64,000 nucleotides of DNA, taken from Alphaproteobacteria bacterium. GTDB taxonomy: Bacteria; Pseudomonadota; Alphaproteobacteria; CAAHEQ01; UBA3637. Positions within the stretch are counted from its first letter, which is position 1. Every line of letters starts with the position of its first letter. Under the pieces are notes generated by a model. The model was not told the DNA's origin. It made no database searches and was given only the letters and a program-made list of their open reading frames with translations. The stretch spans positions 9,522 to 73,521 of the forward strand of contig JAZQUH010000039.1 of assembly GCA_045631185.1 (NCBI GenBank), in the 5' to 3' direction. Shown in pieces: positions 1 through 64,000 of the stretch. The translations under genes were made by a program, and so were the position numbers.

Positions 1-477
1 AACATCTGAACTAGCACCGACAACAAATCCGGTGGCTGCACCTATAAGAGCCGTGAAAGGTGCAAAAATTATTCCGGTTAAGCCACCATACATTGGAATA
101 GCTAGACCCGTGAAAGCCCCTTCAATTGTTCCTCTTATAGTATTTGTTGGTGGTAAAAGAAAAATAGCACTTATTTCCCCCCTTTTTTCAAAAGTAGATA
201 TCTTTCCTTCTCGAAAATTTGCCCACTTTTCTTTTGTAAAACGACTTGGAACTTCAATTTTCTTGTCTTCAAAACCTTCTTTGGACAAGGTTATAATTAA
301 TGATTTATGGGATCTATCAACTGTTATTTTGTGTTCTTTTTCTTCATACCCTTCAATTTTGAAAGTTGTTCCATCAGGATAGTTGATAGAAAGTGTTTGT
401 TCTGGATTATAATATTTTGGTTGAGTAGTATTACATCCAGATAAACAAAATATACAAGCTAATAATAATTTCTTCAC
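1..477 (-). CDS. Lipoprotein of unknown function (3' end truncated by window edge)
   Basis: My own translation from GTG at 477: MKKLLLACIFCLSGC (lipobox LSGC), open to position 1. AGGAG RBS and a TTGCTA-17-TATCAT promoter lie upstream. Not in the ORF track. Confidence 0.8.
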   Translation of the reverse strand, partial: MKKLLLACIFCLSGCNTTQPKYYNPEQTLSINYPDGTTFKIEGYEEKEHKITVDRSHKSLIITLSKEGFEDKKIEVPSRFTKEKWANFREGKISTFEKRGEISAIFLLPPTNTIRGTIEGAFTGLAIPMYGGLTGIIFAPFTALIGAATGFVVGASSDV

Positions 478-537
478 TTTTAATCTCCTATTTTCATGAT
501 ACCTTAATCGAAAAAATTTAGCAAGCAATATTTATTG

Positions 538-612
538 GCTCGTGAATTGAGTATCCCTCCGACCATTTCAAAAGCAACGCCCGTTTGGGCGTTTTTTTTG
601 AAATAGGGTGAT
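538..612. repeat. 75-bp dispersed repeat with central hairpin, copy 1
   Basis: gctcgtgaattgagtatccctcc...atttcaaaagcaacgccc-gttt-gggcgttttttttgaaatagggtgat; aligns without gaps to 2021-2095. Confidence 0.9.
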
Positions 613-823
613 GGTTTGAAGCCACGAGAAAGTGGGTTCAATCGCAGGAAAAAGGCGGATGGAAAACGCCGGTTTTATGAAATAAAATTTTCCAAGGTCA
701 GCGTCCGCAAAATCCCATCCCAAAACAGCCATTTTTGCAAATTTACGGACTCTTGAATCAACAATTCCGCCTAAATTTCAAACAGCGTTTGTCGGAGCAA
801 ACTTATTTTCAATAAGGCTCATT

Positions 824-868
824 GCTTTACGCATCCAAAACATTCACTGGATGTTTTGGCTTTACGCA
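824..868. repeat. REP-like palindrome flanked by 10-bp direct repeats
   Basis: gctttacgca (824-833), then ccaaaacattc-act-ggatgttttgg, then gctttacgca (859-868). Confidence 0.6.
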
Positions 869-924
869 GTCTTTAAAATCAATGTAGGTGCTCTGGGAAC
901 CCAAAACCACCATCCCAGAAAAAT

Positions 925-1962
925 TTATTCTAATTCGGGAGTCTTTCTCATTGGAAGATAAAATTTTTCTTCGGCTTTATAAATAAGGCGTTCCCCATTT
1001 TTAGGGGGTGGAATCACGATACGGCGCTTACCATCTTTAAAAGAAATCTCGTGCATGGGATAAAGGCCTTCAAAATTTTCCTCCACACCATGTACCACCA
1101 AACCTGGATCCCAAAAATAGCGACCACGTAAACCGGATAAATCTCCCCCAGAAAAACAATATTCAGTCATGTGCCCCCAACTACGTGGATGTTCATAATC
1201 CTCTGGACGTGTATACATTTCGCAAGAAAGATATTTTTTCTTTTTTTCCTTATCTTCTTCAATTGTTGAATGAAAGGTTTGCATATTTTTTAACAAATTA
1301 GGAACATTCAAAGCAAACAAGCGGGCACTTTGTATTGGGGATTTTTTAGATAAAGGTGACTGTTTTAAAAGACCCGTTATTGCATCTCCTTTCCATTTGA
1401 ATAAGTAGCCAGACATCAAGTCTAACTTTTTATCTTTAAATGGAGAAACAATCGCTTTCCAACATTCGGTATCACGTAAAATTTCATATTCATTTGTTCC
1501 CAATTGTTTTTTTAAAAAAGCTTCATAATCATCCAAATTATGACGTTCATACATTTTAGGTTTTGTTTCATAAATAAGTTCAGGCCACCGTAATTTTACC
1601 GTGCGAGTAATGGCCACCAACCACGCATCCTTTGGCGTTTTTACCAAAGCGCAAATTGGAGCACCCGACATGGCTTCAGAGTAAGAAGCTCCTTTCTCTT
1701 CAAAAAAATTCTTCCAAGACCCTCCTTGACAAGGATTTTGATGCGGAGAAAGTGTTGGACGTTTTGTATTTGCAATAAATAAATCAATCATCTGGCGCAA
1801 AATTTCCTCACGTGGCAGAACATGATGAATACTTTGAATTTCCTGATAAGCAGGTTGTGAAGTATTTGTTTTTAAGCACAATAGAAATCCTAAAATACCG
1901 TTTAAAAAAGATTTCTTTTGGGAAACAGGGGGATTTTCATAAGGAATAACTTCGTTTGACAT
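925..1962 (-). CDS. Hypothetical protein (345 aa)
   Basis: Long ORF with GAGG RBS and a consensus promoter; no recognised motif. Confidence 0.8.
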   Translation of the reverse strand: MSNEVIPYENPPVSQKKSFLNGILGFLLCLKTNTSQPAYQEIQSIHHVLPREEILRQMIDLFIANTKRPTLSPHQNPCQGGSWKNFFEEKGASYSEAMSGAPICALVKTPKDAWLVAITRTVKLRWPELIYETKPKMYERHNLDDYEAFLKKQLGTNEYEILRDTECWKAIVSPFKDKKLDLMSGYLFKWKGDAITGLLKQSPLSKKSPIQSARLFALNVPNLLKNMQTFHSTIEEDKEKKKKYLSCEMYTRPEDYEHPRSWGHMTEYCFSGGDLSGLRGRYFWDPGLVVHGVEENFEGLYPMHEISFKDGKRRIVIPPPKNGERLIYKAEEKFYLPMRKTPELE

Positions 1963-1982
1963 GGCGATAACCTCTTGATGAG

Positions 1983-2011
1983 ATTATACTTCAAAAAACA
2001 ACAATTGTCAA
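1983..2011 (-). promoter_or_regulatory. Sigma70 promoter
   Basis: TTGACA-17 bp-TATAAT on the minus strand, 20 bp upstream of the ATG at 1962. Confidence 0.85.
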
Positions 2012-2020
2012 TTTTTGTGC

Positions 2021-2095
2021 GCTCGTGAATTGAGTATCCCTCCAAGCATTTCAAAAACAACGCCCGTTTGGGCGTTGCCTTGGAAATAGGGTGAT
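2021..2095. repeat. 75-bp dispersed repeat with central hairpin, copy 2
   Basis: Near-identical to 538-612; weaker similarity continues for about 30 bp. Confidence 0.9.
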
Positions 2096-2195
2096 AGATT
2101 AAACACGTGAAAAAGAGGATTCAAATGCCAATCCTAGGGCAAAAAATCTTTTCTATTTGGTAATGCAATAACTATTTAAAGAGATAGTTGAAATT

Positions 2196-2894
2196 TTAAT
2201 AATCATCATTTGGGATGATTGCTTTGGCGAATTTTTTTCCACGTTTGACTTTTTTCAATTTTAAATCTGGAATGGCGGCAACAATAGAATCATGCAAGGG
2301 TTTTAACGCATTTGTATAAAAATGATCCACTCCGTCTAATAAACGATAGTCAATGTTTATGTTTTCTGTGCAATCTAATTCTTCGGCTAAATAAGCCACT
2401 GTTTTTTCGTCAACAATAGTATCGGCACTACCTTGTACGATAACGCCAGAAGCGGGGCAGGGGGATAAGAAATTAAATTCATATAAGTTTGTTGGTGGTG
2501 TTACAAAGACAAAACCTTGAATTTCAGGGCGACGCATCAAAACTTGAGCCGCTATCCATGAACCGAAAGAATATCCGGCAATCCAGCATTTGTTAGAATC
2601 AATATCATGCGATTGTAACCAATCTAAAGCTGCAATTGCGTCTAATAATTCTCCAGCACCTGTTCCATCCATTTGTCCTTGAGAACGACCAACACCATGA
2701 TAATTAATACGTAAAGCCGAAAAACCCAAATTAACAAACGCTTGAAAGGTCGCATAGGTTACTTTGTTATTCATTGTTCCGCCTTGAATAGGGCTGGGGG
2801 GTAAAACTAAAACAAAGGGAGCTTTTGGATTTTCGGATTCAAAAAAACGCCCCTCTAAACGACCAAAGGGCCCCTGAAAAAAGACTTCTGACAT
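2196..2894 (-). CDS. Alpha/beta hydrolase (conserved alphaproteobacterial family)
   Basis: GGTMNNKV, GYSFG nucleophile elbow, VQGSAD, DHFY; start MSEVFF after a GGAGG RBS. Confidence 0.9.
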   Translation of the reverse strand: MSEVFFQGPFGRLEGRFFESENPKAPFVLVLPPSPIQGGTMNNKVTYATFQAFVNLGFSALRINYHGVGRSQGQMDGTGAGELLDAIAALDWLQSHDIDSNKCWIAGYSFGSWIAAQVLMRRPEIQGFVFVTPPTNLYEFNFLSPCPASGVIVQGSADTIVDEKTVAYLAEELDCTENINIDYRLLDGVDHFYTNALKPLHDSIVAAIPDLKLKKVKRGKKFAKAIIPNDDY

Positions 2895-3008
2895 GATGAC
2901 CTCCTGATAAACGGAATGGAATATTATTTGAAAAATAGCATATTTTTGCGTAAAAATCAAGTTTTTTGTTGACAACTATAAAAAAGTAGAGTAAAATACG
3001 CTTACTCA

Positions 3009-3084
3009 GGCGGAATAGCTCAGTTGGTAGAGCAGAGGAATCATAATCCTTGTGTCGGGGGTTCAAGTCCCTCTTCCGCTACCA
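3009..3084 (+). tRNA. tRNA-Met (CAT), elongator type
   Basis: GGCGGAATAGCTCAG...anticodon arm GAGGA-ATCATAA-TCCTT...GGTTCAAGTCC...ACCA. Confidence 0.93.
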
Positions 3085-3088
3085 AATA

Positions 3089-3120
3089 AAAAGAGTCATC
3101 AGAAACGATGACTCTTTTCT
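3089..3120. terminator. Bidirectional intrinsic terminator (tRNA-Met / infC)
   Basis: aaaagagtcatc-agaaac-gatgactctttt. Confidence 0.8.
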
Positions 3121-3139
3121 TTATTAGTAATAGAGATTT

Positions 3140-3694
3140 TTATTTTGTAGGGCTGACCACCAAACTCATGTTACGACCTTCCAATTTGGGTTGGCCTTCT
3201 GTTTTGGCGATATCGGCCACATCTTGAGCGGCACGATTTAAAACTTCAGCGCCTAAATCCTGATAGGACATTTCACGTCCACGGAAACGAATGGTGAATT
3301 TAACCTTATTGCCTTCGGCCAAAAACTTTTTGGTGTTACGCATTTTAAAACCATAATCGTTTTCGCCAATGTTAGGAGTGAATTTAATTTCCTTTGTTTC
3401 CTGAACTTTTTGTTTTTTCTTGGCTTCACTTTTACGTTTTTGTAATTCGTATTTATATTTGCCGGCATCAATAATCTTACAAATAGGCAAATCACCATTT
3501 GTGGCAATTTCAACCAAATCAAGACCAGCATTCTCGGCACGGCGCATCGCTTCACGAATAACAACAACACCCACATTTTGGCCGTTTTCATCGATTAACC
3601 GAACCTGTGGTGCTGAAATTTTATGATTGACGCGTGGTTCATCGGATTTTCCCGTATTGGCCGCACGGGGAGCGGGATTAAATATATTAGCGAT
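3140..3694 (-). CDS. infC: Translation initiation factor IF-3, with ATC start codon
   Basis: The frame extends upstream of the ORF-track call to give EPRVNHKISAPQVRLIDENG; also KEIKF and RFRGRE motifs. GGAGG lies 9 nt before an in-frame ATC at 3694. Confidence 0.93.
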   Translation of the reverse strand: MANIFNPAPRAANTGKSDEPRVNHKISAPQVRLIDENGQNVGVVVIREAMRRAENAGLDLVEIATNGDLPICKIIDAGKYKYELQKRKSEAKKKQKVQETKEIKFTPNIGENDYGFKMRNTKKFLAEGNKVKFTIRFRGREMSYQDLGAEVLNRAAQDVADIAKTEGQPKLEGRNMSLVVSPTK

Positions 3695-3784
3695 AGCTTG
3701 GTTCCTCCAAAAAAAATTAATAACAGGTCTATTTTAGTATTTTTTTTAAAGACTTTCAAGTTTTTTTTTGCTATAATATATTTT

Positions 3785-5407
3785 ATGAAGTTGTTGAGGA
3801 AGATTTTTTTGCTTTTAACTATCGTTTTTTGGGGAATTGGTGCTTGGGCGCAAAATTTTTCAGAGAGCGGTGTGGGTAAATGGGAAAAACTGCCTTTTGG
3901 CCAGGTGCGTTTGTTGTCATGTACGACAGGTATTCAAGACAGAAACATAATGGTCGGTGGATTGCAGGTAAAGATAAAAGATGGGTGGATATTACATAAA
4001 CCAGATTTAACCCCATTGTTTGAAGATGCAATGGTTGAATATCCGATACGTCCTAATCCTGTTCAAACAAAAGAATATACAGATGATGTATTTATTCCGA
4101 TTATTTATAACATAGATGGGAAAAAAGATTTTGTTTTTGGCGTTCATGGGAATTTAAAAGGTTGTTGGGATGATAATTGTTTGGATGTACCGATTCGTAT
4201 AGCTTTACCCTTGGATGAAAAAGAAAGCAAATATACATCCTATTGTGCCTATATTATGGAGCAAGTGAATTCGGTTCCTCGTCCTATTTCAAATGTATCT
4301 TATGGTAAATGGTTAAATGATTCGACGGCTCTATTAAGTTTTAAACTTCCAGATATAACTCAGGCCTTTTTGCAAAATGAAAATGGTTTTGATTTTAGAA
4401 TTTTAGAAACTAAGTTTTTAAAAGATGAGATTCAATTTAAAGTATCTTATCCGCAAAAATGGCAAAATAATACGATGCAGGATTGGGTCTTAATTACCAA
4501 TCAGGGTGTTTTTCGGGTGCCTGTTGTTTTAAGTTCAAAACCAATACCCCAAACACCAAAAGATAAACCTTGGGGAATGTTTGTTTTGAGTGGGCTTTTG
4601 TTGTTCATCTGTTCACCGTTTTTCATTTTATTCGGCACATCCTTTTTAAAAAATAAAAAACAATTGCGGCAACAATGTGTGCGTGCCATTATTGCATCAA
4701 GCATTTTAATTCCCATCTTTTGTTTTATGCCAAATATCAACGAAATGGATATCTTATTCCCTTGGGTTTGGATTGCGATGGGAATTACTTTAATATTTAT
4801 CCCCCGTTTTGTGTGGTGGACAGCGTTGTTGTTTGTTGTTTGGCCTAAACCGATTTTAAACGAGATGACAGAAAATTTTTCGTTATGGTATTTAATCCCA
4901 TGGTTGGTTATGTGGAATGTATTGCCGTTCGGATTGCTTTATAGATATGCTGATTTTTGGGGCAAAAAAGGCCGTTTCAGTTTAAAGCATGATTTCTTTT
5001 TGCATAACTTATTCTTTTTGTTGCCAACCATCTATTTGTTGTTCAGCGGTATTCATTCACATTTTATCAATGTGCCATATGAAAACGCCCCCAAAATGGA
5101 CAAGACGAGAATCAATGTTATTTGTGAAAAATCGGATTGCCAGAATTGGATGGCATTTTTACCAAGTGTTCGTTTCATCAATCCCAAAAGTAATTTTGGA
5201 AAAGAATTACAAAATTTATATAACACGGATAAAACAATCGTTGTTTTTGATGATAGTGGTATTGAGACCGTTTTGACGGATATAACCCCTAAAAAATTAG
5301 AAAAATACCTTATTGGTTTGCAAAATTATCGCGCTCAGTACAGGCCAGTTGATCCACCAATTCATTCTGGGGATGACCGGCATGACCTTTCACCCAATGC
5401 CATGTGA
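3785..5407 (+). CDS. Divergent DsbD/ScsB-like membrane thiol:disulfide protein
   Basis: Signal peptide (AWA-Q); N-terminal domain with [10 protein letters not shown] and GCWDDNC; multiple TM segments; C-terminal CEKSDC. Confidence 0.55.
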
Positions 5408-5762
5408 TGGTATGTTTTTGTAAAAGCGGTAAAAGTTTTTGCCAATATTCCACATTTAAAACGGGCTTTTTATCGGCCTTTTTCCATCCTTTTTGAATCC
5501 AACCGTCCAACCAACGGGTGGCACCTTCCAATACATATTTGCTGTCGGTATATAAATCCACCAAACATGATTCTTTTAATAAAGAAAGCCCTTCAATAAC
5601 GGCGGTCAATTCCATTTGATTATTGGTGGTTTGTTTTGCCCCACCGGATAATGTTTTTTGTTTGTCTTTATAAATCAACAAACACCCCCAACCGCCGGGG
5701 CCAGGGTTTCCCGAACAGGCCCCATCGGTATAAAGGGTGATATGTTTTTTGGGATTATTCAT
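5310..5762 (-). CDS. rnhA: Ribonuclease HI
   Basis: [30 protein letters not shown]. Confidence 0.97.
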
Positions 5763-6210
5763 CCTTATCGTTATCCAAAATAATACGATATAAATCTTTG
5801 GGTAAATCCGCCTGGCGCAATTTTTCGGTGGCCTTTTCACTGCGCAACAAACGGGATAAAGAAGCCAAAGCTTTTAAATGATCGGCCCCGGCGTTTTCGG
5901 GCACCAACAATAAAAATAACAAATCAACGGGCTTTTTATCCACAGATTCAAAGTCGGTCGGTTTGGTTTTCATAAAGGCACAAAAGATTTTCTTTAATCC
6001 TTCCAAACGTGTATGCGGTAATGCTACACCACGACCGATGCCTGTTGTTCCCAAACGTTCCCTTTCCACCAAAGCATTCAGGATAACCATCCCATCCAAG
6101 CCTGTCTTTTCGCTGGCCAAATGGGACAGTTTTTCCAACAATTGCTTTTTGGTCAAAGATGATTTTTCAATCAACAGACAATCTGAACTTAAAATGTCTT
6201 TTATTTTCAT
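5755..6210 (-). CDS. ptsN: PTS EIIA(Ntr)
   Basis: [18 protein letters not shown]; [10 protein letters not shown]. Confidence 0.95.
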
Positions 6211-6218
6211 GAAAAACC

Positions 6219-6773
6219 TTATTTGTTGTATTTCGGATCAACCCAGCCGATATTACCGTCATTACGACGATAAACCATGCTCAATTCACCGTGGGCTGCA
6301 TTACGGAACAAAAAGGCCGGCAATCCCGCTAAATCCATATGCATTACAGCATCACTGACCGTACATGTGGGCATTTCAGCCTGCATTTCGGCAATAATCA
6401 CAGGGGCATCACCCATGGGTTCTTCGGCATCCACAGGGGCATCAATAACTGAAACAGCCACTTGTTGCACGGGATCAGCCTGACGGTTGACCATTTTGTT
6501 TTTGTATTTTTTCAATTGAACGGCCATTTTACGAATGGCTTCATCCAAAGCACCATAGGCATCATTGGCTGAGGCTGTGGCCGAAACGGTTAAACCTGCC
6601 ACGGGGCGTGTTGTGATTTCCGTTAAAAATGTTTTACCTTCATGGGACACATGAACGGTGGCATCTGTGGCATTGGCAAAGTATTTTTGCACCACTTCCG
6701 AAATGGCCTTGTCGGCATATTCACGCCAGCTGGCCCCTAAATCAATTTGATGACCTGTTAAAGTTATTTGCAT
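6219..6773 (-). CDS. hpf: Long-type ribosome hibernation promoting factor
   Basis: MQITLTGHQIDLG N-terminus; C-terminal VYRRNDGNIGWVDP. Confidence 0.93.
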   Translation of the reverse strand: MQITLTGHQIDLGASWREYADKAISEVVQKYFANATDATVHVSHEGKTFLTEITTRPVAGLTVSATASANDAYGALDEAIRKMAVQLKKYKNKMVNRQADPVQQVAVSVIDAPVDAEEPMGDAPVIIAEMQAEMPTCTVSDAVMHMDLAGLPAFLFRNAAHGELSMVYRRNDGNIGWVDPKYNK

Positions 6774-6844
6774 TTTTTCCTCTCTTTCGTTATAATAGGT
6801 TTCAAGATAAGTAAACCATAGCTTTTTTTTTCGGAATTGTCAAG

Positions 6845-7897
6845 ATGTCTTGTTATTCTCTTTATATTCATTGGCCATATTGTTTGTCAAAATGCCCCTA
6901 TTGTGATTTTGCCAGTACGAAAATTCACGGTGATGTCAATCGTTTGAAAGCGGGATATCAACGTGATATCAATCAAGCACCCGCCGGAAAATTAAAAACA
7001 ATTTATTTTGGCGGTGGTACACCCAGTTTGATGCCATTGGATTTTTTGGAATTCTTATTCAATGAAATTCACAAAAAATGGACTTTAACAAATGATTGTG
7101 AAATTACATTAGAGGCTAATCCAGATGCCGTTGATTTGAAAAAAATGAATGCCTTTTATCAAATGGGGGTCAATCGGTTATCTGTCGGTGTTCAATCTTT
7201 AAACAATCAATATTTAAAATTTTTGGGTCGCACGCATGATGCACAAACGGCATTAAATTGTATCGCTCAGGCACGAGATATTTTCCCCCGTATCAATATG
7301 GATTTGATGTATGGATTACCCCGACAAAGCAAAAAAGATTGGGAAAAGGAATTAAATCAGGCTTTATCTTTAAACCTGACACATTATTCTTTATATCAAC
7401 TGACCATTGAAGAAGGAACTGTTTTTTACAAAAAACAACAACAAACCTGTTCGGAACTGCATGCACGACAATTGTATAAACTGACCGATGAAATAATGAA
7501 TAATGCGGATGTTCCCGCCTATGAAGTTTCTAACTATGCCAAAAAAGGTTTTGAAAGTCGCCATAATATGACCTATTGGACGGGCGGTGATTATATCGGT
7601 ATCGGTCCGGCGGCGGCAGGGCGTGTCATGGGATATGCCACGCAAAATGACCGTTCGGTTGGCGGATGGTTAAACGGCAAAAACATATCAGAAAAACTGA
7701 CAGATGAACAAATCCAAATGGAACGATTGTTGATGGGGTTGCGTTTGCGTCGGCATTTTTATCCCACCCAAAATCTGAATCCTGAAAGCGTTAAAGCAGC
7801 CCTTCAAAAAGACTGGATTATTCAAACACCTCAGGGGATACAGGCGACATTAAAGGGGATTCTGATGTTAAATCAGTTGATTGCATTGTTGGCGTAA
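6845..7897 (+). CDS. hemW: Radical SAM heme chaperone HemW
   Basis: YIHWPYCLSKCPYCDF; YFGGGTPS; HNMTYW. Confidence 0.93.
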   Translation: MSCYSLYIHWPYCLSKCPYCDFASTKIHGDVNRLKAGYQRDINQAPAGKLKTIYFGGGTPSLMPLDFLEFLFNEIHKKWTLTNDCEITLEANPDAVDLKKMNAFYQMGVNRLSVGVQSLNNQYLKFLGRTHDAQTALNCIAQARDIFPRINMDLMYGLPRQSKKDWEKELNQALSLNLTHYSLYQLTIEEGTVFYKKQQQTCSELHARQLYKLTDEIMNNADVPAYEVSNYAKKGFESRHNMTYWTGGDYIGIGPAAAGRVMGYATQNDRSVGGWLNGKNISEKLTDEQIQMERLLMGLRLRRHFYPTQNLNPESVKAALQKDWIIQTPQGIQATLKGILMLNQLIALLA

Positions 7898-9104
7898 ACC
7901 AAAAATCCAACGGTTGTGCCAAATCTTCAAATTCGGTTGGGGCTGGTTTTATTTCAATGGCTGTTCTGTTTTTCTTTTGCACCAAGCGCATGGCACGGTT
8001 GTTAGTGCCATCTTGATTTAAACGAAGCAAACCATCTGAACCGTAAAAGGCATCTGATAGTTGTAAATCGGTCAAATGCACCACGCCCACATTGGCCTTT
8101 TGGGCAATCCAATCCACCGAATCATAAGATAAACTGGCCAATTGTGGCGGACGAGAACCAAAAATTTGTTGATACCTACGATCAAAGCCATTGGCCGTTT
8201 GTTCGGGTAAATCCATAAAATAAACACCGTTTAACATTTTATCCTTTAATGTTTTAACGCTGGCCAAAGTATACATCGGAATAATATCCGGTGTGACATC
8301 ATAAAATGCCAAAATGGCCATCAATTGACTTAAACGAATACCTTCTTCAAAAACAAACAGGTTGTCAAATTCAACACGTTCTTGCATTGGTGTAGCCAAA
8401 ATTTCCTGTTCTTCGGGTGTTAAATCTTTCTTTTTGGGATCAATCATTGTCGGTAAAATTTTCAAAACAGCCGGTGTCATATTTTCATCTTTTTCACCAT
8501 AAAGGGCAAATTTTTGCAAGCTCATCCCCGGGCATTTTTGAACGGCTTTATCCAACGTATTCATTACAATTTCGCCCACTTTACTTTCGGGACCAATCGC
8601 CCCCAATCGCAACTGACCGTTTTCACAGGCATAACGCACCATTTGTTCCACCTGATCCGAAATCAAAACAGCCATAGATGCTGTTTTTTCACTTAAAATC
8701 GTGCTATCCGAGGTATAACTTAAAACACCGCCTGTCGGATTGGACAAAGCGGAAACTTCCGATGAAAAAACAGGCCCCAAAACGATATCCGTATTTTGTG
8801 CCATTGCCCAACGATGGGCTTCTTTTGCCCCTTCGGGTGTTCCCTGTGTGTCAAAGAATAATAATTTTACAGGGCTTTTTTCATTTTCACGCAAGGCCAT
8901 CAAAGCGGCGTTCTGCATACTTAACCCCATTTGTTGATGTTTTCCGCTGAGCGGTAGCAACATAGAAACGGTTGTCATAGCCGGTGCTGTTTGGGTTAAA
9001 CTTTTAATACCAAAAGAATCATCATTGTGAAAAAAAGAGCCGAATTTTGGGGCATTTGTACAGGCTGAACACATCATTGCCAATAAAACCCATAATTTTT
9101 TCAT
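7818..9104 (-). CDS. Penicillin-binding protein activator LpoA/LppC-like lipoprotein
   Basis: Lipoprotein signal; LLPLSG, DTQGTP, LGPVFS; typical position next to rsmI-yraN. Confidence 0.8.
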   Translation of the reverse strand: MKKLWVLLAMMCSACTNAPKFGSFFHNDDSFGIKSLTQTAPAMTTVSMLLPLSGKHQQMGLSMQNAALMALRENEKSPVKLLFFDTQGTPEGAKEAHRWAMAQNTDIVLGPVFSSEVSALSNPTGGVLSYTSDSTILSEKTASMAVLISDQVEQMVRYACENGQLRLGAIGPESKVGEIVMNTLDKAVQKCPGMSLQKFALYGEKDENMTPAVLKILPTMIDPKKKDLTPEEQEILATPMQERVEFDNLFVFEEGIRLSQLMAILAFYDVTPDIIPMYTLASVKTLKDKMLNGVYFMDLPEQTANGFDRRYQQIFGSRPPQLASLSYDSVDWIAQKANVGVVHLTDLQLSDAFYGSDGLLRLNQDGTNNRAMRLVQKKNRTAIEIKPAPTEFEDLAQPLDFWFTPTMQSTDLTSESPLMSPVSPEVFE

Positions 9105-9184
9105 GAAAACTCCTTTTGTTTTGTTTGTAATTATGCTATACCAAATATGATTTTTTTTCAAGTTCTTTTTAAAAAGGAGAAAAT

Positions 9185-10003
9185 ATGTTATATCTTGTGG
9201 CCACACCGATCGGAAATTTAGGCGATTTTTCCCCACGGGCACGTCAGGTGTTGGAGGGGGCGGACATTGTTGCCTGTGAAGATACACGTACCAGCCGTCA
9301 ACTGTTTTCATTATTGGGGATTCAGGTGAAAAAGACCATTGCTTATCATGATTTTAATGAAGAAAAAGCCGTTCCAAAAATTATTGAGCAGTTAAAAGCG
9401 GGTGTTGAAATGGCTTTGGTATCCGATGCGGGTATGCCGTTGATTTCGGATCCGGGGTATAAATTGATTCGTGCCTGTCGTGAACAAGGTATTGAAGTGA
9501 CCAGTGTCCCCGGTCCCAATGCTGTTTTAACGGCTTTACAATTATCGGGTTTGCCGACAGATAGTTTTTATTTTGGCGGTTTTTTATCCCACAAAAACAG
9601 CCAGCGTGAAAAATCTTTATTGGCTGTGGCTGATTTACCCTGTACTTTAATTTTTTATGAAACAGCCAAACGTTTGACGGAAAGTTTAAAGGCAATTGAA
9701 AAAACTTTGGGTAATCGTCAGGTGGCCGTTGTGCGGGAATTGACCAAAAAGTTCGAGCAGGTACAAACAGATGATGTTTCAAATCTGATAGATTATTATA
9801 ACGAAAACGGCGCACCAAAAGGTGAAATTGTCTTGGTTATTCAAGGGGGAAAAGAATTGGAACAGCCTACACAAAACAGCGTTTCAATCCAACAATTGCG
9901 TTCGTTTTTATCGGCCAAAGATACCGCCCATGTTTTATCTTTAATCCAAAATATCAGCAAAAAGGAGGCCTATGCCCAAGTTTTGGCACACGACAAATTA
10001 TAA
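9185..10003 (+). CDS. rsmI: 16S rRNA C1402 2'-O-methyltransferase
   Basis: LYLVATPIGNLGD; VSDAGMPLISDPG; RELTKKFE. Confidence 0.96.
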   Translation: MLYLVATPIGNLGDFSPRARQVLEGADIVACEDTRTSRQLFSLLGIQVKKTIAYHDFNEEKAVPKIIEQLKAGVEMALVSDAGMPLISDPGYKLIRACREQGIEVTSVPGPNAVLTALQLSGLPTDSFYFGGFLSHKNSQREKSLLAVADLPCTLIFYETAKRLTESLKAIEKTLGNRQVAVVRELTKKFEQVQTDDVSNLIDYYNENGAPKGEIVLVIQGGKELEQPTQNSVSIQQLRSFLSAKDTAHVLSLIQNISKKEAYAQVLAHDKL

Positions 10004-10913
10004 GGCCGGCCATCGTGCCGAAAAAATCGCTTTGCTTTGGCTGATGCTGAAAGGCTATCGTTTGGTGGCCAAAAACTTTGTGGTGGGGCGTGGCACCGGT
10101 GCGGGCGAAGTGGATTTAATTGTTAAAAAGGGCAAAACGTTGGTGTTTGTTGAGGTTAAAAAACGCCCCGATGAACAAACAGCATTAAATGCTATTCGTC
10201 CCAAAAACAGACAGCGCATCCAAAAAACATCCATGGTCTTTTTATCACGAAATCCCAAATATCAAAATTACGAAATTCGCTATGATGTGATGATGATGAC
10301 GGGTGGCTTGCCCAAACATTTGCCCAATGCATGGCGACCATTTAGTTTGATTTTTTTATTGTTTTTACTGAGTGGTTGTCAAATGTGGGGGACTTTAATC
10401 AGTGGGGCTCACAGCCTGTGGGGAGTTGTGGCCGATGACAGGCCGTTAAATGAAGACGCATCGGATATGGGGCTTTACACCCAAATACGCCAAAATTTGG
10501 CCGCCAGGGATATTAAATCACTTTTGGATGTTCAAATTACCGTTTTTCAAGGGGCTGTTTTATTGACCGGTGCCTTACCCAATTGGGAAGAAATTGCCCA
10601 AACGGTTGAAATTGTATGGCAAACACCAGGGGTGAATTATGTTTATAATTATATCCGTGTGGGCAAAACTTTGGGGACAGTTCAAACATCCGAAGAGGCC
10701 GCCTTATCCGCCTCAATTCGTACCAAGTTAAGCCTGACACAAGGTATCAAATCATCTAACTATAAATTGGTGATGGAAAACGGGACAGTTTATTTAATGG
10801 GCATTCAACAAGATGCCGATGAATGGCAACGGGCCCGTGCGGTGATTGCTGATACCTATGGTGTGCAAAAAATTATCTGTTTGATGCGGGATAAAGAAAA
10901 TCAAGACAAATAA
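9972..10913 (+). CDS. YraN-family nuclease-like domain fused to a BON-domain (DolP/YraP-like) lipoprotein
   Basis: N-terminal GEVDLIV..LVFVEVK and IRYD; internal LLSGC lipobox; two BON-like repeats. Confidence 0.85.
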   Translation: MPKFWHTTNYKAGHRAEKIALLWLMLKGYRLVAKNFVVGRGTGAGEVDLIVKKGKTLVFVEVKKRPDEQTALNAIRPKNRQRIQKTSMVFLSRNPKYQNYEIRYDVMMMTGGLPKHLPNAWRPFSLIFLLFLLSGCQMWGTLISGAHSLWGVVADDRPLNEDASDMGLYTQIRQNLAARDIKSLLDVQITVFQGAVLLTGALPNWEEIAQTVEIVWQTPGVNYVYNYIRVGKTLGTVQTSEEAALSASIRTKLSLTQGIKSSNYKLVMENGTVYLMGIQQDADEWQRARAVIADTYGVQKIICLMRDKENQDK

Positions 10914-10925
10914 ATTGCAAAAATA

Positions 10926-10963
10926 AAAAAAACAGCATGTTTCACAACATGCTGCTTTTCTTT
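10926..10963. terminator. Bidirectional intrinsic terminator
   Basis: cagcatgtt-tcac-aacatgctg with A and T tracts, between convergent genes. Confidence 0.75.
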
Positions 10964-10973
10964 GTCGAATAAA

Positions 10974-13900
10974 TCAGAATTTCCAATTTAATCCTGTTTG
11001 TGCCTTTGTACGGGCTTCAGAATCAATATAAGATAAGACAGAGCCATATAATTCTAAATTATCCTTATTCGACCAGTTGAAACCAGCACGTGCTACAGCA
11101 CGGTTTTCTGAACGGTTTTCATCTTCTACATCAAACGTGCCTGCCATACCATTCATACCCAAACGTAATGTGTAAGGATCGGCAAATTCATGATAGAGCA
11201 TTAAACCAGCGTTTAAGTTTAATTTTCCATCTGTTAATTCGGTCTGTTTTGTTGCATAGAAACCAATACCGCTTTCTACTGACAACATATTTTGGTTTGG
11301 AATTGTTAAACTGAATTCTTTTGCATCTTCACGGCCTTTTTGTTGATAGCCAAGGACGTTGAATTCAAATGTTGGTTCTAAACTCCATCCGGCTAAGTGT
11401 AATGGATATCTGGCTTCGTTCATGATACCATAGACACGTTTTTCGATTTCACCTTCGTAAGAAAGTCCACCCAAGCCTGTACGGTCATATGATCCTTTGG
11501 CGTATCCTAATCGTGGTGAAGTAACCATATCCATTTTACCGACTTTATAACCAAAAGGAACAATCATCTGGTACATTGTATCCTGGCGACTATTACTGTC
11601 ATTATCGTCATCACTACTGATATCTGTAAAGGCGATACCCAAGCCAACAGATGTTGCGCCATCACGTTTGTTTACTAAACCATAGCGACTGGTGGAACCC
11701 ACATCGCCCTTGAATGCCATCGGGGAAACAGAACCCGAAATAGACATATGGGCATCTTTATTATGGAACAGATTGTTATTGATATCGTAATTTAATTCAC
11801 GCATCATTGTCAAATCTTCAAAATTGAAGCGAGACAAAACATCTTTTCCTGTCAGTTCTTTTAAACTATTATTTAAAGCAGATTCGCTTCCAAACGATTT
11901 CAGTTTGTTATAGAAATTTTCATTATTTTCTAAGGCATAGTTTTGACTTAAGAACCCTGCCAAAGAAGAGTTATCCATAACATCTGAAAATTCTTTCATC
12001 TTCATGATGACATCTGTTCCATTATCAGCCAAAGAGGCGTCGAACAAAGCAGATTCGGATTTCAATGTCAACTTGGATGTGTCGGGTGAAGAAATCATAC
12101 CTTTTTCGGTATAGACCTTATCAAACCCTTTGGTAACCGTATCCGAAGCAATGCCAGCTTCACCATAAATGGATGTTGTTCCTGTTGTTTTTGAACCAGA
12201 GGATAAGGTTAATTTTAAAGCAGAAGCATCAATGGTTGGGGCTATAAGTTCGCCAGCGTTATTAACGTTTGACAAACTGCCATTTGGTCCCAATTTAATG
12301 AAGTTGCCTTCCTCTTTTGAACCATCAACATTTGTTCCAGCTTCTACGCCATTTACTTTAATTGTTCCTGTATTCTTAATGTATGTTTCGCTTCCGTTAA
12401 TATAAATACCATAGGCATTCGCACCGTATGCACCTTCTTCGCCAACACTTACGAAAATGTTTCCTTCGTTAATGATGGAAGAGGTAGGACTGTCCAAATA
12501 AATACCATAGGCTTCGGCCAATTTATTTGAAGATGATACATCAATTGTTCCTGTGTTTTTAATCACATTGCGGAAATTGCTGCCTGCCATGATACCATAG
12601 GCATTACCACCGCTGGAAACAGTAATATTACGGCTGTTTTCTATATAGCTATCCCCATTTGTAATAATACCATATAAATTCTGATTAGAAGGTGCAGTAA
12701 GTCGAATTGTACCGGAATTTATAACTTTGTAACCTCTGCCGGCATGAATACCATAAGAAATTTCGCCAGTATTTACTGTACCTTGATCATAAGTTGATTC
12801 TAAATTTATAGTACCCTCGTTAAGCACAGTTTTGTTTGAAGATGAATCTTCTACATGTATACCTGTTGCAGTTATTCTTTTTTCATTCGTAATGGTTATT
12901 GTACCTGTATTTGTGATATCACTGTCGTCCAGAGAATAGATACCGGTTGCAGCATTTGTTAATTTACTGCTTAAGTTAATTGCGCCCGAATTAACAACAC
13001 TGGATAATGCTTTGCTTCCGTTGTTATATATACCAAAAAATGTTGTCCTTTCGGCAGTTTCAGAAGTATTTGACAGATTAATTTTTCCGCTATTTGTGGT
13101 TATTCCCTGGTCATTGTGGATACCGACCAAACCAGCATCAGTTGTTTGTGTTTGTAATGAAATGTCACCTGAGTTGGTTACGTTTAACATTGCCGTGCTG
13201 TCTGTTACCGTTGGATCTATTTCGGCCAATATACCATATCCATTCTCTTTGATATTTGTTAATGAAATACCCGAGCCATTTGTGGGATTACTAATGATTC
13301 CACTGCCCGAATTTGTAAAGGCATAAGTTCCTGTTTTTTGATCGGTTTTAAAATTGGAACCAAAAGCAGTGAGATAATTGTCAATTTTAATTGTTCCACT
13401 GTTTTCGGCCGTTCCGTTTATGGTATGTATACCAGCAGCAATCTTACCATCATATGTGGTTGAAATATCAATAACCCCTTTGTTTATGGAGTTTTTAAGT
13501 GGAAGTGTTCCGTCTTGTGCTGAATGGATACCTACTACATCATTTACATCCTTAATGGTTATTTTTCCGCCAGCACCATTGACGGCTTCTTTTGCGTGTA
13601 TACCAGTGGCTGTCCCCAGGTTTGCAGCGCCGGTTTGTTGAATTATGATATCCCCATTGTTAGATGCGGTAATATCCGATTGAATGGCAACATATTCACC
13701 GTCTGCTGATGAAGTCAGTGAAATCAAGTCATTTAATCTGCTGTGGGCCCCATTTTTACCGTATATTCCGGTCAATTTTGTGTCAGCATTTTTGCCGCTT
13801 AATTCAATTTTCCCTTGGGATACATCATTATTGGAATTGTATGAATTATTATTGGAATATAATCCATAAAATTCCTTGGTTGAAACAGGGGCTGTGCTTG

Positions 13901-16900
13901 CTTCTATAATCTTAATGTTACCAACAGCAGTTGAGTCTTCTCCGTGGGCGTTATAGACATCTGATTCAGAACGCATACCATACACATTTGCGGTACTACT
14001 GTCTTTAATAGAGATAGTTGCTGTTGCCCCTGAACCGTCACCAACTGATTGGGCGTTATAAGTACCATTGATGCCGACCACATTGCCTGTCATTTTTATA
14101 CCAACAGTATTATCAATTTCTAACATACCAACAGCATTACCACCATTTGTTGCATAAGCATTTACACCAGTAATACCAACAATTTCACCCTTCATGTTCC
14201 CCTCGGCCTTATTGGTCATATAAACACCCGCATTTGCCTCTGTTCCTTCCCCATTGGCTTTTGCGTTATAGGAGGTTACATCACCAAAACCGCCCAAACC
14301 ACGTAAGGAAAGCTCAGTCGTGCTGACAGAACCAGTAACTTCTGTGTCAAAATAAATACCACCTTGGGTCTTTTTGTTGATATTGTCTGCCAAAGCGTTT
14401 ATACCATTACCCAATGCATAAAGAATAAAATTGGATTTTCCTGATGTAGTGGTCGTATCAATTCTTTTATCAATCTCTTTTGTTGTATTGAGTGCGCCAT
14501 CTGTTAAATCAGTAGCCGCTATGGAAGAAGAGTATTGAACACATTTTCCGTTTAGTTTTTGATAGTTTTCGGCACAAGCAGAACATTTAGGACCTGTATA
14601 ACCTGGTGCACAAACTCCACATATACACTGTCCCGAAGTTGCGTCAAATGTGGGAGCCCCTGTACAGTTTGGGATCGCCATGCTAGCACAAGTAGGTGCT
14701 GTACAGCTTAATTTGTCGGCGGATAAGACATAATCCCCTTCACATTTGTTACATTGATGTAATGTATCCGTCCCACGTAAACAGGAGTCGCCTGTTTCGC
14801 AGTTTGCAACAGCCGTTGGATTACCTGTACAGGCAGGATCTGGTATACAGGTATTTGTTGTTGAATCCAGAGCATATCCAGGTTCACATGTCGTGCATGT
14901 ATATAATGTATCCGTCCCATGTAAACAGGTCGTTGGAGTTTTGCAGTTTGCAATAGTCGTTGGACTACCTGTACAGGCAGGATCTGGTATACAATTATTA
15001 TTGGTTCCAGGCTCAAAGCCTTCGTTACATGCTGTACATGTATAATAAATTGTTCCTGCTGAATTACAGGTTGTTGGGGCGTCACAGCCTGTATTATCTG
15101 TGTTTGTGCTGGTACATGCTATAGGTGTACAGTTATCTCCTTCATATCCAGCGTCACATGTATCGCATTTGTCATTTGTTTGTGTTTCGCAATTTGGAAT
15201 TTCTGCATAACATTTACCGTCGGCCCCTTCTGTATAACCAGTATCACATGTATCGCATTTGTCATTAGGTTGATGGGCGCAATTTGGAACTGTGGGATAA
15301 CATTTGTGGTCGTCTCCTTCAGTGTAATTAGGTGCGCAAGTTTCGCATTTAAAACCCATATAACCAATTGCACAAAGTCCACATATACACTGTCCCGAAG
15401 TTGCGTCAAATATGGGAGCCCCTGTACAGTTTACGATCGCCATACTAACACAAGCAGGTTCAGTACAGCTTAATTTGTCGGCGGATAAGACATAATCCCC
15501 TCTACATTTGTTACATTGATGTAATGTATCCGTCCCACGTAAACAGGAGTCGCCTGTTTCGCAGTTTGCAACAGCCGTTGGATTGCCTGTACAGGCAGGA
15601 TCTGGTATACAATTATTATTTGTTCCGAGCACAAATCCGGCGGTACATGCTGTACATGTATAATAAATTGTTCCTGCTGAATTACAGGTTGTTGGGGCAT
15701 CACAACCGGTATTATCTGTGTTTGTGCTGGGACATGTTACAGGTGTACATGCATTTGCTTGCAAATTCCAACCGTCTTCACAACTGTTACACTGGTCATT
15801 TATTTGTGTTTCGCAATTTGGAATTTCTGCATAACATTTACCGTCGGTCCCTAACTTATAACCTGTGTTACAACTTGTACAAGTGTAAAAAGAATTTTCT
15901 CCTGACTGACATGTATTATATGTGGCGCATCCTGTTAAAGATGAATTCGTTGTTGGACAGACTACCGTTTTACATCTTCCACCATCTACTTCCCATCCTG
16001 CTTTACATTGGGAACAGGTGTTGCCTGTTTGTTTTCCTGTTTCACAATTTGGAATTTCCAAATAACATTGATTGTTATACAAAGTGTAACCTGAGGCGCA
16101 ACCAGAACAAGTGCTATCATGTTGCGTTAGACAGTTATCAATCTTTTTATAACATTTTCCGTTTGAACCTAGTTGATGTGTACTTAAACACTCTGTACAA
16201 TTATAATAATAATTGCTTGCACCAGATTGACATCGATCATAATTGCTACATCCGTCGGTGGATGTGTTCAAAACGGGGCATGACGTAATGGTGCAGGTAT
16301 TATTTTCCAGTGTCCAACCCGCTTTACACTTAGGACATGTATCTGCGTTTTGTCCATCACAGTTTTGGATTTCACGATAACAGCGATTATTCTGTTTTAT
16401 ATAGTTTGTTTCGCAAGCATCGCATTGGTTGTCCTTTTGTATGGCACAATTGTCGATCTTCACTTTACAGCTTTTTCCATCTACGCTTGGTATATAACCA
16501 TTATTGCACGACAGACAAAGATCTTTTGGTTGATGAATGCAGTTGTTAATTTTGGGATAACACCCTCCATCTGTTCCTTCGTGATATCCTGTTGCACAAC
16601 TGCTACAATCTAATCCAGAAAAACCCTTTTGACAGGCTAGCACTTTATATTTTGTTATGCCAAATGCGGTACTTGACAAACATTTAGCCGCACGAGTCGG
16701 GCAACTGTCTAAAGTATAAGTGCTGTGATCATCATTAATGCTGGGGCTACTGTCGCTGCCGCCACCACCGCCGCCACCACCGGCAGCCAAAGCTATTCCA
16801 CCACCGATAAGGGCTGCAACCCCAACGCCGATGCCAACTTTTTGTGCGGTGGAAAGACCAGATGAACTTTCCACTCTCACTCCAGATAAAAGATTAGGGG

Positions 16901-17321
16901 CATTTGAATTTGCTATCCAAGGACTTTTTGTGGAGGACGGCACAGATTTGGGGACAACAGTTTTATTTTCTGATATGCGTGAATTATGGTTTTGAGCCCA
17001 AGAAGCGTAACCTTCATTAAAACTTACAATTTCTTCTTCTGAGATATTTTGAATACAATCATGTGTGATACTTGCGCCCAGTTTTCTGAGCATGGCATAA
17101 GCTGTATAATTTTTGCTTTGAATAGCATTACATAAGGAGGAATCGCCATTTTCGTCAGCTAAATCCAACTGATAGCCCATATCACTTATTTTTTGCAGAT
17201 TGGTTTCATTTCCCTTGCCTGCCCAATAATAAATTGCTTGCTGAGGTGTCATCATATCAGAAGCAAAACCTTGTGCAACAAAGCCCAATGTTGTCAGTGT
17301 AAATAGCAATTTTTTAAACAT
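10974..17321 (-). CDS. Giant BigA-like autotransporter with Cys-rich repeat region (2115 aa)
   Basis: Signal peptide; ankyrin-like N-domain; hydrophobic segment then poly-Gly; about 720 aa of CxxC repeats; N(S/T)GxI beta-helix repeats; beta-barrel ending GLNWKF. Confidence 0.88.
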   Translation of the reverse strand: MFKKLLFTLTTLGFVAQGFASDMMTPQQAIYYWAGKGNETNLQKISDMGYQLDLADENGDSSLCNAIQSKNYTAYAMLRKLGASITHDCIQNISEEEIVSFNEGYASWAQNHNSRISENKTVVPKSVPSSTKSPWIANSNAPNLLSGVRVESSSGLSTAQKVGIGVGVAALIGGGIALAAGGGGGGGGSDSSPSINDDHSTYTLDSCPTRAAKCLSSTAFGITKYKVLACQKGFSGLDCSSCATGYHEGTDGGCYPKINNCIHQPKDLCLSCNNGYIPSVDGKSCKVKIDNCAIQKDNQCDACETNYIKQNNRCYREIQNCDGQNADTCPKCKAGWTLENNTCTITSCPVLNTSTDGCSNYDRCQSGASNYYYNCTECLSTHQLGSNGKCYKKIDNCLTQHDSTCSGCASGYTLYNNQCYLEIPNCETGKQTGNTCSQCKAGWEVDGGRCKTVVCPTTNSSLTGCATYNTCQSGENSFYTCTSCNTGYKLGTDGKCYAEIPNCETQINDQCNSCEDGWNLQANACTPVTCPSTNTDNTGCDAPTTCNSAGTIYYTCTACTAGFVLGTNNNCIPDPACTGNPTAVANCETGDSCLRGTDTLHQCNKCRGDYVLSADKLSCTEPACVSMAIVNCTGAPIFDATSGQCICGLCAIGYMGFKCETCAPNYTEGDDHKCYPTVPNCAHQPNDKCDTCDTGYTEGADGKCYAEIPNCETQTNDKCDTCDAGYEGDNCTPIACTSTNTDNTGCDAPTTCNSAGTIYYTCTACNEGFEPGTNNNCIPDPACTGSPTTIANCKTPTTCLHGTDTLYTCTTCEPGYALDSTTNTCIPDPACTGNPTAVANCETGDSCLRGTDTLHQCNKCEGDYVLSADKLSCTAPTCASMAIPNCTGAPTFDATSGQCICGVCAPGYTGPKCSACAENYQKLNGKCVQYSSSIAATDLTDGALNTTKEIDKRIDTTTTSGKSNFILYALGNGINALADNINKKTQGGIYFDTEVTGSVSTTELSLRGLGGFGDVTSYNAKANGEGTEANAGVYMTNKAEGNMKGEIVGITGVNAYATNGGNAVGMLEIDNTVGIKMTGNVVGINGTYNAQSVGDGSGATATISIKDSSTANVYGMRSESDVYNAHGEDSTAVGNIKIIEASTAPVSTKEFYGLYSNNNSYNSNNDVSQGKIELSGKNADTKLTGIYGKNGAHSRLNDLISLTSSADGEYVAIQSDITASNNGDIIIQQTGAANLGTATGIHAKEAVNGAGGKITIKDVNDVVGIHSAQDGTLPLKNSINKGVIDISTTYDGKIAAGIHTINGTAENSGTIKIDNYLTAFGSNFKTDQKTGTYAFTNSGSGIISNPTNGSGISLTNIKENGYGILAEIDPTVTDSTAMLNVTNSGDISLQTQTTDAGLVGIHNDQGITTNSGKINLSNTSETAERTTFFGIYNNGSKALSSVVNSGAINLSSKLTNAATGIYSLDDSDITNTGTITITNEKRITATGIHVEDSSSNKTVLNEGTINLESTYDQGTVNTGEISYGIHAGRGYKVINSGTIRLTAPSNQNLYGIITNGDSYIENSRNITVSSGGNAYGIMAGSNFRNVIKNTGTIDVSSSNKLAEAYGIYLDSPTSSIINEGNIFVSVGEEGAYGANAYGIYINGSETYIKNTGTIKVNGVEAGTNVDGSKEEGNFIKLGPNGSLSNVNNAGELIAPTIDASALKLTLSSGSKTTGTTSIYGEAGIASDTVTKGFDKVYTEKGMISSPDTSKLTLKSESALFDASLADNGTDVIMKMKEFSDVMDNSSLAGFLSQNYALENNENFYNKLKSFGSESALNNSLKELTGKDVLSRFNFEDLTMMRELNYDINNNLFHNKDAHMSISGSVSPMAFKGDVGSTSRYGLVNKRDGATSVGLGIAFTDISSDDDNDSNSRQDTMYQMIVPFGYKVGKMDMVTSPRLGYAKGSYDRTGLGGLSYEGEIEKRVYGIMNEARYPLHLAGWSLEPTFEFNVLGYQQKGREDAKEFSLTIPNQNMLSVESGIGFYATKQTELTDGKLNLNAGLMLYHEFADPYTLRLGMNGMAGTFDVEDENRSENRAVARAGFNWSNKDNLELYGSVLSYIDSEARTKAQTGLNWKF
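14615..15740 (-). repeat. Near-identical intragenic duplications in the Cys-rich region
   Basis: About 14615-14849 matches 15377-15611 (offset 762); about 14968-15120 matches 15586-15738 (offset 618). Confidence 0.9.
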
Positions 17322-17474
17322 GTTTCCCCCTTGGGTTACAATACGACTTACTACCCTTATACATAAAAAAAATATAAAAATCAACACTTTTTTTTGCTTT
17401 TTTATTATTCTTTATATGGAAAATCCAAAATAATAGTTTTTTTGTTTAAAAAGATAGCTAAATAAAAAAATCTA

Positions 17475-17503
17475 TTGACAAATAAAAATGAAAGATATAT
17501 AAT
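17475..17503 (+). promoter_or_regulatory. Sigma70 promoter
   Basis: TTGACA (17475-80)-17 bp-TATAAT (17498-503). Confidence 0.9.
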
Positions 17504-17511
17504 CCGTCCCT

Positions 17512-17592
17512 ATGACAAAAAGTTTAAATTTGTTTGCTTTTAATTACGCCTATTTGTGGTTGTTTAGATCACAAAGGGTCTTTTTGTCGTAA
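17512..17592 (+). CDS. Attenuator leader peptide MTKSLNLFAFNYAYLWLFRSQRVFLS
   Basis: ATG 8 nt after the -10 box; F/Y/W at every second codon from 8 to 18; overlaps alternative hairpins. Confidence 0.85.
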   Translation: MTKSLNLFAFNYAYLWLFRSQRVFLS

Positions 17593-17651
17593 CTGAAATG
17601 TAAAATTTAAATGGCAATAAAGGCTCTTTCTTACGAAAGGGCGTTTTTTTT
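17549..17651 (+). promoter_or_regulatory. Ribosome-mediated transcription attenuator (1:2, 2:3 and 3:4 hairpins)
   Basis: 1:2 = tttgtggtt/gatcacaaa; 2:3 = aaagggtctttttgtcgt/atggcaataaaggctcttt; 3:4 terminator = gctctttc-ttac-gaaagggc followed by T8. Confidence 0.85.
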
Positions 17652-17675
17652 ATTTTAAAGAAAGGAAAAATCACA

Positions 17676-19328
17676 ATGTCGGACGATATAAAAATTTTAA
17701 AGGCTTTGCCTGTTTTGCAAAAAACAAGCAACACTCAAACGCTTTCGGATTATTTTAAAGAAACGGTTGCGCCTTTGGGTGAAATTCAGGATAATCCCGA
17801 GAAAAAAATACTGACAGATGCGATTTTTCAACAAACAGAACGTCTTTATGGGGTGGATGTTGCGAAGGAAGTATGTGAACAAGTTAATCGTTTTCCTGTG
17901 GTTGAAACAGGCACCCATTTGGCCCTTTTACGTGATTATGATACACCCAAAAAGGATGATTTGCGTTCCCGTTTAAATCAAAATGTTTTGATTTCATCGG
18001 CTTTGATGCGTCATATGGGGCAAAAATATCATGTGGGTGTTTATGGCAGTAATGTTAATTTGAATCACCCCTGTGGTGGTGGCTTTTTCCAATTGGGTGA
18101 TGATATTTTTCCTGTTGCACAATTGCGTCAAATAAATCAGAATTGTTTGTATGACGCCCCAAGTATAGATAAAAATTATTTTAACGAAGCTTTACCTTTG
18201 GTGGCCAAATTAAATATGTTAAATAGTGTTTTGACCAATGAAGCCATAGACAAAACACAATCTCCACATAAAGAAATGTTGCAAAAAACAAAAAAAGTGA
18301 TAACCAGATTATTGGAACCAGTCAGTCAAGGAAAGATGGCTTATTCAATTGTACAAAAACAATATCAGACCTTGAATGAGAATAATCAAAATGCCATTAA
18401 AAAGGCTATGTTGCTTTTGTCGGCCGATGCTTATAAAAAATATGGTTATACTTTTTCGGATGTGGATAAACAATATCTCCAATTACAGGAAGTTTTTAAT
18501 CGTCAGGATTTAAAATTACCCGATCAGGTTGCCTTAATTCAATCAAATACAATCAATAAAGTCTTACAGGGATCCGATATTAAACACATATCTGTGGATG
18601 CGGTAGAAGTGGCACGTCAATTTTTAATTTCATCATTGGAAAACAAAAACAGTTTATGGTATAATATTTTTAACAATTCGGAAAAGTTTAACAAAATGCA
18701 TCAATCTTTTATTGGTATCAGGGGCAGTTGGAAAGCAAATGAATCTGTCTTTGATTATGTTGCACGGGACAAAGGATTTTCAAAAACAAAAACTTTGCCG
18801 GTTGAAGCTCTTGATCATAAACCTGAAACACTTTTACCTTTGTTAAAAGACAGAAAAATTATACCATCCAGTGCGTTATTGATTTTGCTTTTCCAAAGCG
18901 CAAGTGTTATGGCGCATGGTGGTTTTTTCCAAACGACTTATGCCGATAAAATAAAAAAACGGTTTGTGAATTATTTAAGTGATATCGGTGAAGTCAAACG
19001 TTCCGAGCAACTTCAAAAATTGCCGGTGGATATGGCATTATTGTCTTTGGCGGTCCTTAAGGATAAAACCGGACAACCGATGAAACTGTCCGATATTTCA
19101 CGCATACAAGAGGATAAAAGAAAACAAGTGATAAATGAAATTCCGACTTATCCGTCCCATCAAGCCGTTTCAAATGCTTTACCTGTTTTGGGAAAATATT
19201 TGGATGCCACAGCCCCAGGCTATGTTGAATCAGAGGCCAGATATGCGGATGTTCCTCAATTGATATCTCAGCATAAAAATACATCAAATATATTTTCTCA
19301 AACACAAAAATTGGAGAGATCTGCATGA
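17676..19328 (+). CDS. Hypothetical 550-aa protein, possibly distantly BshC/ligase-like
   Basis: AAGGA RBS; PVVETGTH and HGGFFQTTY motifs; family assignment is speculative. Confidence 0.8.
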   Translation: MSDDIKILKALPVLQKTSNTQTLSDYFKETVAPLGEIQDNPEKKILTDAIFQQTERLYGVDVAKEVCEQVNRFPVVETGTHLALLRDYDTPKKDDLRSRLNQNVLISSALMRHMGQKYHVGVYGSNVNLNHPCGGGFFQLGDDIFPVAQLRQINQNCLYDAPSIDKNYFNEALPLVAKLNMLNSVLTNEAIDKTQSPHKEMLQKTKKVITRLLEPVSQGKMAYSIVQKQYQTLNENNQNAIKKAMLLLSADAYKKYGYTFSDVDKQYLQLQEVFNRQDLKLPDQVALIQSNTINKVLQGSDIKHISVDAVEVARQFLISSLENKNSLWYNIFNNSEKFNKMHQSFIGIRGSWKANESVFDYVARDKGFSKTKTLPVEALDHKPETLLPLLKDRKIIPSSALLILLFQSASVMAHGGFFQTTYADKIKKRFVNYLSDIGEVKRSEQLQKLPVDMALLSLAVLKDKTGQPMKLSDISRIQEDKRKQVINEIPTYPSHQAVSNALPVLGKYLDATAPGYVESEARYADVPQLISQHKNTSNIFSQTQKLERSA

Positions 19329-19939
19329 TTTTAAAACGTATTTTATCGACACATATCAAATCAAATCTGATATATGCTACAAAAAACAATGCTTTTTATA
19401 AGGATATGTATTCATCCTTTGGCTTAAAAGAAGCCTTGGTGCATCCCAAATTATATGACTGTCTGATTCGGTTGGAACCATTATTGGCATCCAAATCATT
19501 GATATTGGTTATTTATGATGCGTTCAGGCCGTTGGCTATTCAAAAATTTATGTATGAAACAGCTCCCGATTATTTAAAGCCTTATATCGCACCACCGCCT
19601 AAACCCGATTCCAAACGTGGGTTTCATCCCCGTGGTGTAGCCATAGATTGTTATTTGACAGATACGCAGGGCAATATACTTTCTTTTCCGACAGAACCGG
19701 ATGCTTTTTATCCCGGATATGAAAAAGACAATAATTATCCGAAGTATTTGAAAAAATGCCATCGTGATTACAATGGGTCGGATATAAATGAAGAACAAAA
19801 AAATAATCGTGCCCTTTTGGAATCAATGATGGCATCTGTTGGATTGGAAGGATTGCCCCATGAATGGTGGCATTTTAACCTGCCCAACGCATGGGAATAT
19901 CCGTTGATTGAATCTTTGGAAAAAGTGGATATTGAATAA
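19325..19939 (+). CDS. M15 family (VanX/DdpX-like) D-Ala-D-Ala dipeptidase
   Basis: IYDAFRP, GFHPRGVAID, EWWHF; ATGA overlap with the upstream gene. Confidence 0.9.
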   Translation: MILKRILSTHIKSNLIYATKNNAFYKDMYSSFGLKEALVHPKLYDCLIRLEPLLASKSLILVIYDAFRPLAIQKFMYETAPDYLKPYIAPPPKPDSKRGFHPRGVAIDCYLTDTQGNILSFPTEPDAFYPGYEKDNNYPKYLKKCHRDYNGSDINEEQKNNRALLESMMASVGLEGLPHEWWHFNLPNAWEYPLIESLEKVDIE

Positions 19940-19968
19940 CTATTGATTATAGATTATTCTCTTTTTAT

Positions 19969-20571
19969 TTATTTAAGATTTGCATTAATTTCATTTATCA
20001 TTAATACAATATTTGTGGTAAATATTTTGACAGCCATTGAAACCAAAATCAAACCGAAGAACTTTTGAAGTGTATACAAAAAACTAGGCCCGATAATTTT
20101 GTTGATTTTTTTTAGCCCTTTTAGGATAGCAAAGATAATTATTGCATTTAATAAACAGGCGATTAAAATATTGATGCTTTGATATTGGGCCCGCAAACTG
20201 ATTAAGGTGGTAAAAGTTCCGGCGCCGATTAAAAGCGGGAAAACAACAGGCATGAAAGTGGTATCCTGTGAGGCACTTTCTTTTGATTTGAAAAAATTCA
20301 TATCTAATATCATCCCCAGACCAATTAAAAAAATCACAAAAGAACCGGCTACGGCAAAGGATGATACAGTAACGCCCAACAAACTTAAAAAGGTGTCACC
20401 GATATAGAAAAAGGAAATTAAAATAAATAATGACATCAATGCGGCTTTTAGTGGATATATAACTTTTCCTTCTTTTTGTAAATTGATAAAAATCGGAATG
20501 TTTCCCAAAGCATTAATGACCGCAAACAAAACAATAAAAGCATTAAAAATTTCGGAATATGAAATGTGCAT
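19969..20571 (-). CDS. MarC family membrane protein
   Basis: LFAVINALGNIPIF; PVVFPLLIGAG; about six TM segments. Confidence 0.92.
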   Translation of the reverse strand: MHISYSEIFNAFIVLFAVINALGNIPIFINLQKEGKVIYPLKAALMSLFILISFFYIGDTFLSLLGVTVSSFAVAGSFVIFLIGLGMILDMNFFKSKESASQDTTFMPVVFPLLIGAGTFTTLISLRAQYQSINILIACLLNAIIIFAILKGLKKINKIIGPSFLYTLQKFFGLILVSMAVKIFTTNIVLMINEINANLK

Positions 20572-20634
20572 AATAAATCTCCTTATAACAAGGGCGGATT
20601 CTAAAATAATTTGATTATTTTTTCAAGTTGTTTT

Positions 20635-22002
20635 TTAATTGTTTCGTTGATTTTTCTGTCTGAAAATCAAATTATGACAAAGATTATCCACAGATGGGAT
20701 TGTTTTTCGTTCTTGTTGTATAATTTTATCCGATTGACCGTGGGCGATAGGATTTCTTTTTAAAAATAATTCTTCAGCATTTTCAACTTCTTTTTTTGAA
20801 AGAAGTTTTTGCTGCATTAAAAATTTAATTTTTTCCTTCGTTGATTTAGATTGTAACTCTTTCGGTAACAATTCGTTGATTGTGGCATCTAATTTGGCAC
20901 TTCTGCGTATAATTTCATAAGAATTATATAATCCTGAAATTTCTTGCAGTTTGAATAAATCAGGAAAAGTTTTGGTATATTCGGATAAAAATTTTCTGTC
21001 AATAAAATGTGTAACAAAATCCATATATAAATCGGCGATTAAAACGTTTGCTTTTTCACCGAAATGAACGGTATTTCTGTCATGTGCTAATTCATTACGG
21101 GCGTTTTCACAGTGAATGTAACCGGTGGCATTGGAAATATAATTAAACTTTTTAGCAAACAAAAAAATGGCATTTTTATTTTGTTTTAACCGTTGTTGTG
21201 CCTGTTGTTTTGTTGGGGCAATATCTTGGTGATGTTCTTGAATTAAAACATCCGTTAAAAAACGACGCGTATTATCGGCCAAATACATAATCAAAGGCGC
21301 ATCACAACCTTTAATGGCTTCTGTTTCTGCGTTTTCATAGGTTCGTGCCATCCAAAATTTTTGCCATTGTTGTTGTGTGTAAGGTGGGGGTGTTTGATTA
21401 TAAAAATCACAGAGCATATTTTCCACTTCCGTCAATCTCATTAATAAATCAGGATTTTTTTTCAATCTGTCCATATTCGGTTGTGCATCTGCAAAATTCG
21501 CCTTGATTAAATAAGGGTGTTTTAGGGAAGTTGCCAAAAATTCACGGGTTGGAACATTTTCTATTAAGGTTAAGGCTTCGTTATTTTTAAAATAAGAAGA
21601 TTGTTTATCTTTGCATATATTGATTAAAAAATCTCTTTTGTGAAAATCGTCCAAACTCATGGCATCGGGCATGATTACTTGAAAAATTTCGTTTTGGTAA
21701 TCTTGTTCTATCAATCTTTGAGCTTCATCATTTAGTTGTTGAAACTGATACCGACAGTATAGCCCCAATGATTGTAAACGTAATGCATATTGTAAAATAT
21801 TTTTTAATCTTGGGTAAAAATTCTTTATTCTGAATGGTACTTTTGTATAAGGGGTCGCCAGTTTTTCAAATTCTTCGGAAGTTAGATTATGGCTTACGGA
21901 AAGGTTTTTATCTTTATCCAAATAAAAACACATATTCTCTGGGGCACCAGAAAATTCAATAACAGGACTTATATGGGATTTAATTTCTTCTTTGCTAATC
22001 AT
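20635..22002 (-). CDS. Protein with two HEPN-like RNxxAH motifs
   Basis: ARNELAHD (21082-21099) and KRNPIAHG (20740-20757), each preceded by a helical segment typical of HEPN domains; start chosen at MISKEE. Confidence 0.7.
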   Translation of the reverse strand: MISKEEIKSHISPVIEFSGAPENMCFYLDKDKNLSVSHNLTSEEFEKLATPYTKVPFRIKNFYPRLKNILQYALRLQSLGLYCRYQFQQLNDEAQRLIEQDYQNEIFQVIMPDAMSLDDFHKRDFLINICKDKQSSYFKNNEALTLIENVPTREFLATSLKHPYLIKANFADAQPNMDRLKKNPDLLMRLTEVENMLCDFYNQTPPPYTQQQWQKFWMARTYENAETEAIKGCDAPLIMYLADNTRRFLTDVLIQEHHQDIAPTKQQAQQRLKQNKNAIFLFAKKFNYISNATGYIHCENARNELAHDRNTVHFGEKANVLIADLYMDFVTHFIDRKFLSEYTKTFPDLFKLQEISGLYNSYEIIRRSAKLDATINELLPKELQSKSTKEKIKFLMQQKLLSKKEVENAEELFLKRNPIAHGQSDKIIQQERKTIPSVDNLCHNLIFRQKNQRNN

Positions 22003-22147
22003 TGTAAAATATAACCAAAATTCAATCAATTATACCATAAAACTACTAATTTTTCAATCTCAATATTCAATACACAAATGTTTTGGATTTTGATTGACTT
22101 TTCTTATTCAACAAATTATGATTATTTTAACAATATCGGAGGCTAAT

Positions 22148-23230
22148 ATGTCTGTATCAAAAATTGTTTTAACCGGGGGACCTTGTGCCGGAAAAACGAC
22201 GGCTCTCAGCATAATCGAACAAAAACTAACCGAAAAAGGATATAAAGTTATCGTTGTTTCGGAATCGGCAACCGAAATGATGCAGTCTGGATTTTCATCA
22301 TCAGATTTAGGGGTTAAAGATTTTGAAAACTATATCATAGATTGGCAAATCGCCAAAGAAAATATCGCCTTTCAGGCCGCCGATCATTTTCAAAAAACAA
22401 TCATCTTACTGGATCGGGGCATTCCTGATTGTATGGCGTATATGAATAAAAATGATTATATAGACGCTTTAAAACGTCATGGTTTATCGTTACAAGAAAC
22501 ACTCAATCGTTATGATGCTGTTTTTCATTTGGTAACAACAGCCGATGGTGCGGAAAAATTTTATACATGTGCTAATAACACTGTCAGAAAAGAAAAAGAT
22601 TTGGAATCTGCCCGCAAATCAGATAAAGCAACACAAAATGCTTACATTGGACATCCGCATTTACGTGTCATTGACAATGAAACAGATTTTTTCGGCAAAA
22701 TCACGAAATTATGTTCGGAAATTTTTAATGCCTTGGGTGAACCCGTTCCTTTGGAAATTGAACGAAAATTTTTAATACAAAAACCGACAGATGAAAAACT
22801 GAAACAATTAGGGGCCGTTGAACAAAAAATTACCCAAGCATATCTAACTCCAAATGGCAAAACAGAACGCAGAATCCGGCAACGCGGAACTGATTCCGAT
22901 TTTACATATTACTATACGGAAAAAACGACTTTATCCGACTTAAAACGAATTGAACGCGAACGCAAGATTACAAAAAATGAATATCTGAATTTGCTGACAG
23001 AAGCGAAAAAAATCTTGCATAAAAATCGTTGGTGTTTTTTGCAAAACGGCTTATATTTTGAATTGGATACATTTGATGATGCTCCTGATAAAGCATTATT
23101 GGAAATAGAATTGAATCAGGAAAACCAACAAATAAAGCTGCCCGATGGGTGCCAAATAATTAAAGAAGTCACAAATGATTCGAATTATCGAAACACAGCC
23201 ATTGCACAAAATGGTTTTCCCAAAGGTTAA
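22148..23230 (+). CDS. P-loop nucleotide-kinase-like (AAA_28/TTD14) domain fused to a CYTH domain
   Basis: VLTGGPCAGKTT, LDRG; C-terminal EIERKFL, RIRQR, ELD, LLEIEL; GGAGG RBS. Confidence 0.9.
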   Translation: MSVSKIVLTGGPCAGKTTALSIIEQKLTEKGYKVIVVSESATEMMQSGFSSSDLGVKDFENYIIDWQIAKENIAFQAADHFQKTIILLDRGIPDCMAYMNKNDYIDALKRHGLSLQETLNRYDAVFHLVTTADGAEKFYTCANNTVRKEKDLESARKSDKATQNAYIGHPHLRVIDNETDFFGKITKLCSEIFNALGEPVPLEIERKFLIQKPTDEKLKQLGAVEQKITQAYLTPNGKTERRIRQRGTDSDFTYYYTEKTTLSDLKRIERERKITKNEYLNLLTEAKKILHKNRWCFLQNGLYFELDTFDDAPDKALLEIELNQENQQIKLPDGCQIIKEVTNDSNYRNTAIAQNGFPKG

Positions 23231-23311
23231 AATGTTTTTTATTAGAAAAGCATCAGAAAAAACAGAGAATTTAAACTTTGTTTTGTAAGACGTAGGGAAG
23301 TACAACTAAAA

Positions 23312-23342
23312 AAAACAGATCGCTTTCGGGCGACCTGTTTTA
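23312..23342. terminator. Probable terminator downstream of tRNA-Ser
   Basis: aaaacagatcgc...gcgacctgtttt imperfect hairpin with an A-tract. Confidence 0.6.
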
Positions 23343-23343
23343 T

Positions 23344-23432
23344 TGGCGGAGCGTACAGGATTTGAACCTGTGCATCCCTTTAACAGGATGACGGATTAGC
23401 AATCCGCTGCATTACCACTCTGCCAACGCTCC
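23344..23432 (-). tRNA. tRNA-Ser (GCT)
   Basis: GGAGCGTTGGCAGAGTGG...GCGGA-TTGCTAA-TCCGT, long variable arm, ...GCCA. Confidence 0.95.
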
Positions 23433-23489
23433 TGAATGGTGATGAGGTCATTTTACCAAACCCCATCACAAATGTCAAGTATTTTTATT

Positions 23490-24023
23490 TTAAAAATCAT
23501 ATGTTCGTCCTTGGTGAATTCCTGCTGTTTTCAAAGATGATTTTGAAGTGTTCTTAACTGAGTGTTTTTTGTTATTGTTTAACTCTTGCAGTCGTTGTTG
23601 TCCTTCGGGAGAATAATAGGAATAATATTTAGCGGTTTTAGAATTTTCTTCCAATCTATTCTCAAGGCTGTGAATTCTATAGCTTTTGGGATTTTTTGCC
23701 TGTAAAGATGCCAAACGTGAGCGCATATTTTTTGTCAATGAATTACGTAAGCGTTGTTCTTGTTGTTGCAAACGTATCAGTCGTGCTTCATAAGCCTCTA
23801 ACGTTTCCCCCTGTTTTGGCATCAAAACACCGCCCTGAAGTTCATAATGATCGACTTTTTGATGATGGGTAACCGAAGAATCTCTGTCACGGCTTGAACT
23901 TCCATACGTATCTGTTGTTTGTGCCTGAGCGCCACCAATGCCAGCCAAAAACGTTGCACCGGCTAACAAAATACTTTTACCAGTCTTGGACATTTTTTTC
24001 AGTTTTTCTTTTAATTTTGACAT
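23490..24023 (-). CDS. Hypothetical basic protein with signal-peptide-like N-terminus
   Basis: Basic N-region, hydrophobic core and AQA cleavage site; own promoter TTGACA-17-TAACCT. Confidence 0.8.
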   Translation of the reverse strand: MSKLKEKLKKMSKTGKSILLAGATFLAGIGGAQAQTTDTYGSSSRDRDSSVTHHQKVDHYELQGGVLMPKQGETLEAYEARLIRLQQQEQRLRNSLTKNMRSRLASLQAKNPKSYRIHSLENRLEENSKTAKYYSYYSPEGQQRLQELNNNKKHSVKNTSKSSLKTAGIHQGRTYDF

Positions 24024-24082
24024 AATCTAACCTTTCCATAGTTTATACGGAAAGGTTAGATTGTTTTTTGTTAAATGTCAAA

Positions 24083-26023
24083 TTATTTCCACAATTCCAA
24101 AGACTGAGTATCATTCACCAAACGAACCATTTCAATGAAATCATCCAAAGAAATGGCGTTCTTTTGATTGCCGGTTCTGTCACGTACAGAAATGGTATCG
24201 GATTCAATTTCTTTATCCCCGATAATAACGGCGTAAGGAATCTTGGCATTATGTGCTTCACGGATTTGATAGCCGATGGTGTTTGATTGACGTTCCATTT
24301 CGGCACGAATGCCCGCACTTTGCAATTTTTTCAAAATCTTGTTTGCGTGTTCACGATGTTTATCCGATACTGGCAACAAACGCACTTGAACAGGACTGAT
24401 CCACACAGGGAAAGCACCGGCAAAGTGTTCTGTCAATACACCCATAAAGCGTTCCAATGATCCATATAATACACGGTGAATCACAACAGGTGTTTTGGCG
24501 TTGCCTTCGTTATCAATGTATTTACAACCGAATCGGCCAGCCAATTGGAAATCCAATTGGAAAGTACCCGTTTGCCATTCACGGCCCAGGGCATCTTTCA
24601 TGGCGATATCTACCTTTGGTCCATAAAAAGCACCATCTTTTTCTTTTAATTTATAATTACCCGCACCGCAGTGTTTATCCAAAATACGCTTTAAGGCAGC
24701 CTCGGCACGATCCCATGTTTCAATATCGCCAATAAAATCATCCGGACGTGTGGATAATTTCATTTCATACTTCAACCCGAATAATTCATAGAATTGATCG
24801 GCCAAAGCAAACAGACGTTCGTATTCTTCCTCAATTTGATCTTCGGTGATAAAGATATGGGCATCATCTTGATGGAATTCACGCACACGGAACATACCGT
24901 TTAAGGCGCCACTGGCTTCATTGCGGTGAATCATATCCACATCGGAAAAACGGATGGGCAGATCCTGATAAGAACGTGTTTTTAAATTAAACAACAACAT
25001 GGTGGACGGACAGCTCATCGGTTTTAAGGCATAGACTTCATTTTCGGCCATTTCGGTTGCCGTCAATAAATACATGTCGTCTTTATAATGCGACCAGTGA
25101 CCGGATGTTTCCCACAAAATACGTGAGTTCATTAAGGGACCCGCAAATTCCTGATAACCGGCTTTTTCGTGTTCTTTACGCCAATAATCCAACAACAGAT
25201 TGTACATCTTTAATCCTTTGGGCAACCAATAAGGGCATCCCGGTGCGGTCGGATCAAAGTAGAATAATTCCAAAGCCTTGCCGATTTTACGGTGATCACG
25301 TTTTTCGGCTTCTTCCAACAAAGTAAAGTAAGCCTTTAAATCTTTATCGTTGAAAAATGCCGTTCCATAGATACGTTGTAAAGATTCACGTGAAGAATCA
25401 CCACGCCAATAAGCGGCCGCCACTTTAGTCAATTTAAATGACTTGCCGACACGTCCTGTGGACATCAAATGCGGACCACGACATAATTCCACATAATCGC
25501 CTTGTGTATAAAGGCTGACTTCTTTTACATCTTCGGGTAAATCGTCAATCAGTTCCACTTTGAAATTTTCACCACGTTGGGTAAAGATTTCTTTGGCCTG
25601 TTCACGTGAAACGACAGAGCGTGTAATCGGTAAATCCTGATTGATGATTTCCGTCATTTTGGCTTCAATTTTCTTCAAATCTTCTTCTTTGAAAATGACG
25701 CCGAAAAAGTCATAATAAAAACCATTTTCAACGGATGGACCAATGGTGGCTTTGGCATTGGGATATAACGCTTCCACCGCCTGGGCCAAAACATGGGCCG
25801 TTGTATGACGCAAAATTTCCAAACTTTCGGGGTTTTTATTTGTCAAGATAGAAACTGTTGCATTGGTTGTGATGGGGGTTGTTAAATCGGTTAAAGCATC
25901 ATTGACTTTGGCCGCGATGGCGGCTTTGGCTAAATTCGGACTAATTTTTTCGGCCACCTGTAAAGCATTGACCGAACCTTCAAAGGGCAATTTTGACCCA
26001 TCAGGCAACATAATTTCAATCAT
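24083..26023 (-). CDS. thrS: Threonine--tRNA ligase
   Basis: TGS domain, LCRGPH, RDHRKIG, SGHW, HQDDAH, GSLERF. Confidence 0.98.
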   Translation of the reverse strand: MIEIMLPDGSKLPFEGSVNALQVAEKISPNLAKAAIAAKVNDALTDLTTPITTNATVSILTNKNPESLEILRHTTAHVLAQAVEALYPNAKATIGPSVENGFYYDFFGVIFKEEDLKKIEAKMTEIINQDLPITRSVVSREQAKEIFTQRGENFKVELIDDLPEDVKEVSLYTQGDYVELCRGPHLMSTGRVGKSFKLTKVAAAYWRGDSSRESLQRIYGTAFFNDKDLKAYFTLLEEAEKRDHRKIGKALELFYFDPTAPGCPYWLPKGLKMYNLLLDYWRKEHEKAGYQEFAGPLMNSRILWETSGHWSHYKDDMYLLTATEMAENEVYALKPMSCPSTMLLFNLKTRSYQDLPIRFSDVDMIHRNEASGALNGMFRVREFHQDDAHIFITEDQIEEEYERLFALADQFYELFGLKYEMKLSTRPDDFIGDIETWDRAEAALKRILDKHCGAGNYKLKEKDGAFYGPKVDIAMKDALGREWQTGTFQLDFQLAGRFGCKYIDNEGNAKTPVVIHRVLYGSLERFMGVLTEHFAGAFPVWISPVQVRLLPVSDKHREHANKILKKLQSAGIRAEMERQSNTIGYQIREAHNAKIPYAVIIGDKEIESDTISVRDRTGNQKNAISLDDFIEMVRLVNDTQSLELWK

Positions 26024-26118
26024 TTTTTTTCCTTTTAATTTTGTTAATGTCAGACAACCCCTGTCCAACGCAAGGATTATTATAGTCTATTTACCCCAAA
26101 AAGTCAAAGATTTTGTTA

Positions 26119-26874
26119 TTATCGGCTTCGCCAAATGGGATTTAACGGTCTGGGTCGGCGTAATGTATTTGGGTGACGTTGTTTTAATTGATGATTTAAA
26201 ATTGCCTGATTGATGATTAGGGCGTTAAAATTTCTCATATCCTGAATCAAAGCCCCATATTGTTTAAATGGTATAATACATTTATTACCATATCTTAAAA
26301 ACCATTGGTTAAAGGCGCTATACACACGATCCGATGGGGCATTTTGGGCGGCCTTTTTTAATGATTTTTGTGCTTTATCATAAAAATCATGATCCTCATA
26401 TAAAACTGGTGATGTACCGCGTTTTAAAATTTCATATCCTTCATTGGGTAAAGCGTTATATTGATTTAAAAAACAAGCCTCGGATAACATGTGGTTGGAT
26501 ACATCATGGGCATTCAATGCCACTTTGTTTGCCAACAAATAAATCAAATTATCATTTTGTTCAACGGGTTGTATTTTACCGGATTTAATAATTTCTTGGG
26601 CTTGTATCATAATTTTTTTATGGTCTTCTTGTGCTAACTTTCTATCCAAATGTTTAATACAAAAATCGTGTAAAGAAGATTCAAAAAAGTCATGAGAAAG
26701 GCTGTCGGCTTTTTCCTTTGGAATATCTCGTCCCTCTTGTAAAATATGGGTTAAAAAGGAAGCCATATTATCATCTTTAAATTTGTTAAAAGTTCCACGA
26801 TAGCCCAACCAAACAGCGGGTAAAACTTCTTTTTTGATATCACAGTCTTCGGGCAATGTTGTTATTTGTGTCAT
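26119..26874 (-). CDS. Hypothetical protein with Arg-rich C-terminus
   Basis: 251-aa ORF with a TTGACA-17-TATAAT promoter at 26901-26929. Confidence 0.8.
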   Translation of the reverse strand: MTQITTLPEDCDIKKEVLPAVWLGYRGTFNKFKDDNMASFLTHILQEGRDIPKEKADSLSHDFFESSLHDFCIKHLDRKLAQEDHKKIMIQAQEIIKSGKIQPVEQNDNLIYLLANKVALNAHDVSNHMLSEACFLNQYNALPNEGYEILKRGTSPVLYEDHDFYDKAQKSLKKAAQNAPSDRVYSAFNQWFLRYGNKCIIPFKQYGALIQDMRNFNALIINQAILNHQLKQRHPNTLRRPRPLNPIWRSR

Positions 26875-26915
26875 AAATAAAGCCTTTCAATAAGGGCTTT
26901 ATTATAGCATAAAAC

Positions 26916-27599
26916 CTAGATTTTGTCAATGTTGATGGCATATCCGGACGAACGAATGGTTCGGATTAAATCGCCGTCATCGGATAAGGCTTTTCGTAAT
27001 CGGCGAATATGAACGTCCACAGTTCTGGATTGTACATGAATATCACCACCCCAAACCATTTGTAATAAATCTTCACGTGAAAAAACATGGCCGGCTTTTT
27101 CCATTAAAACATTTAACAAACGAAATTCGGTCGGTCCCAATTCAATAGGTTGGTTGTTTTTAAAAGCTTGTTGTGATGATAAATTTAATTTTAAAATGCC
27201 GGCCTTTAAAATACGTGTTTTTGTGGATTGTTTTGTGCGGCGCAACAATGCCTGAATCCGGGCCAATAATTCAGGGATAGAGAAAGGTTTTGTCATATAA
27301 TCATCGGCTCCATATGAAAATCCTTTTACTTTATCTGATTCATCGCCACGGGCCGTCAACATAATAACGGGCGTATCTTTAAAACGCACATGACGGCGAA
27401 TCAAACGGCATAAATCCACGCCCGAAACATTGGGTAACATCCAATCCAATAAAATTAAATCAGGTCGTTCTTTTTCCAATGTTTCCATTGCTTTGGCGCC
27501 ATCAAAACAAGTGCAGGTTTCATATTCTTGACGTTCCAAATTATATTGCAATAAAGTCACTAAACCGGGTTCATCTTCAACGATTAAAATTTTCGTCAT
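26916..27599 (-). CDS. phoB: Phosphate regulon response regulator PhoB
   Basis: LLDWMLP, GADDYMTKPFS, LGPTEFRLL, RTVDVHIRRLRKAL. Confidence 0.9.
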   Translation of the reverse strand: MTKILIVEDEPGLVTLLQYNLERQEYETCTCFDGAKAMETLEKERPDLILLDWMLPNVSGVDLCRLIRRHVRFKDTPVIMLTARGDESDKVKGFSYGADDYMTKPFSIPELLARIQALLRRTKQSTKTRILKAGILKLNLSSQQAFKNNQPIELGPTEFRLLNVLMEKAGHVFSREDLLQMVWGGDIHVQSRTVDVHIRRLRKALSDDGDLIRTIRSSGYAINIDKI

Positions 27600-28240
27600 T
27601 TATCCCCCTTTAAGGCTTTAATGGCCTTGGCATATGATTTTTGCCCAAAGATGGCTGTTCCGGCAATCAACACATCCGCACCGGCCAAACGACAGGCTTC
27701 GGCTGTTATCGGATTGATTCCACCATCCACGGCAATCTTGATTTTTTTGGGTTTGATAAGTTCTTTTAATTCCACAATCTTTTTTAATGTTTCTGGGATA
27801 AAAGCCTGGCCCCCGAAACCGGGTTCAACACTCATCAATAAAATCCAATCCAACATGGGCAGATAAGGAATCAAATCCGCCACTTTTGTTTTGGGTTTTA
27901 TGGATAAGCCTGCTTTTTTATTTAAAGATTTGATATGGGAAATTAAATCAGCGGGATTTTCTTCGCATTCCAAATGAACGGTAATTTGATCGGCGCCAGC
28001 CTTGGCACAATCGTCAATCAAACGCATGGGTTTGGCCACCATCAAATGCACGTCAAACGGGATATCTGTATGTGGGCGTAAGGCTTTAATTACCGGTGCA
28101 CCAAAGGTTAAATTCGGCACAAAAACACCATCCATCACATCCCAATGGATATAATCGGCCCCCGCCTTTGAAACCGACTGAATTTCTTTGGCTAAACACG
28201 CAAAGTCAGCAGATAAAAGACTGGGGGCGATTTGAATCAT
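27596..28240 (-). CDS. rpe: Ribulose-phosphate 3-epimerase
   Basis: IAPSLLSADF, HWDVMDG, DVHLM, PGFGGQ, VDGGI. Confidence 0.97.
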   Translation of the reverse strand: MIQIAPSLLSADFACLAKEIQSVSKAGADYIHWDVMDGVFVPNLTFGAPVIKALRPHTDIPFDVHLMVAKPMRLIDDCAKAGADQITVHLECEENPADLISHIKSLNKKAGLSIKPKTKVADLIPYLPMLDWILLMSVEPGFGGQAFIPETLKKIVELKELIKPKKIKIAVDGGINPITAEACRLAGADVLIAGTAIFGQKSYAKAIKALKGDK

Positions 28241-28241
28241 G

Positions 28242-29306
28242 TTAACCGACCACTTTCGGATCTAATTCACCACTGGCGTAACGGCGGGCCATATCTTCCA
28301 TGGAAATCGGTTTGATATGGGCGGCCTGACCGGCGGCACCAAATTCTTCATAACGTTTGATACAAACATCCGTCATGGCTTCCATGGCGGGCTTTAAGTA
28401 TTTACGCGGATCAAATTCACCGGGTTTTTCGCTGAACAATGTACGGATAGCACCTGTCATGGCCATACGCAAATCGGTATCCACGTTTACTTTACGCACA
28501 CCATATTTAATGGCTTGTTGAATTTCTTCCACAGGTACGCCATAGGTTTGCGGCATTTGACCGCCATGGGCGTTAATGATGTCTTGCAGATATTGAGGCA
28601 CGCTGGAAGATCCATGCATCACCAAGTGTGTATAGGGTAATTTTTCGTGAATTTTTTTCACGGTGTCAATGGATAAAATGGCCCCATCCGGTTTGCGTGT
28701 AAATTTATAAGCACCATGTGAAGTACCAATGGCCACGGCCAAAGCATCCACTTTTGTTTGACGCACAAAATCAACGGCTTGATCCGGATCGGTCAATAAC
28801 TTGGATTTATCCAAAGCGCCGTCAAATCCGTGTCCGTCTTCTTTTTCGCCTTTGCCGGTTTCCAAAGAACCGATACAACCCAATTCACCTTCCACGGAAA
28901 CACCGGCCGGATGGGCGGTATTGACCACGGTTTGTGTGGTGTTTGCGTTGTATTCATAGGAGGCGGGATTGCCTTGGGCATCCAAAGAACCATCCATCAT
29001 CACGGATGTAAAGCCGGCGGCCATAGCTGAATAGCAAACTTCCGGTGAAGAACCGTGATCTTGGTGTACGCAAATCGGCAAATGCGGATACATTTCCACA
29101 CCAGCCATCATCAAATGTTTTAAAACCGCATCATTGGCGTATTGACGGGCGCCTTTGCTGGCCTGAATAATCACAGGCGCACCCACTTTATCGGCGGCGG
29201 CCAAAATGCTCAACACACCTTCCATATTGTTCACGTTAAATGCCGGAATACCATAACCGTATTCGGCTGCATCGTCCAATAATTGACGTAAAGATACCAA
29301 AGCCAT
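28242..29306 (-). CDS. fba: Class II fructose-bisphosphate aldolase
   Basis: HQDHG, GTSHGAYKF, VMHGSS, FDPRKYL. Confidence 0.97.
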   Translation of the reverse strand: MALVSLRQLLDDAAEYGYGIPAFNVNNMEGVLSILAAADKVGAPVIIQASKGARQYANDAVLKHLMMAGVEMYPHLPICVHQDHGSSPEVCYSAMAAGFTSVMMDGSLDAQGNPASYEYNANTTQTVVNTAHPAGVSVEGELGCIGSLETGKGEKEDGHGFDGALDKSKLLTDPDQAVDFVRQTKVDALAVAIGTSHGAYKFTRKPDGAILSIDTVKKIHEKLPYTHLVMHGSSSVPQYLQDIINAHGGQMPQTYGVPVEEIQQAIKYGVRKVNVDTDLRMAMTGAIRTLFSEKPGEFDPRKYLKPAMEAMTDVCIKRYEEFGAAGQAAHIKPISMEDMARRYASGELDPKVVG

Positions 29307-29475
29307 ATTTATTTCCTTTCATTAAATTAAACGTAATTCGTAATGTACTTTATTTTGATAAAAAAATCAATCACAAATTTCTATTCATTAAAAATGTATT
29401 TTTTATCTTAAAAACAAAAATTGTTGACAAAAACAGCTTTTGTGATATAATGCTTTATATAACAAGGAGAAAACA

Positions 29476-30213
29476 ATGTTTAAACGTTTGAAAAATTGGC
29501 TTTTTAATCGTCCGCCGGAAGATCATATGGTGGCATCTTTTGCTTGGGTTATCGGAACTTTTGCGGCAATTGGTTCAGCGGTGGCTTTTCCGGCGATAGC
29601 ATCTGTTGCCGTTGGTGTTGCCAGCTTTACATACCTTATGGCTTTGGCCGAAGGTGCTTACGGAATTGGTGGAATGATTGGTAATTTTTGCAATTGGGTA
29701 TATAGGAAAATTTTTAAATCAAAAAAACAGCCTGTAAATAATCAAAATCAGCCTTCTAAATCAGATAAGCAGCCTCAGGCCGAACAGGAAAAAGACAACG
29801 GTCGGGAACAACCCCAGCCGGAAAAAGAAAACGGCAAAGGTAAAGAACAGCCACAGCCGGGACAGGAAAAAGGTAAAGAAGAACCTCAGGCAGAACAGAA
29901 AAACGGCAAAGGAAAAGAACAACCCCAGCTGGGACAAGATGAACCTCAGGAACAACCTCAGGCCGAACCTGTTGAGCCAAAACAACAGCCGATAACTTTA
30001 AATTCAAAAGAATTTTTGATTTTAATTCGCCAAATGCAGATTTTGATGCAATTGCTCCAACAAACCAGAATGGAATTGGAGGCTTTGCGTCAAAAGAATA
30101 AAACTTTGACTTTGGAAAATAAAAATTCAAAAGATTTAGATCGACCTATTTCCAGACGAAATCGTCCTTTAAATCGTAATTATCTTCCAAATTCACGATT
30201 TGTGCGTCATTAA
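29476..30213 (+). CDS. Hypothetical membrane-anchored protein with Q/E/P-rich repeats and a coiled coil
   Basis: N-terminal hydrophobic segments; repeated KNGKGKEQPQ/QPQAE; AAGGAG RBS and TTGACA..TATAAT promoter. Confidence 0.8.
   Translation: MFKRLKNWLFNRPPEDHMVASFAWVIGTFAAIGSAVAFPAIASVAVGVASFTYLMALAEGAYGIGGMIGNFCNWVYRKIFKSKKQPVNNQNQPSKSDKQPQAEQEKDNGREQPQPEKENGKGKEQPQPGQEKGKEEPQAEQKNGKGKEQPQLGQDEPQEQPQAEPVEPKQQPITLNSKEFLILIRQMQILMQLLQQTRMELEALRQKNKTLTLENKNSKDLDRPISRRNRPLNRNYLPNSRFVRH
29768..29970 (+). repeat. Imperfect intragenic tandem repeats
   Basis: Recurrent cctcaggccgaac, aaacggcaaagg and gaacaaccccagc units. Confidence 0.7.
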
Positions 30214-30216
30214 AAT

Positions 30217-30245
30217 AAAATCCCCACTTGTTTGGGGATTTTTTT
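30217..30245. terminator. Bidirectional intrinsic terminator
   Basis: aaaatcccca...tggggattttttt. Confidence 0.75.
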
Positions 30246-30268
30246 ATGATTATAAATTTGAGTATAAA

Positions 30269-30344
<76 letters not shown>

Positions 30345-30402
30345 ACAAAAAGTATTCTACCCGAAAATTTCGCAAAAATCAAGTTTTCTTTTAAAATAAA
30401 GT

Positions 30403-30591
30403 CTATTGGCGTTCTGTTTTTGTTTGAACCAAACGTGAATGATTGGCTCCAAGGATATGCGCCAAATCTTTTTTGGTAACCATTTGCGGTTTTGTATTGT
30501 TTTTACAGGCGTGTTTATTGCAAGGATATTTGACCACCACGGAAGATGCCATGAATTCTGAAAATAAAGGTGTTTTTGTGGATGAGGTCAT
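30403..30591 (-). CDS. Small hypothetical protein (62 aa)
   Basis: AAGGAG RBS (30600-05) and a TTGACA-17-TAAATT promoter (30620-48). Confidence 0.6.
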   Translation of the reverse strand: MTSSTKTPLFSEFMASSVVVKYPCNKHACKNNTKPQMVTKKDLAHILGANHSRLVQTKTERQ

Positions 30592-30654
30592 TTTTTATTC
30601 TCCTTGGTTTGATATGGGCAATTTAGCACAGCCTGAGTTTTTTGTCAACAAAAA

Positions 30655-31140
30655 TTATTTAGAATTTTTTGTTTTCTTTTCAAGGCGTTTTTTTTGAAAA
30701 AAATCGTGCATAATCGTGCCGCAAATATCGGTTTTGTTTAATTGGACTTTTATTTTATGATGTGTTTGCGGGCGGGTAAAAACTTTGGCCCCTTGTCGAA
30801 CAGCCCCTGTTTTGGGATCGGTGGCCCCATAATAAAGACCGTCCAATCGGGCCCAGGCGATGGCCCCCGCACACATACAGCATGGTTCCAATGTGACAAA
30901 CATGGAATATCCGTCCAAAAATTTACGATTTAATTTTTTCGTGGCTTTACGAATAGCCAACATTTCGGCATGGGCCAAAACATTTTTGTCTTTTTCGGTT
31001 TGATTGCGGGCTTTTGTTAAAATTTCACCCGTTTGAGTGTTAAAAATAACCGCCCCGACAGGGACTTCGTCGGCCTTTTGGGCATTTTTGGCCATTTGAA
31101 CGGCTGTTTTTATAATCTTTTCTCTTTCATTTTTTTTCAT
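30655..31140 (-). CDS. tadA: tRNA adenosine(34) deaminase
   Basis: EVPVGA, HAE, TLEPCCMC. Confidence 0.93.
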   Translation of the reverse strand: MKKNEREKIIKTAVQMAKNAQKADEVPVGAVIFNTQTGEILTKARNQTEKDKNVLAHAEMLAIRKATKKLNRKFLDGYSMFVTLEPCCMCAGAIAWARLDGLYYGATDPKTGAVRQGAKVFTRPQTHHKIKVQLNKTDICGTIMHDFFQKKRLEKKTKNSK

Positions 31141-31160
31141 ATTAGTATAATATCATATTT

Positions 31161-31856
31161 ATGACAGAAAAAAAAGAAAGAATTGCAAAAAAAATGGCCG
31201 ATGCCGGTTTGTGTTCCAGGCGTGAGGCGGAACGATGGATTTTGGCCGGTCGTGTTCAGGTGAATGGTCAGGTGTTAAAAACACCGGCCTGTGTCGTGGG
31301 GGATGAAGATGTGGTGTTGGTGGATAAAAAGCCGTTGGCATCCAAATCAAAAACACGTGTGTGGATGTATTACAAGCCGAACGGTTTGATTGTGTCGGCC
31401 CGTGATCCGCAAGGGCGTGCCACTATTTTTGAAAACTTACCTAAAGATATGCCCCGTGTGATTTCGGTGGGGCGTTTGGATTTAAATTCGGAAGGTTTAT
31501 TATTATTGACCAATGACGGCGAATGGGCCCGAAAAATGGAACTGCCGTCCAATGGTTGGAAAAGAACTTATCGCGTGCGTGTGCATGGGATTGTTTCACC
31601 CGAAGTTATCGGTCGATTGCATAAAGGTATCAAAATAGATGGCATTCAATATGCCCCCTGTATGGCCGAAATTGAACGTAAGCAAGGAACGAACACTTGG
31701 TTGCGAATGACATTGAGTGAAGGGAAAAATCGTGAAATCCGCAAGATGATGAAATTTTTCGGCTTGGAGGTTTCCCGCTTGATTCGTATTTCGTATGGCC
31801 CTTATCAATTGGGAACATTAAAACCCGGTCAAGTGCAGGAGGCCCCATGCGCTTAA
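31161..31856 (+). CDS. rRNA pseudouridine synthase (RluB/RsuA family)
   Basis: S4 domain CSRREAE; GRLDLNSEGL; EGKNREIR. Confidence 0.93.
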   Translation: MTEKKERIAKKMADAGLCSRREAERWILAGRVQVNGQVLKTPACVVGDEDVVLVDKKPLASKSKTRVWMYYKPNGLIVSARDPQGRATIFENLPKDMPRVISVGRLDLNSEGLLLLTNDGEWARKMELPSNGWKRTYRVRVHGIVSPEVIGRLHKGIKIDGIQYAPCMAEIERKQGTNTWLRMTLSEGKNREIRKMMKFFGLEVSRLIRISYGPYQLGTLKPGQVQEAPCA

Positions 31857-32389
31857 TCAGCGGTCAATATAAAGGACGTATCTTAAAAGTTCCCGAACAA
31901 GGGACTCGTCCCACGGCCGATCGGGCCAAAGAGATGTTGTTTGATATTTTAAATGCTCGGTTGATGCGTGAACAAAAACAATGGACACGCATTCGCTTTG
32001 CTGATGTTTTTGCGGGATCCGGTGCGGTTGGGTTAGAGGCTGTTTCCCGTGGGGCAAAGCATGTTTGGTTGTTTGAAAATAACCGTCAGGCACAAAACAT
32101 TATTCGCCAAAATGGTCGGGATATGTCGTTTGAATTGTTGGGGGATGCTTTGATTCCGCCTGTCATCAATAAGCCGATGGATATTTTGTTTATGGATGCC
32201 CCTTATGCCAAAGGATTATGGGAAATGGCTTTGCCCGCCTTTGATAAAAATGGTTGGATTGATGAAAAAACGTGCGTGATTATTGAAATTGACAATCAGG
32301 AAGAGATCAAAATCCCCACAGGGTTTACATTGATACAAAATCGCCGTCAGGGGCGTAATACTTTTTTATTTTTGCAAAAGGAGATTTAA
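31847..32389 (+). CDS. rsmD: 16S rRNA m2G966 methyltransferase
   Basis: TRPTADR, DVFAGSGA, DAPY. Confidence 0.9.
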   Translation: MRLISGQYKGRILKVPEQGTRPTADRAKEMLFDILNARLMREQKQWTRIRFADVFAGSGAVGLEAVSRGAKHVWLFENNRQAQNIIRQNGRDMSFELLGDALIPPVINKPMDILFMDAPYAKGLWEMALPAFDKNGWIDEKTCVIIEIDNQEEIKIPTGFTLIQNRRQGRNTFLFLQKEI

Positions 32390-32390
32390 A

Positions 32391-34313
32391 ATGGATTTAC
32401 AAAAACTTGCCACTACTTTGCGTGTTTTATCGGCCGATATGGTTGAACGGGCTAAATCCGGACATCCTGGCGCCAGTTTAGGCATGGCGGATATTGCCAC
32501 TGTTTTGTGGACAAAATTTTTGCGTTTTGATGCTTTAAATCCCGATTGGCCCAATCGTGACAGAGTTATTTTTTCCAATGGTCATGCATCATCTTTGGTG
32601 TATGCGATGTTGTATATGATGGGAATGAAAGATGTTGAATTAGATGATTTAAAGAATTTTCGTCGTTTTAACAGTCGTACGCCCGGTCATCCCGAAAGAG
32701 GTGTGACAAACGGTGTTGATTTTTCAACCGGTCCTTTGGGGCAGGGGTTGGCTGGTGCTGTGGGTATGGCGATGGCCGAAAGAATATTGAATCAGCGCTT
32801 GGGTGATGATGTTATCAATCACAAGACTTATTGCTTTGTCGGTGATGGTTGTTTGATGGAAGGTATCAGTGAAGAGGCAATTTCTTTGGCGGGGTTGTGG
32901 AAATTAAAAAATCTGGTTGTGTTGTGGGATGACAATAACATTACCATTGACGGAAAAACGGACATTGCCACGCAAACCGATATGCAGGTGCGTTTCATGG
33001 CCAATGGTTGGAATGTTTTAAGCTGTGACGGTCATGATTTTGATTCCATTGAAAAGGCTTTGACATTTGCCCAACGTTCCAAAAAGCCGGTTCTGATAGA
33101 TTGTAAAACGACTATTGGTTTTGGTGCCCCGAACAAGGCGGGAAAATCCTGTGTTCATGGTGCGCCATTGGGGGCGGAAGAATTACAGGCCTTAAAGCAA
33201 AATCTGAATTGGGATTTACCCCCGTTTGAAGTGCCTCAGGACATTTTGGATGAATCACGTCAGGTTGGTTTGCGTCACCATGTGGATTTTGAAAAATGGC
33301 AATCGACTTTACCGGCGAATTTTGAACAATTATGGCAAGGTGAAACTTATTGTTCTTTGGCCAATATGAAAGCGGAATATTTAAAAAATCCGCAACCGAT
33401 TGCCACCCGTAAAAGTTCGCAAATGGTTTTGGAAACGTTATTGACACAAATTCCTAATCTTATTGGCGGTTCGGCGGACTTAGGGGCATCCAACCTGACG
33501 AAAACAAAAGTATCTCAGGATATTATGCCGTCTAAATATCAAGGTAATTATTTAAACTATGGTGTGCGTGAATTGGCGATGTCAGGTATTGCTAACGGTT
33601 TGGCAGCCCACGGTGGTTTAATCCCTTATACCAGCACGTTCTTCGTATTTTCGGATTATATGAAGCCGGCCATCCGTTTGGGGGCTTTAATGGGTTTAAA
33701 ACAGTTGTATGTTTTAACACATGATTCCATTGGGGTAGGTCAAGATGGTCCGACCCATCAACCCATTGAACAGCTTGTCAGTTTGCGTGCGACACCTGAT
33801 CTGTTTGTTTTCAGGCCGGCTGATGCCATCGAGGTGGCGGAAAGTTATGAAACCGCCATGGAAATAAATGGCCCTTCGGCATTGGTTTTAAGCCGTCAAA
33901 ATCTGCCTTGTCTTCGTGAAAATACCGATGAAAATTTAACCCAAAAAGGGGCGTATGTTGTGCGGGATGTAAAGGGTAAAAGAAAATTGACATTGATTGC
34001 CTCGGGATCCGAGGTTTCATTGGCCCTGCAAGTTGCCGAAAAATTACCACAAACAGCGGTGGTATCCATGCCGTGTTGGGAATTGTTTGCTAAACAAAGT
34101 CCCGAATATCAACAAAGCGTGTTGGGGGATGCCCCCCGTGTTTCCATAGAAGCCGCTTCAACATTCGGCTGGGAACGTTGGACAGGTTCGGATGGTTTAA
34201 ATATCGGATTGGATACTTTTGGCCAAAGTGCATCGGGTGAAGAATTGTTTGAACACTTTGGTTTTTCGGTTGAAAAAATTATTGAAAGGATTGAAAAATG
34301 GCGTCAAAAATAA
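32391..34313 (+). CDS. tkt: Transketolase
   Basis: SGHPG, TGPLGQG, GDGCLMEG, DGPTHQP. Confidence 0.98.
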   Translation: MDLQKLATTLRVLSADMVERAKSGHPGASLGMADIATVLWTKFLRFDALNPDWPNRDRVIFSNGHASSLVYAMLYMMGMKDVELDDLKNFRRFNSRTPGHPERGVTNGVDFSTGPLGQGLAGAVGMAMAERILNQRLGDDVINHKTYCFVGDGCLMEGISEEAISLAGLWKLKNLVVLWDDNNITIDGKTDIATQTDMQVRFMANGWNVLSCDGHDFDSIEKALTFAQRSKKPVLIDCKTTIGFGAPNKAGKSCVHGAPLGAEELQALKQNLNWDLPPFEVPQDILDESRQVGLRHHVDFEKWQSTLPANFEQLWQGETYCSLANMKAEYLKNPQPIATRKSSQMVLETLLTQIPNLIGGSADLGASNLTKTKVSQDIMPSKYQGNYLNYGVRELAMSGIANGLAAHGGLIPYTSTFFVFSDYMKPAIRLGALMGLKQLYVLTHDSIGVGQDGPTHQPIEQLVSLRATPDLFVFRPADAIEVAESYETAMEINGPSALVLSRQNLPCLRENTDENLTQKGAYVVRDVKGKRKLTLIASGSEVSLALQVAEKLPQTAVVSMPCWELFAKQSPEYQQSVLGDAPRVSIEAASTFGWERWTGSDGLNIGLDTFGQSASGEELFEHFGFSVEKIIERIEKWRQK

Positions 34314-35053
34314 ATAAGGTGTTTTTTGCCTTAGCATTATTTTTGACCTTGCCTGCCTGTGCCGGTGGGAATCAGACAATTGATTCATTTACCAAAGCCA
34401 AAAATTTACTCAGAAAATCCATCTACGCCAATCACAGTGAAACTTTTTATTGTCGGGGGCATTTTGATTCAAAGGGGCGAATTTCTTTGCCAACGGGTTT
34501 TGAATCACAAAAATATAAAAAGCGGGCAAATAAATTGGAATGGGAACATGTTGTACCGGCCGAACATTTCGGTCAGGCCTTTATTGAGTGGCGTCAAGGT
34601 CATGAAGATTGCATTGATTCAAAAGGTGAACTTTTCAAGGGGCGTAAGTGTGCCGAAAAAACGAATCAGGAATTTCGTTTTATGTTGGCCGATATGTATA
34701 ACCTGTATCCGTCCATCGGGGCGGTTAATGCCATTCGCAGTAATCATCACTATGGCGTGTTAAAGGATATTGAACCGACTTTTTCGGGATGTGAATTTAA
34801 ATATGATGAACAAACGGATATTGTGGAACCACCCGAATATACAAGGGGAACTATCGCCCGAACATACTTATACTTTGATGATGTATATCCTAAATATAAT
34901 ATGTCATCATCCACACGTCAGTTGATGAATGCCTGGGATAAGATGTATCCGGTGGATGCATGGGAATGTGAACGAGCAAAAAAGATTGAAAAATTACAGG
35001 GAAATGAAAACACTTTTGTCAAAAAAGTTTGTATAGAAAAGGGATTGTATTGA
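34298..35053 (+). CDS. endA: Periplasmic endonuclease I
   Basis: Signal peptide; EWEHVVPA, DMYNLYPSIGAVN, RGTIARTY. Confidence 0.92.
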   Translation: MASKINKVFFALALFLTLPACAGGNQTIDSFTKAKNLLRKSIYANHSETFYCRGHFDSKGRISLPTGFESQKYKKRANKLEWEHVVPAEHFGQAFIEWRQGHEDCIDSKGELFKGRKCAEKTNQEFRFMLADMYNLYPSIGAVNAIRSNHHYGVLKDIEPTFSGCEFKYDEQTDIVEPPEYTRGTIARTYLYFDDVYPKYNMSSSTRQLMNAWDKMYPVDAWECERAKKIEKLQGNENTFVKKVCIEKGLY

Positions 35054-35055
35054 AG

Positions 35056-35132
<77 letters not shown>

Positions 35133-35173
35133 ACGGCCCTATTATACGCTATTTTAATCTCTTGGTCAAGTGT

Positions 35174-37120
35174 TTATTCGGATAAAGTTTCAATATCTAT
35201 ACGATTTTTATGGATATAGATAAAATAAATCTTATTTTCCTGAGGGATTAGTTTATCAATTCGGCAATGCCCACTTTGATTTTTCAAAATGGCAAAATCG
35301 GCATTTATGCAATAATCCGGCGATAAGGCAATCCTTTTTCCCTTTAATTTGATTATTTTATCCATTTTTATATTTTCTTTTTCTTTAAAGCCCAATTTGG
35401 TTTGCCACAAAGTTTGTATCCAATCTTGACCGTTTTCGTTGGTATAAAAACGACCGTTTTGGATATAGGCGATACTTTGGCCTTTATCCGCCACCATTAT
35501 AACGGGATAGTTTGTGGTAAAGGCCATTATTATGCCAATCAGGATAAACAGCGCACCCATCAAACGACCCCAAAATTGCCACAGGCAAATAAAAACGATA
35601 CCCAAGATAATAAGACACAGTCCAACCACATCAAAGGATGGTAAATTGATTTCAGCAAAGGGTAAGTCAGCAATATATCCCGCCATTTGCTCAATCCAAC
35701 CGATAACCGCCCCTGCACCTTTAAAAAAGACAGAATCTATCCCAAAGGGCATCAATAAACATCCGATAAACAATAACGGCATGATAATCAGGGAAAACAA
35801 AAAGCTGAATGCCATATTGCCCACAATACCAAAGGGTGTCAGTTGATTAAAATGCCAGATAATCAATGGTGTTAAGCCAACGGTTATGGCTATACTCAAT
35901 GCACAAAATTCCATAAAATGACGCAGGTATTTATTGCGATCTGCAAATAATTCTTTAAACTTTTCATGAACGGCAATTAAAATCAAAACAGATAAAAACG
36001 AAAGTTGAAAGCTGATGGACATTAAATTTTCCGGATGAAGTATCAACATGGCAAAACCCGCCAAAATCAATGTGCGAACCGAAAAGGTCTTGCGGTTTAA
36101 CAATATCCCCAAAAACACCAAGGCAATCATCAAATATGAACGCACAGCCGGTATTTGAAAGTCGGACAATCCCAAATAAAAACCTGTGCCAATCAATGCA
36201 AAAACAGCGGCAATCTTTTTAGTATTGACATACAATGTTAAACGGCCACACATAACACCCAAACCACGAATCAATAAAAATAAAAAGCCCGCCAACAAAG
36301 CCATATGAAAACCGGAAACGGATAAGACATGGACAATCCCTGAACGGCGGTAAATCTGATATAATTCAGGGCTGACTAATCTTTGTTCACCGGTAATCAA
36401 AGGCGTGATGATACGGGCTTGATTTTCGGGCAATAATTGAAAGACACGTTCGGTAATTTGATGACGCAAGCGTTGAAAAATGGTTGACTTTGCATTTATA
36501 TCCCGAATATCCAAAACCTGAACAACTTTGCCGATAGCACCGATTTTTTCAAAATATAACCGCTTGGCCTGAGATGTATGAAAGGGTGCCTTTACCGATA
36601 CAGGCGACACCAAATGGGCCTTTAACCGAACCCGTTGACCAACCTGTAACGATGGGGCCAAATTATCATAATGCAGACGAATTTTATCGGGTTGTTTCAA
36701 CACACCAATGGGATAGTTGATGTTTTGTAAAATCAAAATCTGTTTATCGGGTAAAACAGTATTATCCCAAATGGTGGCATCAATAATTGTATTGGAAAGT
36801 TTTTGATTTAAAACGGGATGATCCACCATCTGATACCGCAAGTGTGTGGTCAATATACCGGCCATTATAAAAGTCGTTAAAAACATCAAAAAGTAAATCA
36901 AATTCTTTTGCCGAAATAAAATCATTGAACCGACAGAAAGTGCCAAACCAATCATTGCCCACAGCGGATTAAAATGATAAAAATATAATAAGATTCCCAC
37001 CATAAATGACACAAAAGCCCAAATGAGCTTTTCATCAAACATTGTTTGAAGTTCCTGTTTTAACTGTTTAATCTTGGGATGATACGGGGACAACATGGGG
37101 AATATTATTTTGCATTTCAT
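35174..37120 (-). CDS. comEC: ComEC/Rec2 DNA uptake channel (start uncertain)
   Basis: SGIVHVLSVSGFH, RSYLM, SFQLSF. Confidence 0.92.
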   Translation of the reverse strand: MKCKIIFPMLSPYHPKIKQLKQELQTMFDEKLIWAFVSFMVGILLYFYHFNPLWAMIGLALSVGSMILFRQKNLIYFLMFLTTFIMAGILTTHLRYQMVDHPVLNQKLSNTIIDATIWDNTVLPDKQILILQNINYPIGVLKQPDKIRLHYDNLAPSLQVGQRVRLKAHLVSPVSVKAPFHTSQAKRLYFEKIGAIGKVVQVLDIRDINAKSTIFQRLRHQITERVFQLLPENQARIITPLITGEQRLVSPELYQIYRRSGIVHVLSVSGFHMALLAGFLFLLIRGLGVMCGRLTLYVNTKKIAAVFALIGTGFYLGLSDFQIPAVRSYLMIALVFLGILLNRKTFSVRTLILAGFAMLILHPENLMSISFQLSFLSVLILIAVHEKFKELFADRNKYLRHFMEFCALSIAITVGLTPLIIWHFNQLTPFGIVGNMAFSFLFSLIIMPLLFIGCLLMPFGIDSVFFKGAGAVIGWIEQMAGYIADLPFAEINLPSFDVVGLCLIILGIVFICLWQFWGRLMGALFILIGIIMAFTTNYPVIMVADKGQSIAYIQNGRFYTNENGQDWIQTLWQTKLGFKEKENIKMDKIIKLKGKRIALSPDYCINADFAILKNQSGHCRIDKLIPQENKIYFIYIHKNRIDIETLSE

Positions 37121-37631
37121 TTAAAATATGATTTAACATTTGATCATATAATTTGGCATATTGTTTTTCTTTTTCGGCCAAAGATGTTTTTTTGTTCATT
37201 TTGGCATAATGTTTACCCCCCACTTTTAACCGATAAGGAGAATATCCATTTTTGCGTTGTACCAATTCAACGTCATAATTTAAGGTGTCTTGGACCATAT
37301 CGGGTTGCCACCAATGTTGGGCGGGAAATTCTTCACGCACAATTTCGGCTTTATTTAATATCAAATGTAAATCTGAATTTAATTTTCCTATAATAAAAGT
37401 GTTGTTTATCCAATTTTGGACAATTTGATAAGGCGATAAAGACAATTTATTTTCAATGTGATGTGTGGAATCAAACTTTTTTAAATTAGATACCAATGTT
37501 ATTTTTTGAACGGGTAAGTGATATTTTTGATCAACTTTAAAATAAGATTCAAAATGATTGATGGGTGCCACCATACAACCGCTTAAAAGAAACAGAAAAA
37601 AACATTTTTGTAATTGCTTTTTAATATTCAT
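37068..37631 (-). CDS. Hypothetical lipoprotein
   Basis: FLFLLSGC lipobox; start inferred at MNIKK. Confidence 0.7.
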   Translation of the reverse strand: MNIKKQLQKCFFLFLLSGCMVAPINHFESYFKVDQKYHLPVQKITLVSNLKKFDSTHHIENKLSLSPYQIVQNWINNTFIIGKLNSDLHLILNKAEIVREEFPAQHWWQPDMVQDTLNYDVELVQRKNGYSPYRLKVGGKHYAKMNKKTSLAEKEKQYAKLYDQMLNHILNEMQNNIPHVVPVSSQD

Positions 37632-37668
37632 TGATATATTATGAAACAAATCAAGGATTTTGTCAATC

Positions 37669-38148
37669 ATGAAAAAGATAACACCGCAACGATTAAAAAA
37701 TATTGCTCTTTATTATTTGGAACGCTATGATGCCGGTACGGTTAAGTTGCGTGGTGTTTTAACACGGCGAATTAAAAAAGCTCAAATGGAAATGCCTGTG
37801 CCGGATGAAGCCTTTGAATGGGTGGAACAGGTTATTGAACAAATGCAAAATTTGGGCTATGTCAACGATACACGATATGCCGAAAACATGGTACGCCGTT
37901 TATCGCAATCGGGAAAATCAAAAACCTTTATCAAAAACAAGTTGAAAACGGAAGGCATTTCCGAAAGTACGTTTGAAACTTTATTTTCGGATACGGATGA
38001 TTTAACTCAGGCCCGATTATATGTGCGCAAAAAAAGATTAGGGCGTGATTTTCAAAAGGATTTAGCCAAACTGGCCCGTGCCGGTTTTTCCTATGATATC
38101 GCACGACAAGCCCTGAATCAACCAAAATCAGATGAACTTTTTGATTGA
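37669..38148 (+). CDS. recX: Regulatory protein RecX
   Basis: ALYYLERY, GYVNDTRYA, LARAGFSYD. Confidence 0.88.
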   Translation: MKKITPQRLKNIALYYLERYDAGTVKLRGVLTRRIKKAQMEMPVPDEAFEWVEQVIEQMQNLGYVNDTRYAENMVRRLSQSGKSKTFIKNKLKTEGISESTFETLFSDTDDLTQARLYVRKKRLGRDFQKDLAKLARAGFSYDIARQALNQPKSDELFD

Positions 38149-38179
38149 AAAAAACAATAAAAAAAGGTATAAAGAAAAT

Positions 38180-38770
38180 ATGTTTGAAGAATTAGAAAAA
38201 ATTAAATCAGAATGTCAAAATTGCATGCGTTGTCCTTTGGGAAAGACACGAACGAATGTTGTTTTTTCGGCCGGTGTCCCCAATTCGGATATTGTTTTAA
38301 TCGGTGAAGCACCGGGGTATAATGAAGACATGACGGGCGAACCTTTTGTGGGGCGTGCCGGTCAGTTATTGGATAAAATTTTGGAATCTGTCGGTTTTTC
38401 ACGCAAAGAAAATATTTATATTTGCAATACGATTAAATGTCGTCCGCCCGATAACCGTGATCCTTTGCCCGAAGAAAAAAAAGCCTGTCGTGCATATTTG
38501 GACAGACAGTTGAATTGTTTAAAACCAAAAATTATTTTATTGTGCGGTCGGGTGGCATTGACGTCATTCATTGAAACAAAACAGGGTATTTCAAAAATAC
38601 GAGGTCATTGGTTTGATGGACCGAACGGCGCCAAGATGATGCCGATTTTCCATCCGTCCTATTTGCTCAGAAATCCGTCCCATAAAGAAGGTTCGCCCAA
38701 ATGGTTGATGTGGCAGGATATGAAGGAAATCCGCCGTGTTTATGATGAACTTAAAACGGATTTAGCATAA
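38180..38770 (+). CDS. Family 4 uracil-DNA glycosylase
   Basis: CxxCxL Fe-S motif, GEAPG, PFVGRAG, KCRPP, FHPSYLLR. Confidence 0.95.
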   Translation: MFEELEKIKSECQNCMRCPLGKTRTNVVFSAGVPNSDIVLIGEAPGYNEDMTGEPFVGRAGQLLDKILESVGFSRKENIYICNTIKCRPPDNRDPLPEEKKACRAYLDRQLNCLKPKIILLCGRVALTSFIETKQGISKIRGHWFDGPNGAKMMPIFHPSYLLRNPSHKEGSPKWLMWQDMKEIRRVYDELKTDLA

Positions 38771-39186
38771 AAGTGTAATACATCCGTCAGACGTGGTAAT
38801 TTAATAATCACATCAAAAGTGTATCTGTCCAAAATATGATATTCTTTTAAATCCAATCGGTATAAAATCAATGCTTCTGTTGCACGTCCGACTATCAAGG
38901 ATTTAGGGAATAATTGTTTTAACGAATATTCCGTTTGATAAGCCAATAAAGTCGGCTGGCCAAAAACACTGTCTCGCCTTTCGTGTTCACGGATGGAAAA
39001 CAATTCCAAACCGTTCCATGACAAACCATCCGTCACATGCAAAAATTGAATATAATCCGATGGTATTTGAATCCATCCTTTTTTAACCAATGCAATGGAA
39101 GTGCGTTGAATATCCATCATTTGTGCCGGCGGAAAAAATTGGGCGTAATTTTGATACAGGGTATTTAAGATGGTATTGATGCTCAT
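38740..39186 (-). CDS. SUKH/SMI1-KNR4 (YrhA-like) immunity-type protein
   Basis: IPSDYIQFLHVTDGLSWNGLELFS. Confidence 0.75.
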   Translation of the reverse strand: MSINTILNTLYQNYAQFFPPAQMMDIQRTSIALVKKGWIQIPSDYIQFLHVTDGLSWNGLELFSIREHERRDSVFGQPTLLAYQTEYSLKQLFPKSLIVGRATEALILYRLDLKEYHILDRYTFDVIIKLPRLTDVLHFYAKSVLSSS

Positions 39187-39863
39187 TATCGCCCCCCTGT
39201 TTTAATGGCTATTTGTTGCAAATTGGCACTGCTTAAACCCGCCTGAGTGGAACGGTCTGACTTTTTCTTGCCACCAGAACCGGTCATTTCCCCATTGGGG
39301 ATATAAACTTTCCCCAAAGGAACTGGGATATATAATTTTTGCGGATGTCCCACACCGGCCGAAGTCAAAATTTGTTGATTGATATATTTGTGAATCAGTT
39401 CATGAAAGGGGTGAATGGGAATCAAAACCAAATTATCCATATCTAAATTGCCCCCATATAACAACGGATATTTTAAATGCACCGTCCAATTGGTGGGCAA
39501 AATGCCCTTGGACATATAAAAGATACTTTCTTCGGATATATCGGCACTGCGTAAATCATTCAAATACTGATCCACCAAATCCTTTAAAAACACCAATTTT
39601 AAAGTTTCCAATTTTTGATGAAATTCACTTTCATTGATGGTATGCGGATAATAGTTGGCCGACATCAATTCCATATTGGCAAAGTTTTCATTTTGGAATA
39701 AGTCCACCCAATAATCCTGATCTTTAGCATCCGAATCCAACCCTTCCATTAAACCGTCCAAACTGTTGGTATCCATATCACCAGACGGGGATGAATTGTT
39801 CATCAACTGATCCCAGTTTTCATATAATTCAGATCCATCCAGTTCGGTCATGTTATCAGCCAT
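39186..39863 (-). CDS. HNH-endonuclease-like protein
   Basis: GILPTNWTVHLKYPLLYGGNLDMDNLVLI..HPFHELIH. Confidence 0.65.
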   Translation of the reverse strand: MADNMTELDGSELYENWDQLMNNSSPSGDMDTNSLDGLMEGLDSDAKDQDYWVDLFQNENFANMELMSANYYPHTINESEFHQKLETLKLVFLKDLVDQYLNDLRSADISEESIFYMSKGILPTNWTVHLKYPLLYGGNLDMDNLVLIPIHPFHELIHKYINQQILTSAGVGHPQKLYIPVPLGKVYIPNGEMTGSGGKKKSDRSTQAGLSSANLQQIAIKTGGR

Positions 39864-42153
39864 TTAAACCATCCTTGGGTGGTGGGGGTTGAAATGTAGG
39901 GGCAGATGTGGGGGCCGTAAAGATACCCTGTCCCTGAGGCGGCAACAAAGGTTGCATCGGTGTTGATGTGTTTTGTGGGGCAAAATTGCTTTGAGAAGGC
40001 AATTGATTACCATTGGGTTCTGATTGATTTTCTTCGGGCTTTTGTTGTTGGTTTTCCGGTGCTCGTCTGTCCACAATCCATTGGGGGATATATGGGGCGG
40101 TTGGAATCTGAGTTTTTTTCAAAAAGCCTTTATCCAAATAATAACGTGGGGCATCAGCCAAAATCGGATGGGATAAGAATCCCTGGAATAACACATATTG
40201 TTTTAACATATCCAAGCTTAAAATATCCGAAGCACTGACCACGTCTGATTTTTGCAATTGACGGGAAACGTTTTGTGAAAAATCAAACATTTTTTGACCA
40301 CCGCCTTCTTGTTTGGATGTGCTTTTAACTTCAATCGTTTTGGAACCAATCATTTTCACAAAACGTTCGGCTGTTTGTTCGTTGTTTTGGGACAAAATAA
40401 CTTTTGCCGCCGTTGTGGAAATAATTGTTTCCAAATCATCTTTACCGTATTGGCCGGAAATTTGGCCTAAATCCTGACCAATCAATAAATAGGCCACCTT
40501 TTGTCCACGACCGACCGCAGGACCGTTTTTCACACAATCCAGTTTCGGCATTTGTGGGAATTCGTCCAATACAAATAAAACAGGACAAGGACCGCATTTT
40601 TGACCATCGTTTCCCACATAGCCCGGCGGATTGGCAATTAAAAACGAGCTGACCAATTCCACAAAAATACCTGTAATCACATTCAAGGCACGGGCATCCA
40701 CTTGGTTAATGGATAAATAAACGGAAATCGGTTTGATTTTGCCGTCCGCAGGATCCACCATACCACGCAAATCACGGAAAGTAAAATCACTGAATTTTGT
40801 ACGTTCTTTTACGGCTGCGTTTTTAAAAATACTGATACCTGATAAAGCGGTTGATAAAATTGAACCACGTTCTTTGTCGGGCGTACTGGATAACTGATTT
40901 AATTCGGCAATGGCACGGCGGGCATAGGCAAAGCGATTGCTTTCATTCACAGCCGCATCCAATACGTCCTTCATGGGATCGGCCATCATGGCCATTTGGT
41001 CGCCTTCATCGGAACGGCGTTTGATATCGGCGGCGATTTTCATCTGCATATCGGTCAGCCATTCCAAAATCATGGCAATGCATGGTTCATGCCCATGCCA
41101 GCTTTCGGGCAGACCTTCCCATGTACCAACAGGGGCGTAATTGTTTAAATTTAACTGTCCCCTTTTTAAAGCATCCAATGCAATCATAGCACTGTTATCG
41201 GACATATCGGCATAGTAGGTGGCCAAAACATTGGCATCTTCTTGATCAAAAGAACCCTCGGATAATTTATTGATAAAGTAATCATTGGCACGGGCCCGTT
41301 CACATTTGCTGGCGATAAAATGTAAAAAACCACTCATGGCATTACGGCCCGTTTTACACCAGTGTGGATCCGCACCACCTTTAGGTTCTTCCACCAACAC
41401 GGCAACCATAGAGTCAATATACATATCTCTGGCTGGTCCCAATGGGGGTAATGCCGTGGGCGATAAAGGATTCCAGCTGGGGTAAAAAACACCGTTTTGT
41501 GGTTCATCCTGGGCACCCCAGTTGATAATGAAAACAGGTCCGATTTTATTACGATATCCTGATGTTTGATAACATAATTCGGGCTTTACGTCATTGACAA
41601 TAATACTTAAAGAATCGGATTCAAAAATCGTTGGGATAACCACACCGGCAGTTTTACCGGTTCCCGGTGGTGCCACCACCAAGGCGGATAAAGTGTTAGG
41701 CATTTTTAATAAACGCCCCTTGAATCGACCCAGCACACAACAAAAACCATCGAATAATCCCATCTTTTTAATATCACGATAGGATGCCAAACGACCGCTG
41801 CCAAAAACAGTGGACATATTGGAGTGTGGGTTTGTAAATAAACCGACAAAAATAATAATGGGAATAACTGCCAAAGGGATGAATGGTAAAAACATCACTA
41901 TTGGGGCAGGGGAGATTGACCAAAACTTTTTAAACCATTTAGAATAAGTTAAAATAATTTCGCCGGGATGCAAAAAGTGTTGAGCCCAAAAGCTTTTGAT
42001 TCTTCCTAATAAAGAGATTTCTCCTGAATATAACCATTGTGCTATTGGAAAAACAAGAAGTGTTAAAATCCAAAAACACAATAATGCAAAAAAAACGGAA
42101 AGCAATATATGAATAATGTATTTATTTTGCTCTTTGTATTGATCGTCGGCCAT
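39856..42153 (-). CDS. virD4: Type IV secretion coupling protein (VirD4/TraG)
   Basis: Two N-terminal TM segments, APPGTGKT Walker A, NDVKPEL, WNPL, VLDEFP, QDLGQI. Confidence 0.93.
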   Translation of the reverse strand: MADDQYKEQNKYIIHILLSVFFALLCFWILTLLVFPIAQWLYSGEISLLGRIKSFWAQHFLHPGEIILTYSKWFKKFWSISPAPIVMFLPFIPLAVIPIIIFVGLFTNPHSNMSTVFGSGRLASYRDIKKMGLFDGFCCVLGRFKGRLLKMPNTLSALVVAPPGTGKTAGVVIPTIFESDSLSIIVNDVKPELCYQTSGYRNKIGPVFIINWGAQDEPQNGVFYPSWNPLSPTALPPLGPARDMYIDSMVAVLVEEPKGGADPHWCKTGRNAMSGFLHFIASKCERARANDYFINKLSEGSFDQEDANVLATYYADMSDNSAMIALDALKRGQLNLNNYAPVGTWEGLPESWHGHEPCIAMILEWLTDMQMKIAADIKRRSDEGDQMAMMADPMKDVLDAAVNESNRFAYARRAIAELNQLSSTPDKERGSILSTALSGISIFKNAAVKERTKFSDFTFRDLRGMVDPADGKIKPISVYLSINQVDARALNVITGIFVELVSSFLIANPPGYVGNDGQKCGPCPVLFVLDEFPQMPKLDCVKNGPAVGRGQKVAYLLIGQDLGQISGQYGKDDLETIISTTAAKVILSQNNEQTAERFVKMIGSKTIEVKSTSKQEGGGQKMFDFSQNVSRQLQKSDVVSASDILSLDMLKQYVLFQGFLSHPILADAPRYYLDKGFLKKTQIPTAPYIPQWIVDRRAPENQQQKPEENQSEPNGNQLPSQSNFAPQNTSTPMQPLLPPQGQGIFTAPTSAPTFQPPPPKDGLNG

Positions 42154-42166
42154 TTTAATTTCCCCC

Positions 42167-43312
42167 TTATAATAAAATTTGTCTTAATTGTTCAACAGCA
42201 TCATCCGATAACGGTTCATATTGTTTATTTAAAACTTCACTCAGTGTTTTTAATTCTACAGGTCCGCCTTTATCCGTCCGACAAACCATAACCCCTAAAT
42301 CATTCCAGGTTCTGAGCATATCTTCGGCATTGATAATATTACCTTTTCGTTCAATCAACATCGGTTGCACCTTTAAATCAAAGCCGGCATCGGATAATTT
42401 TTTCGCAACAAGCTTTCCTGTTTGCATCAATTCAAAAACAGGCGACACACGATGGTCCGTTTCGGAAAACCATAAAGGATCTTCATCATTAAAGGCTTCT
42501 TCATCGGCCAACCAATCTCCGTCTATATCATCATAGCGAGCCCATAACATTTGCCCCTGACAAACGGCCACAAAGCCGGATGCCTGTTCATCAGATACAA
42601 CACCCGACAAAACCGACCAACCTGTATTGGACAACAATTCATCCGGATTTTCATCAACAGATGGCTGGGCTGGCAATTGAATTTCCTCTAACGGTATATC
42701 GGCCATTTGTTTTAAATCAGCCTCCAACGGATTATTCCAAGAAGTATCCATCGGCGTATCGGGTGTAAATGACCTATCATTAGCCATAGGTGATGTCGTA
42801 TAAGAATTTGGCATTTCAGCCAGCATCGGATTGGATTGCGCAAAACTTTGTTGTTGAACGGGTTGGGAACGCATTGTTGGCCCCATTGTAGGCATCGGCA
42901 TCGGACGTTGCGCCGAAATGGGCGGTGCTTTAATCGGCTTATGTGAAGTATGAGCTGGTGTTTTGTGTTCAGATTTTTTGGGAGGTGTTGATATTTTTTT
43001 CTTGATATGTTGAATGTGTTTTTTGGGCAAATGAGCCACTTTTTTTGCTGAAGCACGCCATTGAATTTTATTGGCCCAATACCAAATCCCCAAATACATC
43101 GGAATAACCAAAATAAAGGAAATCAGAAAAATCCAATCCCCCGCACTGGAAACACGCCAACCGGCATTGATTTCCTGAAACAAAAAACGCCACGATTCAC
43201 CGGAAAAAAGATTAAAATTCCAATTGATATGCAAAAATCCCCTGAACCACCATCCAAAAAACAGCAGTCCCACAACCAAACCAATCAATAAAGTTCTTTT
43301 CGGGTTTTGCAT
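42167..43312 (-). CDS. Membrane protein with Pro-rich linker and an acidic C-terminal domain (possibly nuclease-related)
   Basis: Two TM segments; WLADEE..PLWFSE..HRVSPV motif. Confidence 0.7.
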   Translation of the reverse strand: MQNPKRTLLIGLVVGLLFFGWWFRGFLHINWNFNLFSGESWRFLFQEINAGWRVSSAGDWIFLISFILVIPMYLGIWYWANKIQWRASAKKVAHLPKKHIQHIKKKISTPPKKSEHKTPAHTSHKPIKAPPISAQRPMPMPTMGPTMRSQPVQQQSFAQSNPMLAEMPNSYTTSPMANDRSFTPDTPMDTSWNNPLEADLKQMADIPLEEIQLPAQPSVDENPDELLSNTGWSVLSGVVSDEQASGFVAVCQGQMLWARYDDIDGDWLADEEAFNDEDPLWFSETDHRVSPVFELMQTGKLVAKKLSDAGFDLKVQPMLIERKGNIINAEDMLRTWNDLGVMVCRTDKGGPVELKTLSEVLNKQYEPLSDDAVEQLRQILL

Positions 43313-43448
43313 TTTGCTTCCTTTTGGATCATTATACACAAAATAAAACTGTTTGACCAGCAAAAAATGCGATAAAACAAAAAAATATAATCGGTCTTGT
43401 AAAAGACATAAAAATACGCTATAATTAGGCTTTAATTCGGATGAAAAA

Positions 43449-43982
43449 ATGAGACGCAAAACAGAACCCAAAAAACGATTACATGACTGTGATTTTCCCG
43501 GCTGTCCTGAGGCGGGCGAATATCGTGCCCCAAAGGACAGAACTTTGCGTTCACATTATTGGTTTTGTCAAAAGCATGTGGCCGAATACAACAAAAAATG
43601 GGATTTTTTAAAAGGCCTTTCCCCCGATGAAATAGAAGAACAACTGCGTAATGATACGACATGGCAACGCCCCCGATGGAAATTGGGTTCAAATATCGGT
43701 GGCATGCCCCGCTTTAAAGATTCAATGAATGTTTTTTCGGAAGAACGGTTGGGGATGGACGGTGGCTATAATCCCCCCAGTCCATCTTTAAAATATCCGC
43801 CCAAAGTGCAACGGGCGATTGCCTTTATGGATTTAAAAATGCCGATACAATTATCGGATATAAAAAAGCAATATAAGGTCTTGGCGAAAAAATACCATCC
43901 GGATGTCAGCAAAAAAGATGCCTCGCTTTTCCAAAGACTCAGAGAGGCTTATGAAATTTTAACGGATTATCTGAAAGGATAG
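43449..43982 (+). CDS. J-domain protein (alphaproteobacterial DnaJ-like)
   Basis: N-terminal CDFPGC..WFC..HV; C-terminal HPD. Confidence 0.9.
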   Translation: MRRKTEPKKRLHDCDFPGCPEAGEYRAPKDRTLRSHYWFCQKHVAEYNKKWDFLKGLSPDEIEEQLRNDTTWQRPRWKLGSNIGGMPRFKDSMNVFSEERLGMDGGYNPPSPSLKYPPKVQRAIAFMDLKMPIQLSDIKKQYKVLAKKYHPDVSKKDASLFQRLREAYEILTDYLKG

Positions 43983-43985
43983 AAA

Positions 43986-45233
43986 ATGTCTGTTTTATTA
44001 AAAAATGTAACACTCAATCACCAAAAAACAGATATCTTTATTCAAGAAAATAAATTTTCAAAAATTGCCCCTGAACTGTCGATTCACTCAGACCATGTTT
44101 TGGATTGCACAAATTTCGCCATACTGCCGGCTTTTTACAATTGCCATTCGCATGCACCAATGAGCCTGTTTCGTGGTATTAGTGATGATAAAAATTTATT
44201 TGATTGGTTAAATAATGACATTTGGCCAAGGGAAGCCAAATTGACCGAAGAAATGATTTATATCGCCACAAAATTTTCCATTTTAGAAATGATTAAAACG
44301 GGCACGGTATTTTTTTCGGATATGTACTTTGGCATGTCCGCCATGATGCAGGCAGTGGCCGATATGGGGATTCGTTCGGCTCTTTCCTGTGGGGCTTTGG
44401 ATTTATTTGATGAAAAAAAACGCCAAAAAGAAATAAGTATTATTCGTGAATTTTTGGATATGAAAAATCCAAATCCAAAATTAATACAAAAAGCCTTATC
44501 CATTCATGCCGTTTATACCGTATCCGAAGAATTAATTCGTTGGAATGTAGATATGGCCAAAAAATATAATGCCCGCTTACATATTCATGCCTGTGAAACA
44601 AAAAAAGAAGTAGATGATTGCATTAAAGAACATGGTTGTACACCGATTCAATATCTGGATAAATTGGGCGCATTAAGTGACAAAACAATTTTGGCCCACA
44701 GCATTTGGTTGGATGATAAAGATATAGAAATTTTAGCCGATAAAGGCGTATGGCTTTGTACAAATCCTTCATCAAATTATAAACTCAATTCAGGTGTTTT
44801 TTTGTTGCAAAAACTGTTGGATAAAGGTTGCCGAATTACTCTGGGGACAGATGGAGCTGCCTCAAACAATTCTTTAAATATGATGGGAGAAATGAAATTG
44901 TGTGCTCTGTCGGCAAAAATTCAATCCAATAATCCAACCGCCGGCAACGCCCAAGATGTATTTAAAATAGCCACCCAAAACGGTGCTAATGCTTTTGGTT
45001 TAAATGCCGGTGAAATTGCCGAAGGAAAATTGGCCGATTGTATTTTGGTTGATTTGAACAATCACTTTTTAACACCTGATTATAATCTGATTTCCAATAT
45101 GGTCTATGCGGCTGACAGTTCTTGCATTGATACAGTTATTTGCAATGGCAAAATTTTAATGCAAAATCATCATGTTCCAGGCGAAGAAGAATTGATTAAA
45201 CAAATGCAACAACTCAGCCAAGAAATTATTTAA
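43986..45233 (+). CDS. MtaD/TRZ-family amidohydrolase (nucleoside deaminase)
   Basis: NCHSH, HIHACET, LGTDGAASNN. Confidence 0.88.
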   Translation: MSVLLKNVTLNHQKTDIFIQENKFSKIAPELSIHSDHVLDCTNFAILPAFYNCHSHAPMSLFRGISDDKNLFDWLNNDIWPREAKLTEEMIYIATKFSILEMIKTGTVFFSDMYFGMSAMMQAVADMGIRSALSCGALDLFDEKKRQKEISIIREFLDMKNPNPKLIQKALSIHAVYTVSEELIRWNVDMAKKYNARLHIHACETKKEVDDCIKEHGCTPIQYLDKLGALSDKTILAHSIWLDDKDIEILADKGVWLCTNPSSNYKLNSGVFLLQKLLDKGCRITLGTDGAASNNSLNMMGEMKLCALSAKIQSNNPTAGNAQDVFKIATQNGANAFGLNAGEIAEGKLADCILVDLNNHFLTPDYNLISNMVYAADSSCIDTVICNGKILMQNHHVPGEEELIKQMQQLSQEII

Positions 45234-45235
45234 AA

Positions 45236-45805
45236 TTACTTTTGTATCAATTGTTTGGCAATATCCTCGCTGAGATTTAACCATAACTTTGAATAACCGA
45301 CAACCAAGTCATCATATGTTTTTCCGATTTCAATTTTATCGGTAAATTTTTGATGAACAATTGTTTTGCCCTTTGTGTTTTTAATGGTAAACCATGCCGA
45401 TAATTTCGCCTGTTGTCCCAAAACACCATCCATTTGAATCACCTGAACCCAAACACGACGATCAAATTTTTCGCTTCCCAAAGTGCGTATTTTTGCATCA
45501 GATTTCGGCAACAAATGATTTAAGTTTTGTGTTAAAATGCGGGTACATAAAACAGATGGCGATTCAACCCAACGATTATATTCGGAAATCAAAACTTGCC
45601 GGCCGTTTTTGTTTTGAGTCACAATTTGGGCTCTGTCCATGTATTTAGGCAAATCAACCTTATCCACCCCGATAAATAAATCTTCTGATTGCGAAACGGG
45701 CATTGTTTCAATGGTGGTTAAAGAATAAAATTTTGAAGTTTGAGAAACACCAAAAATACATCCCGACAAAAACAAACATAAAAAGGCATATTTGATTTTT
45801 TTCAT
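45236..45805 (-). CDS. PqiC-family auxiliary lipoprotein
   Basis: LSGC lipobox; LPKYMDR, RWVE. Confidence 0.85.
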   Translation of the reverse strand: MKKIKYAFLCLFLSGCIFGVSQTSKFYSLTTIETMPVSQSEDLFIGVDKVDLPKYMDRAQIVTQNKNGRQVLISEYNRWVESPSVLCTRILTQNLNHLLPKSDAKIRTLGSEKFDRRVWVQVIQMDGVLGQQAKLSAWFTIKNTKGKTIVHQKFTDKIEIGKTYDDLVVGYSKLWLNLSEDIAKQLIQK

Positions 45806-45806
45806 T

Positions 45807-46601
45807 TTATTCTCCTTTTTTGCCCTTGATTAAAGATTCCGGATGGCGTTCCAAATAATCGGCTAAATTTTGCACAGATCGGGCAGCATCAGAAATGTCC
45901 GTCAATGCTTTATTGACATTAAAAATGGTTTCATCGGTATTGTCGGAAATTTTTTCCAAAGTCTTATTCAGGTTTTGTGTCGTATTTGTCAAAGCCGGTA
46001 ATAACACAGGTAATTGTTCCTGCAAAACAGTGACAACATAACCAACCTGATCAACCGTTTTTTGGATTTGCAAACTGTCAAATTCCTTGGTAATAACTTC
46101 ACTTTTGGATAAAACGGTCGGAATTTGCGGAAACTGAGAAAATCCTTTTTCGGGCACTGTTTTTACCTGACTTTCGGGCAACATCACCAACTCGATCATC
46201 AACTGACCGGTCAAATAACTTTGGGTAATCAAACGCCCACGCAAACCGCGTTGGATTAAATTTTCCAAAACATTTTGATTGTTCCACAAATTATCCCATC
46301 CATTTTTTTCTTTTATAATTCCCATTGGTTTGATGCGTACATAAACCGGTACCTGAAAAGTTAAATTTTTTGCATCGGCCACTAATTTTATATTAATGAC
46401 TTTTCCAATTTCAACACCACGAAAAACAACCGGCGCCCCTTCGGATAAACCTTTTAATGATTCATCAAAATACATCACAAATATATTTTTCTTATCCCGT
46501 ACAACTTTGTGCCAAACAGATTGACCAATCAAGGCAAATAAAACCAAAAATCCCAACAATAAAAATAAACCGATTACTTTTTTATTTGGCTCTTTTTTCA
46601 T
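45807..46601 (-). CDS. MCE/MlaD-family protein
   Basis: GLSEGAPVVFRGVEIGKV; LERHPESLI. Confidence 0.9.
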   Translation of the reverse strand: MKKEPNKKVIGLFLLLGFLVLFALIGQSVWHKVVRDKKNIFVMYFDESLKGLSEGAPVVFRGVEIGKVINIKLVADAKNLTFQVPVYVRIKPMGIIKEKNGWDNLWNNQNVLENLIQRGLRGRLITQSYLTGQLMIELVMLPESQVKTVPEKGFSQFPQIPTVLSKSEVITKEFDSLQIQKTVDQVGYVVTVLQEQLPVLLPALTNTTQNLNKTLEKISDNTDETIFNVNKALTDISDAARSVQNLADYLERHPESLIKGKKGE

Positions 46602-47352
46602 TTAAAACTCCTCTGGTTAAAAATTCATAAACACGTTCATTGGGCGGATTTTTTAACAACTCTTTCGGGTTGCCTTTGGCCGAAATCGTTTGAATGGTAT
46701 TATCCAAAAAGATACTGTTTTTTGCAATTGCAAAAATGGATGGTAATTCATGTGTGACAACAATAATGGTTGTACCCAAAGTTTCATTGATTTGCAAGAT
46801 TAAATCATCCAAGTTTTTAGAACTAATCGGATCCAAACCGGCGGATGGTTCATCAAAGTAAACAATTTCGGGATTTAGTGCCAAAGCCCGTGCTAATCCG
46901 GCCCGTTTTCGCATGCCACCGCTGATTTGGCTGGGATAATAATTTTCAAAGCCGGCCAAACCGACCAAAGCCAATTTAAAGGCCACAATATCATTTATTT
47001 TATGGTTATCATATTTTGTATATAATTGTAATGGCAAAGCAACATTTTCCGCCAATGTCATTGAACTGAACAAAGCCCCGCTTTGATATAAAATCCCCGA
47101 ATGCTTCATAATTTCTTTTTTTTGTGATTCGGTGGCTTTTTTTAAGTTGATATCCTGAATAAAAACATCCCCTTTTTGTATGGGAATTAAACCGGTTAAA
47201 GTGCGAAGTAAAGTGCTTTTACCACAACCGGAACCACCCATGATAACAAAAATATCACCTTTTTGAATTTCAAAATTTAAATCCTTCATAACGGTTTTAT
47301 CATCATAACCGATGCTTAAATTTCTGGCCTGAATAATGGGTATATTTTCCAT
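46582..47352 (-). CDS. MlaF-like ABC ATPase
   Basis: GGSGCGKST, SGGMRKR, FDEPSAGLDP. Confidence 0.92.
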   Translation of the reverse strand: MENIPIIQARNLSIGYDDKTVMKDLNFEIQKGDIFVIMGGSGCGKSTLLRTLTGLIPIQKGDVFIQDINLKKATESQKKEIMKHSGILYQSGALFSSMTLAENVALPLQLYTKYDNHKINDIVAFKLALVGLAGFENYYPSQISGGMRKRAGLARALALNPEIVYFDEPSAGLDPISSKNLDDLILQINETLGTTIIVVTHELPSIFAIAKNSIFLDNTIQTISAKGNPKELLKNPPNERVYEFLTRGVLNEKRAK

Positions 47353-48431
47353 CAAACACCTAACCCTTCACAAGCCAAAGTAATCAAGCCTGTCATTACA
47401 ATCATCCACACAATGGCGTAAACAACGGCGTTGGTGGTGGCCCGCCCGACACTGTCGGCATTTCGCCCACAGGTTAAACCAAAATAACATCCGCATAACG
47501 CAATAACAACAGCAAAAACCAAACCATGAAAAATCCCCACCAAAAAGTTGGTTAAATCAAATGAGGATATTGTATATTTAATGTATTCAGATAAAGGAAT
47601 TTGCCAAAACAACACACAAACAAAACATCCGCCCAAAATACCCATAATGTCCGAAATCAAAACCAAAATCGGCATAGATAATAACAAGGCATTTGTTCGT
47701 GGTAAAACCAAAAAGTCCATCCGTGAAACCCCCATTGTTTTTAGGGCGTCTAATTCTTCATTAACCTGCATGGTACCGATACTGGCTGCATAAGATGAAC
47801 CTGTACGCCCGGCCATAATAATCCCCGTCATAATGGCCCCCATGATACGTGTCATGCCGATGGTTACCAAGCTGGCCACATAGATTTGAGCCCCAAAAGT
47901 TTTTAATTGTAACGCCCCGACAAAGGCCAAAATTAAACCGACCATAAAGCTGATTAAACAAACAATTAAAACAGCCTTTGGTCCGCAATCGGCAAGCGTC
48001 ATCCAAAAATCTTTTGACCGATACACGGCTTTTCCCGTTATTTGTCGTCCACAACCTGCCAACCACTTTAATACAAACAAAGCACCCTGACGAAAACGCC
48101 TGTAAATATATAATCCTTTATCGCCCAGATATTCCAAAAAAGTTTCTTTGTTTTGCTCTTCTGTTTGAGGTTTTGTTTGTGTTTGAAAAGCCAAGTGTAT
48201 CAATTGTTCCATATTTTTGGGTAAATGATAGGTTGTTATGTTTTTGGGATCTATCTGTTTTAATTGGGCATATAATGAAACGATAAAATCCGTATCCCAT
48301 TTTTCAATACCGTCATTTTTTATTTGAATTTTTTTGTTTTGAATTTTGGAAAAGTCAAACTTTTGGGGCTTTGTTAAATCCCCCGTTAAATGTATAACAA
48401 TGCCACTTTCCCTTTGTTCAATTTGTATCAT
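47352..48431 (-). CDS. MlaE-like ABC permease
   Basis: AGRTGSS..IGTMQVNEE; VGRATT. Confidence 0.92.
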   Translation of the reverse strand: MIQIEQRESGIVIHLTGDLTKPQKFDFSKIQNKKIQIKNDGIEKWDTDFIVSLYAQLKQIDPKNITTYHLPKNMEQLIHLAFQTQTKPQTEEQNKETFLEYLGDKGLYIYRRFRQGALFVLKWLAGCGRQITGKAVYRSKDFWMTLADCGPKAVLIVCLISFMVGLILAFVGALQLKTFGAQIYVASLVTIGMTRIMGAIMTGIIMAGRTGSSYAASIGTMQVNEELDALKTMGVSRMDFLVLPRTNALLLSMPILVLISDIMGILGGCFVCVLFWQIPLSEYIKYTISSFDLTNFLVGIFHGLVFAVVIALCGCYFGLTCGRNADSVGRATTNAVVYAIVWMIVMTGLITLACEGLGV

Positions 48432-48520
48432 TTTTCCCCCTAAGAAAGATTAAACTTTTTCAGGGGGAAAGTCAAGAGATATAAATTATGTTGTTTAATA
48501 AAATTGGAAATACTTATTTT

Positions 48521-50944
48521 TTATTTTACCACCAAATTGACCAAACGGCCGGGGACATAGATTTCTTTGACGATTTCTTTGTCCTGTAAAAAGTCTTTGA
48601 TTTGATCTTTTGCCATTTGAATTATGGTGTCTTTATCGGTTGTTTTGGCAACCTCAAAAGTGCCACGCAATTTGCCGTTTGTTTGGATGACAATCTTCAT
48701 ATCGTCCTTTACCAATGCGGCTTCATTGACTTTCGGCCATTGCTGATTGAATACCGAATAAGGATGTCCCAGTTTTTCCCACAATTCTTCACCCAAGTGC
48801 GGTGCAAAGGGGGCCAATAATAACACAAAGGTTTTAATGCAATCCATCAAAAATTCTTTATTCACTGGACCTGAAACATAATCGTTCAAAGCGTTCAAGT
48901 ATTCCATCATACGGGCCAAAGAAGTGTTAAATTGCATCACATCCATATCTTTGGTAACGGCACCGATAGTGGTGTTGCGAATGAAGTCCAATTTCTTTTC
49001 GTTGGCGGTCATTTCATTGACACTACTATCCATATTTTGTGCTTTTTCAATCAATGTTTCAATGCGTTTGACAAATCGCGCCATAGATTCCACGCCGTTT
49101 TCGTTCCACGGACCGCCATCTGTATAGGCAAAGGCGAATTCCAAGAACATACGGAACACGTCCGAACCATATTTTGAAATGCTGTCATCGGGGTTGATGG
49201 TGTTGCCTTTGGATTTGCTCATCTTTTGGCCGTCTGTTCCCAAAATCATGCCTTGATGCACCAAAGATGTAAAGGGTTCGTCAAAATCCAAATAGCCCAT
49301 ATCGCGTAATGCTTTTGTGAAAAAGCGTGCATAGAGTAAGTGCATGGTGGCGTGTTCTTGTCCACCCACATATTTATCCACCGGCAATAAACGATTGATT
49401 TTGTCTTTGTTAAAGACCTCTTTATCGTTTTTATTATCCGGATAACGCAGGAAATACCAGCTGGAATCCACAAAGGTATCCATGGTATCGGGATCACGTG
49501 TGGCATCCATACCACATTTGGGGCATTTGGTATGCATAAATTCAGCACAACGTTTTAATGGTGATTCACCATCGGGACGGAATTCCACATTTTCGGGCAA
49601 CCGTACAGGCAAATCAGATTCCGGCACAGCTACCGCCCCACAAATCGGACAATGAATGACGGGAATCGGGGCACCCCAATAACGTTGACGTGAAATCAAC
49701 CAATCACGTAAACGGAACATGGTTGTCAGTTTGCCATAGCCTGTTTTTTGTAATTTTTCCACAATGGCGGGAATGGCTTCTTCGGTTGTCATGCCTGAAA
49801 ATTCGGCCGAGTTGACCAATTTACCATGTTCACAGAAAGGTAAATCTTTTTCATTTCCGTCTTTATCCACAATGACGCGGGTAATGGGTAAATTGTATTT
49901 GCTGGCAAAATCAAAGTCGCGTTCATCATGGGCCGGAACAGCCATCACAAAACCTGTACCATAGGTGGCAATCACATAATCGGCGACCCATACCGGCACT
50001 TTACGTCCATCCACAGGGTTTGTGGCATAAGAACCCGTAAACACACCTGTGCGTTCACGTGAATCGGACATGCGGTCAATTTCTTTGACTTTTGCGGCTT
50101 CCGTCACATATTGTTCAATGGCCTGTTTTTGTTCGGGTTTGGTCAGTTGGGCAACCGCTGGATGTTCGGGGGCAATCACCACATAACTTAAACCATACAA
50201 AGTATCGGCACGTGTTGTAAAGGCCTGTAATTTCATACCGTTATCAATGTCAAAGGTAATCAAAGAACCATGTGATTTTCCAATCCAATTTTTTTGGATT
50301 TTCTTTGTTTTTTCGGGCCAATCCAAATTGTCAATATCCTTTAACAACTCTTCGGCGTAATCAGTGATTTTAAAGAACCACTGTTTCATTTTCTTTTGAA
50401 TGACAGGGGATTTGCAACGTTCACAATGACCGTCCACAACCTGTTCGTTGGCCAATACGGTTTGACAGCTGGTACACCAGTTAACGGCTGCTTCTTTTTG
50501 ATAAGCCAAGCCCCGTTCAAATAATTTTGTAAAAATCCATTGTGTCCATTTGTAATAATCTTCATCACAGGTGTTTAAAGTGTGATTCCAATCATAGGTG
50601 GCACCCATGCCCTTTAATTGTTCGGTCATTTTGGCAATGCTGGTTTTGGTTGTTTCCTTTGGGGGAACACCTGTCTTAATGGCATAGTTTTCGGCCGGCA
50701 AACCAAAAGCATCAAAGCCCATCGGATGAAATACATTAAATCCCTGCATACGTTTAAAACGTGCCCAAGAATCAACAGGGGCAAAGTTATACCAATGTCC
50801 GCAATGCAAATTGGCGGCCGATGGATATGAAAACATTTCCAAACAATAAATCTTTTTACCCGGATGATTTTCATCAAATTTATAAAGTTGAGTTTCATCC
50901 CATTTTTTTTGCCATTTTTTATCAATATCAACAGAATATGTCAT
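48521..50944 (-). CDS. leuS: Leucine--tRNA ligase
   Basis: HCGH (HIGH-like), [21 protein letters not shown]. Confidence 0.98.
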
Positions 50945-51016
50945 TTTGTTTACCTTTCGTTATTAAAAATAATTTTCGGGTATTATAGCGGATTTTATGA
51001 AAAAAATCCAGTTTTT

Positions 51017-53503
51017 TTAAGCGTCTAAAATTTTACCCACAATTTCGCGCGTGGCATCGGACAATTTTGCGGTTTCCCGCAATCGGGTCAATAACTTTTG
51101 CGCATAGTGTTTTAAATCATGTGGCATTTTGGCGCTGTTTTTAAAGTTTTTGGCCAAAGTTGCCGCCATATGTGGGTTTAATCCGTCCAATTGTTGAATG
51201 ACATCAATAATTAAATCATAGCCGGCCCGTGTTTGAAAGGCGATTGTATTATTGCAAAATACACCCAATAAAGCACGCACTTTATTTGGATTTTTAATAT
51301 CAAACTTGGGATGATTCATTAAACGTTTAATCACACCCACCGTTTCGGCCACAGGATCGGATGCTTGAACCATAAACCATCGGTTAAAGGGCAGGGCATC
51401 ATTTTCATATCTTTTGTAAAAATCATCCAATGCTTCATTGGCTTTGGGATGATGATAATGTACCAAACAAATTAAAGCTTCGGTTAAATCCGTAAAGTTG
51501 TTGGCCTGATTATATTGTTGCCATGCGGTATCGGATTGATTGGTTAAACTTAAATATCCCAACAAAACATTTTTTAATGCACGTTTGCCCATTTGATCGG
51601 GTGTAATTTGGTATTCATTGTTATCCGACATTTGGTTGTATAAATCAAAGATATCGTCTTGATAGGTGTCGGCAAAATGTTGGCGTATCAAATGACGCAC
51701 CGATTGCAATTGTTCAGGATTGACATGCTTTAAGTTGTTGATGATTTCGGCATCAGATGGTAATTTTAACATCCATGATTTTAACATGTTGTCAATGGGG
51801 GCCTTTAAACATCCGCCCATCATTTTTATCAAAGTATCATCGGATGCAGGGGTATCGCTTTTCAAAATATTCAAAATGCTGTCCAACATGTATTGGTGCA
51901 TAACCTGATATCGGTTAAATAAATCCGCATCAAATTGGATTAAATGTTCGCGCTGGGCCAAAGTATAATTGATGTTGATATCTGCTATGGCCGAAAAACC
52001 ACGATTGATGGATAAGACGGGTTCTTCAATCACATCAAAAGTAAAAGTTTTTTCAGTTTCATCCAAAATCAACGTGCCGTTTAACAAATCCGTTCCGTCT
52101 TTGGCCACCAAACCATAGGCCAAAGGAATCATCAACGGTTGCTTTGTGCGTGGATGAGATTGTTCCATATGCACGGTGAAGGTATTGTTTTCATAATGTG
52201 TTTGAATATTGATTATGGGGCGACCAGGCACTTGATACCACAGCATAAATTGACTTAAATCCATACATGAAGCATCCTCTATGGCGCGCACAAAATCTTC
52301 AATTTCAACCGCTTGACCGTCATGGCGTGAAAAATACAAACGACATCCGGCCATAAAGTTATCCCGTCCCACCACTTCACGCATCATGCGAATAACTTCG
52401 GCCCCTTTTTCGTAAATGGTGGCGGTATAAAAATTATCCACTGATTCGGCCTGTTCCAACATAATGGGATGTGCCAAAGGTCCGTCATCTTCGGGATATT
52501 GAATTTGTTTCAATGTGGCCACATCATCAATTCGTTGACAAACACCATAAACATCATGGGCATATTCGGTATGGCGATAAACGGTTAAACTTTCCTTTAA
52601 CGACAGATGAAACCAATTTTTCAATGTTACCCGATCGCCTGAATAATTATGAAAATATTCGTGGGCAATCGTGGCATCAATGCCCTGATAGGCCCAATCG
52701 GTCGTTGTCATGGGATTTGCCAATAATACATTGTCGTTAAAAATGTTCAACGATTTATTTTCCATGGCCCCAAAGTTAAAGTGTGATACGGCAACAATAG
52801 AAAAACGATTTAAATCATATTCAAGGCCAAAGACATCTTCATCCCAATGCATGGCACGTTTTAACGCTTCCATGGCAAAGGTCAGACGTTCTTTTTTGCC
52901 TTCTTCACAATACAAATACAGATCCACTTTTTTATTGTTTTTGGTGGTGTAAGAATCCTGTAAGACATCCAATTTTCCCGCCACTAAAGCAAATAAATAA
53001 CAGGGCTTGGCAAATGGGTCTTCAAATGTAATTTGATGATCATCTTCAAAAATGATATTGCCGTTGGATAAACGCACGGGATAATCTTTTTTATCGGCCA
53101 CGATGGTGCATGTGTATTGGCTCATCACATCGGGATGGTCTGGGTAAAAGGTGATATAACGAAAGCCTTCGGCCTCATTTTGCGTGGTAAACAAACCGCT
53201 GGCGATATACAGCCCCATCAATTGAGTGTTTTCTTTTGGATTGATTTGCACTTCGGTTTTTAAAACAAAATCTTTGGCCGGTGGCATAAAACTCAAACCT
53301 TTTGAATTTTGTTCATATTCGTCCAAATTGATGGAAATCAGCTTTAATTGAACACCGTTTAAAAAAATCGGTTGATTTAATTGACAGTTTTGAAAATACA
53401 ATTCGGCAAATACCTTTGTTTGTGTCGGATGTAACACAAAGGTCAATTTTGTTTTGGGTAATTCAAAGGTTGGTTTTTGATAGTCTTTACGAAAAATGGT
53501 CAT
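51017..53503 (-). CDS. pepN: Aminopeptidase N
   Basis: GAMENK, HEYFH..KE, YEKGAE. Confidence 0.96.
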   Translation of the reverse strand: MTIFRKDYQKPTFELPKTKLTFVLHPTQTKVFAELYFQNCQLNQPIFLNGVQLKLISINLDEYEQNSKGLSFMPPAKDFVLKTEVQINPKENTQLMGLYIASGLFTTQNEAEGFRYITFYPDHPDVMSQYTCTIVADKKDYPVRLSNGNIIFEDDHQITFEDPFAKPCYLFALVAGKLDVLQDSYTTKNNKKVDLYLYCEEGKKERLTFAMEALKRAMHWDEDVFGLEYDLNRFSIVAVSHFNFGAMENKSLNIFNDNVLLANPMTTTDWAYQGIDATIAHEYFHNYSGDRVTLKNWFHLSLKESLTVYRHTEYAHDVYGVCQRIDDVATLKQIQYPEDDGPLAHPIMLEQAESVDNFYTATIYEKGAEVIRMMREVVGRDNFMAGCRLYFSRHDGQAVEIEDFVRAIEDASCMDLSQFMLWYQVPGRPIINIQTHYENNTFTVHMEQSHPRTKQPLMIPLAYGLVAKDGTDLLNGTLILDETEKTFTFDVIEEPVLSINRGFSAIADININYTLAQREHLIQFDADLFNRYQVMHQYMLDSILNILKSDTPASDDTLIKMMGGCLKAPIDNMLKSWMLKLPSDAEIINNLKHVNPEQLQSVRHLIRQHFADTYQDDIFDLYNQMSDNNEYQITPDQMGKRALKNVLLGYLSLTNQSDTAWQQYNQANNFTDLTEALICLVHYHHPKANEALDDFYKRYENDALPFNRWFMVQASDPVAETVGVIKRLMNHPKFDIKNPNKVRALLGVFCNNTIAFQTRAGYDLIIDVIQQLDGLNPHMAATLAKNFKNSAKMPHDLKHYAQKLLTRLRETAKLSDATREIVGKILDA

Positions 53504-54138
53504 TTTAATCTTGCCCGCCAATATTGTTCACGTTCTATGTTTTTGGGGAATCCGCCAAAACCGCCATGATAAATGGAAATCAAGCTTTTAACGGCATTTT
53601 TGATGCCGGCCTGGGCCGCTTGTTCATATAAAACCACTGCTTTTTTTGTATCAGGTTCGCCAAAATATCCCCGTTCAATCCAAACGGCCAAAGCATATTT
53701 TGCCTCAGGCATTGTTTGGGCGGCTTTTGTCATATAATCTTTGGCTTTTTCACGATTTTCTTTGACTTTATCACCGGCATCATACAGTAAAGCCAAAGTG
53801 TACAAAGCTGTTGGAGATTTTAATCGTGCCGCTTCTTCATAATAAAAAACGGCTTTTGCCATATTGACGGGTACATCTTTGGCCCCGTGATGGTAAAGGC
53901 TTGCCAAATGCAATGCACTGAATAAGCGAATTTCGCTGTCTTGACTTTTTTGAGCCATTACCAGATGCGATATAGCACGGCGTGGATTTTCGTTTAATAA
54001 TTCCAATCCATCCACAAAGTGCATGTCGGGTGTATAATTCCATGAACGCAACAAAATTGATCCGATACCAATCAAACAGATTAGGGTGATAAAGAAAAGG
54101 CTATAACGTTTTTTTGCCGATAAAGTTTTATGTGTCAT
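53500..54138 (-). CDS. Sel1-repeat membrane-anchored protein
   Basis: N-terminal TM; repeated A..L...Y..G.....A..YY..AA. Confidence 0.85.
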   Translation of the reverse strand: MTHKTLSAKKRYSLFFITLICLIGIGSILLRSWNYTPDMHFVDGLELLNENPRRAISHLVMAQKSQDSEIRLFSALHLASLYHHGAKDVPVNMAKAVFYYEEAARLKSPTALYTLALLYDAGDKVKENREKAKDYMTKAAQTMPEAKYALAVWIERGYFGEPDTKKAVVLYEQAAQAGIKNAVKSLISIYHGGFGGFPKNIEREQYWRARLK

Positions 54139-54206
54139 TTTCTCTCCTTTACAAAAGCTTAAAAACAGTGTACACTAACCTTGATAAAAAAACAAGGGGC
54201 TTTTTG

Positions 54207-55391
54207 ATGAAATGGTCAGAATTTGAAAACAAAAAAGTGGGTATATGGGGGATGGGTCGTGAAGGTCAATCCGTTTTAAAGGCTTTAAAAAAACATGTAG
54301 CCCAATGCCAAATCATTGAAATTGATGAAGAAAATTTAAATTTATTGGATGATTGTCAAATTGTTGTTAAATCCCCCGGTGTATCATTATATCGGGATGA
54401 AATTAAGCGCGCCAAAGAAAAAGGTATTATCATTACATCCGCCACGAATATATTTATGGCGAATAAAAATCCAAAATCAAAGGTTATTTGTGTTACGGGA
54501 ACCAAAGGTAAAAGTACAACATCATCATTGTTGGCACATACGTTAAAGGTTTTGGGGTATTCGGTATGTTTTGGCGGTAATATCGGTAAGCCTTTATTGG
54601 ATTTTGTGGATGAAACGCCTGATTTTTTTGTGGCCGAAACATCCAGCTATCAATGTGCTGATTTTGTTGGCCAACCCGATTTGGGGATTATGGTGGCGCT
54701 TTATTCGGCGCACTTACCCTGGCACGGATCATTGGTGCAATATCATAAAGATAAGATGAATATGATTTTACAAAGCCGACAAACAATAGATATTCGTTCT
54801 TTGGATGTTCGGGGGCAAGATGGATATTTTTATAATCATTCGGAACGATTGTTTTCGGTGGATGCTTTGCCCTTATATGGCGCGCATAATCGGGAAAATG
54901 CCTGTGTTGTTTTACAGGCGATCAAAACGTTGGATTTGAATTTAAAAGAGTGTGAAAAAGCTTTTCAAAGTTTTGAACCTTTGGCGCATCGCCTGCAAAA
55001 AGTGGGACAAATAAACGGTGTTTTATACATCAATGATTCCATTGCGACATTGCCCGAATCCGTGATAGTGGCTTTGGATACCTTTGCTGACCGACCGATT
55101 ACTTTAATTGTTGGCGGATGGGATGGCGGTTATGATTATACGGCTTTGGATAAAATGATAACAGAACGTAAAATTTTGGCCTTGGCATTGCCCGACACAG
55201 GGGCAAAAATAAATACGCCTTATCATGTGGCGAATATGGCTGAAGCCGTTCGATTGGCGTATGAAAAGACACCTTTGGGCGGGGTTGTTTTGATGTCCCC
55301 GGGTGCCCCCAGTTATAACCAGTATAAAAACTTTGAAGAACGTGGTGAAGATTTTATTAAATTCGTTGAAAATTTGAAAGATAAGGAATAA
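54207..55391 (+). CDS. murD: UDP-MurNAc-L-Ala--glutamate ligase (MurD, MurD2-like)
   Basis: VTGTKGKSTT, ETSSYQ, HRLQ, INDS, SPGAPSY..FEERG. Confidence 0.9.
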   Translation: MKWSEFENKKVGIWGMGREGQSVLKALKKHVAQCQIIEIDEENLNLLDDCQIVVKSPGVSLYRDEIKRAKEKGIIITSATNIFMANKNPKSKVICVTGTKGKSTTSSLLAHTLKVLGYSVCFGGNIGKPLLDFVDETPDFFVAETSSYQCADFVGQPDLGIMVALYSAHLPWHGSLVQYHKDKMNMILQSRQTIDIRSLDVRGQDGYFYNHSERLFSVDALPLYGAHNRENACVVLQAIKTLDLNLKECEKAFQSFEPLAHRLQKVGQINGVLYINDSIATLPESVIVALDTFADRPITLIVGGWDGGYDYTALDKMITERKILALALPDTGAKINTPYHVANMAEAVRLAYEKTPLGGVVLMSPGAPSYNQYKNFEERGEDFIKFVENLKDKE

Positions 55392-55393
55392 AA

Positions 55394-56116
55394 ATGACAT
55401 TAAAAGTTGAACAATTTAATTCACAGGGTACACCTCAATTCTCAACAGATTTGATCCGTTTTTTATATTCGGATGCCAATAAAAGAATTCAACTTTCTTT
55501 TTTGTGTAACCCCCAGGTATTTATTATGCCGACGAAGCAAAATGATGGTTTGATTCGTATAAATCGTCAAAAAAAAATTGCTCTTAAAAAAAATGGAGTC
55601 TTTACTTATGGGGCATGGCCACAAGACAGAGTGTCCCCTATTCAATCAAAAAAATTAAATCAAATGATAAGGAATCGTCAGATTAGACAGTCTGGGCATT
55701 ATTATGATTTGGCCGGTCAAGCGTGCCATGAATATGAATTAAAAGAAAAAAGATATGTATTTATTCCAAAAGAAAGTGTTTGGTTTGAAGTGAAACCCAT
55801 TGAATGGATTTATGATTTTAAAACAAATACTGTCCATTCTGTCAGGGCGATTTGGTCAAAAGATGAATTATCATCCAAGAATCTGGAAGCTTTTGGTTGG
55901 CAAGCTTTACAATCTAATAAATTAATTCTGCAGCTTCAAAATAATTCCTCCCAAAATCAATCACAAACACTGCGTGATATTGAATCGGATATGCTTCACG
56001 CTGTTCGTTTTTTGCGTGACAAGGAAAAAGAAAACGGAATTGTTGGTGGAAAAGGACAAAAAATACTTGATATGATACGTGGACAATTTTATAAAAATAA
56101 ACTGAAAGGAAAATAA
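55394..56116 (+). CDS. Hypothetical protein
   Basis: Motifs TYGAWPQ and WFEVKPIEW; function unknown. Confidence 0.7.
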   Translation: MTLKVEQFNSQGTPQFSTDLIRFLYSDANKRIQLSFLCNPQVFIMPTKQNDGLIRINRQKKIALKKNGVFTYGAWPQDRVSPIQSKKLNQMIRNRQIRQSGHYYDLAGQACHEYELKEKRYVFIPKESVWFEVKPIEWIYDFKTNTVHSVRAIWSKDELSSKNLEAFGWQALQSNKLILQLQNNSSQNQSQTLRDIESDMLHAVRFLRDKEKENGIVGGKGQKILDMIRGQFYKNKLKGK

Positions 56117-56746
56117 ATGACAAAGAAAAAAATAAAAACAAAGCATACAATGAAAACTTATCTTTTAACGGGCGTATTGGTGATGGCACCTGTGGCGATT
56201 ACGCTTTATTTGGCCATGTGGCTGTTTCGTTTAATGGACGGTTGGGCCAAATACCTGATACCCGAAAAATATGCCGAATATTTGCCCTATGGTGTGCCGG
56301 GATTGGGAATTTGCTTGTTGTTTTTATCTTTGGTTTTGGTGGGCATGTTCACCACAAATTATGTGGGGCGCTGGGCGGTTAAAACAGGACAAAAGATTTT
56401 AGCTCGGGTTCCTGTGATATCGGGCATTTACAGTGCCATAAAAAAAGTTTTTGAAACATTGATGGGTGATGGCGGTTCTCAATCATTTCGTCAGGCTGTT
56501 TTAATTGAATATCCCCGTAAAGGTTTGTGGACGATTGCTTTTGTGACGGCACCTGTTTATAAGGGGATGAAAAAATATCTGCCCAACGATATGATAACCG
56601 TTTATGTGCCAACCACACCCAACCCGACATCGGGCTTTATGATTTATGTGGCCAAAAAAGACATTAAGGAATTGGATATTCCTGTGGAAGAAGCTTTAAA
56701 GATGGTTTTGTCTATGGGGATTGTGAATCCGACAAAAAAGCCTTAA
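56117..56746 (+). CDS. DUF502 membrane protein
   Basis: EYPRKG; VPTTPNPTSG. Confidence 0.92.
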   Translation: MTKKKIKTKHTMKTYLLTGVLVMAPVAITLYLAMWLFRLMDGWAKYLIPEKYAEYLPYGVPGLGICLLFLSLVLVGMFTTNYVGRWAVKTGQKILARVPVISGIYSAIKKVFETLMGDGGSQSFRQAVLIEYPRKGLWTIAFVTAPVYKGMKKYLPNDMITVYVPTTPNPTSGFMIYVAKKDIKELDIPVEEALKMVLSMGIVNPTKKP

Positions 56747-57677
56747 GGTTATCCAAATCCCGTGAGATCAGGGCTTTTTTATAAAGGCTGGTATTGGGTT
56801 CACCCCGATAAAGCCCCATCATGTGAGGAATAATTCGGGTGATGCGTTTATAATTTTTTTGCATATAAGGAATCATTTTTTCCAATACTTCTTCACGTGA
56901 TAAAATGGGGTAATTGTCACCATAAAACATTTTATCCACATCCCTTAATTCATAGGGGTGACCATAGGCCCAACGCCCAATCATCACACCATCCACATGG
57001 TTTAAATGTTCTTGGGCTTCCGTTAAAGACAATACATTACCGTTGATGGAAATCGGCATATCGGGAAAAGATTTTTTTAACTTGTAAACCAAATCATAAT
57101 TGATAGGTAAACGCAACCTGTTTTCCTTTGGACGCCAATTCAATTTTGCCTGACGGGCGTGAACGATTAAATGGCTGCATCCGGCTTTTTTAACCAAGTC
57201 CGCCAAATGAAATAATTCTTTCCATCCATCCCCGCCGACATCCGATAATGAAATGCGTGTTTTAACCGAAACAGGTAAACGTGATGCACCACACATTTCG
57301 GCCACACAATCGGCAATCACTTCGGGTGTTTTCATTAAAATGGCCCCGAATTTACCCGATTGAACACGTTGGCTGGGGCATCCGGCATTGATGTTGATGC
57401 CTTCATACCCCCAACTTTCGGCCATTTTGGCACATTGGGCCATCAATTTGGGTTCGCTCCCACCTACTTGTAAAATCAAGGGGTGTTCTTCGGGATTATA
57501 ATCCAATAATAATTCTTTATTGCGTCCTAAAATTAGGGCAGGGCAGGCCACCATTTCCGTATATAATGTGGCGTGATGTGTGATGAACCGTAAAAAATAT
57601 CGGTAGTGCCGATCTGTCCAATCCAACATTGGGGCAATGGATATCTTTTGCGAAAATAATTGATTTTTTTGTGTCAT
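56712..57677 (-). CDS. dusA: tRNA dihydrouridine synthase A
   Basis: APMLDWTDRH, NAGCPS, VHAR, GVMIGR. Confidence 0.94.
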   Translation of the reverse strand: MTQKNQLFSQKISIAPMLDWTDRHYRYFLRFITHHATLYTEMVACPALILGRNKELLLDYNPEEHPLILQVGGSEPKLMAQCAKMAESWGYEGININAGCPSQRVQSGKFGAILMKTPEVIADCVAEMCGASRLPVSVKTRISLSDVGGDGWKELFHLADLVKKAGCSHLIVHARQAKLNWRPKENRLRLPINYDLVYKLKKSFPDMPISINGNVLSLTEAQEHLNHVDGVMIGRWAYGHPYELRDVDKMFYGDNYPILSREEVLEKMIPYMQKNYKRITRIIPHMMGLYRGEPNTSLYKKALISRDLDNLKAFLSDSQSP

Positions 57678-57722
57678 TGCTATATAATAGCATAAAATCA
57701 AAAAAAAAGAAAGGACCAAAAA

Positions 57723-57944
57723 ATGACTTTAACCGAAACAGAAATAAATAAAATCCAACAATATTTGCGCCAATTGTTTTGGAATCCGGATATTACTTTG
57801 CATCCGGGCAGTGCCAAAGACAGTCCGGCCGAAGTTTATATCGGTAAAGAATTTGTGGGTGTTATTTACAAAAATGATGATGACGGTGAAATTTCATTTG
57901 ATTGGAATATGTCCATTTTAAGTGATGATATTGAACAATTTTAA
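57723..57944 (+). CDS. DUF3126 family protein
   Basis: AEVYIGKEFVGVIY..DDGE. Confidence 0.85.
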   Translation: MTLTETEINKIQQYLRQLFWNPDITLHPGSAKDSPAEVYIGKEFVGVIYKNDDDGEISFDWNMSILSDDIEQF

Positions 57945-57947
57945 GGT

Positions 57948-58985
57948 ATGAAAACATCGCTTTTTAATTTTGATTTGCCCGAACATTTGATTGCAAATCG
58001 GCCCGTTGAACCGCGTGATATAGCCCGTTTATTACACATTGACGGGATGAATCTGGTGGATAAAACGATGCTGGATTTGCCAAATTTGTTGCGTTCGGAT
58101 GATGTTTTGGTATTTAACAATACCAAAGTGATACCGGCTCGTTTATATGGTGTTCGGGGTCAGGCCAAAATTGAAATGACTTTGTTTAAACAGGTGGATT
58201 TATCCACGTGGGAAACGTTGATTAAAAATGCTCGCCGATTACATGTTGACGATATAATTGTTTTTGATGATAAATTAAATGCCAAAGTTTTGGAAAAATT
58301 ACCAAATGGTCCAGTGGTAGTTCAATTTAATTTATCGGGTGGGGATTTATTTGCCTATTTACACCAAGTGGGCACAATGCCTTTACCACCTTATATCAAA
58401 CGTTTATGGGGTGGTCAGGTTTCCGATAAAGCCGATTATCAAACCATTTACGCTCATCACGAAGGGGCTGTTGCTGCCCCAACGGCAGGTTTGCATTTTA
58501 CCAAACGGTTGTTTGATGCATTGGATAAAAAAGGGATTCAACGTGAATTTATTACCTTACATGTGGGGGGCGGAACTTTTTTGCCGGTGAAGGTGGAGGA
58601 TACCGAACAACACAAAATGCATGCCGAATATGGCATAATTACATCGGATGTGGCCGAACGATTAAATGAATATAAAAAACAAGGTCGCCGGATTATCCCT
58701 GTGGGAACAACCTCTTTGCGTTTATTGGAATCGGCCACAGATGGAAAAGGCGTTTTGCAACCTTTTGCCCGTGAAACGTCTATTTTTATTACACCTGGAT
58801 ACCGCTTTAAATTTATTGATGCTCTGTTTACCAATTTCCATACACCCGAATCCACTTTGTTTATGTTGGTCAGTGCATTGGCCGGTTTGGATGAAATGCA
58901 TCATGCATATAAACATGCCGTAGAAAAAGAGTATCGTTTCTTTTCCTACGGCGATGCGTGTTTGATTGAAAAAAAGATTATTTAA
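57948..58985 (+). CDS. queA: SAM:tRNA ribosyltransferase-isomerase
   Basis: PLPPYI, AAPTAGLHF, FSYGDA. Confidence 0.97.
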   Translation: MKTSLFNFDLPEHLIANRPVEPRDIARLLHIDGMNLVDKTMLDLPNLLRSDDVLVFNNTKVIPARLYGVRGQAKIEMTLFKQVDLSTWETLIKNARRLHVDDIIVFDDKLNAKVLEKLPNGPVVVQFNLSGGDLFAYLHQVGTMPLPPYIKRLWGGQVSDKADYQTIYAHHEGAVAAPTAGLHFTKRLFDALDKKGIQREFITLHVGGGTFLPVKVEDTEQHKMHAEYGIITSDVAERLNEYKKQGRRIIPVGTTSLRLLESATDGKGVLQPFARETSIFITPGYRFKFIDALFTNFHTPESTLFMLVSALAGLDEMHHAYKHAVEKEYRFFSYGDACLIEKKII

Positions 58986-59745
58986 TCAATTTTTTCTTTT
59001 TATGTTCTGTTGTTTTTGTTTCATTATTGCCGATAAAGGCTTCCAAGTTCATCAAGGCAATCGCCAAAACAAAGGCGATAATCCATTGAATAAACAACGG
59101 AACCGGCCAACCGTAGATGGTTAAAACAGGTAAGGCATAACCGAAATAACCGGCGGCAAAATCAATGATTAAAACAATCAACATAGCGACCATGGCTGAA
59201 CGCCAAGCACTGTGTGTTGGGGCAACTTTCCCATATTTTTTCATCAATAAACCAACCAGTGCGTTAAAGCCCACCAAGATTAAATAGAAAGCCCATAGCA
59301 CAGCCATGTAAATTAATGCAATAACAACGGGTACCCAAGTGATGAGATAGGCCAGGAATTGATGAATTTTTTGAGGAGTAATTACACCTTCATCCGGTAA
59401 TTCGATTTGTGATAATGTGTTACCTTGGATAAAAACAGTGACTGCTTTTCGGGTGATATAAATACCATCCTGAATAGCCCCAACCCCAACATAATCACGA
59501 TCTGTTTGGATATACAAAAACGGTATATCGCCCAAAGTACGAGAAGCGTTCATGTTAACGGGTTCAACGACTGTTTCATCTTTGATGACAATTGTTGGTA
59601 TTGAATCAACAAAACTGGTAAATATCGGATTTTGAAAGGTGGTTTTTAATATATTGGAACTGGCCCACCAAATTAATCCAGAAATAAACAGATTGAAAAT
59701 TAAAACAACAATCAAACCACGGCTTTTCATTTTTAATAAGTTCAT
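58978..59745 (-). CDS. Membrane protein (DUF1189-like)
   Basis: One TM segment, a soluble loop, then several TM segments. Confidence 0.6.
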   Translation of the reverse strand: MNLLKMKSRGLIVVLIFNLFISGLIWWASSNILKTTFQNPIFTSFVDSIPTIVIKDETVVEPVNMNASRTLGDIPFLYIQTDRDYVGVGAIQDGIYITRKAVTVFIQGNTLSQIELPDEGVITPQKIHQFLAYLITWVPVVIALIYMAVLWAFYLILVGFNALVGLLMKKYGKVAPTHSAWRSAMVAMLIVLIIDFAAGYFGYALPVLTIYGWPVPLFIQWIIAFVLAIALMNLEAFIGNNETKTTEHKKKKLIK

Positions 59746-59804
59746 TTTTTCCTCCTTTTAAAATATACTTATAATTAGCGTTTTATTTTTTCAATTGTCA
59801 AGAC

Positions 59805-59993
59805 CTATTGAAACAAAGCTTTTTCCAATTGTTCAATTTCATCTTTTAATGAAAGTTTGTGCTTTTTGTATTGGGCTACTAAAAAAGAATCCGGTTGGGG
59901 GCGTTCTTGTTCCGCTTTTAACAATTTATCCCATTCGGCATGCTTTAATTTTAATAAAGCCAAATATTCCATAGCTGTTGTTGGTTCTGTCAT
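59805..59993 (-). CDS. DUF465/YdcH family protein
   Basis: KHAEWD..E..RP.PD..KKHKLSLKDEI. Confidence 0.85.
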   Translation of the reverse strand: MTEPTTAMEYLALLKLKHAEWDKLLKAEQERPQPDSFLVAQYKKHKLSLKDEIEQLEKALFQ

Positions 59994-60007
59994 TTTATCT
60001 CCTTTAA

Positions 60008-61090
60008 TTAAATTTCACCGATATAAATACCTAAATTTTTGGCCACATGCACCAATTCTTCATTGGGATCAACGGGTGTATTACCGATGGATAAAACTTC
60101 TTCCAAAGATAAATCCGTCACATGTCCGTTTTGATGCACGACCACACGGTCTGTTTTGCCTTGGGCCAATAATTCAACAGCATGAACACCAAAGCTGGAA
60201 GCCAATACACGATCCGAAGCGCACGGCGTGCCGGAACGTTGAATGTGTCCCAAAATGTTGCCACGCACATTAAATCCGTCTTCGCTTAAACGTTTGACAA
60301 AATAGGTGGAAATCCCGCCAAAAGTATAACCGTTTACGGCACGAAACACCTCACCTTCGGGTGTTTTAACACCTTCGGCCACCACCATTAAAGCGTGGTT
60401 GCGTCCTTCGGCTTTAACGGCATTTAATTTTTTCAAAATACCTTCATAAGTATAAGGAATTTCGGGGATTAAAGCGATATCGGCAAAACCGGCAATAGCG
60501 GATTGTAAGGCCAAATGACCAGCGCCACGGCCCATTACCTCGGCAATCATCACACGTTTATGGCTGGCGGCTGTTGTATCCAATTTATCCAAAGCTTCCA
60601 TTACAACCTGGCGGGCGGTTTGAAAACCGATGGCTAAATCTGTGCCTGGGGCATCATTATCCATTGTTTTGGGAATGCCCACCATTTTAACACCGGCTTT
60701 TTGGCAATACTTGCTGACAATGCTCATGGAACCATCGCCACCGATAACCACCAAAGCTTCCAAACCTAATTCCTGAATGCCTTCTTTAAAACGGGCAACG
60801 ATTTGTTCATCATCCAAAACTTCAATACTGCCGTCTTGTTTTAAAAATTTATGGGCATCCGCCTGATTGGTAGTGCCCAACATTGTTCCGCCCAAAGTCG
60901 CAAAAGGAAATTCAAAATCCTTCATGCTCATTTTATGATAAGAAAGCGGGCGTAAAATTAAACCGTTTGTGGCGTCATGAATGCCAAAAACTTCCCAACC
61001 GCGTTCAATGGCACTGAATACCACGGCACGGATAGCGGCATTTAATCCGGAACAATCACCACCACTTGTCAATAATCCAATTCGTTTCAT
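60008..61090 (-). CDS. pfkA: 6-phosphofructokinase
   Basis: TSGGDC, GGDGS, PKTMDND, EVMGR, LGHIQR. Confidence 0.95.
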   Translation of the reverse strand: MKRIGLLTSGGDCSGLNAAIRAVVFSAIERGWEVFGIHDATNGLILRPLSYHKMSMKDFEFPFATLGGTMLGTTNQADAHKFLKQDGSIEVLDDEQIVARFKEGIQELGLEALVVIGGDGSMSIVSKYCQKAGVKMVGIPKTMDNDAPGTDLAIGFQTARQVVMEALDKLDTTAASHKRVMIAEVMGRGAGHLALQSAIAGFADIALIPEIPYTYEGILKKLNAVKAEGRNHALMVVAEGVKTPEGEVFRAVNGYTFGGISTYFVKRLSEDGFNVRGNILGHIQRSGTPCASDRVLASSFGVHAVELLAQGKTDRVVVHQNGHVTDLSLEEVLSIGNTPVDPNEELVHVAKNLGIYIGEI

Positions 61091-61168
61091 TATTTAAATC
61101 CTTTTTTTTGTTTTTTAAAGTGTGCTATTTATAGCCTTTTTTACTTTTTTTTACAAGTTATTTTTGAT

Positions 61169-61897
61169 TTACAGGGAAAAATTCTTACCCAAATAAGTCT
61201 TTCGTACTGTTTCATCGGCAATAATTTCATCGGGTGTTCCGCATTTTAACACAACACCATCATGTAAAATATAGGCCCGATCCACAATCCCCAACGTTTC
61301 GCGTACATTGTGATCTGTAATCAAAACACCGATACCCCTGTTTTTCAATTGGCCGACCAATTGTTGGATATCGCTGACGGCAATCGGGTCAATACCGGCC
61401 AAAGGTTCATCCAATAAAATAAATGTTGGCTTTCCGGCCAAGGCCCGTGCAATTTCCAAACGTCGTCTTTCGCCACCGGATAAAGCTCTGGCGGGTGAAA
61501 AACGTAAATGTTCAATGGAAAATTCTTTTAACAGATTGTCCAATTCCTGTTCCACCTTATCTTTGTTTTTTTCGTTTAATTGTAAAACAGAACGGATGTT
61601 ATCGGCCACATTCAAGCCACGAAAAATAGATGCTTCCTGTGGTAAATAACCGATACCTAATCTGGCCCGGCGATAAACAGGGAATTTAGTGATATCCAAA
61701 CCGTTTAAAGTAATAGAGCCTTTGTTGGGACTGATAAGACCGGTTACGCAATAAAAACTGGTTGTTTTACCGGCACCGTTTGGTCCTAACAATCCAACCG
61801 CTTCACCGGTTTTGACCGATAAAGAAACATCTTTTAAAACCAATCTTTTTTTATAACTTTTGCTTAAATTTTTGACGACTAATTCGGATTGTTGCAT
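61169..61897 (-). CDS. lptB: LPS export ABC ATPase
   Basis: GPNGAGKTT, YLPQEASIF, ITDHNVRE. Confidence 0.97.
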   Translation of the reverse strand: MQQSELVVKNLSKSYKKRLVLKDVSLSVKTGEAVGLLGPNGAGKTTSFYCVTGLISPNKGSITLNGLDITKFPVYRRARLGIGYLPQEASIFRGLNVADNIRSVLQLNEKNKDKVEQELDNLLKEFSIEHLRFSPARALSGGERRRLEIARALAGKPTFILLDEPLAGIDPIAVSDIQQLVGQLKNRGIGVLITDHNVRETLGIVDRAYILHDGVVLKCGTPDEIIADETVRKTYLGKNFSL

Positions 61898-61899
61898 TA

Positions 61900-62901
61900 T
61901 TATTCTCCTTTAATATCGTTGGGCATTAATTGGCCGGTAATACGTTTAGGGCTGATCAATTCGCTTTTGCCTGTGGCCATATTGACAACGGCTTTTTCGC
62001 CTTTCATTTTATGTGTTCCTTGTGCCACCACAACATTGCCTGTTATTTCGGCAATTTGTGTTTTGGGGGTATAAACGGCTTTTTCGCCTGTTACACTTTG
62101 TTGTTTGTTGTCAATTTTAACATTTCCAAAGGCTTCAATTTTTTGAACACGGTTGTTTTTATCATTTGTATAGTGCAGAACGGCTTTATCGGCCATTAAA
62201 GTATTTTGTTCTTGGGATACTTTAACTTCATCCATGGCAGTCATAGTACGTTCTTTTTGGTCAATTTGAATGCCGTTTTTGGCGGTAACTGTCATGGTTT
62301 CATTTTTGTTTTTGACAACGGCCGTTGTTTTTTTCTTAAACAAAATCAAATTGCCTTTATCGGCCATCCATATGCCTTGGGCGTTTAATTTACCGGCCGG
62401 TCCGGAAATGCTGACAGGGCTGTTGCTGTCAGCGGATCCTTGTGTATAATCACATAAAACCTGACTGGTATAACCGGTATAGCCAGAATCCGTTTTGATA
62501 TTGATACGATCTTCAAAAAAGACAGTTTCTTTTTCCTGGTCAATCAAGGCATAGGGGGCGTTCAGGCTCATTGTATCGCCTGAATCCATTTGATAGGTAC
62601 CCGTGGGTTTTTCCATACGCATTTTACCCGATTGATTGTCGGCCTGTTTTACAGCCGGTGTTTGCAAAGTCATCGGCATTTTTTTATTGTTTAGCCCAAA
62701 AAAGCGTAAGTTTTCCATTTCCATTTGCGTTTGTTTTTTGCTGGACGGAACAGCCAAAGAAAAACGATCGTTGTTTTGGCTGAATTGGGGCCATATGATG
62801 ATCAATGCAACAATTAAAAAAGCAAAGACAGGCAAGGTTCGCTTGGTAATCACTACCCGACGTGAATGTTTTTTAATCTGCATCAATCGTTTGGTCAACA
62901 T
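61900..62901 (-). CDS. LptC-LptA fusion protein
   Basis: N-terminal TM and LptC-like beta-jellyroll, then an LptA-like domain (IEAFGNV..GEKAVY..ITGNV..G..AVVNM); lies between kdsD and lptB. Confidence 0.82.
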   Translation of the reverse strand: MLTKRLMQIKKHSRRVVITKRTLPVFAFLIVALIIIWPQFSQNNDRFSLAVPSSKKQTQMEMENLRFFGLNNKKMPMTLQTPAVKQADNQSGKMRMEKPTGTYQMDSGDTMSLNAPYALIDQEKETVFFEDRINIKTDSGYTGYTSQVLCDYTQGSADSNSPVSISGPAGKLNAQGIWMADKGNLILFKKKTTAVVKNKNETMTVTAKNGIQIDQKERTMTAMDEVKVSQEQNTLMADKAVLHYTNDKNNRVQKIEAFGNVKIDNKQQSVTGEKAVYTPKTQIAEITGNVVVAQGTHKMKGEKAVVNMATGKSELISPKRITGQLMPNDIKGE

Positions 62902-63872
62902 TAAACAACTCCTGCCTTTAACAAATGGTGCATATGGATTAAGCCGATAGGATGATTTTGATTATCCACCACAAAAATATTGGTGATTTTCTTTTCATTC
63001 ATCAAGGCCACAGCCTCACTGCCCAAAATGTCATCTGAAATAGTGATAGGATTGGCGTGCATTACTTGTTGCACGGGCTTGGCGGGTAAATCGGCACTCA
63101 TATGACGCCTTAAATCGCCATCGGTAATCATGCCCAACAACACATTGTCCTGATTGACAATACCCACACAACCCAAAGTTTTCTTTGTCATTTCCAATAA
63201 AGCTTCGGCCATGGTTACCGTATCATTTACCAAAGGCAATTCATTGTTTTTGGCCATCAAGTCTTTGACTTTTACCAAGACATTGCCCAATTTTCCGCCC
63301 GGATGACGGTCGTGGTACAATTCTTTTGTAAAGCCACGCATATTCATCAATGCCACCGTCAAAGTATCGCCCATGGCCAAGGTTTCAATCATACTGGTTG
63401 TTGGGGCCATGTTAAAGGGGCATGCTTCCGGTGCTTCTTTTTTATTGGGAATCTGTAAAATATAGTCGGCCGCTTTGCCCAAGGTGCTTTCGGGTGCGCT
63501 GGTAACCGCCACCAAAGGCACGCCAAAGCGTTTGCAATAATTGATAAAGTCAAATAATTCTTTGCTTTCGCCCGAATTGGAAAGGGCTAAAACCAAATCT
63601 TTGTTGGTGACCATACCCAAATCGCCATGGCTGGCTTCCCCGGGATGCACAAAAAAGGCGGGGGTTCCCGTGCTGGCCAATGAAGCGGCAATTTTTTTGC
63701 CGATATGGCCGGGTTTTCCCATGCCCGTTACAATGACACGACCTTGTAAATTTAAAATGATTTCGGCGACTTTTGCAAAAGTTTCATCCACGCGTTCAAT
63801 CATCAATTCCAACGCATTTTTTTCCAAAGTCAAAGTTCTTTTGGCGGATTCAATAATTTCTTGAGTATTCAT
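62901..63872 (-). CDS. kdsD: Arabinose-5-phosphate isomerase (SIS + CBS)
   Basis: GMGKPGH, EASHGDLG, HPGGKLG, TDGDLRR. Confidence 0.96.
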   Translation of the reverse strand: MNTQEIIESAKRTLTLEKNALELMIERVDETFAKVAEIILNLQGRVIVTGMGKPGHIGKKIAASLASTGTPAFFVHPGEASHGDLGMVTNKDLVLALSNSGESKELFDFINYCKRFGVPLVAVTSAPESTLGKAADYILQIPNKKEAPEACPFNMAPTTSMIETLAMGDTLTVALMNMRGFTKELYHDRHPGGKLGNVLVKVKDLMAKNNELPLVNDTVTMAEALLEMTKKTLGCVGIVNQDNVLLGMITDGDLRRHMSADLPAKPVQQVMHANPITISDDILGSEAVALMNEKKITNIFVVDNQNHPIGLIHMHHLLKAGVV

Positions 63873-63884
63873 ACTTCCTCCTGT

Positions 63885-64000
63885 TTAATGATGGGAAAAC
63901 AAATCAGGTTCTTCATAACCCAAAATATCCAATTCGGCCCGTGCATTTAAAAACTTAAAGCAATCCAAAGCCAAATTCAAACGTTTTTGTTTTTTTAATT
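63885..64000 (-). CDS. rnd: Ribonuclease D, C-terminal fragment
   Basis: My translation ...LALDCFKFLNARAELDILGYEEPDLFSHH*, matching alphaproteobacterial RNase D termini; usual position upstream of kdsD. Confidence 0.75.
   Translation of the reverse strand, partial: LKKQKRLNLALDCFKFLNARAELDILGYEEPDLFSHH

What the first reader, a model, noticed from the sequence alone, without database searches (positions are those of the whole stretch)
17475..19939. Phe/Tyr/Trp-sensing attenuator controlling an unknown protein plus a D-Ala-D-Ala-type peptidase
Seen: a perfect sigma70 promoter is followed 8 nt later by an essentially leaderless 26-codon ORF, MTKSLNLFAFNYAYLWLFRSQRVFLS, with an aromatic residue at every second position (F8 F10 Y12 Y14 W16 F18). 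It overlaps three mutually exclusive hairpins: a 1:2 stem (17553-61/17567-75), a 2:3 antiterminator of about 18 bp (17573-90/17611-29) and a 3:4 terminator (17623-42, then T8). Established: this is trp/phe/his attenuator architecture, normally found on amino-acid biosynthesis, transport or aminoacyl-tRNA synthetase operons. Here the regulated genes are a 550-aa orphan and a translationally coupled VanX/DdpX-like peptidase. Inference: an undescribed system induced by starvation for any of the three aromatic amino acids, for example scavenging or salvage, peptide ligation/hydrolysis, or cell-wall remodelling.
Basis: partly seen in the sequence, partly recalled or inferred. Interest (0 to 1): 0.9.

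Follow-up and report, generated by a model that had tools for sequence, protein, structure and literature searches.

The report
Leaderless hydrophobic-codon attenuator, ligase-dipeptidase operon
A short, aromatic-rich leader gene with switchable RNA hairpins sits ahead of an unstudied enzyme pair in small-genome gut Alphaproteobacteria and most likely turns them on when hydrophobic amino acids run short.

Summary
The window holds a 12/12 sigma-70 promoter, an ATG 8 nt after the -10 box, a 26-codon ORF with F8 F10 Y12 Y14 W16 F18, and three competing hairpins ending in a terminator with T8.

The arrangement recurs upstream of all 20 distinct full-length homologous loci, all from uncultured ruminant-gut Alphaproteobacteria MAGs with genomes of about 1 Mb. 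In a ribosome-footprint folding model, the antiterminator wins only when the A site sits at about codons 9-18.

- Aromatic identity is not conserved. Sister clades use Ile/Leu/Phe or Met/Cys runs.
- Clade-B loci carry a second Phe/Tyr-rich attenuator before a third gene.
- The "orphan" has a BshC / class-I aaRS-like fold, Z 14.6.
- Its partner keeps VanX motifs.
- A distant relative is fused to alanine racemase.

Best reading (about 0.6): a leaderless, ribosome-mediated transcription attenuator that reports scarcity of charged hydrophobic tRNAs in auxotrophs. It induces a D-Ala-linked ligase/dipeptidase pair of unknown role. It is a new variant of a known kind.

The parts
17475..17503 (+). sigma-70 promoter: TTGACA, 17 nt, TATAAT
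   Evidence: It is the only 12/12 match in 17200-20200. TTGACA is present in 20 of 20 distinct full-length homologous loci.
17512..17592 (+). leaderless 26-codon leader ORF, MTKSLNLFAFNYAYLWLFRSQRVFLS plus TAA
   Evidence: The ATG lies 8 nt after the -10 box. A short ORF of 24-28 codons is present in 20 of 20 loci. Frame 2 is open in 0 of 20 and frame 3 in 4 of 20.
17512..17522 (+). 5' strand of the outer stem (P1), which includes the start codon and pairs with 17580-17590
   Evidence: MFE folds. In clade A, 98.9% of cells are paired over 11 pairs in 8 sequences, with one compensatory C-G to U-A change.
17553..17575 (+). 1:2 hairpin (17553-61 with 17567-75), extended by 17548-51 with 17576-79
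   Evidence: Across 20 leaders, 10 of its 14 pairs show changes on both sides (helix 2).
17573..17629 (+). 2:3 antiterminator (17573-90 with 17611-29)
   Evidence: -16.7 kcal/mol, z -4.05, 0 of 200 shuffles as good. RNAalifold picks it as the consensus structure of the 8 clade-A leaders.
17623..17651 (+). 3:4 intrinsic terminator: stem 17623-42, G, then T8 at 17644-51
   Evidence: A terminator hairpin plus T-run is found in 20 of 20 loci.
17676..19328 (+). 550-aa protein P0001 with a BshC / class-I aaRS-like fold; preceded by GAAAGGA
   Evidence: No Pfam or NCBIfam hit. AF2 model pLDDT 88. VIA-align gives BshC Z 14.6 and class I LysRS Z 10.9.
19325..19939 (+). 204-aa VanX/DdpX-like M15 dipeptidase P0002; its start overlaps the upstream stop in ATGA
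   Evidence: Pfam PF01427 55 bits against a cut-off of 27. The DdpX equivalog scores 91 against a cut-off of 176. VanX 1r44 matches at E 2.6e-5 with RP and EWWH kept. The overlap is shown.

Best explanation
This is a ribosome-mediated transcription attenuator of the trp/phe type, built on an essentially leaderless mRNA.

Proposed mechanism (inferred, not shown):
1. Transcription starts 1-2 nt before the AUG, and a 70S ribosome loads on the 5' AUG.
2. If charged tRNAs for the hydrophobic codons at about codons 9-18 are plentiful, the ribosome runs to the stop codon. In this genome those codons are Phe, Tyr, Trp and Leu. The stop codon abuts the 5' arm of the antiterminator, so the ribosome covers that arm, the terminator forms, and transcription ends near 17651.
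3. If nobody translates, the outer stem sequesters the AUG and the 1:2 hairpin forms. The result is again termination.
4. Only a ribosome stalled on the hydrophobic codons masks segment 1 while leaving segment 2 free. Segment 2 then pairs with segment 3 and RNA polymerase reads through.

The genes reached by read-through are the BshC/aaRS-like ligase-fold protein and the coupled VanX-like dipeptidase. The carriers appear unable to make aromatic or branched-chain amino acids. The signal would therefore be external supply.

Shown: the sequence elements, their conservation, the alternative folds, and the folds of the two proteins. Inferred: the transcription start site, translation of the ORF, the stalling logic, the inducing condition, and the enzymes' chemistry.
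For: 1. All parts are present at the stated coordinates, and the folds beat shuffles.
2. Conservation across 20 of 20 distinct full-length loci, with P0001 identity from 37 to 70%:
   - All 20 have TTGACA, a short ORF and a terminator.
   - 18 of 20 have the ATG 6-9 nt after the -10 box. For L022 this counts the second ATG, read by eye against its relatives; the script took an earlier one.
   - The other two loci have a Shine-Dalgarno sequence instead.
3. Coding signal: the ATG is invariant. Frame 1 is open in 20 of 20 (by selection), frame 2 in 0 of 20 and frame 3 in 4 of 20. A composition-matched shuffle stays open with probability 0.08-0.17 per locus. All three stop codons are used.
4. Structure:
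   - The 1:2 hairpin has 10 of 14 pairs changed on both sides across 20 leaders, and 4 of 5 whole-structure measures beat 500 of 500 shuffles.
   - P1 is 98.9% paired in clade A.
   - RNAalifold returns the antiterminator for clade A, and the hairpin plus a 7-bp antiterminator for clade B.
5. Footprint model (A site plus 12 nt masked):
   - Free RNA favours the terminator (P >= 0.7) in 18 of 20 first leaders.
   - With a ribosome at the stop codon, the antiterminator is at <= 1% in 20 of 20.
   - The antiterminator reaches >= 45% only with the A site at about codons 8-18 in those 18.
6. Residues in that window:
   - Clade A: F 24, W 9, Y 5, L 9 of 75.
   - Clade B first leader: I 13, F 12, L 10, M 4 of 52.
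   - Second leaders: F 14, Y 13 of 38.
   - The genome background is F 4.2, W 1.1, Y 3.4%.
7. Two leaders of different codon make-up sit in one locus in 9 of 9 clade-B loci, and L011 has a Met/Cys run. This argues for codon-specific sensing.
8. Chorismate synthase and IlvD were found in 0 of 6 carrier genomes searched. Five of those are 94-100% complete.
Against: - There are no expression data, no 5' or 3' ends, and no proof that the ORF is translated. No RNA run was listed.
- The regulated genes neither make nor charge the sensed amino acids, unlike classical attenuators. Starvation-induced expression of a ligase-fold enzyme is not obviously useful.
- The codon mix is heterogeneous, with no long run of a single amino acid in the window's own leader.
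- At equilibrium, L013, L021 and L043 are predicted to be antiterminated even without a ribosome. Also, 4 of 10 second-type leaders peak below 0.45.
- Within clade A, covariation does not exceed shuffles. The antiterminator count across clades is only modestly above controls: 64.5% against 61.3% paired, with 2 of 500 shuffles as high.
- U-rich RNA yields Phe and Leu codons in any frame. Off-frame FWY counts are 1-7 against 7-11 in frame for the six most aromatic clade-A leaders. In L014, L016 and L017 the excess is absent or reversed.
Confidence: 0.6

Rival explanations
1. The architecture is the same, but the signal is different. The leader would be a drug- or metabolite-dependent arrest peptide, or a general translation-stress sensor, like the erm, cat, bmrCD or tnaC leaders. 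Ribosomes would stall on the hydrophobic nascent chain when a ribosome-binding compound is present.
For: - The peptides share N-terminal features: a basic residue at positions 3-4 and Asn at position 6 in most leaders.
- They are Ile/Phe-rich, like some macrolide-sensing leaders (recalled, not tested).
- In G021 the same leader type precedes a 145-aa orphan that is followed 136 nt later by a MatE efflux gene.
- The regulated genes are not biosynthetic.
Against: - The peptide sequence diverges strongly between clades (F/W/Y, I/L/F, M/C), with no invariant arrest motif.
- Two leaders of different composition sit in one locus.
- The MatE gene has its own TTGACA promoter-like site and may be a separate unit.
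- Neither regulated protein resembles a known ribosome-protection or drug-modifying family.
Confidence: 0.15
2. The element is an RNA-only switch. The conserved 5' stem, the internal hairpin and the terminator/antiterminator pair would respond to a ligand, a protein or temperature. The ORF would be incidental.
For: - The 5' end pairs with the ORF's 3' end, as a riboswitch P1 would.
- The conserved CUCUUUU segment is read in different frames in clades A and B (by eye). This shows RNA-level constraint on that stretch.
Against: - The ATG is invariant and sits at a fixed distance from the -10 box.
- The frame is open in every locus while the other frames are closed.
- The stop codon always abuts the antiterminator arm.
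- The stretch enclosed by P1 has no conserved unpaired core between clades.
- No Rfam family reaches even E 0.01.
Confidence: 0.1
3. The short ORF encodes a functional product. It could be a small hydrophobic membrane peptide or type I toxin. It could also be a scaffold or precursor peptide acted on by the ligase-fold enzyme and the peptidase, with the terminator merely setting the stoichiometry.
For: - A peptide gene, a ligase-fold enzyme and a peptidase in one unit recall peptide-scaffold pathways (recalled analogy).
- Most of the peptides are hydrophobic with basic flanks.
Against: - The C-termini are not conserved (FLS, FLL, VYL, AVC, ISI, CLK).
- The L011 peptide is not hydrophobic.
- The hydrophobic run of about 12 residues is too short for a membrane span.
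- The competing hairpins and the position of the stop codon are unexplained by this reading.
- In G021 the leader stands before gene 3 alone, with neither the ligase nor the peptidase.
Confidence: 0.07

Closest known systems
Enterobacterial pheL/pheA and pheM/pheST, trpL, and the his, leu and ilv leader-peptide attenuators
   Same: A short ORF with clustered regulatory codons overlaps segment 1 of three competing hairpins, and the last hairpin is an intrinsic terminator. Termination follows both full translation and no translation. The background comes from the abstract starts of PMC3082878 and PMC1183508 in the listing; the rest is recalled.
   Different: - The start is leaderless (ATG 6-9 nt after the -10 box).
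- An extra stem sequesters the AUG.
- The hydrophobic codons are mixed rather than one amino acid.
- The targets are a BshC-like protein and a VanX-like peptidase, in organisms that lack the pathways.
- No match to any Rfam leader family at E <= 10.
Leaderless polycysteine short ORFs of mycobacteria (bioRxiv 10.1101/834739; abstract start seen)
   Same: A leaderless short ORF, first in a polycistronic transcript, acts as an amino-acid-responsive attenuator.
   Different: In mycobacteria the codons are Cys and the targets are Cys-related operons. I did not read beyond the start of the abstract, so the mechanism there is not compared. The element here ends in a clear intrinsic terminator with an antiterminator.
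Sinorhizobium meliloti trpL attenuator (PMC6614838 and PMC7298713; abstract starts seen)
   Same: An alphaproteobacterial ribosome-dependent transcription attenuator. Its released RNA and peptide can act in trans, which is a possibility here too.
   Different: It has Trp codons only, stands upstream of trpE(G), and no sequence relation was found.
BshC (PDB 4wbd), MshC and class I aminoacyl-tRNA synthetases
   Same: The fold is shared. BshC scores Z 14.6 over 349 residues, class I LysRS Z 10.9, and ArgRS, GlnRS, GluRS, CysRS and MshC score Z 5.5-7.3.
   Different: - No sequence-level match to Pfam, NCBIfam or PDB.
- No canonical HxGH or KMSKS string is seen in the sequence.
- The substrate is unknown.
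VanX / DdpX D-Ala-D-Ala dipeptidases (M15D)
   Same: The Pfam family score is above the cut-off. The RP, H-x-R-G-x-A-I-D and EWWH motifs are shared with VanX 1r44 as printed. Induction of E. coli ddpX by starvation is recalled and appears in the listing.
   Different: The score is far below the DdpX and VanX equivalog cut-offs (91 against 176, and 27.5 against 320). The gene is paired with an aaRS-like protein rather than a Ddl-type ligase or a permease, and it is controlled by an attenuator.

Membership tests
Leader-peptide (ribosome-mediated) transcription attenuators | Short translatable ORF at the 5' end of the transcript | tested here: met
   26 codons at 17512-17592. An ORF is present in 20 of 20 loci, and the other frames are closed. 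Translation itself has not been shown.
Leader-peptide (ribosome-mediated) transcription attenuators | Mutually exclusive 1:2, 2:3 and 3:4 hairpins, with 3:4 an intrinsic terminator | tested here: met
   Shown by the folds, the terminator scan, the consensus folds, and the pair counts.
Leader-peptide (ribosome-mediated) transcription attenuators | Regulatory codons placed so that a stalled ribosome frees segment 2, and a stop codon placed so that a terminating ribosome covers it | tested here: met
   Footprint model. The antiterminator reaches >= 45% only at about codons 8-18 in 18 of 20 first leaders, and is <= 1% at the stop codon in 20 of 20. This is an equilibrium model, not kinetics.
Leader-peptide (ribosome-mediated) transcription attenuators | Cluster of codons for the amino acid(s) sensed | tested here: met
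   Aromatic residues fill 7 of 26 codons here and 7-11 of 26-27 in six of eight clade-A leaders, against a background of 8.6%. The mixture (F, Y, W, L) is broader than in classical cases.
Leader-peptide (ribosome-mediated) transcription attenuators | Read-through responds to the supply of charged tRNA | not testable with these tools
   No RNA run was listed, and the organism is uncultured.
Leader-peptide (ribosome-mediated) transcription attenuators | Regulated genes synthesise, import or charge the sensed amino acid | tested here: not met
   The targets are a BshC-like fold protein and an M15 dipeptidase. Chorismate synthase and IlvD were found in 0 of 6 carrier genomes.
Rfam leader families (Phe, Trp, His, Leu and Thr leaders) and all other Rfam 15 families | Covariance-model score at or above the gathering threshold | tested here: not met
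   In 16500-20500 only 7 chance-level matches were found at E <= 10. All are far below their gathering scores and none is a leader family.
Peptidase M15 (VanX/DdpX subfamily) | Pfam PF01427 above the gathering score, with metal and catalytic motifs | tested here: met
   55.2 bits against a cut-off of 27. RP, HPRGVAID and EWWH are present. Their assignment as Zn ligands and catalytic residues is recalled.
DdpX / VanX equivalogs (NCBIfam) | Score above the equivalog cut-off | tested here: not met
   NF007557 scores 91.1 against 176, and NF033115 scores 27.5 against 320.
BshC family | Sequence membership (Pfam/NCBIfam BshC models) | tested here: not met
   No family at E <= 0.01 in Pfam or NCBIfam. 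No PDB sequence at E <= 10 with the profile.
BshC family | Shared fold over most of the chain | tested here: met
   4wbd_A scores Z 14.6, rmsd 4.4, over 349 aligned residues (model 3-502). The next hit is class I LysRS at Z 10.9. Foldseek alone was weak, with probability 0.57.
Class I aminoacyl-tRNA synthetases | HIGH and KMSKS signature motifs and an anticodon-binding domain | tested here: inconclusive
   No HxGH or KMSKS string is present in P0001. The invariant ETGTHL and P-x-K-L segments lie in the expected order, but they were not superposed on a synthetase.

The most novel reading that the evidence does not exclude
The operon is a D-amino-acid / D-Ala-D-Ala-linked rescue module that is wired directly to ribosome stalling at hydrophobic codons.
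- P0001 would be a new aaRS-fold ligase acting on D-Ala or a hydrophobic D-amino acid. Its distant relatives are fused to alanine racemase and, weakly, to M15 and ATP-grasp domains.
- It would work with the VanX-like dipeptidase and, in clade B, with separately attenuated partner genes.
- The cell would then remodel or salvage D-amino-acid peptides whenever charging of Phe, Tyr, Trp, Ile, Leu or Met tRNAs falters. That could happen through starvation or through competition by D- or non-canonical hydrophobic amino acids in the gut.
Probability: 0.12. Interest if true: 0.85.

Novelty: new variant of a known kind. Interest (0 to 1): 0.62.

Why it matters
Leader-peptide attenuators are textbook regulators of amino-acid biosynthesis and tRNA-charging genes. 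Here the same logic appears, on a leaderless transcript, in reduced-genome gut Alphaproteobacteria that seem unable to make the amino acids concerned. It controls an uncharacterised enzyme pair: a BshC/aaRS-like fold protein and a VanX-like dipeptidase.

If the reading holds, three things follow.
- It defines a starvation or translation-stress regulon in an uncultured lineage.
- It gives a regulatory handle on the function of a protein family with no annotation. The profile search found 239 cluster representatives at E <= 1e-3.
- It offers a natural comparison of attenuators. Leaders in the same locus and in sister clades have swapped codon specificity (aromatic, Ile/Leu, Met/Cys) while keeping the RNA switch.

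Tried and rejected
- Rfam at E <= 10 gave only chance-level hits to KRAS_3UTR, SNORA69, PyrR and others.
- Foldseek against PDB gave nothing at E <= 0.001. The fold came from the VIA-align wide search.
- The profile search against PDB sequences gave 0 hits at E <= 10.
- The ESM Atlas gave only unnamed clusters for P0001. It was closed for the gene-3 protein.
- PADLOC gave no hit for P0001, P0002 or the gene-3 proteins. Pfam on the 10 gene-3 proteins gave only noise at E >= 0.004.
- The A1 profile found no match in 400 other genomes of the phylum at E <= 1e-5. Genomic contexts of the distant relatives could therefore not be read.
- The metagenome scan added only 4 loci, 3 of them partial.
- No RNA holder was listed for 17300-20000.
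- The weak CM hit in G013 (L044, E 0.007) is a plain terminator after a gene, and I set it aside. Weak CM hits in the window at 1822-1938 and 30113-30346 (E 0.19-0.63) were not pursued.
- In one search my P1 helix was mis-registered by one column. Its helix-1 rows are invalid, and the +1 slide scoring higher reflects that error. P1 was recounted on clade A.
- A Dtd (PF02580) search found it in 1 of 5 carrier genomes. One of the control genomes, also an alphaproteobacterium, lacks it as well, so I draw nothing from this.
Full report
**1. What is in the window**

Reading 17300-17800 shows TTGACA at 17475-17480, a 17-nt spacer and TATAAT at 17498-17503. The string ccgtccct follows, then ATG at 17512.
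- The consensus scan finds this as the only 12/12 promoter match in 17200-20200. The total number of promoter-like sites there (14) equals the shuffle mean (14.0), so only the perfect match is notable.
- The ORF 17512-17592 encodes MTKSLNLFAFNYAYLWLFRSQRVFLS.
- The terminator is GCTCTTTC-TTAC-GAAAGGGC at 17623-17642, then G and T8.

Folding 17505-17660 gives -37.3 kcal/mol, z -3.36, with 0 of 200 shuffles as good.
That stem pairs the very 5' end, including the AUG (17512-22), with the last codons of the ORF (17580-90).

It has 18 pairs and one bulge, at -16.7 kcal/mol, z -4.05, 0 of 200 shuffles as good. Segment 2 therefore pairs either backwards, with the 5' end and mid-ORF, or forwards, with the 5' arm of the terminator.

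**2. The regulated genes**
- P0001 (17676-19328, 550 aa) has no Pfam or NCBIfam match.
- P0002 (19325-19939, 204 aa) is Peptidase_M15 at 55 bits against a cut-off of 27. It is far below the DdpX and VanX equivalog cut-offs.
- P0002 matches VanX 1r44 at E 2.6e-5 and keeps the RP and EWWH strings. It also has HPRGVAID where the printed VanX chain has H-S-R-G-S-A-I-D.
- The two genes overlap in ATGA, with GGAGAG 7 nt upstream.
- An AlphaFold2 model of P0001, built from a 19-sequence alignment, has mean pLDDT 88.3.
- Foldseek against PDB was weak, with BshC at probability 0.57.
- The exhaustive VIA-align search gave BshC 4wbd_A at Z 14.6 (349 residues aligned, model 3-502) and class I LysRS at Z 10.9. 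ArgRS, GlnRS, GluRS, CysRS and MshC followed at Z 5.5-7.3, and cyclodipeptide synthases at about 4.5.

So the "orphan" has the fold of the amino-acid-activating class I synthetase group, and it is closest to the cysteine-adding enzyme of bacillithiol synthesis. No canonical HxGH or KMSKS string is present. What it ligates is unknown.

**3. Who has it**
- A word-indexed search found 37 relatives. The few that carry names are "hypothetical protein" from Alphaproteobacteria MAGs.
- The genome-collection scan found 19 loci. Nearly all are ruminant gut or rumen MAGs labelled Alphaproteobacteria.
- Within the window's GTDB family, 11 of 37 genomes, counting G000, carry the gene. Among 24 other families of the class, 0 of 24 do. 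None of 400 further genomes of the phylum has it.
- G000 is a 0.99-Mb assembly, 76% complete, with 38.7% G+C.
- An exhaustive profile search found 239 cluster representatives at E <= 1e-3, so a wider and thin superfamily exists.
- Three longer distant members are fusions:
  - P0168 is a full alanine racemase (PF01168 at 1e-41, PF00842 at 1e-20) joined to the C-terminal half of the P0001 family. hhalign gives 96.5%, including the GG[FY]FQ motif.
  - P0094 has the P0001 C-half (98.8%) plus a sub-threshold M15-like tail.
  - P0142 has a sub-threshold ATP-grasp match.
- The M15 gene follows the P0001 homologue in every locus that reaches far enough, except L027 (identical to L010) and L011.

Together these findings point to D-alanine / D-Ala-D-Ala chemistry. 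Only the racemase fusion and the operon partner are solid evidence.

**4. Conservation of the leader**

After removing duplicates I had 20 full-length upstream regions, plus the partial L031 and the atypical L033. P0001 identity across them runs from 37 to 70%.
- All 20 have TTGACA, a -10-like hexamer, a short ORF of 24-28 codons, and a hairpin plus T-run before the Shine-Dalgarno sequence of the gene.
- In 18 of 20 the ATG lies 6-9 nt after the -10 box. For L022 this counts the second ATG, which I read by eye against its relatives. L011, and also L033, have a Shine-Dalgarno sequence instead.
- Frame 1 is open in 20 of 20. This is partly by construction, because my script looked for such an ORF. 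Frame 2 is open in 0 of 20 and frame 3 in 4 of 20.
- A composition-matched shuffle of each ORF stays open with probability 0.08-0.17.
- TAA, TAG and TGA are all used as stop codons.

**5. RNA structure across the leaders**
- Across the 20 leaders, the 1:2 hairpin has changes on both sides in 10 of 14 pairs, and the terminator in 5 of 8. Four of five whole-structure measures exceed all 500 shuffles.
- In one search I registered the outer stem one column off, so its rows there are void. Recounted on the eight clade-A leaders, it is paired in 98.9% of cells with one compensatory C-G to U-A change. Within this shallow clade nothing exceeds the shuffles.
- The antiterminator, counted across all 20, is 64.5% paired against 61.3% in shuffles, with 2 of 500 shuffles as high.
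- RNAalifold returns the long antiterminator as the clade-A consensus. For clade B it returns the hairpin plus a 7-bp antiterminator.

**6. Does the geometry work as an attenuator?**

I masked the ORF up to the A-site codon plus 12 nt and computed pairing probabilities for the 5' arm of the terminator.
- Free RNA favours the terminator (P >= 0.7) in 18 of 20 first leaders. The exceptions are L013 and L021, which have weak terminators.
- With the ribosome at the stop codon, the antiterminator is at <= 1% in 20 of 20.
- The antiterminator reaches 45% or more only with the A site at about codons 8-18. In the window this is codons 10-16, FNYAYLW.
- Among ten second-type leaders (see section 8), four peak below 0.45, and L043 is antiterminated without a ribosome.

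This is an equilibrium model, whereas real attenuation is kinetic. Even so, the sensing window falls on the hydrophobic codons.

**7. What is sensed**

Residues in the modelled window:
- Clade A (the window's clade): F 24, W 9, Y 5, L 9 of 75.
- Clade B first leaders: I 13, F 12, L 10, M 4 of 52. An example is MLKMQNFIIIIFTLLFIKQRRVVYL.
- L011 reads MFKRMNMMMDMCCSG.

The background in long ORFs of G000 is F 4.2, W 1.1 and Y 3.4%. In-frame aromatic counts are 7-11 in six of eight clade-A leaders, against 1-7 off-frame. In L014, L016 and L017 the excess is absent or reversed. Some of the excess is therefore just U-richness.

Aromatic identity is thus not conserved among orthologous leaders. A run of hydrophobic codons is.

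**8. An unexpected second attenuator**

A covariance model built from the clade-A leaders was run over 41 related genomes.
- It found the known leaders.
- It also found a hit in G021, which has no P0001 homologue. There the leader MMTKNVNFFGFYFYSFYFNKQKELFLLS precedes a 145-aa orphan (P0186). A MatE gene follows 136 nt later and has its own promoter-like site.
- P0186 homologues turn out to be the third gene of clade-B operons.
- In 9 of 9 such loci, the spacer of about 210 nt after the M15 gene holds its own promoter, a leaderless ORF MITKT[IV]NFFGFYF[YF]SFYFRK (a 26-residue variant in L022) and a terminator.

Clade-B loci therefore carry an Ile/Leu/Phe-type attenuator and a Phe/Tyr-type attenuator side by side. 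That is easier to explain by codon-specific sensing than by a generic hydrophobic peptide or an RNA-only switch. The window's genome lacks gene 3.

**9. Physiological setting**
- Chorismate synthase and IlvD were not found in G000 or in five carriers that are 94-100% complete, 0 of 6 for each. The control genomes all gave hits.
- G000 has Ddl and Mur ligases, so it makes D-Ala-D-Ala.

The carriers therefore probably import aromatic and branched-chain amino acids. Hungry codons would then report external supply.

**10. Explanation and rivals**

The best reading, at about 0.6, is a leaderless, ribosome-mediated transcription attenuator. It turns on a D-Ala-linked ligase-fold enzyme and a VanX-like dipeptidase when charged hydrophobic tRNAs are scarce.

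The rivals are:
- the same switch driven by drug- or metabolite-dependent peptide arrest (0.15; the MatE neighbour is a hint);
- an RNA-only switch (0.10; the same CUCUUUU stretch is read in different frames in the two clades);
- a functional small peptide or scaffold peptide (0.07).

Against the best reading:
- there are no expression data;
- the targets do not make or charge the sensed amino acids;
- some leaders fail the equilibrium model;
- within-clade covariation is weak.

**11. Comparison with what is known, and novelty**
- The element works like the phe, trp and his attenuators, but it matches no Rfam family.
- It shares the leaderless start with the mycobacterial poly-Cys short ORFs. 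I saw only the start of that abstract.
- Four literature searches found nothing that describes this element or this gene pair. For all papers named here I saw only listings and abstract starts.
- Lessard and Walsh's "survival" role for DdpX, the pheST leader, and the ErmC and TnaC leaders are recalled, not read.

I rate this a new variant of a known kind. The mechanism class is textbook. The leaderless build, the AUG-sequestering stem, the swapped codon specificities, the paired attenuators and the targets are new.

Noticed in passing
L020:5255-5467, and the same spacer in L021, L022, L023, L026, L028, L029, L030 and L032: A second complete attenuator lies between the M15 gene and a third gene of 138-147 aa with no family. 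It has a promoter, a leaderless ORF MITKT[IV]NFFGFYF[YF]SFYFRK and a terminator. It is present in 9 of 9 clade-B loci. The window's genome lacks this third gene.
   Followed up: partly
L043 (G021:C50), leader at 1501-1645 on the minus strand: The same leader type stands in a genome without a P0001 homologue. It precedes a 145-aa orphan (P0186), and a MatE efflux gene follows 136 nt downstream with its own promoter-like site.
   Followed up: partly
L020:5930-6121 and L026:5885-6089: [quoted passage not shown] It lies before a 277-aa GNAT-like gene and an AstE/AspA-type deacylase gene, so it is possibly another attenuator with different logic.
   Followed up: no
window 10974-17387, minus strand: A 2137-aa ORF is divergent from the leader promoter. 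It has no NCBIfam match; Pfam was not run on it.
   Followed up: no
L033:758-1060: Here the terminator plus Shine-Dalgarno block is duplicated in tandem. The 36-codon leader ORF starts behind the first copy, so this locus has no nearby TTGACA.
   Followed up: no
G000:C38:10218-10420: Another consensus promoter has an ATG 6 nt after the -10 box, a 16-codon ORF (MFNIEEISFVFNGRRI) and T-runs before a downstream gene. It may be a second leaderless leader in this genome.
   Followed up: no
L014 and L025 (record titles): Two records that carry the operon are titled 'uncultured Lactobacillales'. L014 is identical to L006, a locus of G025 in the window's own GTDB family, so its label looks wrong. L025 was not placed.
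   Followed up: no
window 20635-22029 (minus strand) and 22094-23230 (plus strand): A 464-aa ORF has no family. A 378-aa protein combines an AAA_28 NTPase domain with a weak CYTH match. Both lie downstream of the MarC gene at 19969-20571.
   Followed up: no

Follow-up and report, generated by a model that had tools for sequence, protein, structure and literature searches.

The initial annotation of the 64-kb window (the whole stretch of DNA analysed) singled out a compact protein with two HEPN-type motifs and no CRISPR array next to it. This raises the question of whether a single chain outside a CRISPR system can hold both halves of a HEPN ribonuclease site, and which role such a protein would play. 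We refer to the protein as P0001 and to the one related locus for which DNA context was available (21 kb) as L001.

The gene and its two Rx4H motifs

The coding sequence, its predicted promoter and the two motifs are placed as follows:

20635..22002, minus strand: coding sequence of the putative tandem-HEPN protein P0001, 455 aa, supported by translation, dN/dS and family
22029..22057, minus strand: predicted sigma-70 promoter, TTGAAA, 17-nt spacer and TG-extended TATAAT
21082..21099, minus strand: HEPN motif 1, R302-N-E-L-A-H307, at the end of predicted helix 292–307, translation checked
20740..20757, minus strand: HEPN motif 2, R416-N-P-I-A-H421, with R416 in predicted helix 403–420 and H421 as first loop residue, translation checked

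The open reading frame spans 20638–22002, followed by a stop codon at 20635–20637, and translation from the ATG at 22002 yields the 455 aa protein. Its MISKEE start is common to the close homologues and the query, and the alternative TTG further upstream, at 22029, shares positions with the -10 box. Comparison with the L001 copy gave a dN/dS of 0.155 at a dS of 0.285, indicating purifying selection; the gene is real and under selection. Its GC content is 0.32 compared with 0.389 for the window. The predicted promoter matches the consensus at 11 of 12 positions and carries the TG extension in addition. Since our scan returned 10 promoter-like sites against 9.8 in shuffled sequences, the consensus match alone is weak evidence for a promoter. 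Support comes instead from conservation, as the DNA block shared with L001 starts exactly at the -35 hexamer.

The two RNxxAH motifs had been reported about 115 aa apart, and both were found: ARNELAHD comprises residues 301–308 and KRNPIAHG residues 415–422, with 114 aa between the two arginines. RNELAH (302–307) and RNPIAH (416–421) are the only Rx4H motifs of P0001. HEPN domains are defined by a conserved Rx4-6H with a polar residue (N/D/H) after the arginine (PMC3710099), a pattern that both motifs show. Two or more Rx4H motifs occurred in 2169 of 20000 shuffles of P0001 and are thus not rare by themselves, while none of the 20000 contained two RNxxAH motifs. Because paired Rx4H motifs are common in shuffles, conservation is a stronger test than the motif count. 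We used an alignment of 23 sequences which are 17–93% identical to the query and, with three close copies set aside, share only 17–36% identity. R302 and H307 are present in all 23; H421 is found in 22/22 and R416 in 21/22 (one Cys), one row being without this region. The residue after the arginine is N or D in 23/23 for motif 1 and N in 20/22 for motif 2. Absence of the motifs from homologues had been named beforehand as a result that would speak against the proposal; arginine and histidine are kept in 21/22 to 23/23 sequences.

Predicted fold and HEPN assignment

Three parts can be distinguished along the chain:

21391..22002, minus strand: N-terminal region, residues 1–204, with 1–37 predicted to be disordered and 38–204 a predicted alpha/beta domain of no known family
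20968..21390, minus strand: first HEPN-like unit, residues about 205–345, boundaries approximate, the start may lie near residue 184
20638..20967, minus strand: second HEPN-like unit, residues about 346–455, from predicted helices and sub-threshold profile matches

The AlphaFold2 model of the full-length protein reached a pLDDT of 81.8 and a pTM of 0.79, with pLDDT below 50 for residues 1–37 and mostly above 85 beyond. Helices are predicted at 210–261, 265–285, 292–307 and 318–330 in unit 1 and at 352–378, 388–397, 403–420 and 438–454 in unit 2, with a short linker (roughly residues 331–351) joining the two. Each motif ends the third helix of its unit and is followed by a loop and the last helix, which is the position where HEPN domains carry Rx4-6H. 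The stretches described earlier as HEPN-like helices preceding the motifs, FLFAKKFNYIS (280–290) and IKFLMQQKLLSKKE (392–405), fall in the helix and loop just before the motif-bearing helix in the model. R246, L249 and L253 of unit 1 are also conserved in the alignment. When the C-terminal 251 aa were modelled alone, pLDDT rose to 88.3 at a pTM of 0.79. The models suggest that both units form a single compact body, which is ordered with confidence. Units 1 and 2 align with their motifs in register (hhalign P 0.003–0.006 compared with 0.09–0.75 for controls), and from their sequences the two units may have arisen by internal duplication.

Within the family, conservation is lowest in the N-terminal region, with 15–17% mean pairwise identity compared with 28% for HEPN1. 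This region gave no match in Pfam, NCBIfam, PADLOC or ESM Atlas; the earlier description of an unrecognised N-terminus applies to about 200 aa. We propose that it may be a sensor or regulatory domain. The basic tail RQKNQRNN, also pointed out in the initial annotation, is present at residues 448–455 but is not a family feature: the last 20 residues hold between 0 and 7 K+R across the 23 rows.

The initial annotation had called for a HEPN HMM search. Such matches do appear, but below all curated cut-offs: the 23 family members matched 27 Pfam families at E≤1, of which seven belong to the HEPN clan, namely RiboL-PSP and DUF4145 (6 members each), Cthe2314, HepT-like, MAE_28990 and Swt1 (3 each) and NTase_sub_bind (1). 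At E≤0.1 at least one HEPN-clan match was obtained for 10 of 20 relatives, and both halves were covered. Sub-threshold matches to the unit 1 half came from three relatives (Cthe2314 twice, NTase_sub_bind once), those to the unit 2 half were RiboL-PSP, HepT-like, DUF4145 and MAE_28990. The best HEPN match, from a relative, scored 20.8 bits against a curated cut-off of 28.4 (E 3.8e-4); the query itself gave E 0.88 on HEPN_Swt1 and received no assignment from Pfam, NCBIfam or PADLOC (0 PADLOC families). HepT_toxin of NCBIfam matched 3 of the 23 members, again sub-threshold. PADLOC returned weak matches to CARF_HEPN in two members, CARF_m10--CARF_HEPN in one and RTasHEPN in one, together with four unrelated models, and no defence family at a convincing level for the query or the 23 members. 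A PHROGs search with the 23 members was uninformative.

Structure comparison pointed in the same direction. The C-terminal model was matched by Foldseek to 1wwp_A (probability 0.69) and to 6m6w_G, a HepT (0.69), and 6m6u_H (0.51). These were the only matches above 0.12 and all are HEPN structures, with target-normalised TM scores of 0.49–0.55 but non-significant E-values of 1.5–3.4. None of the three Foldseek searches gave an E-value below 0.3, and for the full-length model none was below 0.8 in PDB or below 0.3 in BFVD. Searching PDB by sequence with the query, the family profile and each unit yielded chance-level matches only; uS8 (E 1.4), a hemolysin (E about 3) and MazF (E 0.73) were discarded as such. 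The best ESM Atlas score of 0.83 lies in the noise range, and we treat an RnlA-type HEPN cluster, scoring 0.80, as no more than a lead. Taken with the motifs, we consider it likely that P0001 has a HEPN fold.

Genomic surroundings and family

The L001 copy shares 91.5% nucleotide identity with the P0001 gene and is located at a different genomic site. The shared block consists of promoter and gene: it begins at the -35 box, about 56 nt ahead of the gene, and ends about 20 nt beyond the stop codon, with unrelated flanks on both sides. The neighbouring genes encode a MarC transporter and an AAA_28-CYTH protein in the window; at L001 they encode a giant surface protein with nine Ephrin_rec_like stretches, which adjoins the gene, and an OMP barrel. 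Since L001 lacks the divergent AAA_28-CYTH gene, we rejected a functional link to it. At neither locus do the neighbours include an MNT, antitoxin-like or defence gene. Neither locus has the look of a defence island, the surroundings being surface proteins and housekeeping genes.

A low-GC stretch at about 17.4–23.3 kb abuts a tRNA-Ser gene. A genomic island at this tRNA is unproven, with neither an integrase nor a second copy of the tRNA end found.

No CRISPR-like array was detected in the 17–27 kb region, in the whole 64-kb window or in the 21 kb of L001, which extends the earlier statement on the adjacent intergenic regions. An Rfam scan of 17–27 kb at E≤1 gave a tRNA as the sole match above gathering score, and RF03085 was not among the matches. 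We rejected the CRISPR or guide-RNA idea for both loci on the basis of the missing arrays and, for 17–27 kb, the missing Rfam ncRNAs. The picture of a stand-alone gene holds in the window and at L001, where neither array nor partner gene was seen and, in the scanned region, no Rfam ncRNA.

The family is very small. It comprises 21 cluster representatives among 1.84 billion proteins; a word-indexed protein search returned 2 matches, the close copies alone, and 5 with the family profile. No homologue was found by tblastn on plasmids (4 of the 23 family members as queries) or on phages (3 of the 23). Low GC, the non-syntenic site at L001 and the very small family give the gene an accessory character.

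Proposed mechanism, alternatives and related systems

Tentatively, we assign the gene product to a rare family without a name, made up of putative ribonucleases with two HEPN units in tandem on one chain, probably for defence or toxicity. In the proposed mechanism the chain would consist of a variable N-terminal domain (about 200 aa) followed by two HEPN-like helical units, each retaining an R-[ND]-x-x-A-H motif. The units would pack on each other intramolecularly, like HEPN1 and HEPN2 of Cas13, so that both Rx4H motifs line one composite cleft. Metal-independent cleavage with formation of a 2',3'-cyclic phosphate is established HEPN chemistry, and the cleft would accordingly cut single-stranded RNA without metal and leave such ends. 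The N-terminal domain would keep the enzyme off until a trigger is sensed. As the gene has its own strong predicted promoter and lacks an array, an ncRNA and a partner gene, the protein may be self-contained. It counts against this reading that a constitutive-looking promoter driving a potentially toxic putative RNase without antitoxin would demand an autoinhibition step. We predict that P0001 is probably an active RNase; the intramolecular composite site is predicted with moderate confidence. The likeliest role would be protection of the cell from phages or other invaders, by innate defence or abortive infection, although we hold a defence function to be possible rather than probable.

The same motifs could be assembled differently, each unit pairing with its counterpart in a second chain. 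Such a homodimer or larger assembly, of the type known from RnlA, ApeA or HepT, would have either two active sites or a single shared one. Most HEPN RNases are homodimers (10.64898/2026.03.20.713152; PMC12165695) and the linker between the units is short, which lends this arrangement some, albeit low, probability. The pTM of 0.79 for the two-unit fragment suggests instead a fixed arrangement within the chain, and two complete motifs per chain are kept family-wide, as an intramolecular pair would need. It is also conceivable, but unlikely, that the RNase is delivered to a eukaryotic host cell or a rival bacterium, e.g. by a type IV secretion system; export would explain why no immunity or antitoxin gene adjoins it. 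In the window, a VirD4/TraG-type coupling protein is encoded 18 kb from the gene, along with a giant autotransporter and a Sel1-repeat protein, and the giant Ephrin_rec_like protein adjoins the gene at L001. A solitary, low-GC, non-syntenic gene, 37 disordered N-terminal residues and a basic tail fit an effector, and secreted RNase toxins as well as a secreted HEPN-containing effector are known (PMC3710099). Yet no Sec signal peptide was recognised (sequence judged by eye), the basic tail is unconserved in the family, no other secretion-system gene lies beside the gene at either locus, and an active RNase made inside the cell would still require self-protection. Housekeeping RNA processing or decay in this lineage, comparable to Las1 in rRNA processing, is improbable. 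Purifying selection, a constitutive-type predicted promoter, a chromosomal position among housekeeping genes and the lack of toxin-antitoxin or defence partners agree with it. Housekeeping enzymes are normally widespread and syntenic, however, and here we find 21 cluster representatives only, a non-syntenic site between 91.5% identical copies, a GC content below the surroundings and an N-terminal domain that varies across the family.

An RNA partner would place P0001 with AbiF or Cas13an, the protein being checked or guided by an ncRNA encoded elsewhere or inside the gene. In AbiF, which has been proposed as the ancestor of Cas13, a cis-encoded ncRNA neutralises the HEPN toxin (PMC12737573). 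Cas13an proteins have 429–577 aa and two HEPN domains, two of the listed source organisms belong to alphaproteobacteria-type genera, and their second motif (RNxIAHGG-like) resembles RNPIAHGQ by eye (PMC12165695). We nevertheless judge such a partnership very improbable: RF03085 and all other Rfam families except tRNA were absent from 17–27 kb, no arrays were found, and none of the 23 members matched an Abi_2 or Cas13 profile. The stretches that the two loci share outside the gene, about 56 nt before it and 20 nt after it, leave no room for a cis ncRNA. The motifs moreover lie 114 aa apart in the C-terminal half, compared with roughly at least 200 residues in the Cas13an sequences inspected from PMC12165695. 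The faintest probability goes to a protein that is no enzyme at all, but a helical scaffold or nucleotide-binding protein whose motifs are there for binding or for folding, as happens in HEPN domains without catalytic activity. In its favour, none of the catalytic HEPN families was matched significantly, and some HEPN domains bind ligands only (PMC3710099). Non-catalytic HEPN domains have typically lost Rx4-6H, though (PMC3710099), and here the arginine, the polar residue and the histidine are kept in both units of nearly all members.

Regarding P0001 as a single-chain tandem-HEPN protein, we compared it with known systems. It resembles the type VI CRISPR effectors Cas13 and Cas13an in having two HEPN units with RNxxAH-type Rx4H motifs in one chain, the HEPN assignment being sub-threshold, and its 455 aa fall within the Cas13an range given in PMC12165695. 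Unlike Cas13, it lacks a CRISPR array in the 64-kb window and the 21 kb of L001, none of the 23 members matches a Cas13 model of NCBIfam or Pfam, and no Cas13 chain is among the Foldseek matches listed. Its HEPN units are adjacent in the C-terminal half with no long insert between them, and its N-terminal 200 aa form a domain outside any known family. In function, ApeA comes closest as an analogue, with an N-terminal sensor and a HEPN RNase encoded by one gene. Both are encoded by a single gene without partner, with an N-terminal domain that lacks a known fold (the one of ApeA senses the trigger) and a C-terminal RNxxxH-type HEPN (10.64898/2026.03.20.713152). ApeA differs in having one HEPN domain, a homodimeric state and about 600 aa; P0001 matches neither the PADLOC model for ApeA nor any other. 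HepT of the type VII toxin-antitoxin system HepT/MntA is the best structural and profile neighbour of unit 2 (6m6w_G, TM 0.55; Pfam HepT-like and NCBIfam HepT_toxin in 3/23 members each, sub-threshold), but HepT is a single domain of about 130 aa beside an MNT antitoxin, whereas P0001 has 455 aa, two units and no MNT gene. With AbiF/AbiD, a type III toxin-antitoxin whose upstream ncRNA is RF03085, it would share the character of a defence-linked HEPN RNase, AbiF being proposed as root of the Cas13 lineage (PMC12737573). AbiF differs in being a symmetric dimer with a single HEPN domain (PMC12737573), and Abi_2 was matched by 0 of 23 members with no RF03085 in 17–27 kb. A parallel to the 'tandem HEPN' of type IX retrons was rejected; these retrons are irrelevant here because their tandem is a KH module.

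The closest parallels in architecture may be the 'intramolecular HEPN dimer' clusters of the AlphaFold database. Table S2 of PMC12165695 lists twelve, ten of them not CRISPR-linked, and two of these non-CRISPR clusters are bacterial (Bacillus, 509 aa; Clostridium, 467 aa). P0001 shares with the non-CRISPR dimers the lack of an array and two predicted HEPN domains per chain, but none of the twelve clusters resembled it, as compared by eye alone. All are uncharacterised, so there is no function to borrow. A bolder interpretation, and a quite unlikely one, is that in the P0001 family the Cas13-style intramolecular HEPN dimer was invented independently and without an array, giving a compact, self-contained RNase of 455 aa whose variable N-domain would recognise a nucleic acid or protein trigger. 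It would then mark either a second route from HEPN duplication to a switchable single-chain RNase or the first case of a host-associated alphaproteobacterium delivering a tandem-HEPN RNase into another cell.

Cas13 has a single-chain HEPN pair as its catalytic core, and where such pairs come from is under active study. One study has traced them to duplicated defence HEPN genes and lists a few array-less dimers, all of them unstudied (PMC12165695). Array-less intramolecular HEPN dimers are thus already published, and the P0001 family would be new among those of PMC12165695, from which it is set apart by eye. It offers a tractable case, a small, conserved, stand-alone family with two intact motifs, a confident model and no RNA or protein partner. 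As just another HEPN toxin, P0001 would add little beyond one new family in the HEPN clan and in the defence or toxin catalogues. If exported, it would represent a new class of RNase effector, and if active, a compact switchable RNase. The family could reveal how such an enzyme is held off and subsequently switched on.

A rare family with two conserved RNxxAH motifs

The initial annotation had pointed to two RNxxAH motifs in a compact protein. Both were located by translation of the gene, here called the HEPN gene:

20635–22002, minus strand: HEPN gene, ATG at 22002, stop codon at 20635–20637, 455 aa (the query, P0001)
21082–21099, minus strand: RNELAH of motif 1 (ARNELAHD, residues 301–308)
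20740–20757, minus strand: RNPIAH of motif 2 (KRNPIAHG, residues 415–422)

No further Rx4H motif is present in the query. Shuffling of the query yields at least two Rx4H motifs in about 11% of cases (2169/20000); two RNxxAH motifs were found in none of 20000 shuffles. A longer open reading frame starting from TTG at 22029 is unlikely, because this codon falls within the predicted -10 box and MISKEE is also where the close homologues begin.

When 1.84 billion cluster representatives were scanned in full with HMMER, 21 proteins reached E≤1e-3; ten also reached E≤1e-10 and four E≤1e-30. Their lengths of 169–465 aa leave no longer, fused forms. A word-indexed search gave two close copies of the query with 93% and 89% identity, and one related locus could be retrieved with its DNA (L001, 21 kb of an uncultured alphaproteobacterium), whose copy shows 92% protein identity. 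None of the 10 family clusters looked up bears a name, all 10 deriving from metagenome-type sources, and searches on tandem, dual or intramolecular HEPN proteins in the literature library used here returned no description of the family.

We aligned 23 family sequences, which outside the three close copies are 17–36% identical to the query. R302 and H307 are invariant (23/23), H421 is kept in 22/22 and R416 in 21/22, one protein having Cys at this position and one row lacking the region. The residue following R is N or D in all 23 sequences for motif 1 and N in 20/22 for motif 2, resulting in the consensus R-[ND]-x-L-A-H-P and R-N-x-x-A-H-G, respectively. R246, L249 and L253 of TRRFL, a stretch within the long helix of helical unit 1, are nearly invariant as well. 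The two motifs are the most conserved feature of the family. Comparison of the query with the L001 copy gave a dN/dS of 0.155 at a dS of 0.285, with all three protein parts under purifying selection: the HEPN gene is a real gene under selection. In a maximum likelihood tree of the 21 longer rows the family splits into two well-supported groups, the query belonging to the smaller one together with the relatives P0004, P0005, P0010 and P0016.

Probable assignment of the helical units to the HEPN superfamily

The AlphaFold2 model of the full-length protein, built on 23 sequences (pLDDT 81.8, pTM 0.79), shows two similar helical units in the C-terminal half:

Residues 210–261, 265–285, 292–307 and 318–330: helices of unit 1
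Residues 336–345: short linker helix between the units
Residues 352–378, 388–397, 403–420 and 438–454: helices of unit 2

The third helix of each unit is closed by its motif, with the His as helix end or first loop residue. The same position is assigned to Rx4-6H, with a polar N, D or H after the R, in the passages of the HEPN superfamily reference survey drawn on here (PMC3710099). Profile-profile comparison of unit 1 and unit 2 placed the motifs in register (P 0.003–0.006), compared with P 0.42–0.75 for the N-terminal domain against either unit and P 0.09–0.10 for reversed units.

Searched alone against Pfam, the query gave HEPN_Swt1 at E 0.88 and no other HEPN match. Among the 27 Pfam families matched at E≤1 by the 23 members, seven belong to the HEPN clan: RiboL-PSP and DUF4145 (6 members each), Cthe2314, HepT-like, MAE_28990 and Swt1 (3 each) and NTase_sub_bind (1). 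The same passages (PMC3710099) place DUF4145, DUF86 and NTase_sub_bind in the clan and identify MAE_28990 and Cthe_2314 as HEPN; for RiboL-PSP and Swt1 membership was taken from the Pfam names. At E≤0.1, 10/20 relatives have at least one HEPN-clan match and the other 10 have none. Unit 1 was matched by Cthe2314 in two relatives and by NTase_sub_bind in one, all remaining matches falling in unit 2, and every HEPN-clan match stayed below the curated cut-offs (best 20.8 vs 28.4 bits). NCBIfam HepT_toxin was matched by 3/23 members and the generic CARF_HEPN and RT-associated HEPN models of PADLOC by four.

Fold searches with the full-length model gave no match below E 0.8 in PDB or below E 0.3 in BFVD. 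Residues 205–455 modelled separately (pLDDT 88.3, pTM 0.79) gave no significant E-value either; among the matches listed, only three exceeded a probability of 0.12, all of them HEPN structures: 1wwp_A (0.69), found among the HEPN-T structures in the survey's listing (PMC3710099), and the HepT toxins 6m6w_G (0.69) and 6m6u_H (0.51), with target-normalised TM of 0.49–0.55. These lines of evidence, each weak by itself, converge, and we consider it quite probable that both units are HEPN domains. The two annotated motifs are confirmed, and the initial reading of the protein as a self-sufficient single-chain RNase is supported in part, by conserved motifs at the HEPN position; profile and fold matches remained weak and sub-threshold.

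In the N-terminal half, residues 1–37 are predicted to be disordered, and residues 38–204 form a confidently predicted alpha/beta domain without a match in any family or fold search. This half is the least conserved part, with a mean pairwise identity of 15–17%, compared with 28% in unit 1 and 19.5% in unit 2 (133 pairs of 17 full-length rows); for most of the distant relatives the alignment starts only at about residue 136–200.

Genomic setting of the HEPN gene

The window and L001 have 1439 nt in common at 91.5% identity (window 22058–20621, L001 9945–11383), and nothing else around matches. This block is a single gene with its promoter: its 5' end lies exactly at the predicted promoter (TTGAAA, 17-nt spacer, TG-TATAAT; 11/12 consensus positions) and its 3' end about 20 nt past the stop codon. 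With a predicted 5' leader of about 20 nt, neither a cis-encoded RNA nor a second gene fits in. The GC content of the HEPN gene is lower than that of the window (0.32 vs 0.389). The hexamer TTGAAA occurs at or near both block ends in both genomes, which is probably due to chance in AT-rich DNA; both copies also score as -35 boxes.

Surroundings of the gene at the two loci:

Window 10974–17387, minus strand: giant autotransporter, 2137 aa, C-terminal beta-domain, long Cys-rich repeats
Window ~17400–23340: low-GC stretch, ~6 kb, GC 0.335 vs 0.389 for the window
Window, downstream: MarC-family transporter
Window 22094–23230, plus strand, upstream: AAA_28 P-loop NTPase–CYTH fusion, divergent, 91 nt between start codons
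L001 2288–9793, plus strand, upstream: giant protein, 2501 aa, nine Ephrin_rec_like stretches
L001, downstream: outer-membrane barrel, then housekeeping genes

The AAA_28-CYTH protein is probably not a partner, since it is absent from L001. MNT genes, small antitoxin-like ORFs, cas genes and recognised defence genes are absent from both loci. In line with the initial annotation, which saw no array in the adjacent intergenic regions, no CRISPR-like array was detected anywhere within the 64 kb of the window or the 21 kb of L001. A permissive Rfam scan of window 17–27 kb found a tRNA as sole match above gathering score. Searches by tblastn with four of the 23 members (P0001, P0015, P0018 and P0022) detected no homologue among 72,556 plasmid records, and searches with P0001, P0015 and P0009 detected none among 50,697 phage records.

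The low-GC stretch, which begins at the 3' end of a tRNA-Ser(GCT) gene (23344–23432, minus strand), looks like an island. It holds five genes, for an unknown 550-aa protein, a D-Ala-D-Ala dipeptidase, MarC, the HEPN protein and AAA_28-CYTH; an integrase and a duplicate of the tRNA end are both missing.

At both loci a giant surface-protein gene lies within 4 kb of the HEPN gene, in different order and orientation, and the C-terminal parts of the two proteins are about 55% identical. The share of orphan proteins is high for an otherwise housekeeping region. Sizeable ORFs (251–594 aa) without Pfam match lie at 17676–19328 (+), 26119–26874 (-), 925–1962 (-), 3623–5407 (+) and 42167–43471 (-), the first two also without NCBIfam or PADLOC match. 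ORF 29476–30213 contains in-frame tandem repeats of 33–39 nt units (29776–29958, +) and encodes a low-complexity, Gln/Pro/Glu/Lys/Gly-rich protein without family match. A VirD4/TraG-type type IV secretion coupling protein (765 aa, 39856–42153, -) is encoded among housekeeping genes, flanked by ORFs without Pfam match (42167–43471, 39186–39863, 38740–39186), and is the only secretion-system gene recognised in the window.

Predicted activity and role

We infer activity, geometry and role as follows. The protein would be a single-chain tandem-HEPN RNase in which units 1 and 2 form an intramolecular pseudo-dimer, R and H of both lining one cleft. Cleavage would be metal-independent and leave a 2',3'-cyclic phosphate end, established HEPN chemistry according to the survey passages used (PMC3710099). 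The main mechanistic rival is pairing of the HEPN units between chains. The pTM obtained for residues 205–455 suggests that the units are fixed relative to each other and is silent on the contacting faces. In the single-chain reading, activity may be gated by the N-terminal domain; by analogy, a variable N-terminal module before a conserved nuclease recalls the way in which single-protein defence systems, e.g. ApeA, usually arrange sensor and effector.

Cas13 is defined by a pair of HEPN domains within a single chain, and its subtype Cas13an measures 429–577 aa (PMC12165695). The same paper, in its section 3 and Tables S2 and S3, lists twelve AlphaFold-database clusters of uncharacterised proteins whose HEPN dimer is intramolecular, and only two of these clusters adjoin arrays, so that a compact array-less single-chain HEPN pair is already in print. 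Compared by eye, these clusters bear no obvious likeness to the query. According to a review, AbiF is a dimer of single-HEPN chains, is neutralised by an ncRNA encoded in cis and is the proposed root of the Cas13 lineage (PMC12737573); unlike AbiF, the query has neither an Abi_2 domain nor such an ncRNA.

For the biological role, the chief competing reading is that of an exported effector or toxin. The coupling protein, a Sel1 protein and the giant eukaryote-like surface proteins of these genomes lend it some colour, but nothing links their genes to the HEPN gene, and the basic tail remarked on in the initial annotation, though present in the query, is not conserved in the family. The HEPN gene is a rare, self-contained accessory gene that is mobile on the scale of a single gene, and we therefore favour a role in conflict, innate anti-phage defence first. 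With its clear fold and motifs the protein is tractable, and it represents a new, very small HEPN-type family with tandem architecture.

Follow-up and report, generated by a model that had tools for sequence, protein, structure and literature searches.

A VirD4-type coupling protein operon with nuclease-fold and SUKH-superfamily accessory genes conserved in an order of Alphaproteobacteria

The coupling complex of the Legionella Dot/Icm secretion system is composed of DotL together with DotM, DotN, IcmS, IcmW and LvgA. Outside of this system little is known, to our knowledge, about accessory proteins that aid a coupling protein in the choice of its substrates. The X-Tfe/X-Tfi systems of Xanthomonadales are based on bacteria-killing type IV secretion effectors, which are varied, enzymatically active and recognized by VirD4 via a C-terminal domain of about 120 residues. 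In the Rickettsiales the rvh system represents a scattered chromosomal type IV secretion system. The DNases of colicins and pyocins have an Im-type four-helix protein as immunity partner; the C-terminal HNH nuclease domains of polymorphic toxins are reportedly accompanied by SUKH immunity proteins, as described by Zhang, Iyer and Aravind. Here we present an operon that shares single features with each of these systems, together with an analysis of its conservation and its possible function.

The window, that is the whole stretch of DNA analyzed, comprises 64,000 nucleotides (C39:9522-73521), and the feature under study occupies its positions 38740-43312 on the minus strand. Four coupled genes for a two-helix membrane protein (TM-NERD), a VirD4-type coupling ATPase, an HNH-fold protein and a SUKH/YrhA protein follow each other in this segment (Table 1). 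The initial annotation had described four tightly coupled genes with overlaps of 8 bp and 1 bp and a third product ending in KTGGR, all of which is borne out by the ORF coordinates, the DNA and the translation: the virD4 and HNH-like genes share the 8 bp ATGGCTGA, and the HNH-like and SUKH-like genes overlap by 1 bp in TAATG. The 3' end of the SUKH gene overlaps a convergent uracil-DNA glycosylase gene by 31 bp. Based on the alignment of orthologues, the ATG at 43312 and not position 43471 is likely the real start of TM-NERD. A DnaJ-domain gene is located upstream of the operon; its position is conserved and it is present there in most related loci. The intergenic region contains a promoter-like site (TGGTCA-17-TATAAT, minus strand 43359-43331), and since such sites are not more frequent than in shuffled sequences (17 observed, 17.3 in shuffles) this site is given as a placement only.

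Table 1. Features of the coupling protein operon and its upstream region (positions within the window)
Feature	Position	Strand	Length and basis of assignment
TM-NERD protein	42167..43312	-	381 aa; ORF 42167-43471, start from orthologue alignment
VirD4-type type IV coupling protein	39856..42153	-	765 aa; Pfam and Walker motifs
HNH-fold protein, putative pseudo-nuclease	39186..39863	-	225 aa, C-terminus IAIKTGGR; alignment, AF2 fold, hhalign with paralogues
SUKH-superfamily protein, YrhA/YPO0640 subfamily	38740..39186	-	148 aa; NCBIfam NF038335
Divergent intergenic region, operon vs DnaJ-domain gene	43313..43448	.	promoter-like site placement

The host order comprises Alphaproteobacteria of the gut and rumen that have genomes of about 1 Mb and appear to be dependent on partner cells. 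All 80 genomes of the order contain the HNH gene, and in 34 of 34 related loci it is adjacent to the SUKH gene. The complete set of four was seen in 29 of these loci, and the other five are cut by contig ends. Conservation of the gene order in related Alphaproteobacteria, which had been proposed as a check, holds in all 34 loci as far as the contigs reach, and also in other alphaproteobacterial families, from which ten loci with the same operon were obtained. The HNH ORFs range from 200 to 445 aa, with an N-terminal extension that varies among the families. The dN/dS values are 0.04-0.12 for HNH, 0.06 for SUKH, 0.06-0.08 for the type IV coupling protein (T4CP) and 0.16-0.17 for the membrane protein, and this operon range of 0.04-0.17 is like that of the housekeeping neighbours (0.03-0.20). 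With neither a patchy distribution nor a fast diversification, the HNH gene is a core gene under purifying selection and not a polymorphic cassette. In an exploratory comparison of distance matrices from 29 loci HNH tracks T4CP (r 0.88) and SUKH tracks the membrane protein (partial r 0.58), while after control for T4CP no excess co-variation of HNH and SUKH was observed (partial r 0.06), a result that speaks against the explanation preferred below. One genome of 0.9 Mb and 100% completeness (G156) carries virD4 alone, and its TM-NERD, HNH-like and SUKH-like genes form a separate three-gene operon.

The statement of the initial annotation that virB genes are absent from the window is correct, and the proposed search elsewhere in the genome located a VirB4 match outside the window at C39:143143, as well as VirB8, VirB9, VirB10 and VirB11 on contig C40; a possible second VirB8-sized gene is also present. 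VirB4 was found in 78 of the 80 genomes, including all 54 of high quality. A dUTPase gene now follows virB11, and virD4 is gone from the virB8-11 row. Neither VirB6/TrbL nor a PF03432 relaxase was found in the genome, which is 75.7% complete. Across the order PF03432 is above cut-off in one of 80 genomes, TrwC and MobA_MobL relaxases occur in none of the 16 genomes of the family searched, and relaxases are thus essentially absent. Like rvh of the Rickettsiales, this is a chromosomal, vertically inherited VirB/D4 set that is split over several loci.

The identification of virD4 is solid. The protein matches Pfam T4SS-DNA_transf at 2.3e-54 (185 bits, cut-off 20.1), TraG-D_C at 9e-23 and TrwB_AAD_bind at 7.7e-19, and contains the Walker A motif PPGTGKT and the Walker B motif VLDEF. 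In an alignment of 18 orthologues from several families (A3), which has a mean column identity of 63%, residues G164, G166, K167, T168, D530 and E531 are invariant. Hydrophobic segments occur in the N-terminal part (10-43 and 78-110), and the C-terminal tail is of low complexity and rich in Q and P. No NCBIfam equivalog cut-off is reached (e.g. PRK13897, 139 bits versus 728), and the protein therefore represents a divergent clade. The closest plasmid T4CP is only 32.5% identical and originates from a plain virB8-9-10-11-D4 row on an Erythrobacter plasmid, where none of the genes within 6 kb is related to the three accessory genes. Unlike in this row and in rvh, virD4 here lies in an operon of its own with three accessory genes.

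What had been annotated as a membrane protein carries, as a new result, a C-terminal domain of predicted restriction endonuclease-like (NERD, PD-(D/E)xK) fold. Two N-terminal hydrophobic segments (residues 7-27 and 54-80) are followed by a disordered Lys/Pro/Gln-rich linker and this C-terminal domain, which is acidic (pI 4.2). The AF2 model has a pLDDT of 80.9. With residues 211-372, PD-(D/E)xK nucleases make up 18 of the top 19 rows of a wide VIA-align search, the best fold matches being Upx (Z 8.6, rmsd 4.0, 118 aligned), Can2 (Z 8.0), and NucS and AF1548 (Z 7.7); Foldseek delivered SfsA, AF1548, BstEII and NucS with E values of 0.02-0.1. Of 28 orthologues, 12 match Pfam NERD at E<=1 (best E 2.7e-5), whereas the window copy does not; the ESM Atlas gave a lead (0.85). 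According to our own reading of the orthologue alignment, which is not a structural superposition, the domain has no invariant (catalytic) Lys, the first catalytic Asp is Gly in the window copy, and the conserved block reads D-x-[E/D/Q/I/K]-x-G-D-W. As in Dot/Icm, the gene for the coupling ATPase directly follows that for a protein with a membrane hairpin and a cytoplasmic domain, small soluble partners are present and the proposed role is substrate reception, a likeness in gene layout and proposed role only. In contrast to Dot/Icm, the channel genes are VirB-type (type IVA) and the accessory proteins derive from nuclease and immunity folds. Pfam and NCBIfam scans (E<=1) assigned none of the three accessory proteins to a Dot/Icm family (DotM, IcmS, IcmW, DotN), and no DotM chain is among the 50 structure matches listed for the membrane protein.

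The product of the last gene matches NCBIfam NF038335 (YrhA) at 4.8e-14 (52.5 bits, below the cut-off of 55), and each of its 26 orthologues likewise matches this model at E<=0.01 (best E 2.1e-18). Matches of the window protein to Pfam SMI1_KNR4, SUKH_6 and SUKH_5 (E 0.015-0.04) are all below the cut-offs; SMI1_KNR4 is matched by 14 of the 26 orthologues at E<=0.1, likewise sub-threshold. In the ESM Atlas the protein groups with SMI1/KNR4 clusters (0.95-0.96), and a profile search against the PDB gave no match. On the family matches and the ESM Atlas together we accept it as a probable member of the SMI1/KNR4 superfamily, in agreement with the SUKH assignment of the initial annotation.

The third protein of the operon begins with an acidic, disordered stretch that contains a conserved ELDGxEIFxNWDQL motif. 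A colicin-type core (about 46-192) follows, and the C-terminal tail of about 33 residues, which is basic (pI 11.2) and disordered, ends in GGR. The window protein alone gave no Pfam match, with none of the named Pfam toxin-HNH families at E<=1. Its AF2 model (pLDDT 76.5, core above 87) retrieved HNH-bearing proteins in 24 of 25 rows of a PDB structure search, with Cas8-HNH as best fold match (Z 5.9, rmsd 2.8, 83 aligned), followed by colicin E9 (Z 5.0, rmsd 3.4, 84 aligned) and pyocin AP41 (Z 4.6); colicin E7 and pyocin S2 were matched as well, and DNases of this kind are among the top Foldseek rows. HNH or related nucleases account for about 25 of the 28 rows of a wide structure search, in which Z does not exceed 5.7. 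The HNH fold is accepted despite the modest Z values because the match list is consistent. It is also supported through the paralogues, since hhalign aligned NWTVHLKYP of the VirD4-linked family (A1, 25 orthologues) with GYNVHHKLP of the HH-type paralogues (A5) at a probability of 99.8 (E 2.7e-28).

In this alignment L130 corresponds to the second His of the HH pair. The earlier reading of the motif as VHL instead of VHH is therefore correct and meaningful; that of GGNL in place of GGxN is a misreading, since the Asn of the motif corresponds to N144 within DMDNL. All VirD4-linked copies examined carry L, I, V, M, Q or R in place of the second His, which we take to be the general base (His103 in colicin E9, His545 in E7), in line with the title of PDB 1v15, a His103Ala mutant with DNA. 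The 25 orthologues show no variation at H129, H154 and H158, and at least 90% of them retain N144; all four residues are lost in the copies of G156 and G324. The HNH protein is probably inactive; the conserved H129, N144, H154 and H158 may constitute a metal site and perhaps allow some activity with another base. Within the order the core is near neutral or acidic (pI 5.4-7 in most copies), as compared to pI 9-10 in the HH-type paralogues. The linked copies from other families have basic cores (pI 9.4-9.8) that resemble DNA-binding proteins, an observation that we count against the explanation preferred below.

Like the DNases of colicins E9 and E7 and pyocins S2 and AP41, the protein combines a beta-beta-alpha-metal fold with the layout H-x-K-x-P...GG...DMDN-L...H-x-x-x-H, and as in colicin and pyocin operons a gene for a protective protein is located directly downstream. 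Unlike these bacteriocins, it has Leu for the second His, a core that is not strongly basic, no receptor-binding or translocation domains, a SUKH protein as partner, and a place in the chromosomal core and not on a plasmid.

A profile search with A1 delivered 554 representative clusters at E<=1e-3. In eight of 27 long relatives scanned the HNH domain is located behind LXG, WXG100/PT-TG, PT-HINT, Tox-PAAR-like, MuF_C or Mu-portal domains, and all eight read VHHK. The profile of the paralogues (A5) matched Cas8f-HNH (2.1e-5), pyocin AP41 (4.3e-5) and McrA (0.013) in the PDB, and one paralogue touches Pfam Col-Pyo_DNase (6.3e-4). The linked copies form one clade: a single branch with 99/99 support splits 19 VirD4-linked rows from 31 HH-type rows. 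The fusions of relatives to LXG, PAAR-like, PT-HINT and MuF domains show that the HNH and SUKH genes go back to a polymorphic toxin with its immunity protein, which agrees with the toxin-immunity arrangement recognized initially. The protein belongs to the same domain family as the HNH domains of polymorphic toxins by profile search and likewise has a SUKH gene directly downstream. It differs from them in being standalone, with no Pfam delivery domain on any of the HNH orthologues, and in being conserved throughout the order under purifying selection, translationally coupled to virD4 and devoid of the second His.

Our preferred explanation, held tentatively and with slightly less than even confidence, is that the four genes form the coupling protein module of a chromosomal, vertically inherited VirB/VirD4-type system, in which a disarmed toxin-immunity pair now serves as fixed accessory parts. 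The module would consist of the VirD4 ATPase and three fixed accessory proteins, two of them with nuclease folds from which catalytic residues have been lost, namely the membrane-anchored NERD and the colicin-type HNH protein, and the third, SUKH, the former immunity protein of that HNH nuclease. A toxin-immunity cassette would have been captured beside virD4 and then disarmed. The three accessory proteins would form a membrane-associated receptor/adaptor complex on VirD4, comparable to DotM, IcmS and IcmW for DotL, in which they would bind each other and VirD4, the likely contacts being the NERD domain, which is very acidic, and the basic tail with which the HNH protein ends (GGR); the HNH protein would stay in the cell and not be exported. 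Of the two alternatives offered by the initial annotation, an antibacterial type IV secretion pair or a domesticated one, the latter is favoured, since the second His is lost in all linked copies and the gene is a universal core gene under purifying selection. The concept of a chromosomal VirB/D4 system in which toxins recognized by VirD4 are paired with immunity proteins is shared with X-Tfe/X-Tfi. The present case differs in that a single protein is involved, which is conserved and disarmed and has a tail of about 33 residues, and in its occurrence in Alphaproteobacteria. Possible but doubtful is a more specific version, an undescribed kind of coupling complex of VirD4, membrane-anchored pseudo-NERD, pseudo-HNH and SUKH in Alphaproteobacteria of the gut and elsewhere, which would have arisen by exaptation of a toxin-immunity pair and of a restriction endonuclease fold. 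Substrates would be recognized through their basic C-termini by the acidic NERD domain, a charge-reversed analogue of DotM, and the dead-HNH/SUKH dimer, as adaptor or gatekeeper, would admit live HH-type nuclease effectors belonging to its own family.

We regard it as unlikely that the HNH-like protein is still secreted, as a conserved non-nucleolytic (e.g. DNA- or protein-binding) effector, with SUKH as chaperone or adaptor to VirD4 and TM-NERD as part of the receptor. The basic tail resembles a VirB/D4 export signal, which favours a substrate over an adaptor: of the 25 orthologues 14 have GGR at the C-terminus and 23 have K or R as last residue, and nine of 14 HH-type paralogues end in R; the varying N-terminal extension and the basic cores outside the order point in the same direction. 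Tandem HH-type paralogues about 1.4 kb from a VirB4 match in one genome (G027) suggest that the family is secretion cargo, and as the HH-type paralogues in the order have no SUKH gene of their own, that of the operon could serve several family members. However, the copy of G156 is kept in a three-gene unit with the membrane protein despite the loss of its metal-binding histidines, and universal single-copy presence with T4CP-like conservation is no less compatible with a machine part.

The classic toxin-immunity reading, in which the secretion system would deliver a live DNase against bacteria or the host and SUKH would confer immunity, is improbable. The nuclease family is indeed one of polymorphic toxins, H129, N144, H154 and H158 are conserved, and the retention of an immunity-type gene directly downstream would most simply mean that a toxin still needs neutralizing; but the HH pair kept in all toxin-domain-fused relatives is replaced in all linked copies, the core in the order lacks the high pI of the HH-type paralogues, and there is no N-terminal delivery domain and no polymorphism in 80 genomes (dN/dS 0.04-0.12). 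The G156 copy is without any catalytic or metal-binding residue.

Two nuclease folds beside an ATPase of a DNA translocase family, in genomes nearly free of canonical relaxases and with basic linked cores outside the order, could also be read as a DNA-handling module, in which the HNH-like and NERD-like proteins would act on DNA, by nicking or holding it, for its relaxase-independent export or import via VirD4 and the VirB channel. This is very improbable, as key catalytic residues are missing from both folds, the NERD domain has a strongly acidic character and, within the order, the HNH core is not basic; we also know of no SUKH proteins that act as DNA-processing factors. That the pair is an addiction-like or defence cassette unrelated to secretion and located by chance in the virD4 operon is scarcely credible, for although HH-type HNH and SUKH arrays, flanked by housekeeping genes such as pheA and queA, occur in genomes without this T4CP clade (four of the five checked), the linkage to virD4 with overlapping frames is kept across the order and several other families, the linked copies are a clade of their own, PADLOC gave no credible match, and away from virD4 (in G156) it travels with the TM-NERD gene.

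If the coupling module proposed here is true, it would be a second solution, unrelated to that of Dot/Icm and traceable stepwise from a nuclease toxin and its immunity protein, and would clearly exemplify the conversion of a weapon pair into parts of a machine. The sister HH-type copies provide a built-in comparison of active and disarmed forms, and with their small size the four proteins lend themselves to direct studies of binding and structure. As a core feature the module extends throughout an order of poorly characterized bacteria, and with their apparent dependence on partner cells the secretion system is a prime candidate for the interaction with these partners.

Four closely spaced genes, all on the minus strand, were called between positions 38740 and 43312 of the window (see the table below). 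The tight packing proposed in the initial annotation is borne out by the ORFs and by overlaps read from the DNA: virD4 and the 225-aa gene share 8 bp, ATGGCTGA, and the 225-aa and 148-aa genes overlap at TAATG. Housekeeping genes flank the operon: ComEC, RecX and uracil-DNA glycosylase lie beyond one end, a DnaJ-domain protein and an amidohydrolase beyond the other, and no island is visible in the G+C content. The SUKH gene and the convergent uracil-DNA glycosylase gene overlap by 31 bp at their 3' ends (38740-38770), a tight arrangement seen again in the nearer related loci. A scan for promoters and terminators delivered a site count not above chance expectation, and PADLOC gave no credible match. 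Short contigs of the metatranscriptome run X20 (95-99% alike) fall on the SUKH gene (38719-38894), virD4 (39928-40139 and 40905-41304) and the membrane-protein gene (43021-43252), and the HNH gene has no covering contig; with low depth and possible DNA carry-over, these contigs are evidence neither for transcription nor against it. A contig of the DNA run X1 bridges 41895-42068 and omits 172 bases close to the virD4 5' end, which may reflect either a relative's variant sequence or faulty assembly. A further ORF of the window carries an autotransporter beta-domain at its C-terminus (Pfam, 8.3e-17), a large surface protein given the genome of about 1 Mb.

Coordinates of the operon genes and of further features in the window's genome and its relatives
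Feature	Sequence	Coordinates	Strand	Length	Remarks
Membrane-protein (TM-NERD) gene	window	42167-43312	-	381 aa	longest ORF from 43471; ATG at 43312 by alignment start of 28 orthologues
VirD4-type coupling protein gene	window	39856-42153	-	765 aa	
HNH-like gene	window	39186-39863	-	225 aa	C-terminal end KTGGR
SUKH-like gene	window	38740-39186	-	148 aa	
Autotransporter-type ORF	window	10974-17387	-	2137 aa	
VirB10 homologue	contig C40, outside window	14207-20749 (L085:3208-9750)		2180 aa	TrbI domain only at residues 1878-2079
ORF run upstream of VirB8 genes	contig C40	24079-29995 (L085:13080-18996)		516 aa; five of 260-332 aa	the five on the same strand
Cysteine-rich repeat protein gene	contig C39 (the window's contig)	144916-146724 (L086:5917-7725)		602 aa	immediately after VirB4
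HH-type arrays with one SUKH gene	loci L062, L067, L068 of three relatives	L062:5274-7077 and 10589-11690; L067:5452-7763; L068:5763-7667			between pheA and queA
Tandem two-domain ORFs	relative G027, contig C14	L074:4104-6408		382/383 aa	
Two-domain proteins	loci L064, L065 of relatives	L064:7173-8699; L065:6141-7658		~505 aa	

The 225-aa protein by itself has no sequence match in Pfam, NCBIfam or PDB, and a PDB search with the protein or its profile gave nothing useful. In an AlphaFold2 model built with 24 relatives the core residues 50-190 are confident (pLDDT mostly >87), and both ends are disordered. The top Foldseek rows are the DNases pyocin AP41, colicin E9 and E7, and pyocin S2 (E 0.06-0.6). 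HNH or related nucleases fill about 25 of 28 rows of a structure search independent of Foldseek (Z at most 5.7), and HNH-bearing proteins 24 of 25 rows of a further one (Cas8-HNH Z 5.9, colicin E9 Z 5.0). For the predicted HNH fold the scores are modest and the list of matches is one-sided. At the level of sequence the family is settled by paralogues, which a class-wide genome search found in other Alphaproteobacteria: a profile built from 14 of these matches Cas8f-HNH (2.1e-5) and pyocin AP41 (4.3e-5) in the PDB and the HNH family of the window with a probability of 99.8 (E 2.7e-28). An exhaustive profile search with the HNH-like family delivered 554 representative clusters, and in 8 of the 27 long relatives scanned the domain lies C-terminal to LXG, WXG100/PT-TG, PT-HINT, Tox-PAAR-like, MuF_C or Mu-portal domains. 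Because of the profile matches and these fusions, the family is assigned to the polymorphic-toxin nucleases. Both the HNH fold and the classic toxin-immunity layout of a nuclease followed by a SUKH gene, as recognized in the initial annotation, are upheld by these data.

The 148-aa protein, described earlier as SMI1/KNR4-like, is accepted, all the evidence taken together, as a member of the SUKH superfamily. NCBIfam YrhA (NF038335) scores 4.8e-14 and 52.5 bits, just below the cut-off of 55, and is found at E<=0.01 in 26 of 26 orthologues; weak matches exist to three Pfam SUKH families, with SMI1_KNR4 at E<=0.1 in 14 of the 26. In the ESM Atlas the protein falls among SMI1/KNR4 clusters (0.95-0.96), and a PDB search with the SUKH profile gave nothing useful.

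The tail of the HNH-like protein is disordered and basic (pI 11.2). Of 25 orthologues, 14 have GGR as the last residues of this tail and 23 have K or R as the very last one; similar endings occur in 9 of 14 HH-type paralogues, which read VHHK. These features speak for the main rival explanation, in which the HNH-like protein is an exported, non-nucleolytic substrate with the SUKH protein as its chaperone; this is regarded as somewhat unlikely.

Paralogues and all eight relatives fused to toxin-delivery or pre-toxin domains carry the motif V-H-H-K ... N ... H and a basic core (pI 9-10). In all VirD4-linked copies examined, the residue after the motif histidine is L, I, V, M, Q or R. The window's NWTVHLKYP aligns with GYNVHHKLP of the paralogues, and the loss of the second histidine, first noticed in the window as VHL in place of VHH, is common to these linked copies. 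We take the second histidine to be the general base from work on colicins E9 and E7, the sole support within this analysis being the title of PDB entry 1v15 (His103Ala with DNA). H129, N144, H154 and H158 are invariant or almost so across the order, and their retention suggests that the metal site may survive. Most members of the order have a near-neutral core (pI 5.4-7), and linked copies from other families still have a basic one (pI 9.4-9.8). In a maximum likelihood tree of 50 domains a single branch (support 99/99) sets apart all 19 module-linked copies, which would fit a disarmed form of single origin. That the protein is a live toxin, with its metal-binding residues in place and its second histidine replaced, is considered unlikely.

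In the model of the membrane protein (pLDDT 80.9) a disordered linker (about 116-187) joins a long hairpin of helices to a C-terminal domain (219-367). A structure search placed PD-(D/E)xK nucleases in 18 of the top 19 aligned rows for the C-terminal domain, with Z values of 8.6 for Upx, 8.0 for Can2 and 7.7 for NucS and AF1548, and Foldseek weakly agrees on this fold. The PDB sequence search gave nothing useful, and as to a DotM-like fold, no DotM chain occurs among the structure matches listed. Pfam NERD was detected at E<=1 in 12 of 28 orthologues (best 2.7e-5). The NERD-like domain has a pI of 4.2, the invariant block GDWLADEE..PLWFSE..HR.SP offers no conserved lysine at the (D/E)xK position, and in the window's protein glycine replaces the first aspartate of the NERD-like site. 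The domain thus gives the impression of another nuclease fold that lacks a functional site.

The coupling protein matches the Pfam families T4SS-DNA_transf (2.3e-54), TraG-D_C and TrwB_AAD_bind. Because it stays below every NCBIfam equivalog cut-off and its closest plasmid relative is only 32.5% identical, it is placed in a divergent clade. Inside the clade conservation is very high: among 18 VirD4 orthologues from several families the mean column identity is 63%, and the Walker A and B residues are invariant; the N-terminus carries two hydrophobic segments. PDB sequence searches with the coupling protein alone and as a profile gave no match, which is odd beside the strong Pfam match and from which nothing is concluded.

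A search for virB genes elsewhere in the genome, proposed in the initial annotation, located VirB4 on the window's contig about 90 kb away, and VirB8, a second VirB8-sized ORF without Pfam match, VirB9, VirB10 and VirB11 on contig C40. VirB11 is followed there by a dUTPase gene, not by virD4, and VirB6/TrbL was not found in the window's genome (75.7% complete). VirB4 is present in 78 of the 80 genomes of the order and in all 54 high-quality ones. The VirB10 homologue carries long 'beta-flower' repeats before its TrbI domain (Pfam Bflower_2 1.4e-40, Bflower 2.8e-15), a very unusual build for a VirB10. The ORFs upstream of the VirB8 genes have no Pfam match and may be unrecognised channel or pilus components. 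For the cysteine-rich repeat protein a weak TNFR-like repeat is the sole Pfam match. Relaxases are nearly absent, with PF03432 above cut-off in 1 of the 80 genomes of the order and TrwC and MobA_MobL in none of the 16 genomes of the family searched. The nearest plasmid coupling protein is encoded in a simple virB8-9-10-11-D4 row, and within 6 kb of it relatives of the three accessory genes are absent. A DNA-handling role, for which the basic core of linked copies from other families and the scarcity of relaxases speak, is given very little probability.

Species-representative genomes supplied 34 loci in which linkage was counted. The HNH gene adjoins the SUKH gene in every one, and the four-gene order, which the initial annotation had proposed to compare among relatives, is complete in 29, the other five ending at contig ends. 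The operon recurs in other families, where ten strong matches lie in it; some of these loci have an additional membrane-protein paralogue. All 80 genomes of the order (one family, 16 genera) have the HNH-like gene, as do 28 of 301 genomes of the class sample; the window's genome as assembled has one HNH-like gene and one SUKH gene only. Against three relatives dN/dS is 0.04-0.12 for HNH, 0.06 for SUKH, 0.06-0.08 for VirD4 and 0.16-0.17 for the membrane protein, inside the span of neighbouring housekeeping genes (0.03-0.20). Neither conservation nor linkage nor dN/dS looks like that of a polymorphic toxin cassette. That the pair is only a passenger, unconnected to secretion, is considered very unlikely.

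The most telling relative is G156, a 0.9-Mb genome (100% complete) from another family, in which the VirD4 orthologue (E 1.6e-236) stands alone and the TM-NERD homologue, the HNH-like and the SUKH-like gene form a separate three-gene operon. Its HNH-like protein lacks H129, H154, H158 and the second histidine. Because these genes, including that of the membrane protein, are retained together in a very small genome without a nuclease site, the best interpretation is that the trio belongs to a single non-catalytic assembly.

In larger alphaproteobacterial genomes, HH-type genes stand in twos or threes ahead of a single SUKH gene amid housekeeping genes, for example between pheA and queA in three genomes of other families; several nuclease genes per immunity-type gene depart from the usual one-to-one cassette. 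This VirD4 clade is missing from four of the five genomes with HH-type arrays checked. Some genomes within the order have tandem HH-type paralogues without an adjacent SUKH gene. In G027 both tandem ORFs contain a degenerate HNH-like domain followed by an HH-type one, and they lie ~1.4 kb from a VirB4 match with no SUKH gene nearby. The ~505-aa proteins also have two tandem HNH-like domains, the first without the motif histidines, and lie within HNH/SUKH arrays beside addA/addB-like genes.

Literature searches on VirD4/SUKH, coupling proteins/effectors, alphaproteobacterial type IV secretion, Enterousia and Rs-D84 found no description of the operon, and judged by titles none of the Enterousia papers found concerns secretion. 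From traits matching those in PMC12306168 we infer that the window's order would be Rs-D84 / Candidatus Enterousia, described there as a single family known from MAGs of about 1 Mb from the gut and rumen of animals, without amino-acid and nucleotide synthesis and probably dependent on partner cells; the word 'secretion' does not occur in that paper.

The tentatively preferred reading, an accessory assembly of the coupling protein, is weakened by the conserved metal-binding residues and by an exploratory distance-matrix ('mirror tree') comparison, which gave no extra HNH-SUKH co-variation, at distances near saturation and with rows that are kin. According to this reading a toxin-immunity pair would have been captured beside virD4 and then disarmed, and the disarmed pair, together with the membrane-anchored pseudo-NERD protein, would now form a fixed accessory assembly of the coupling protein, acting as receptor or adaptor.
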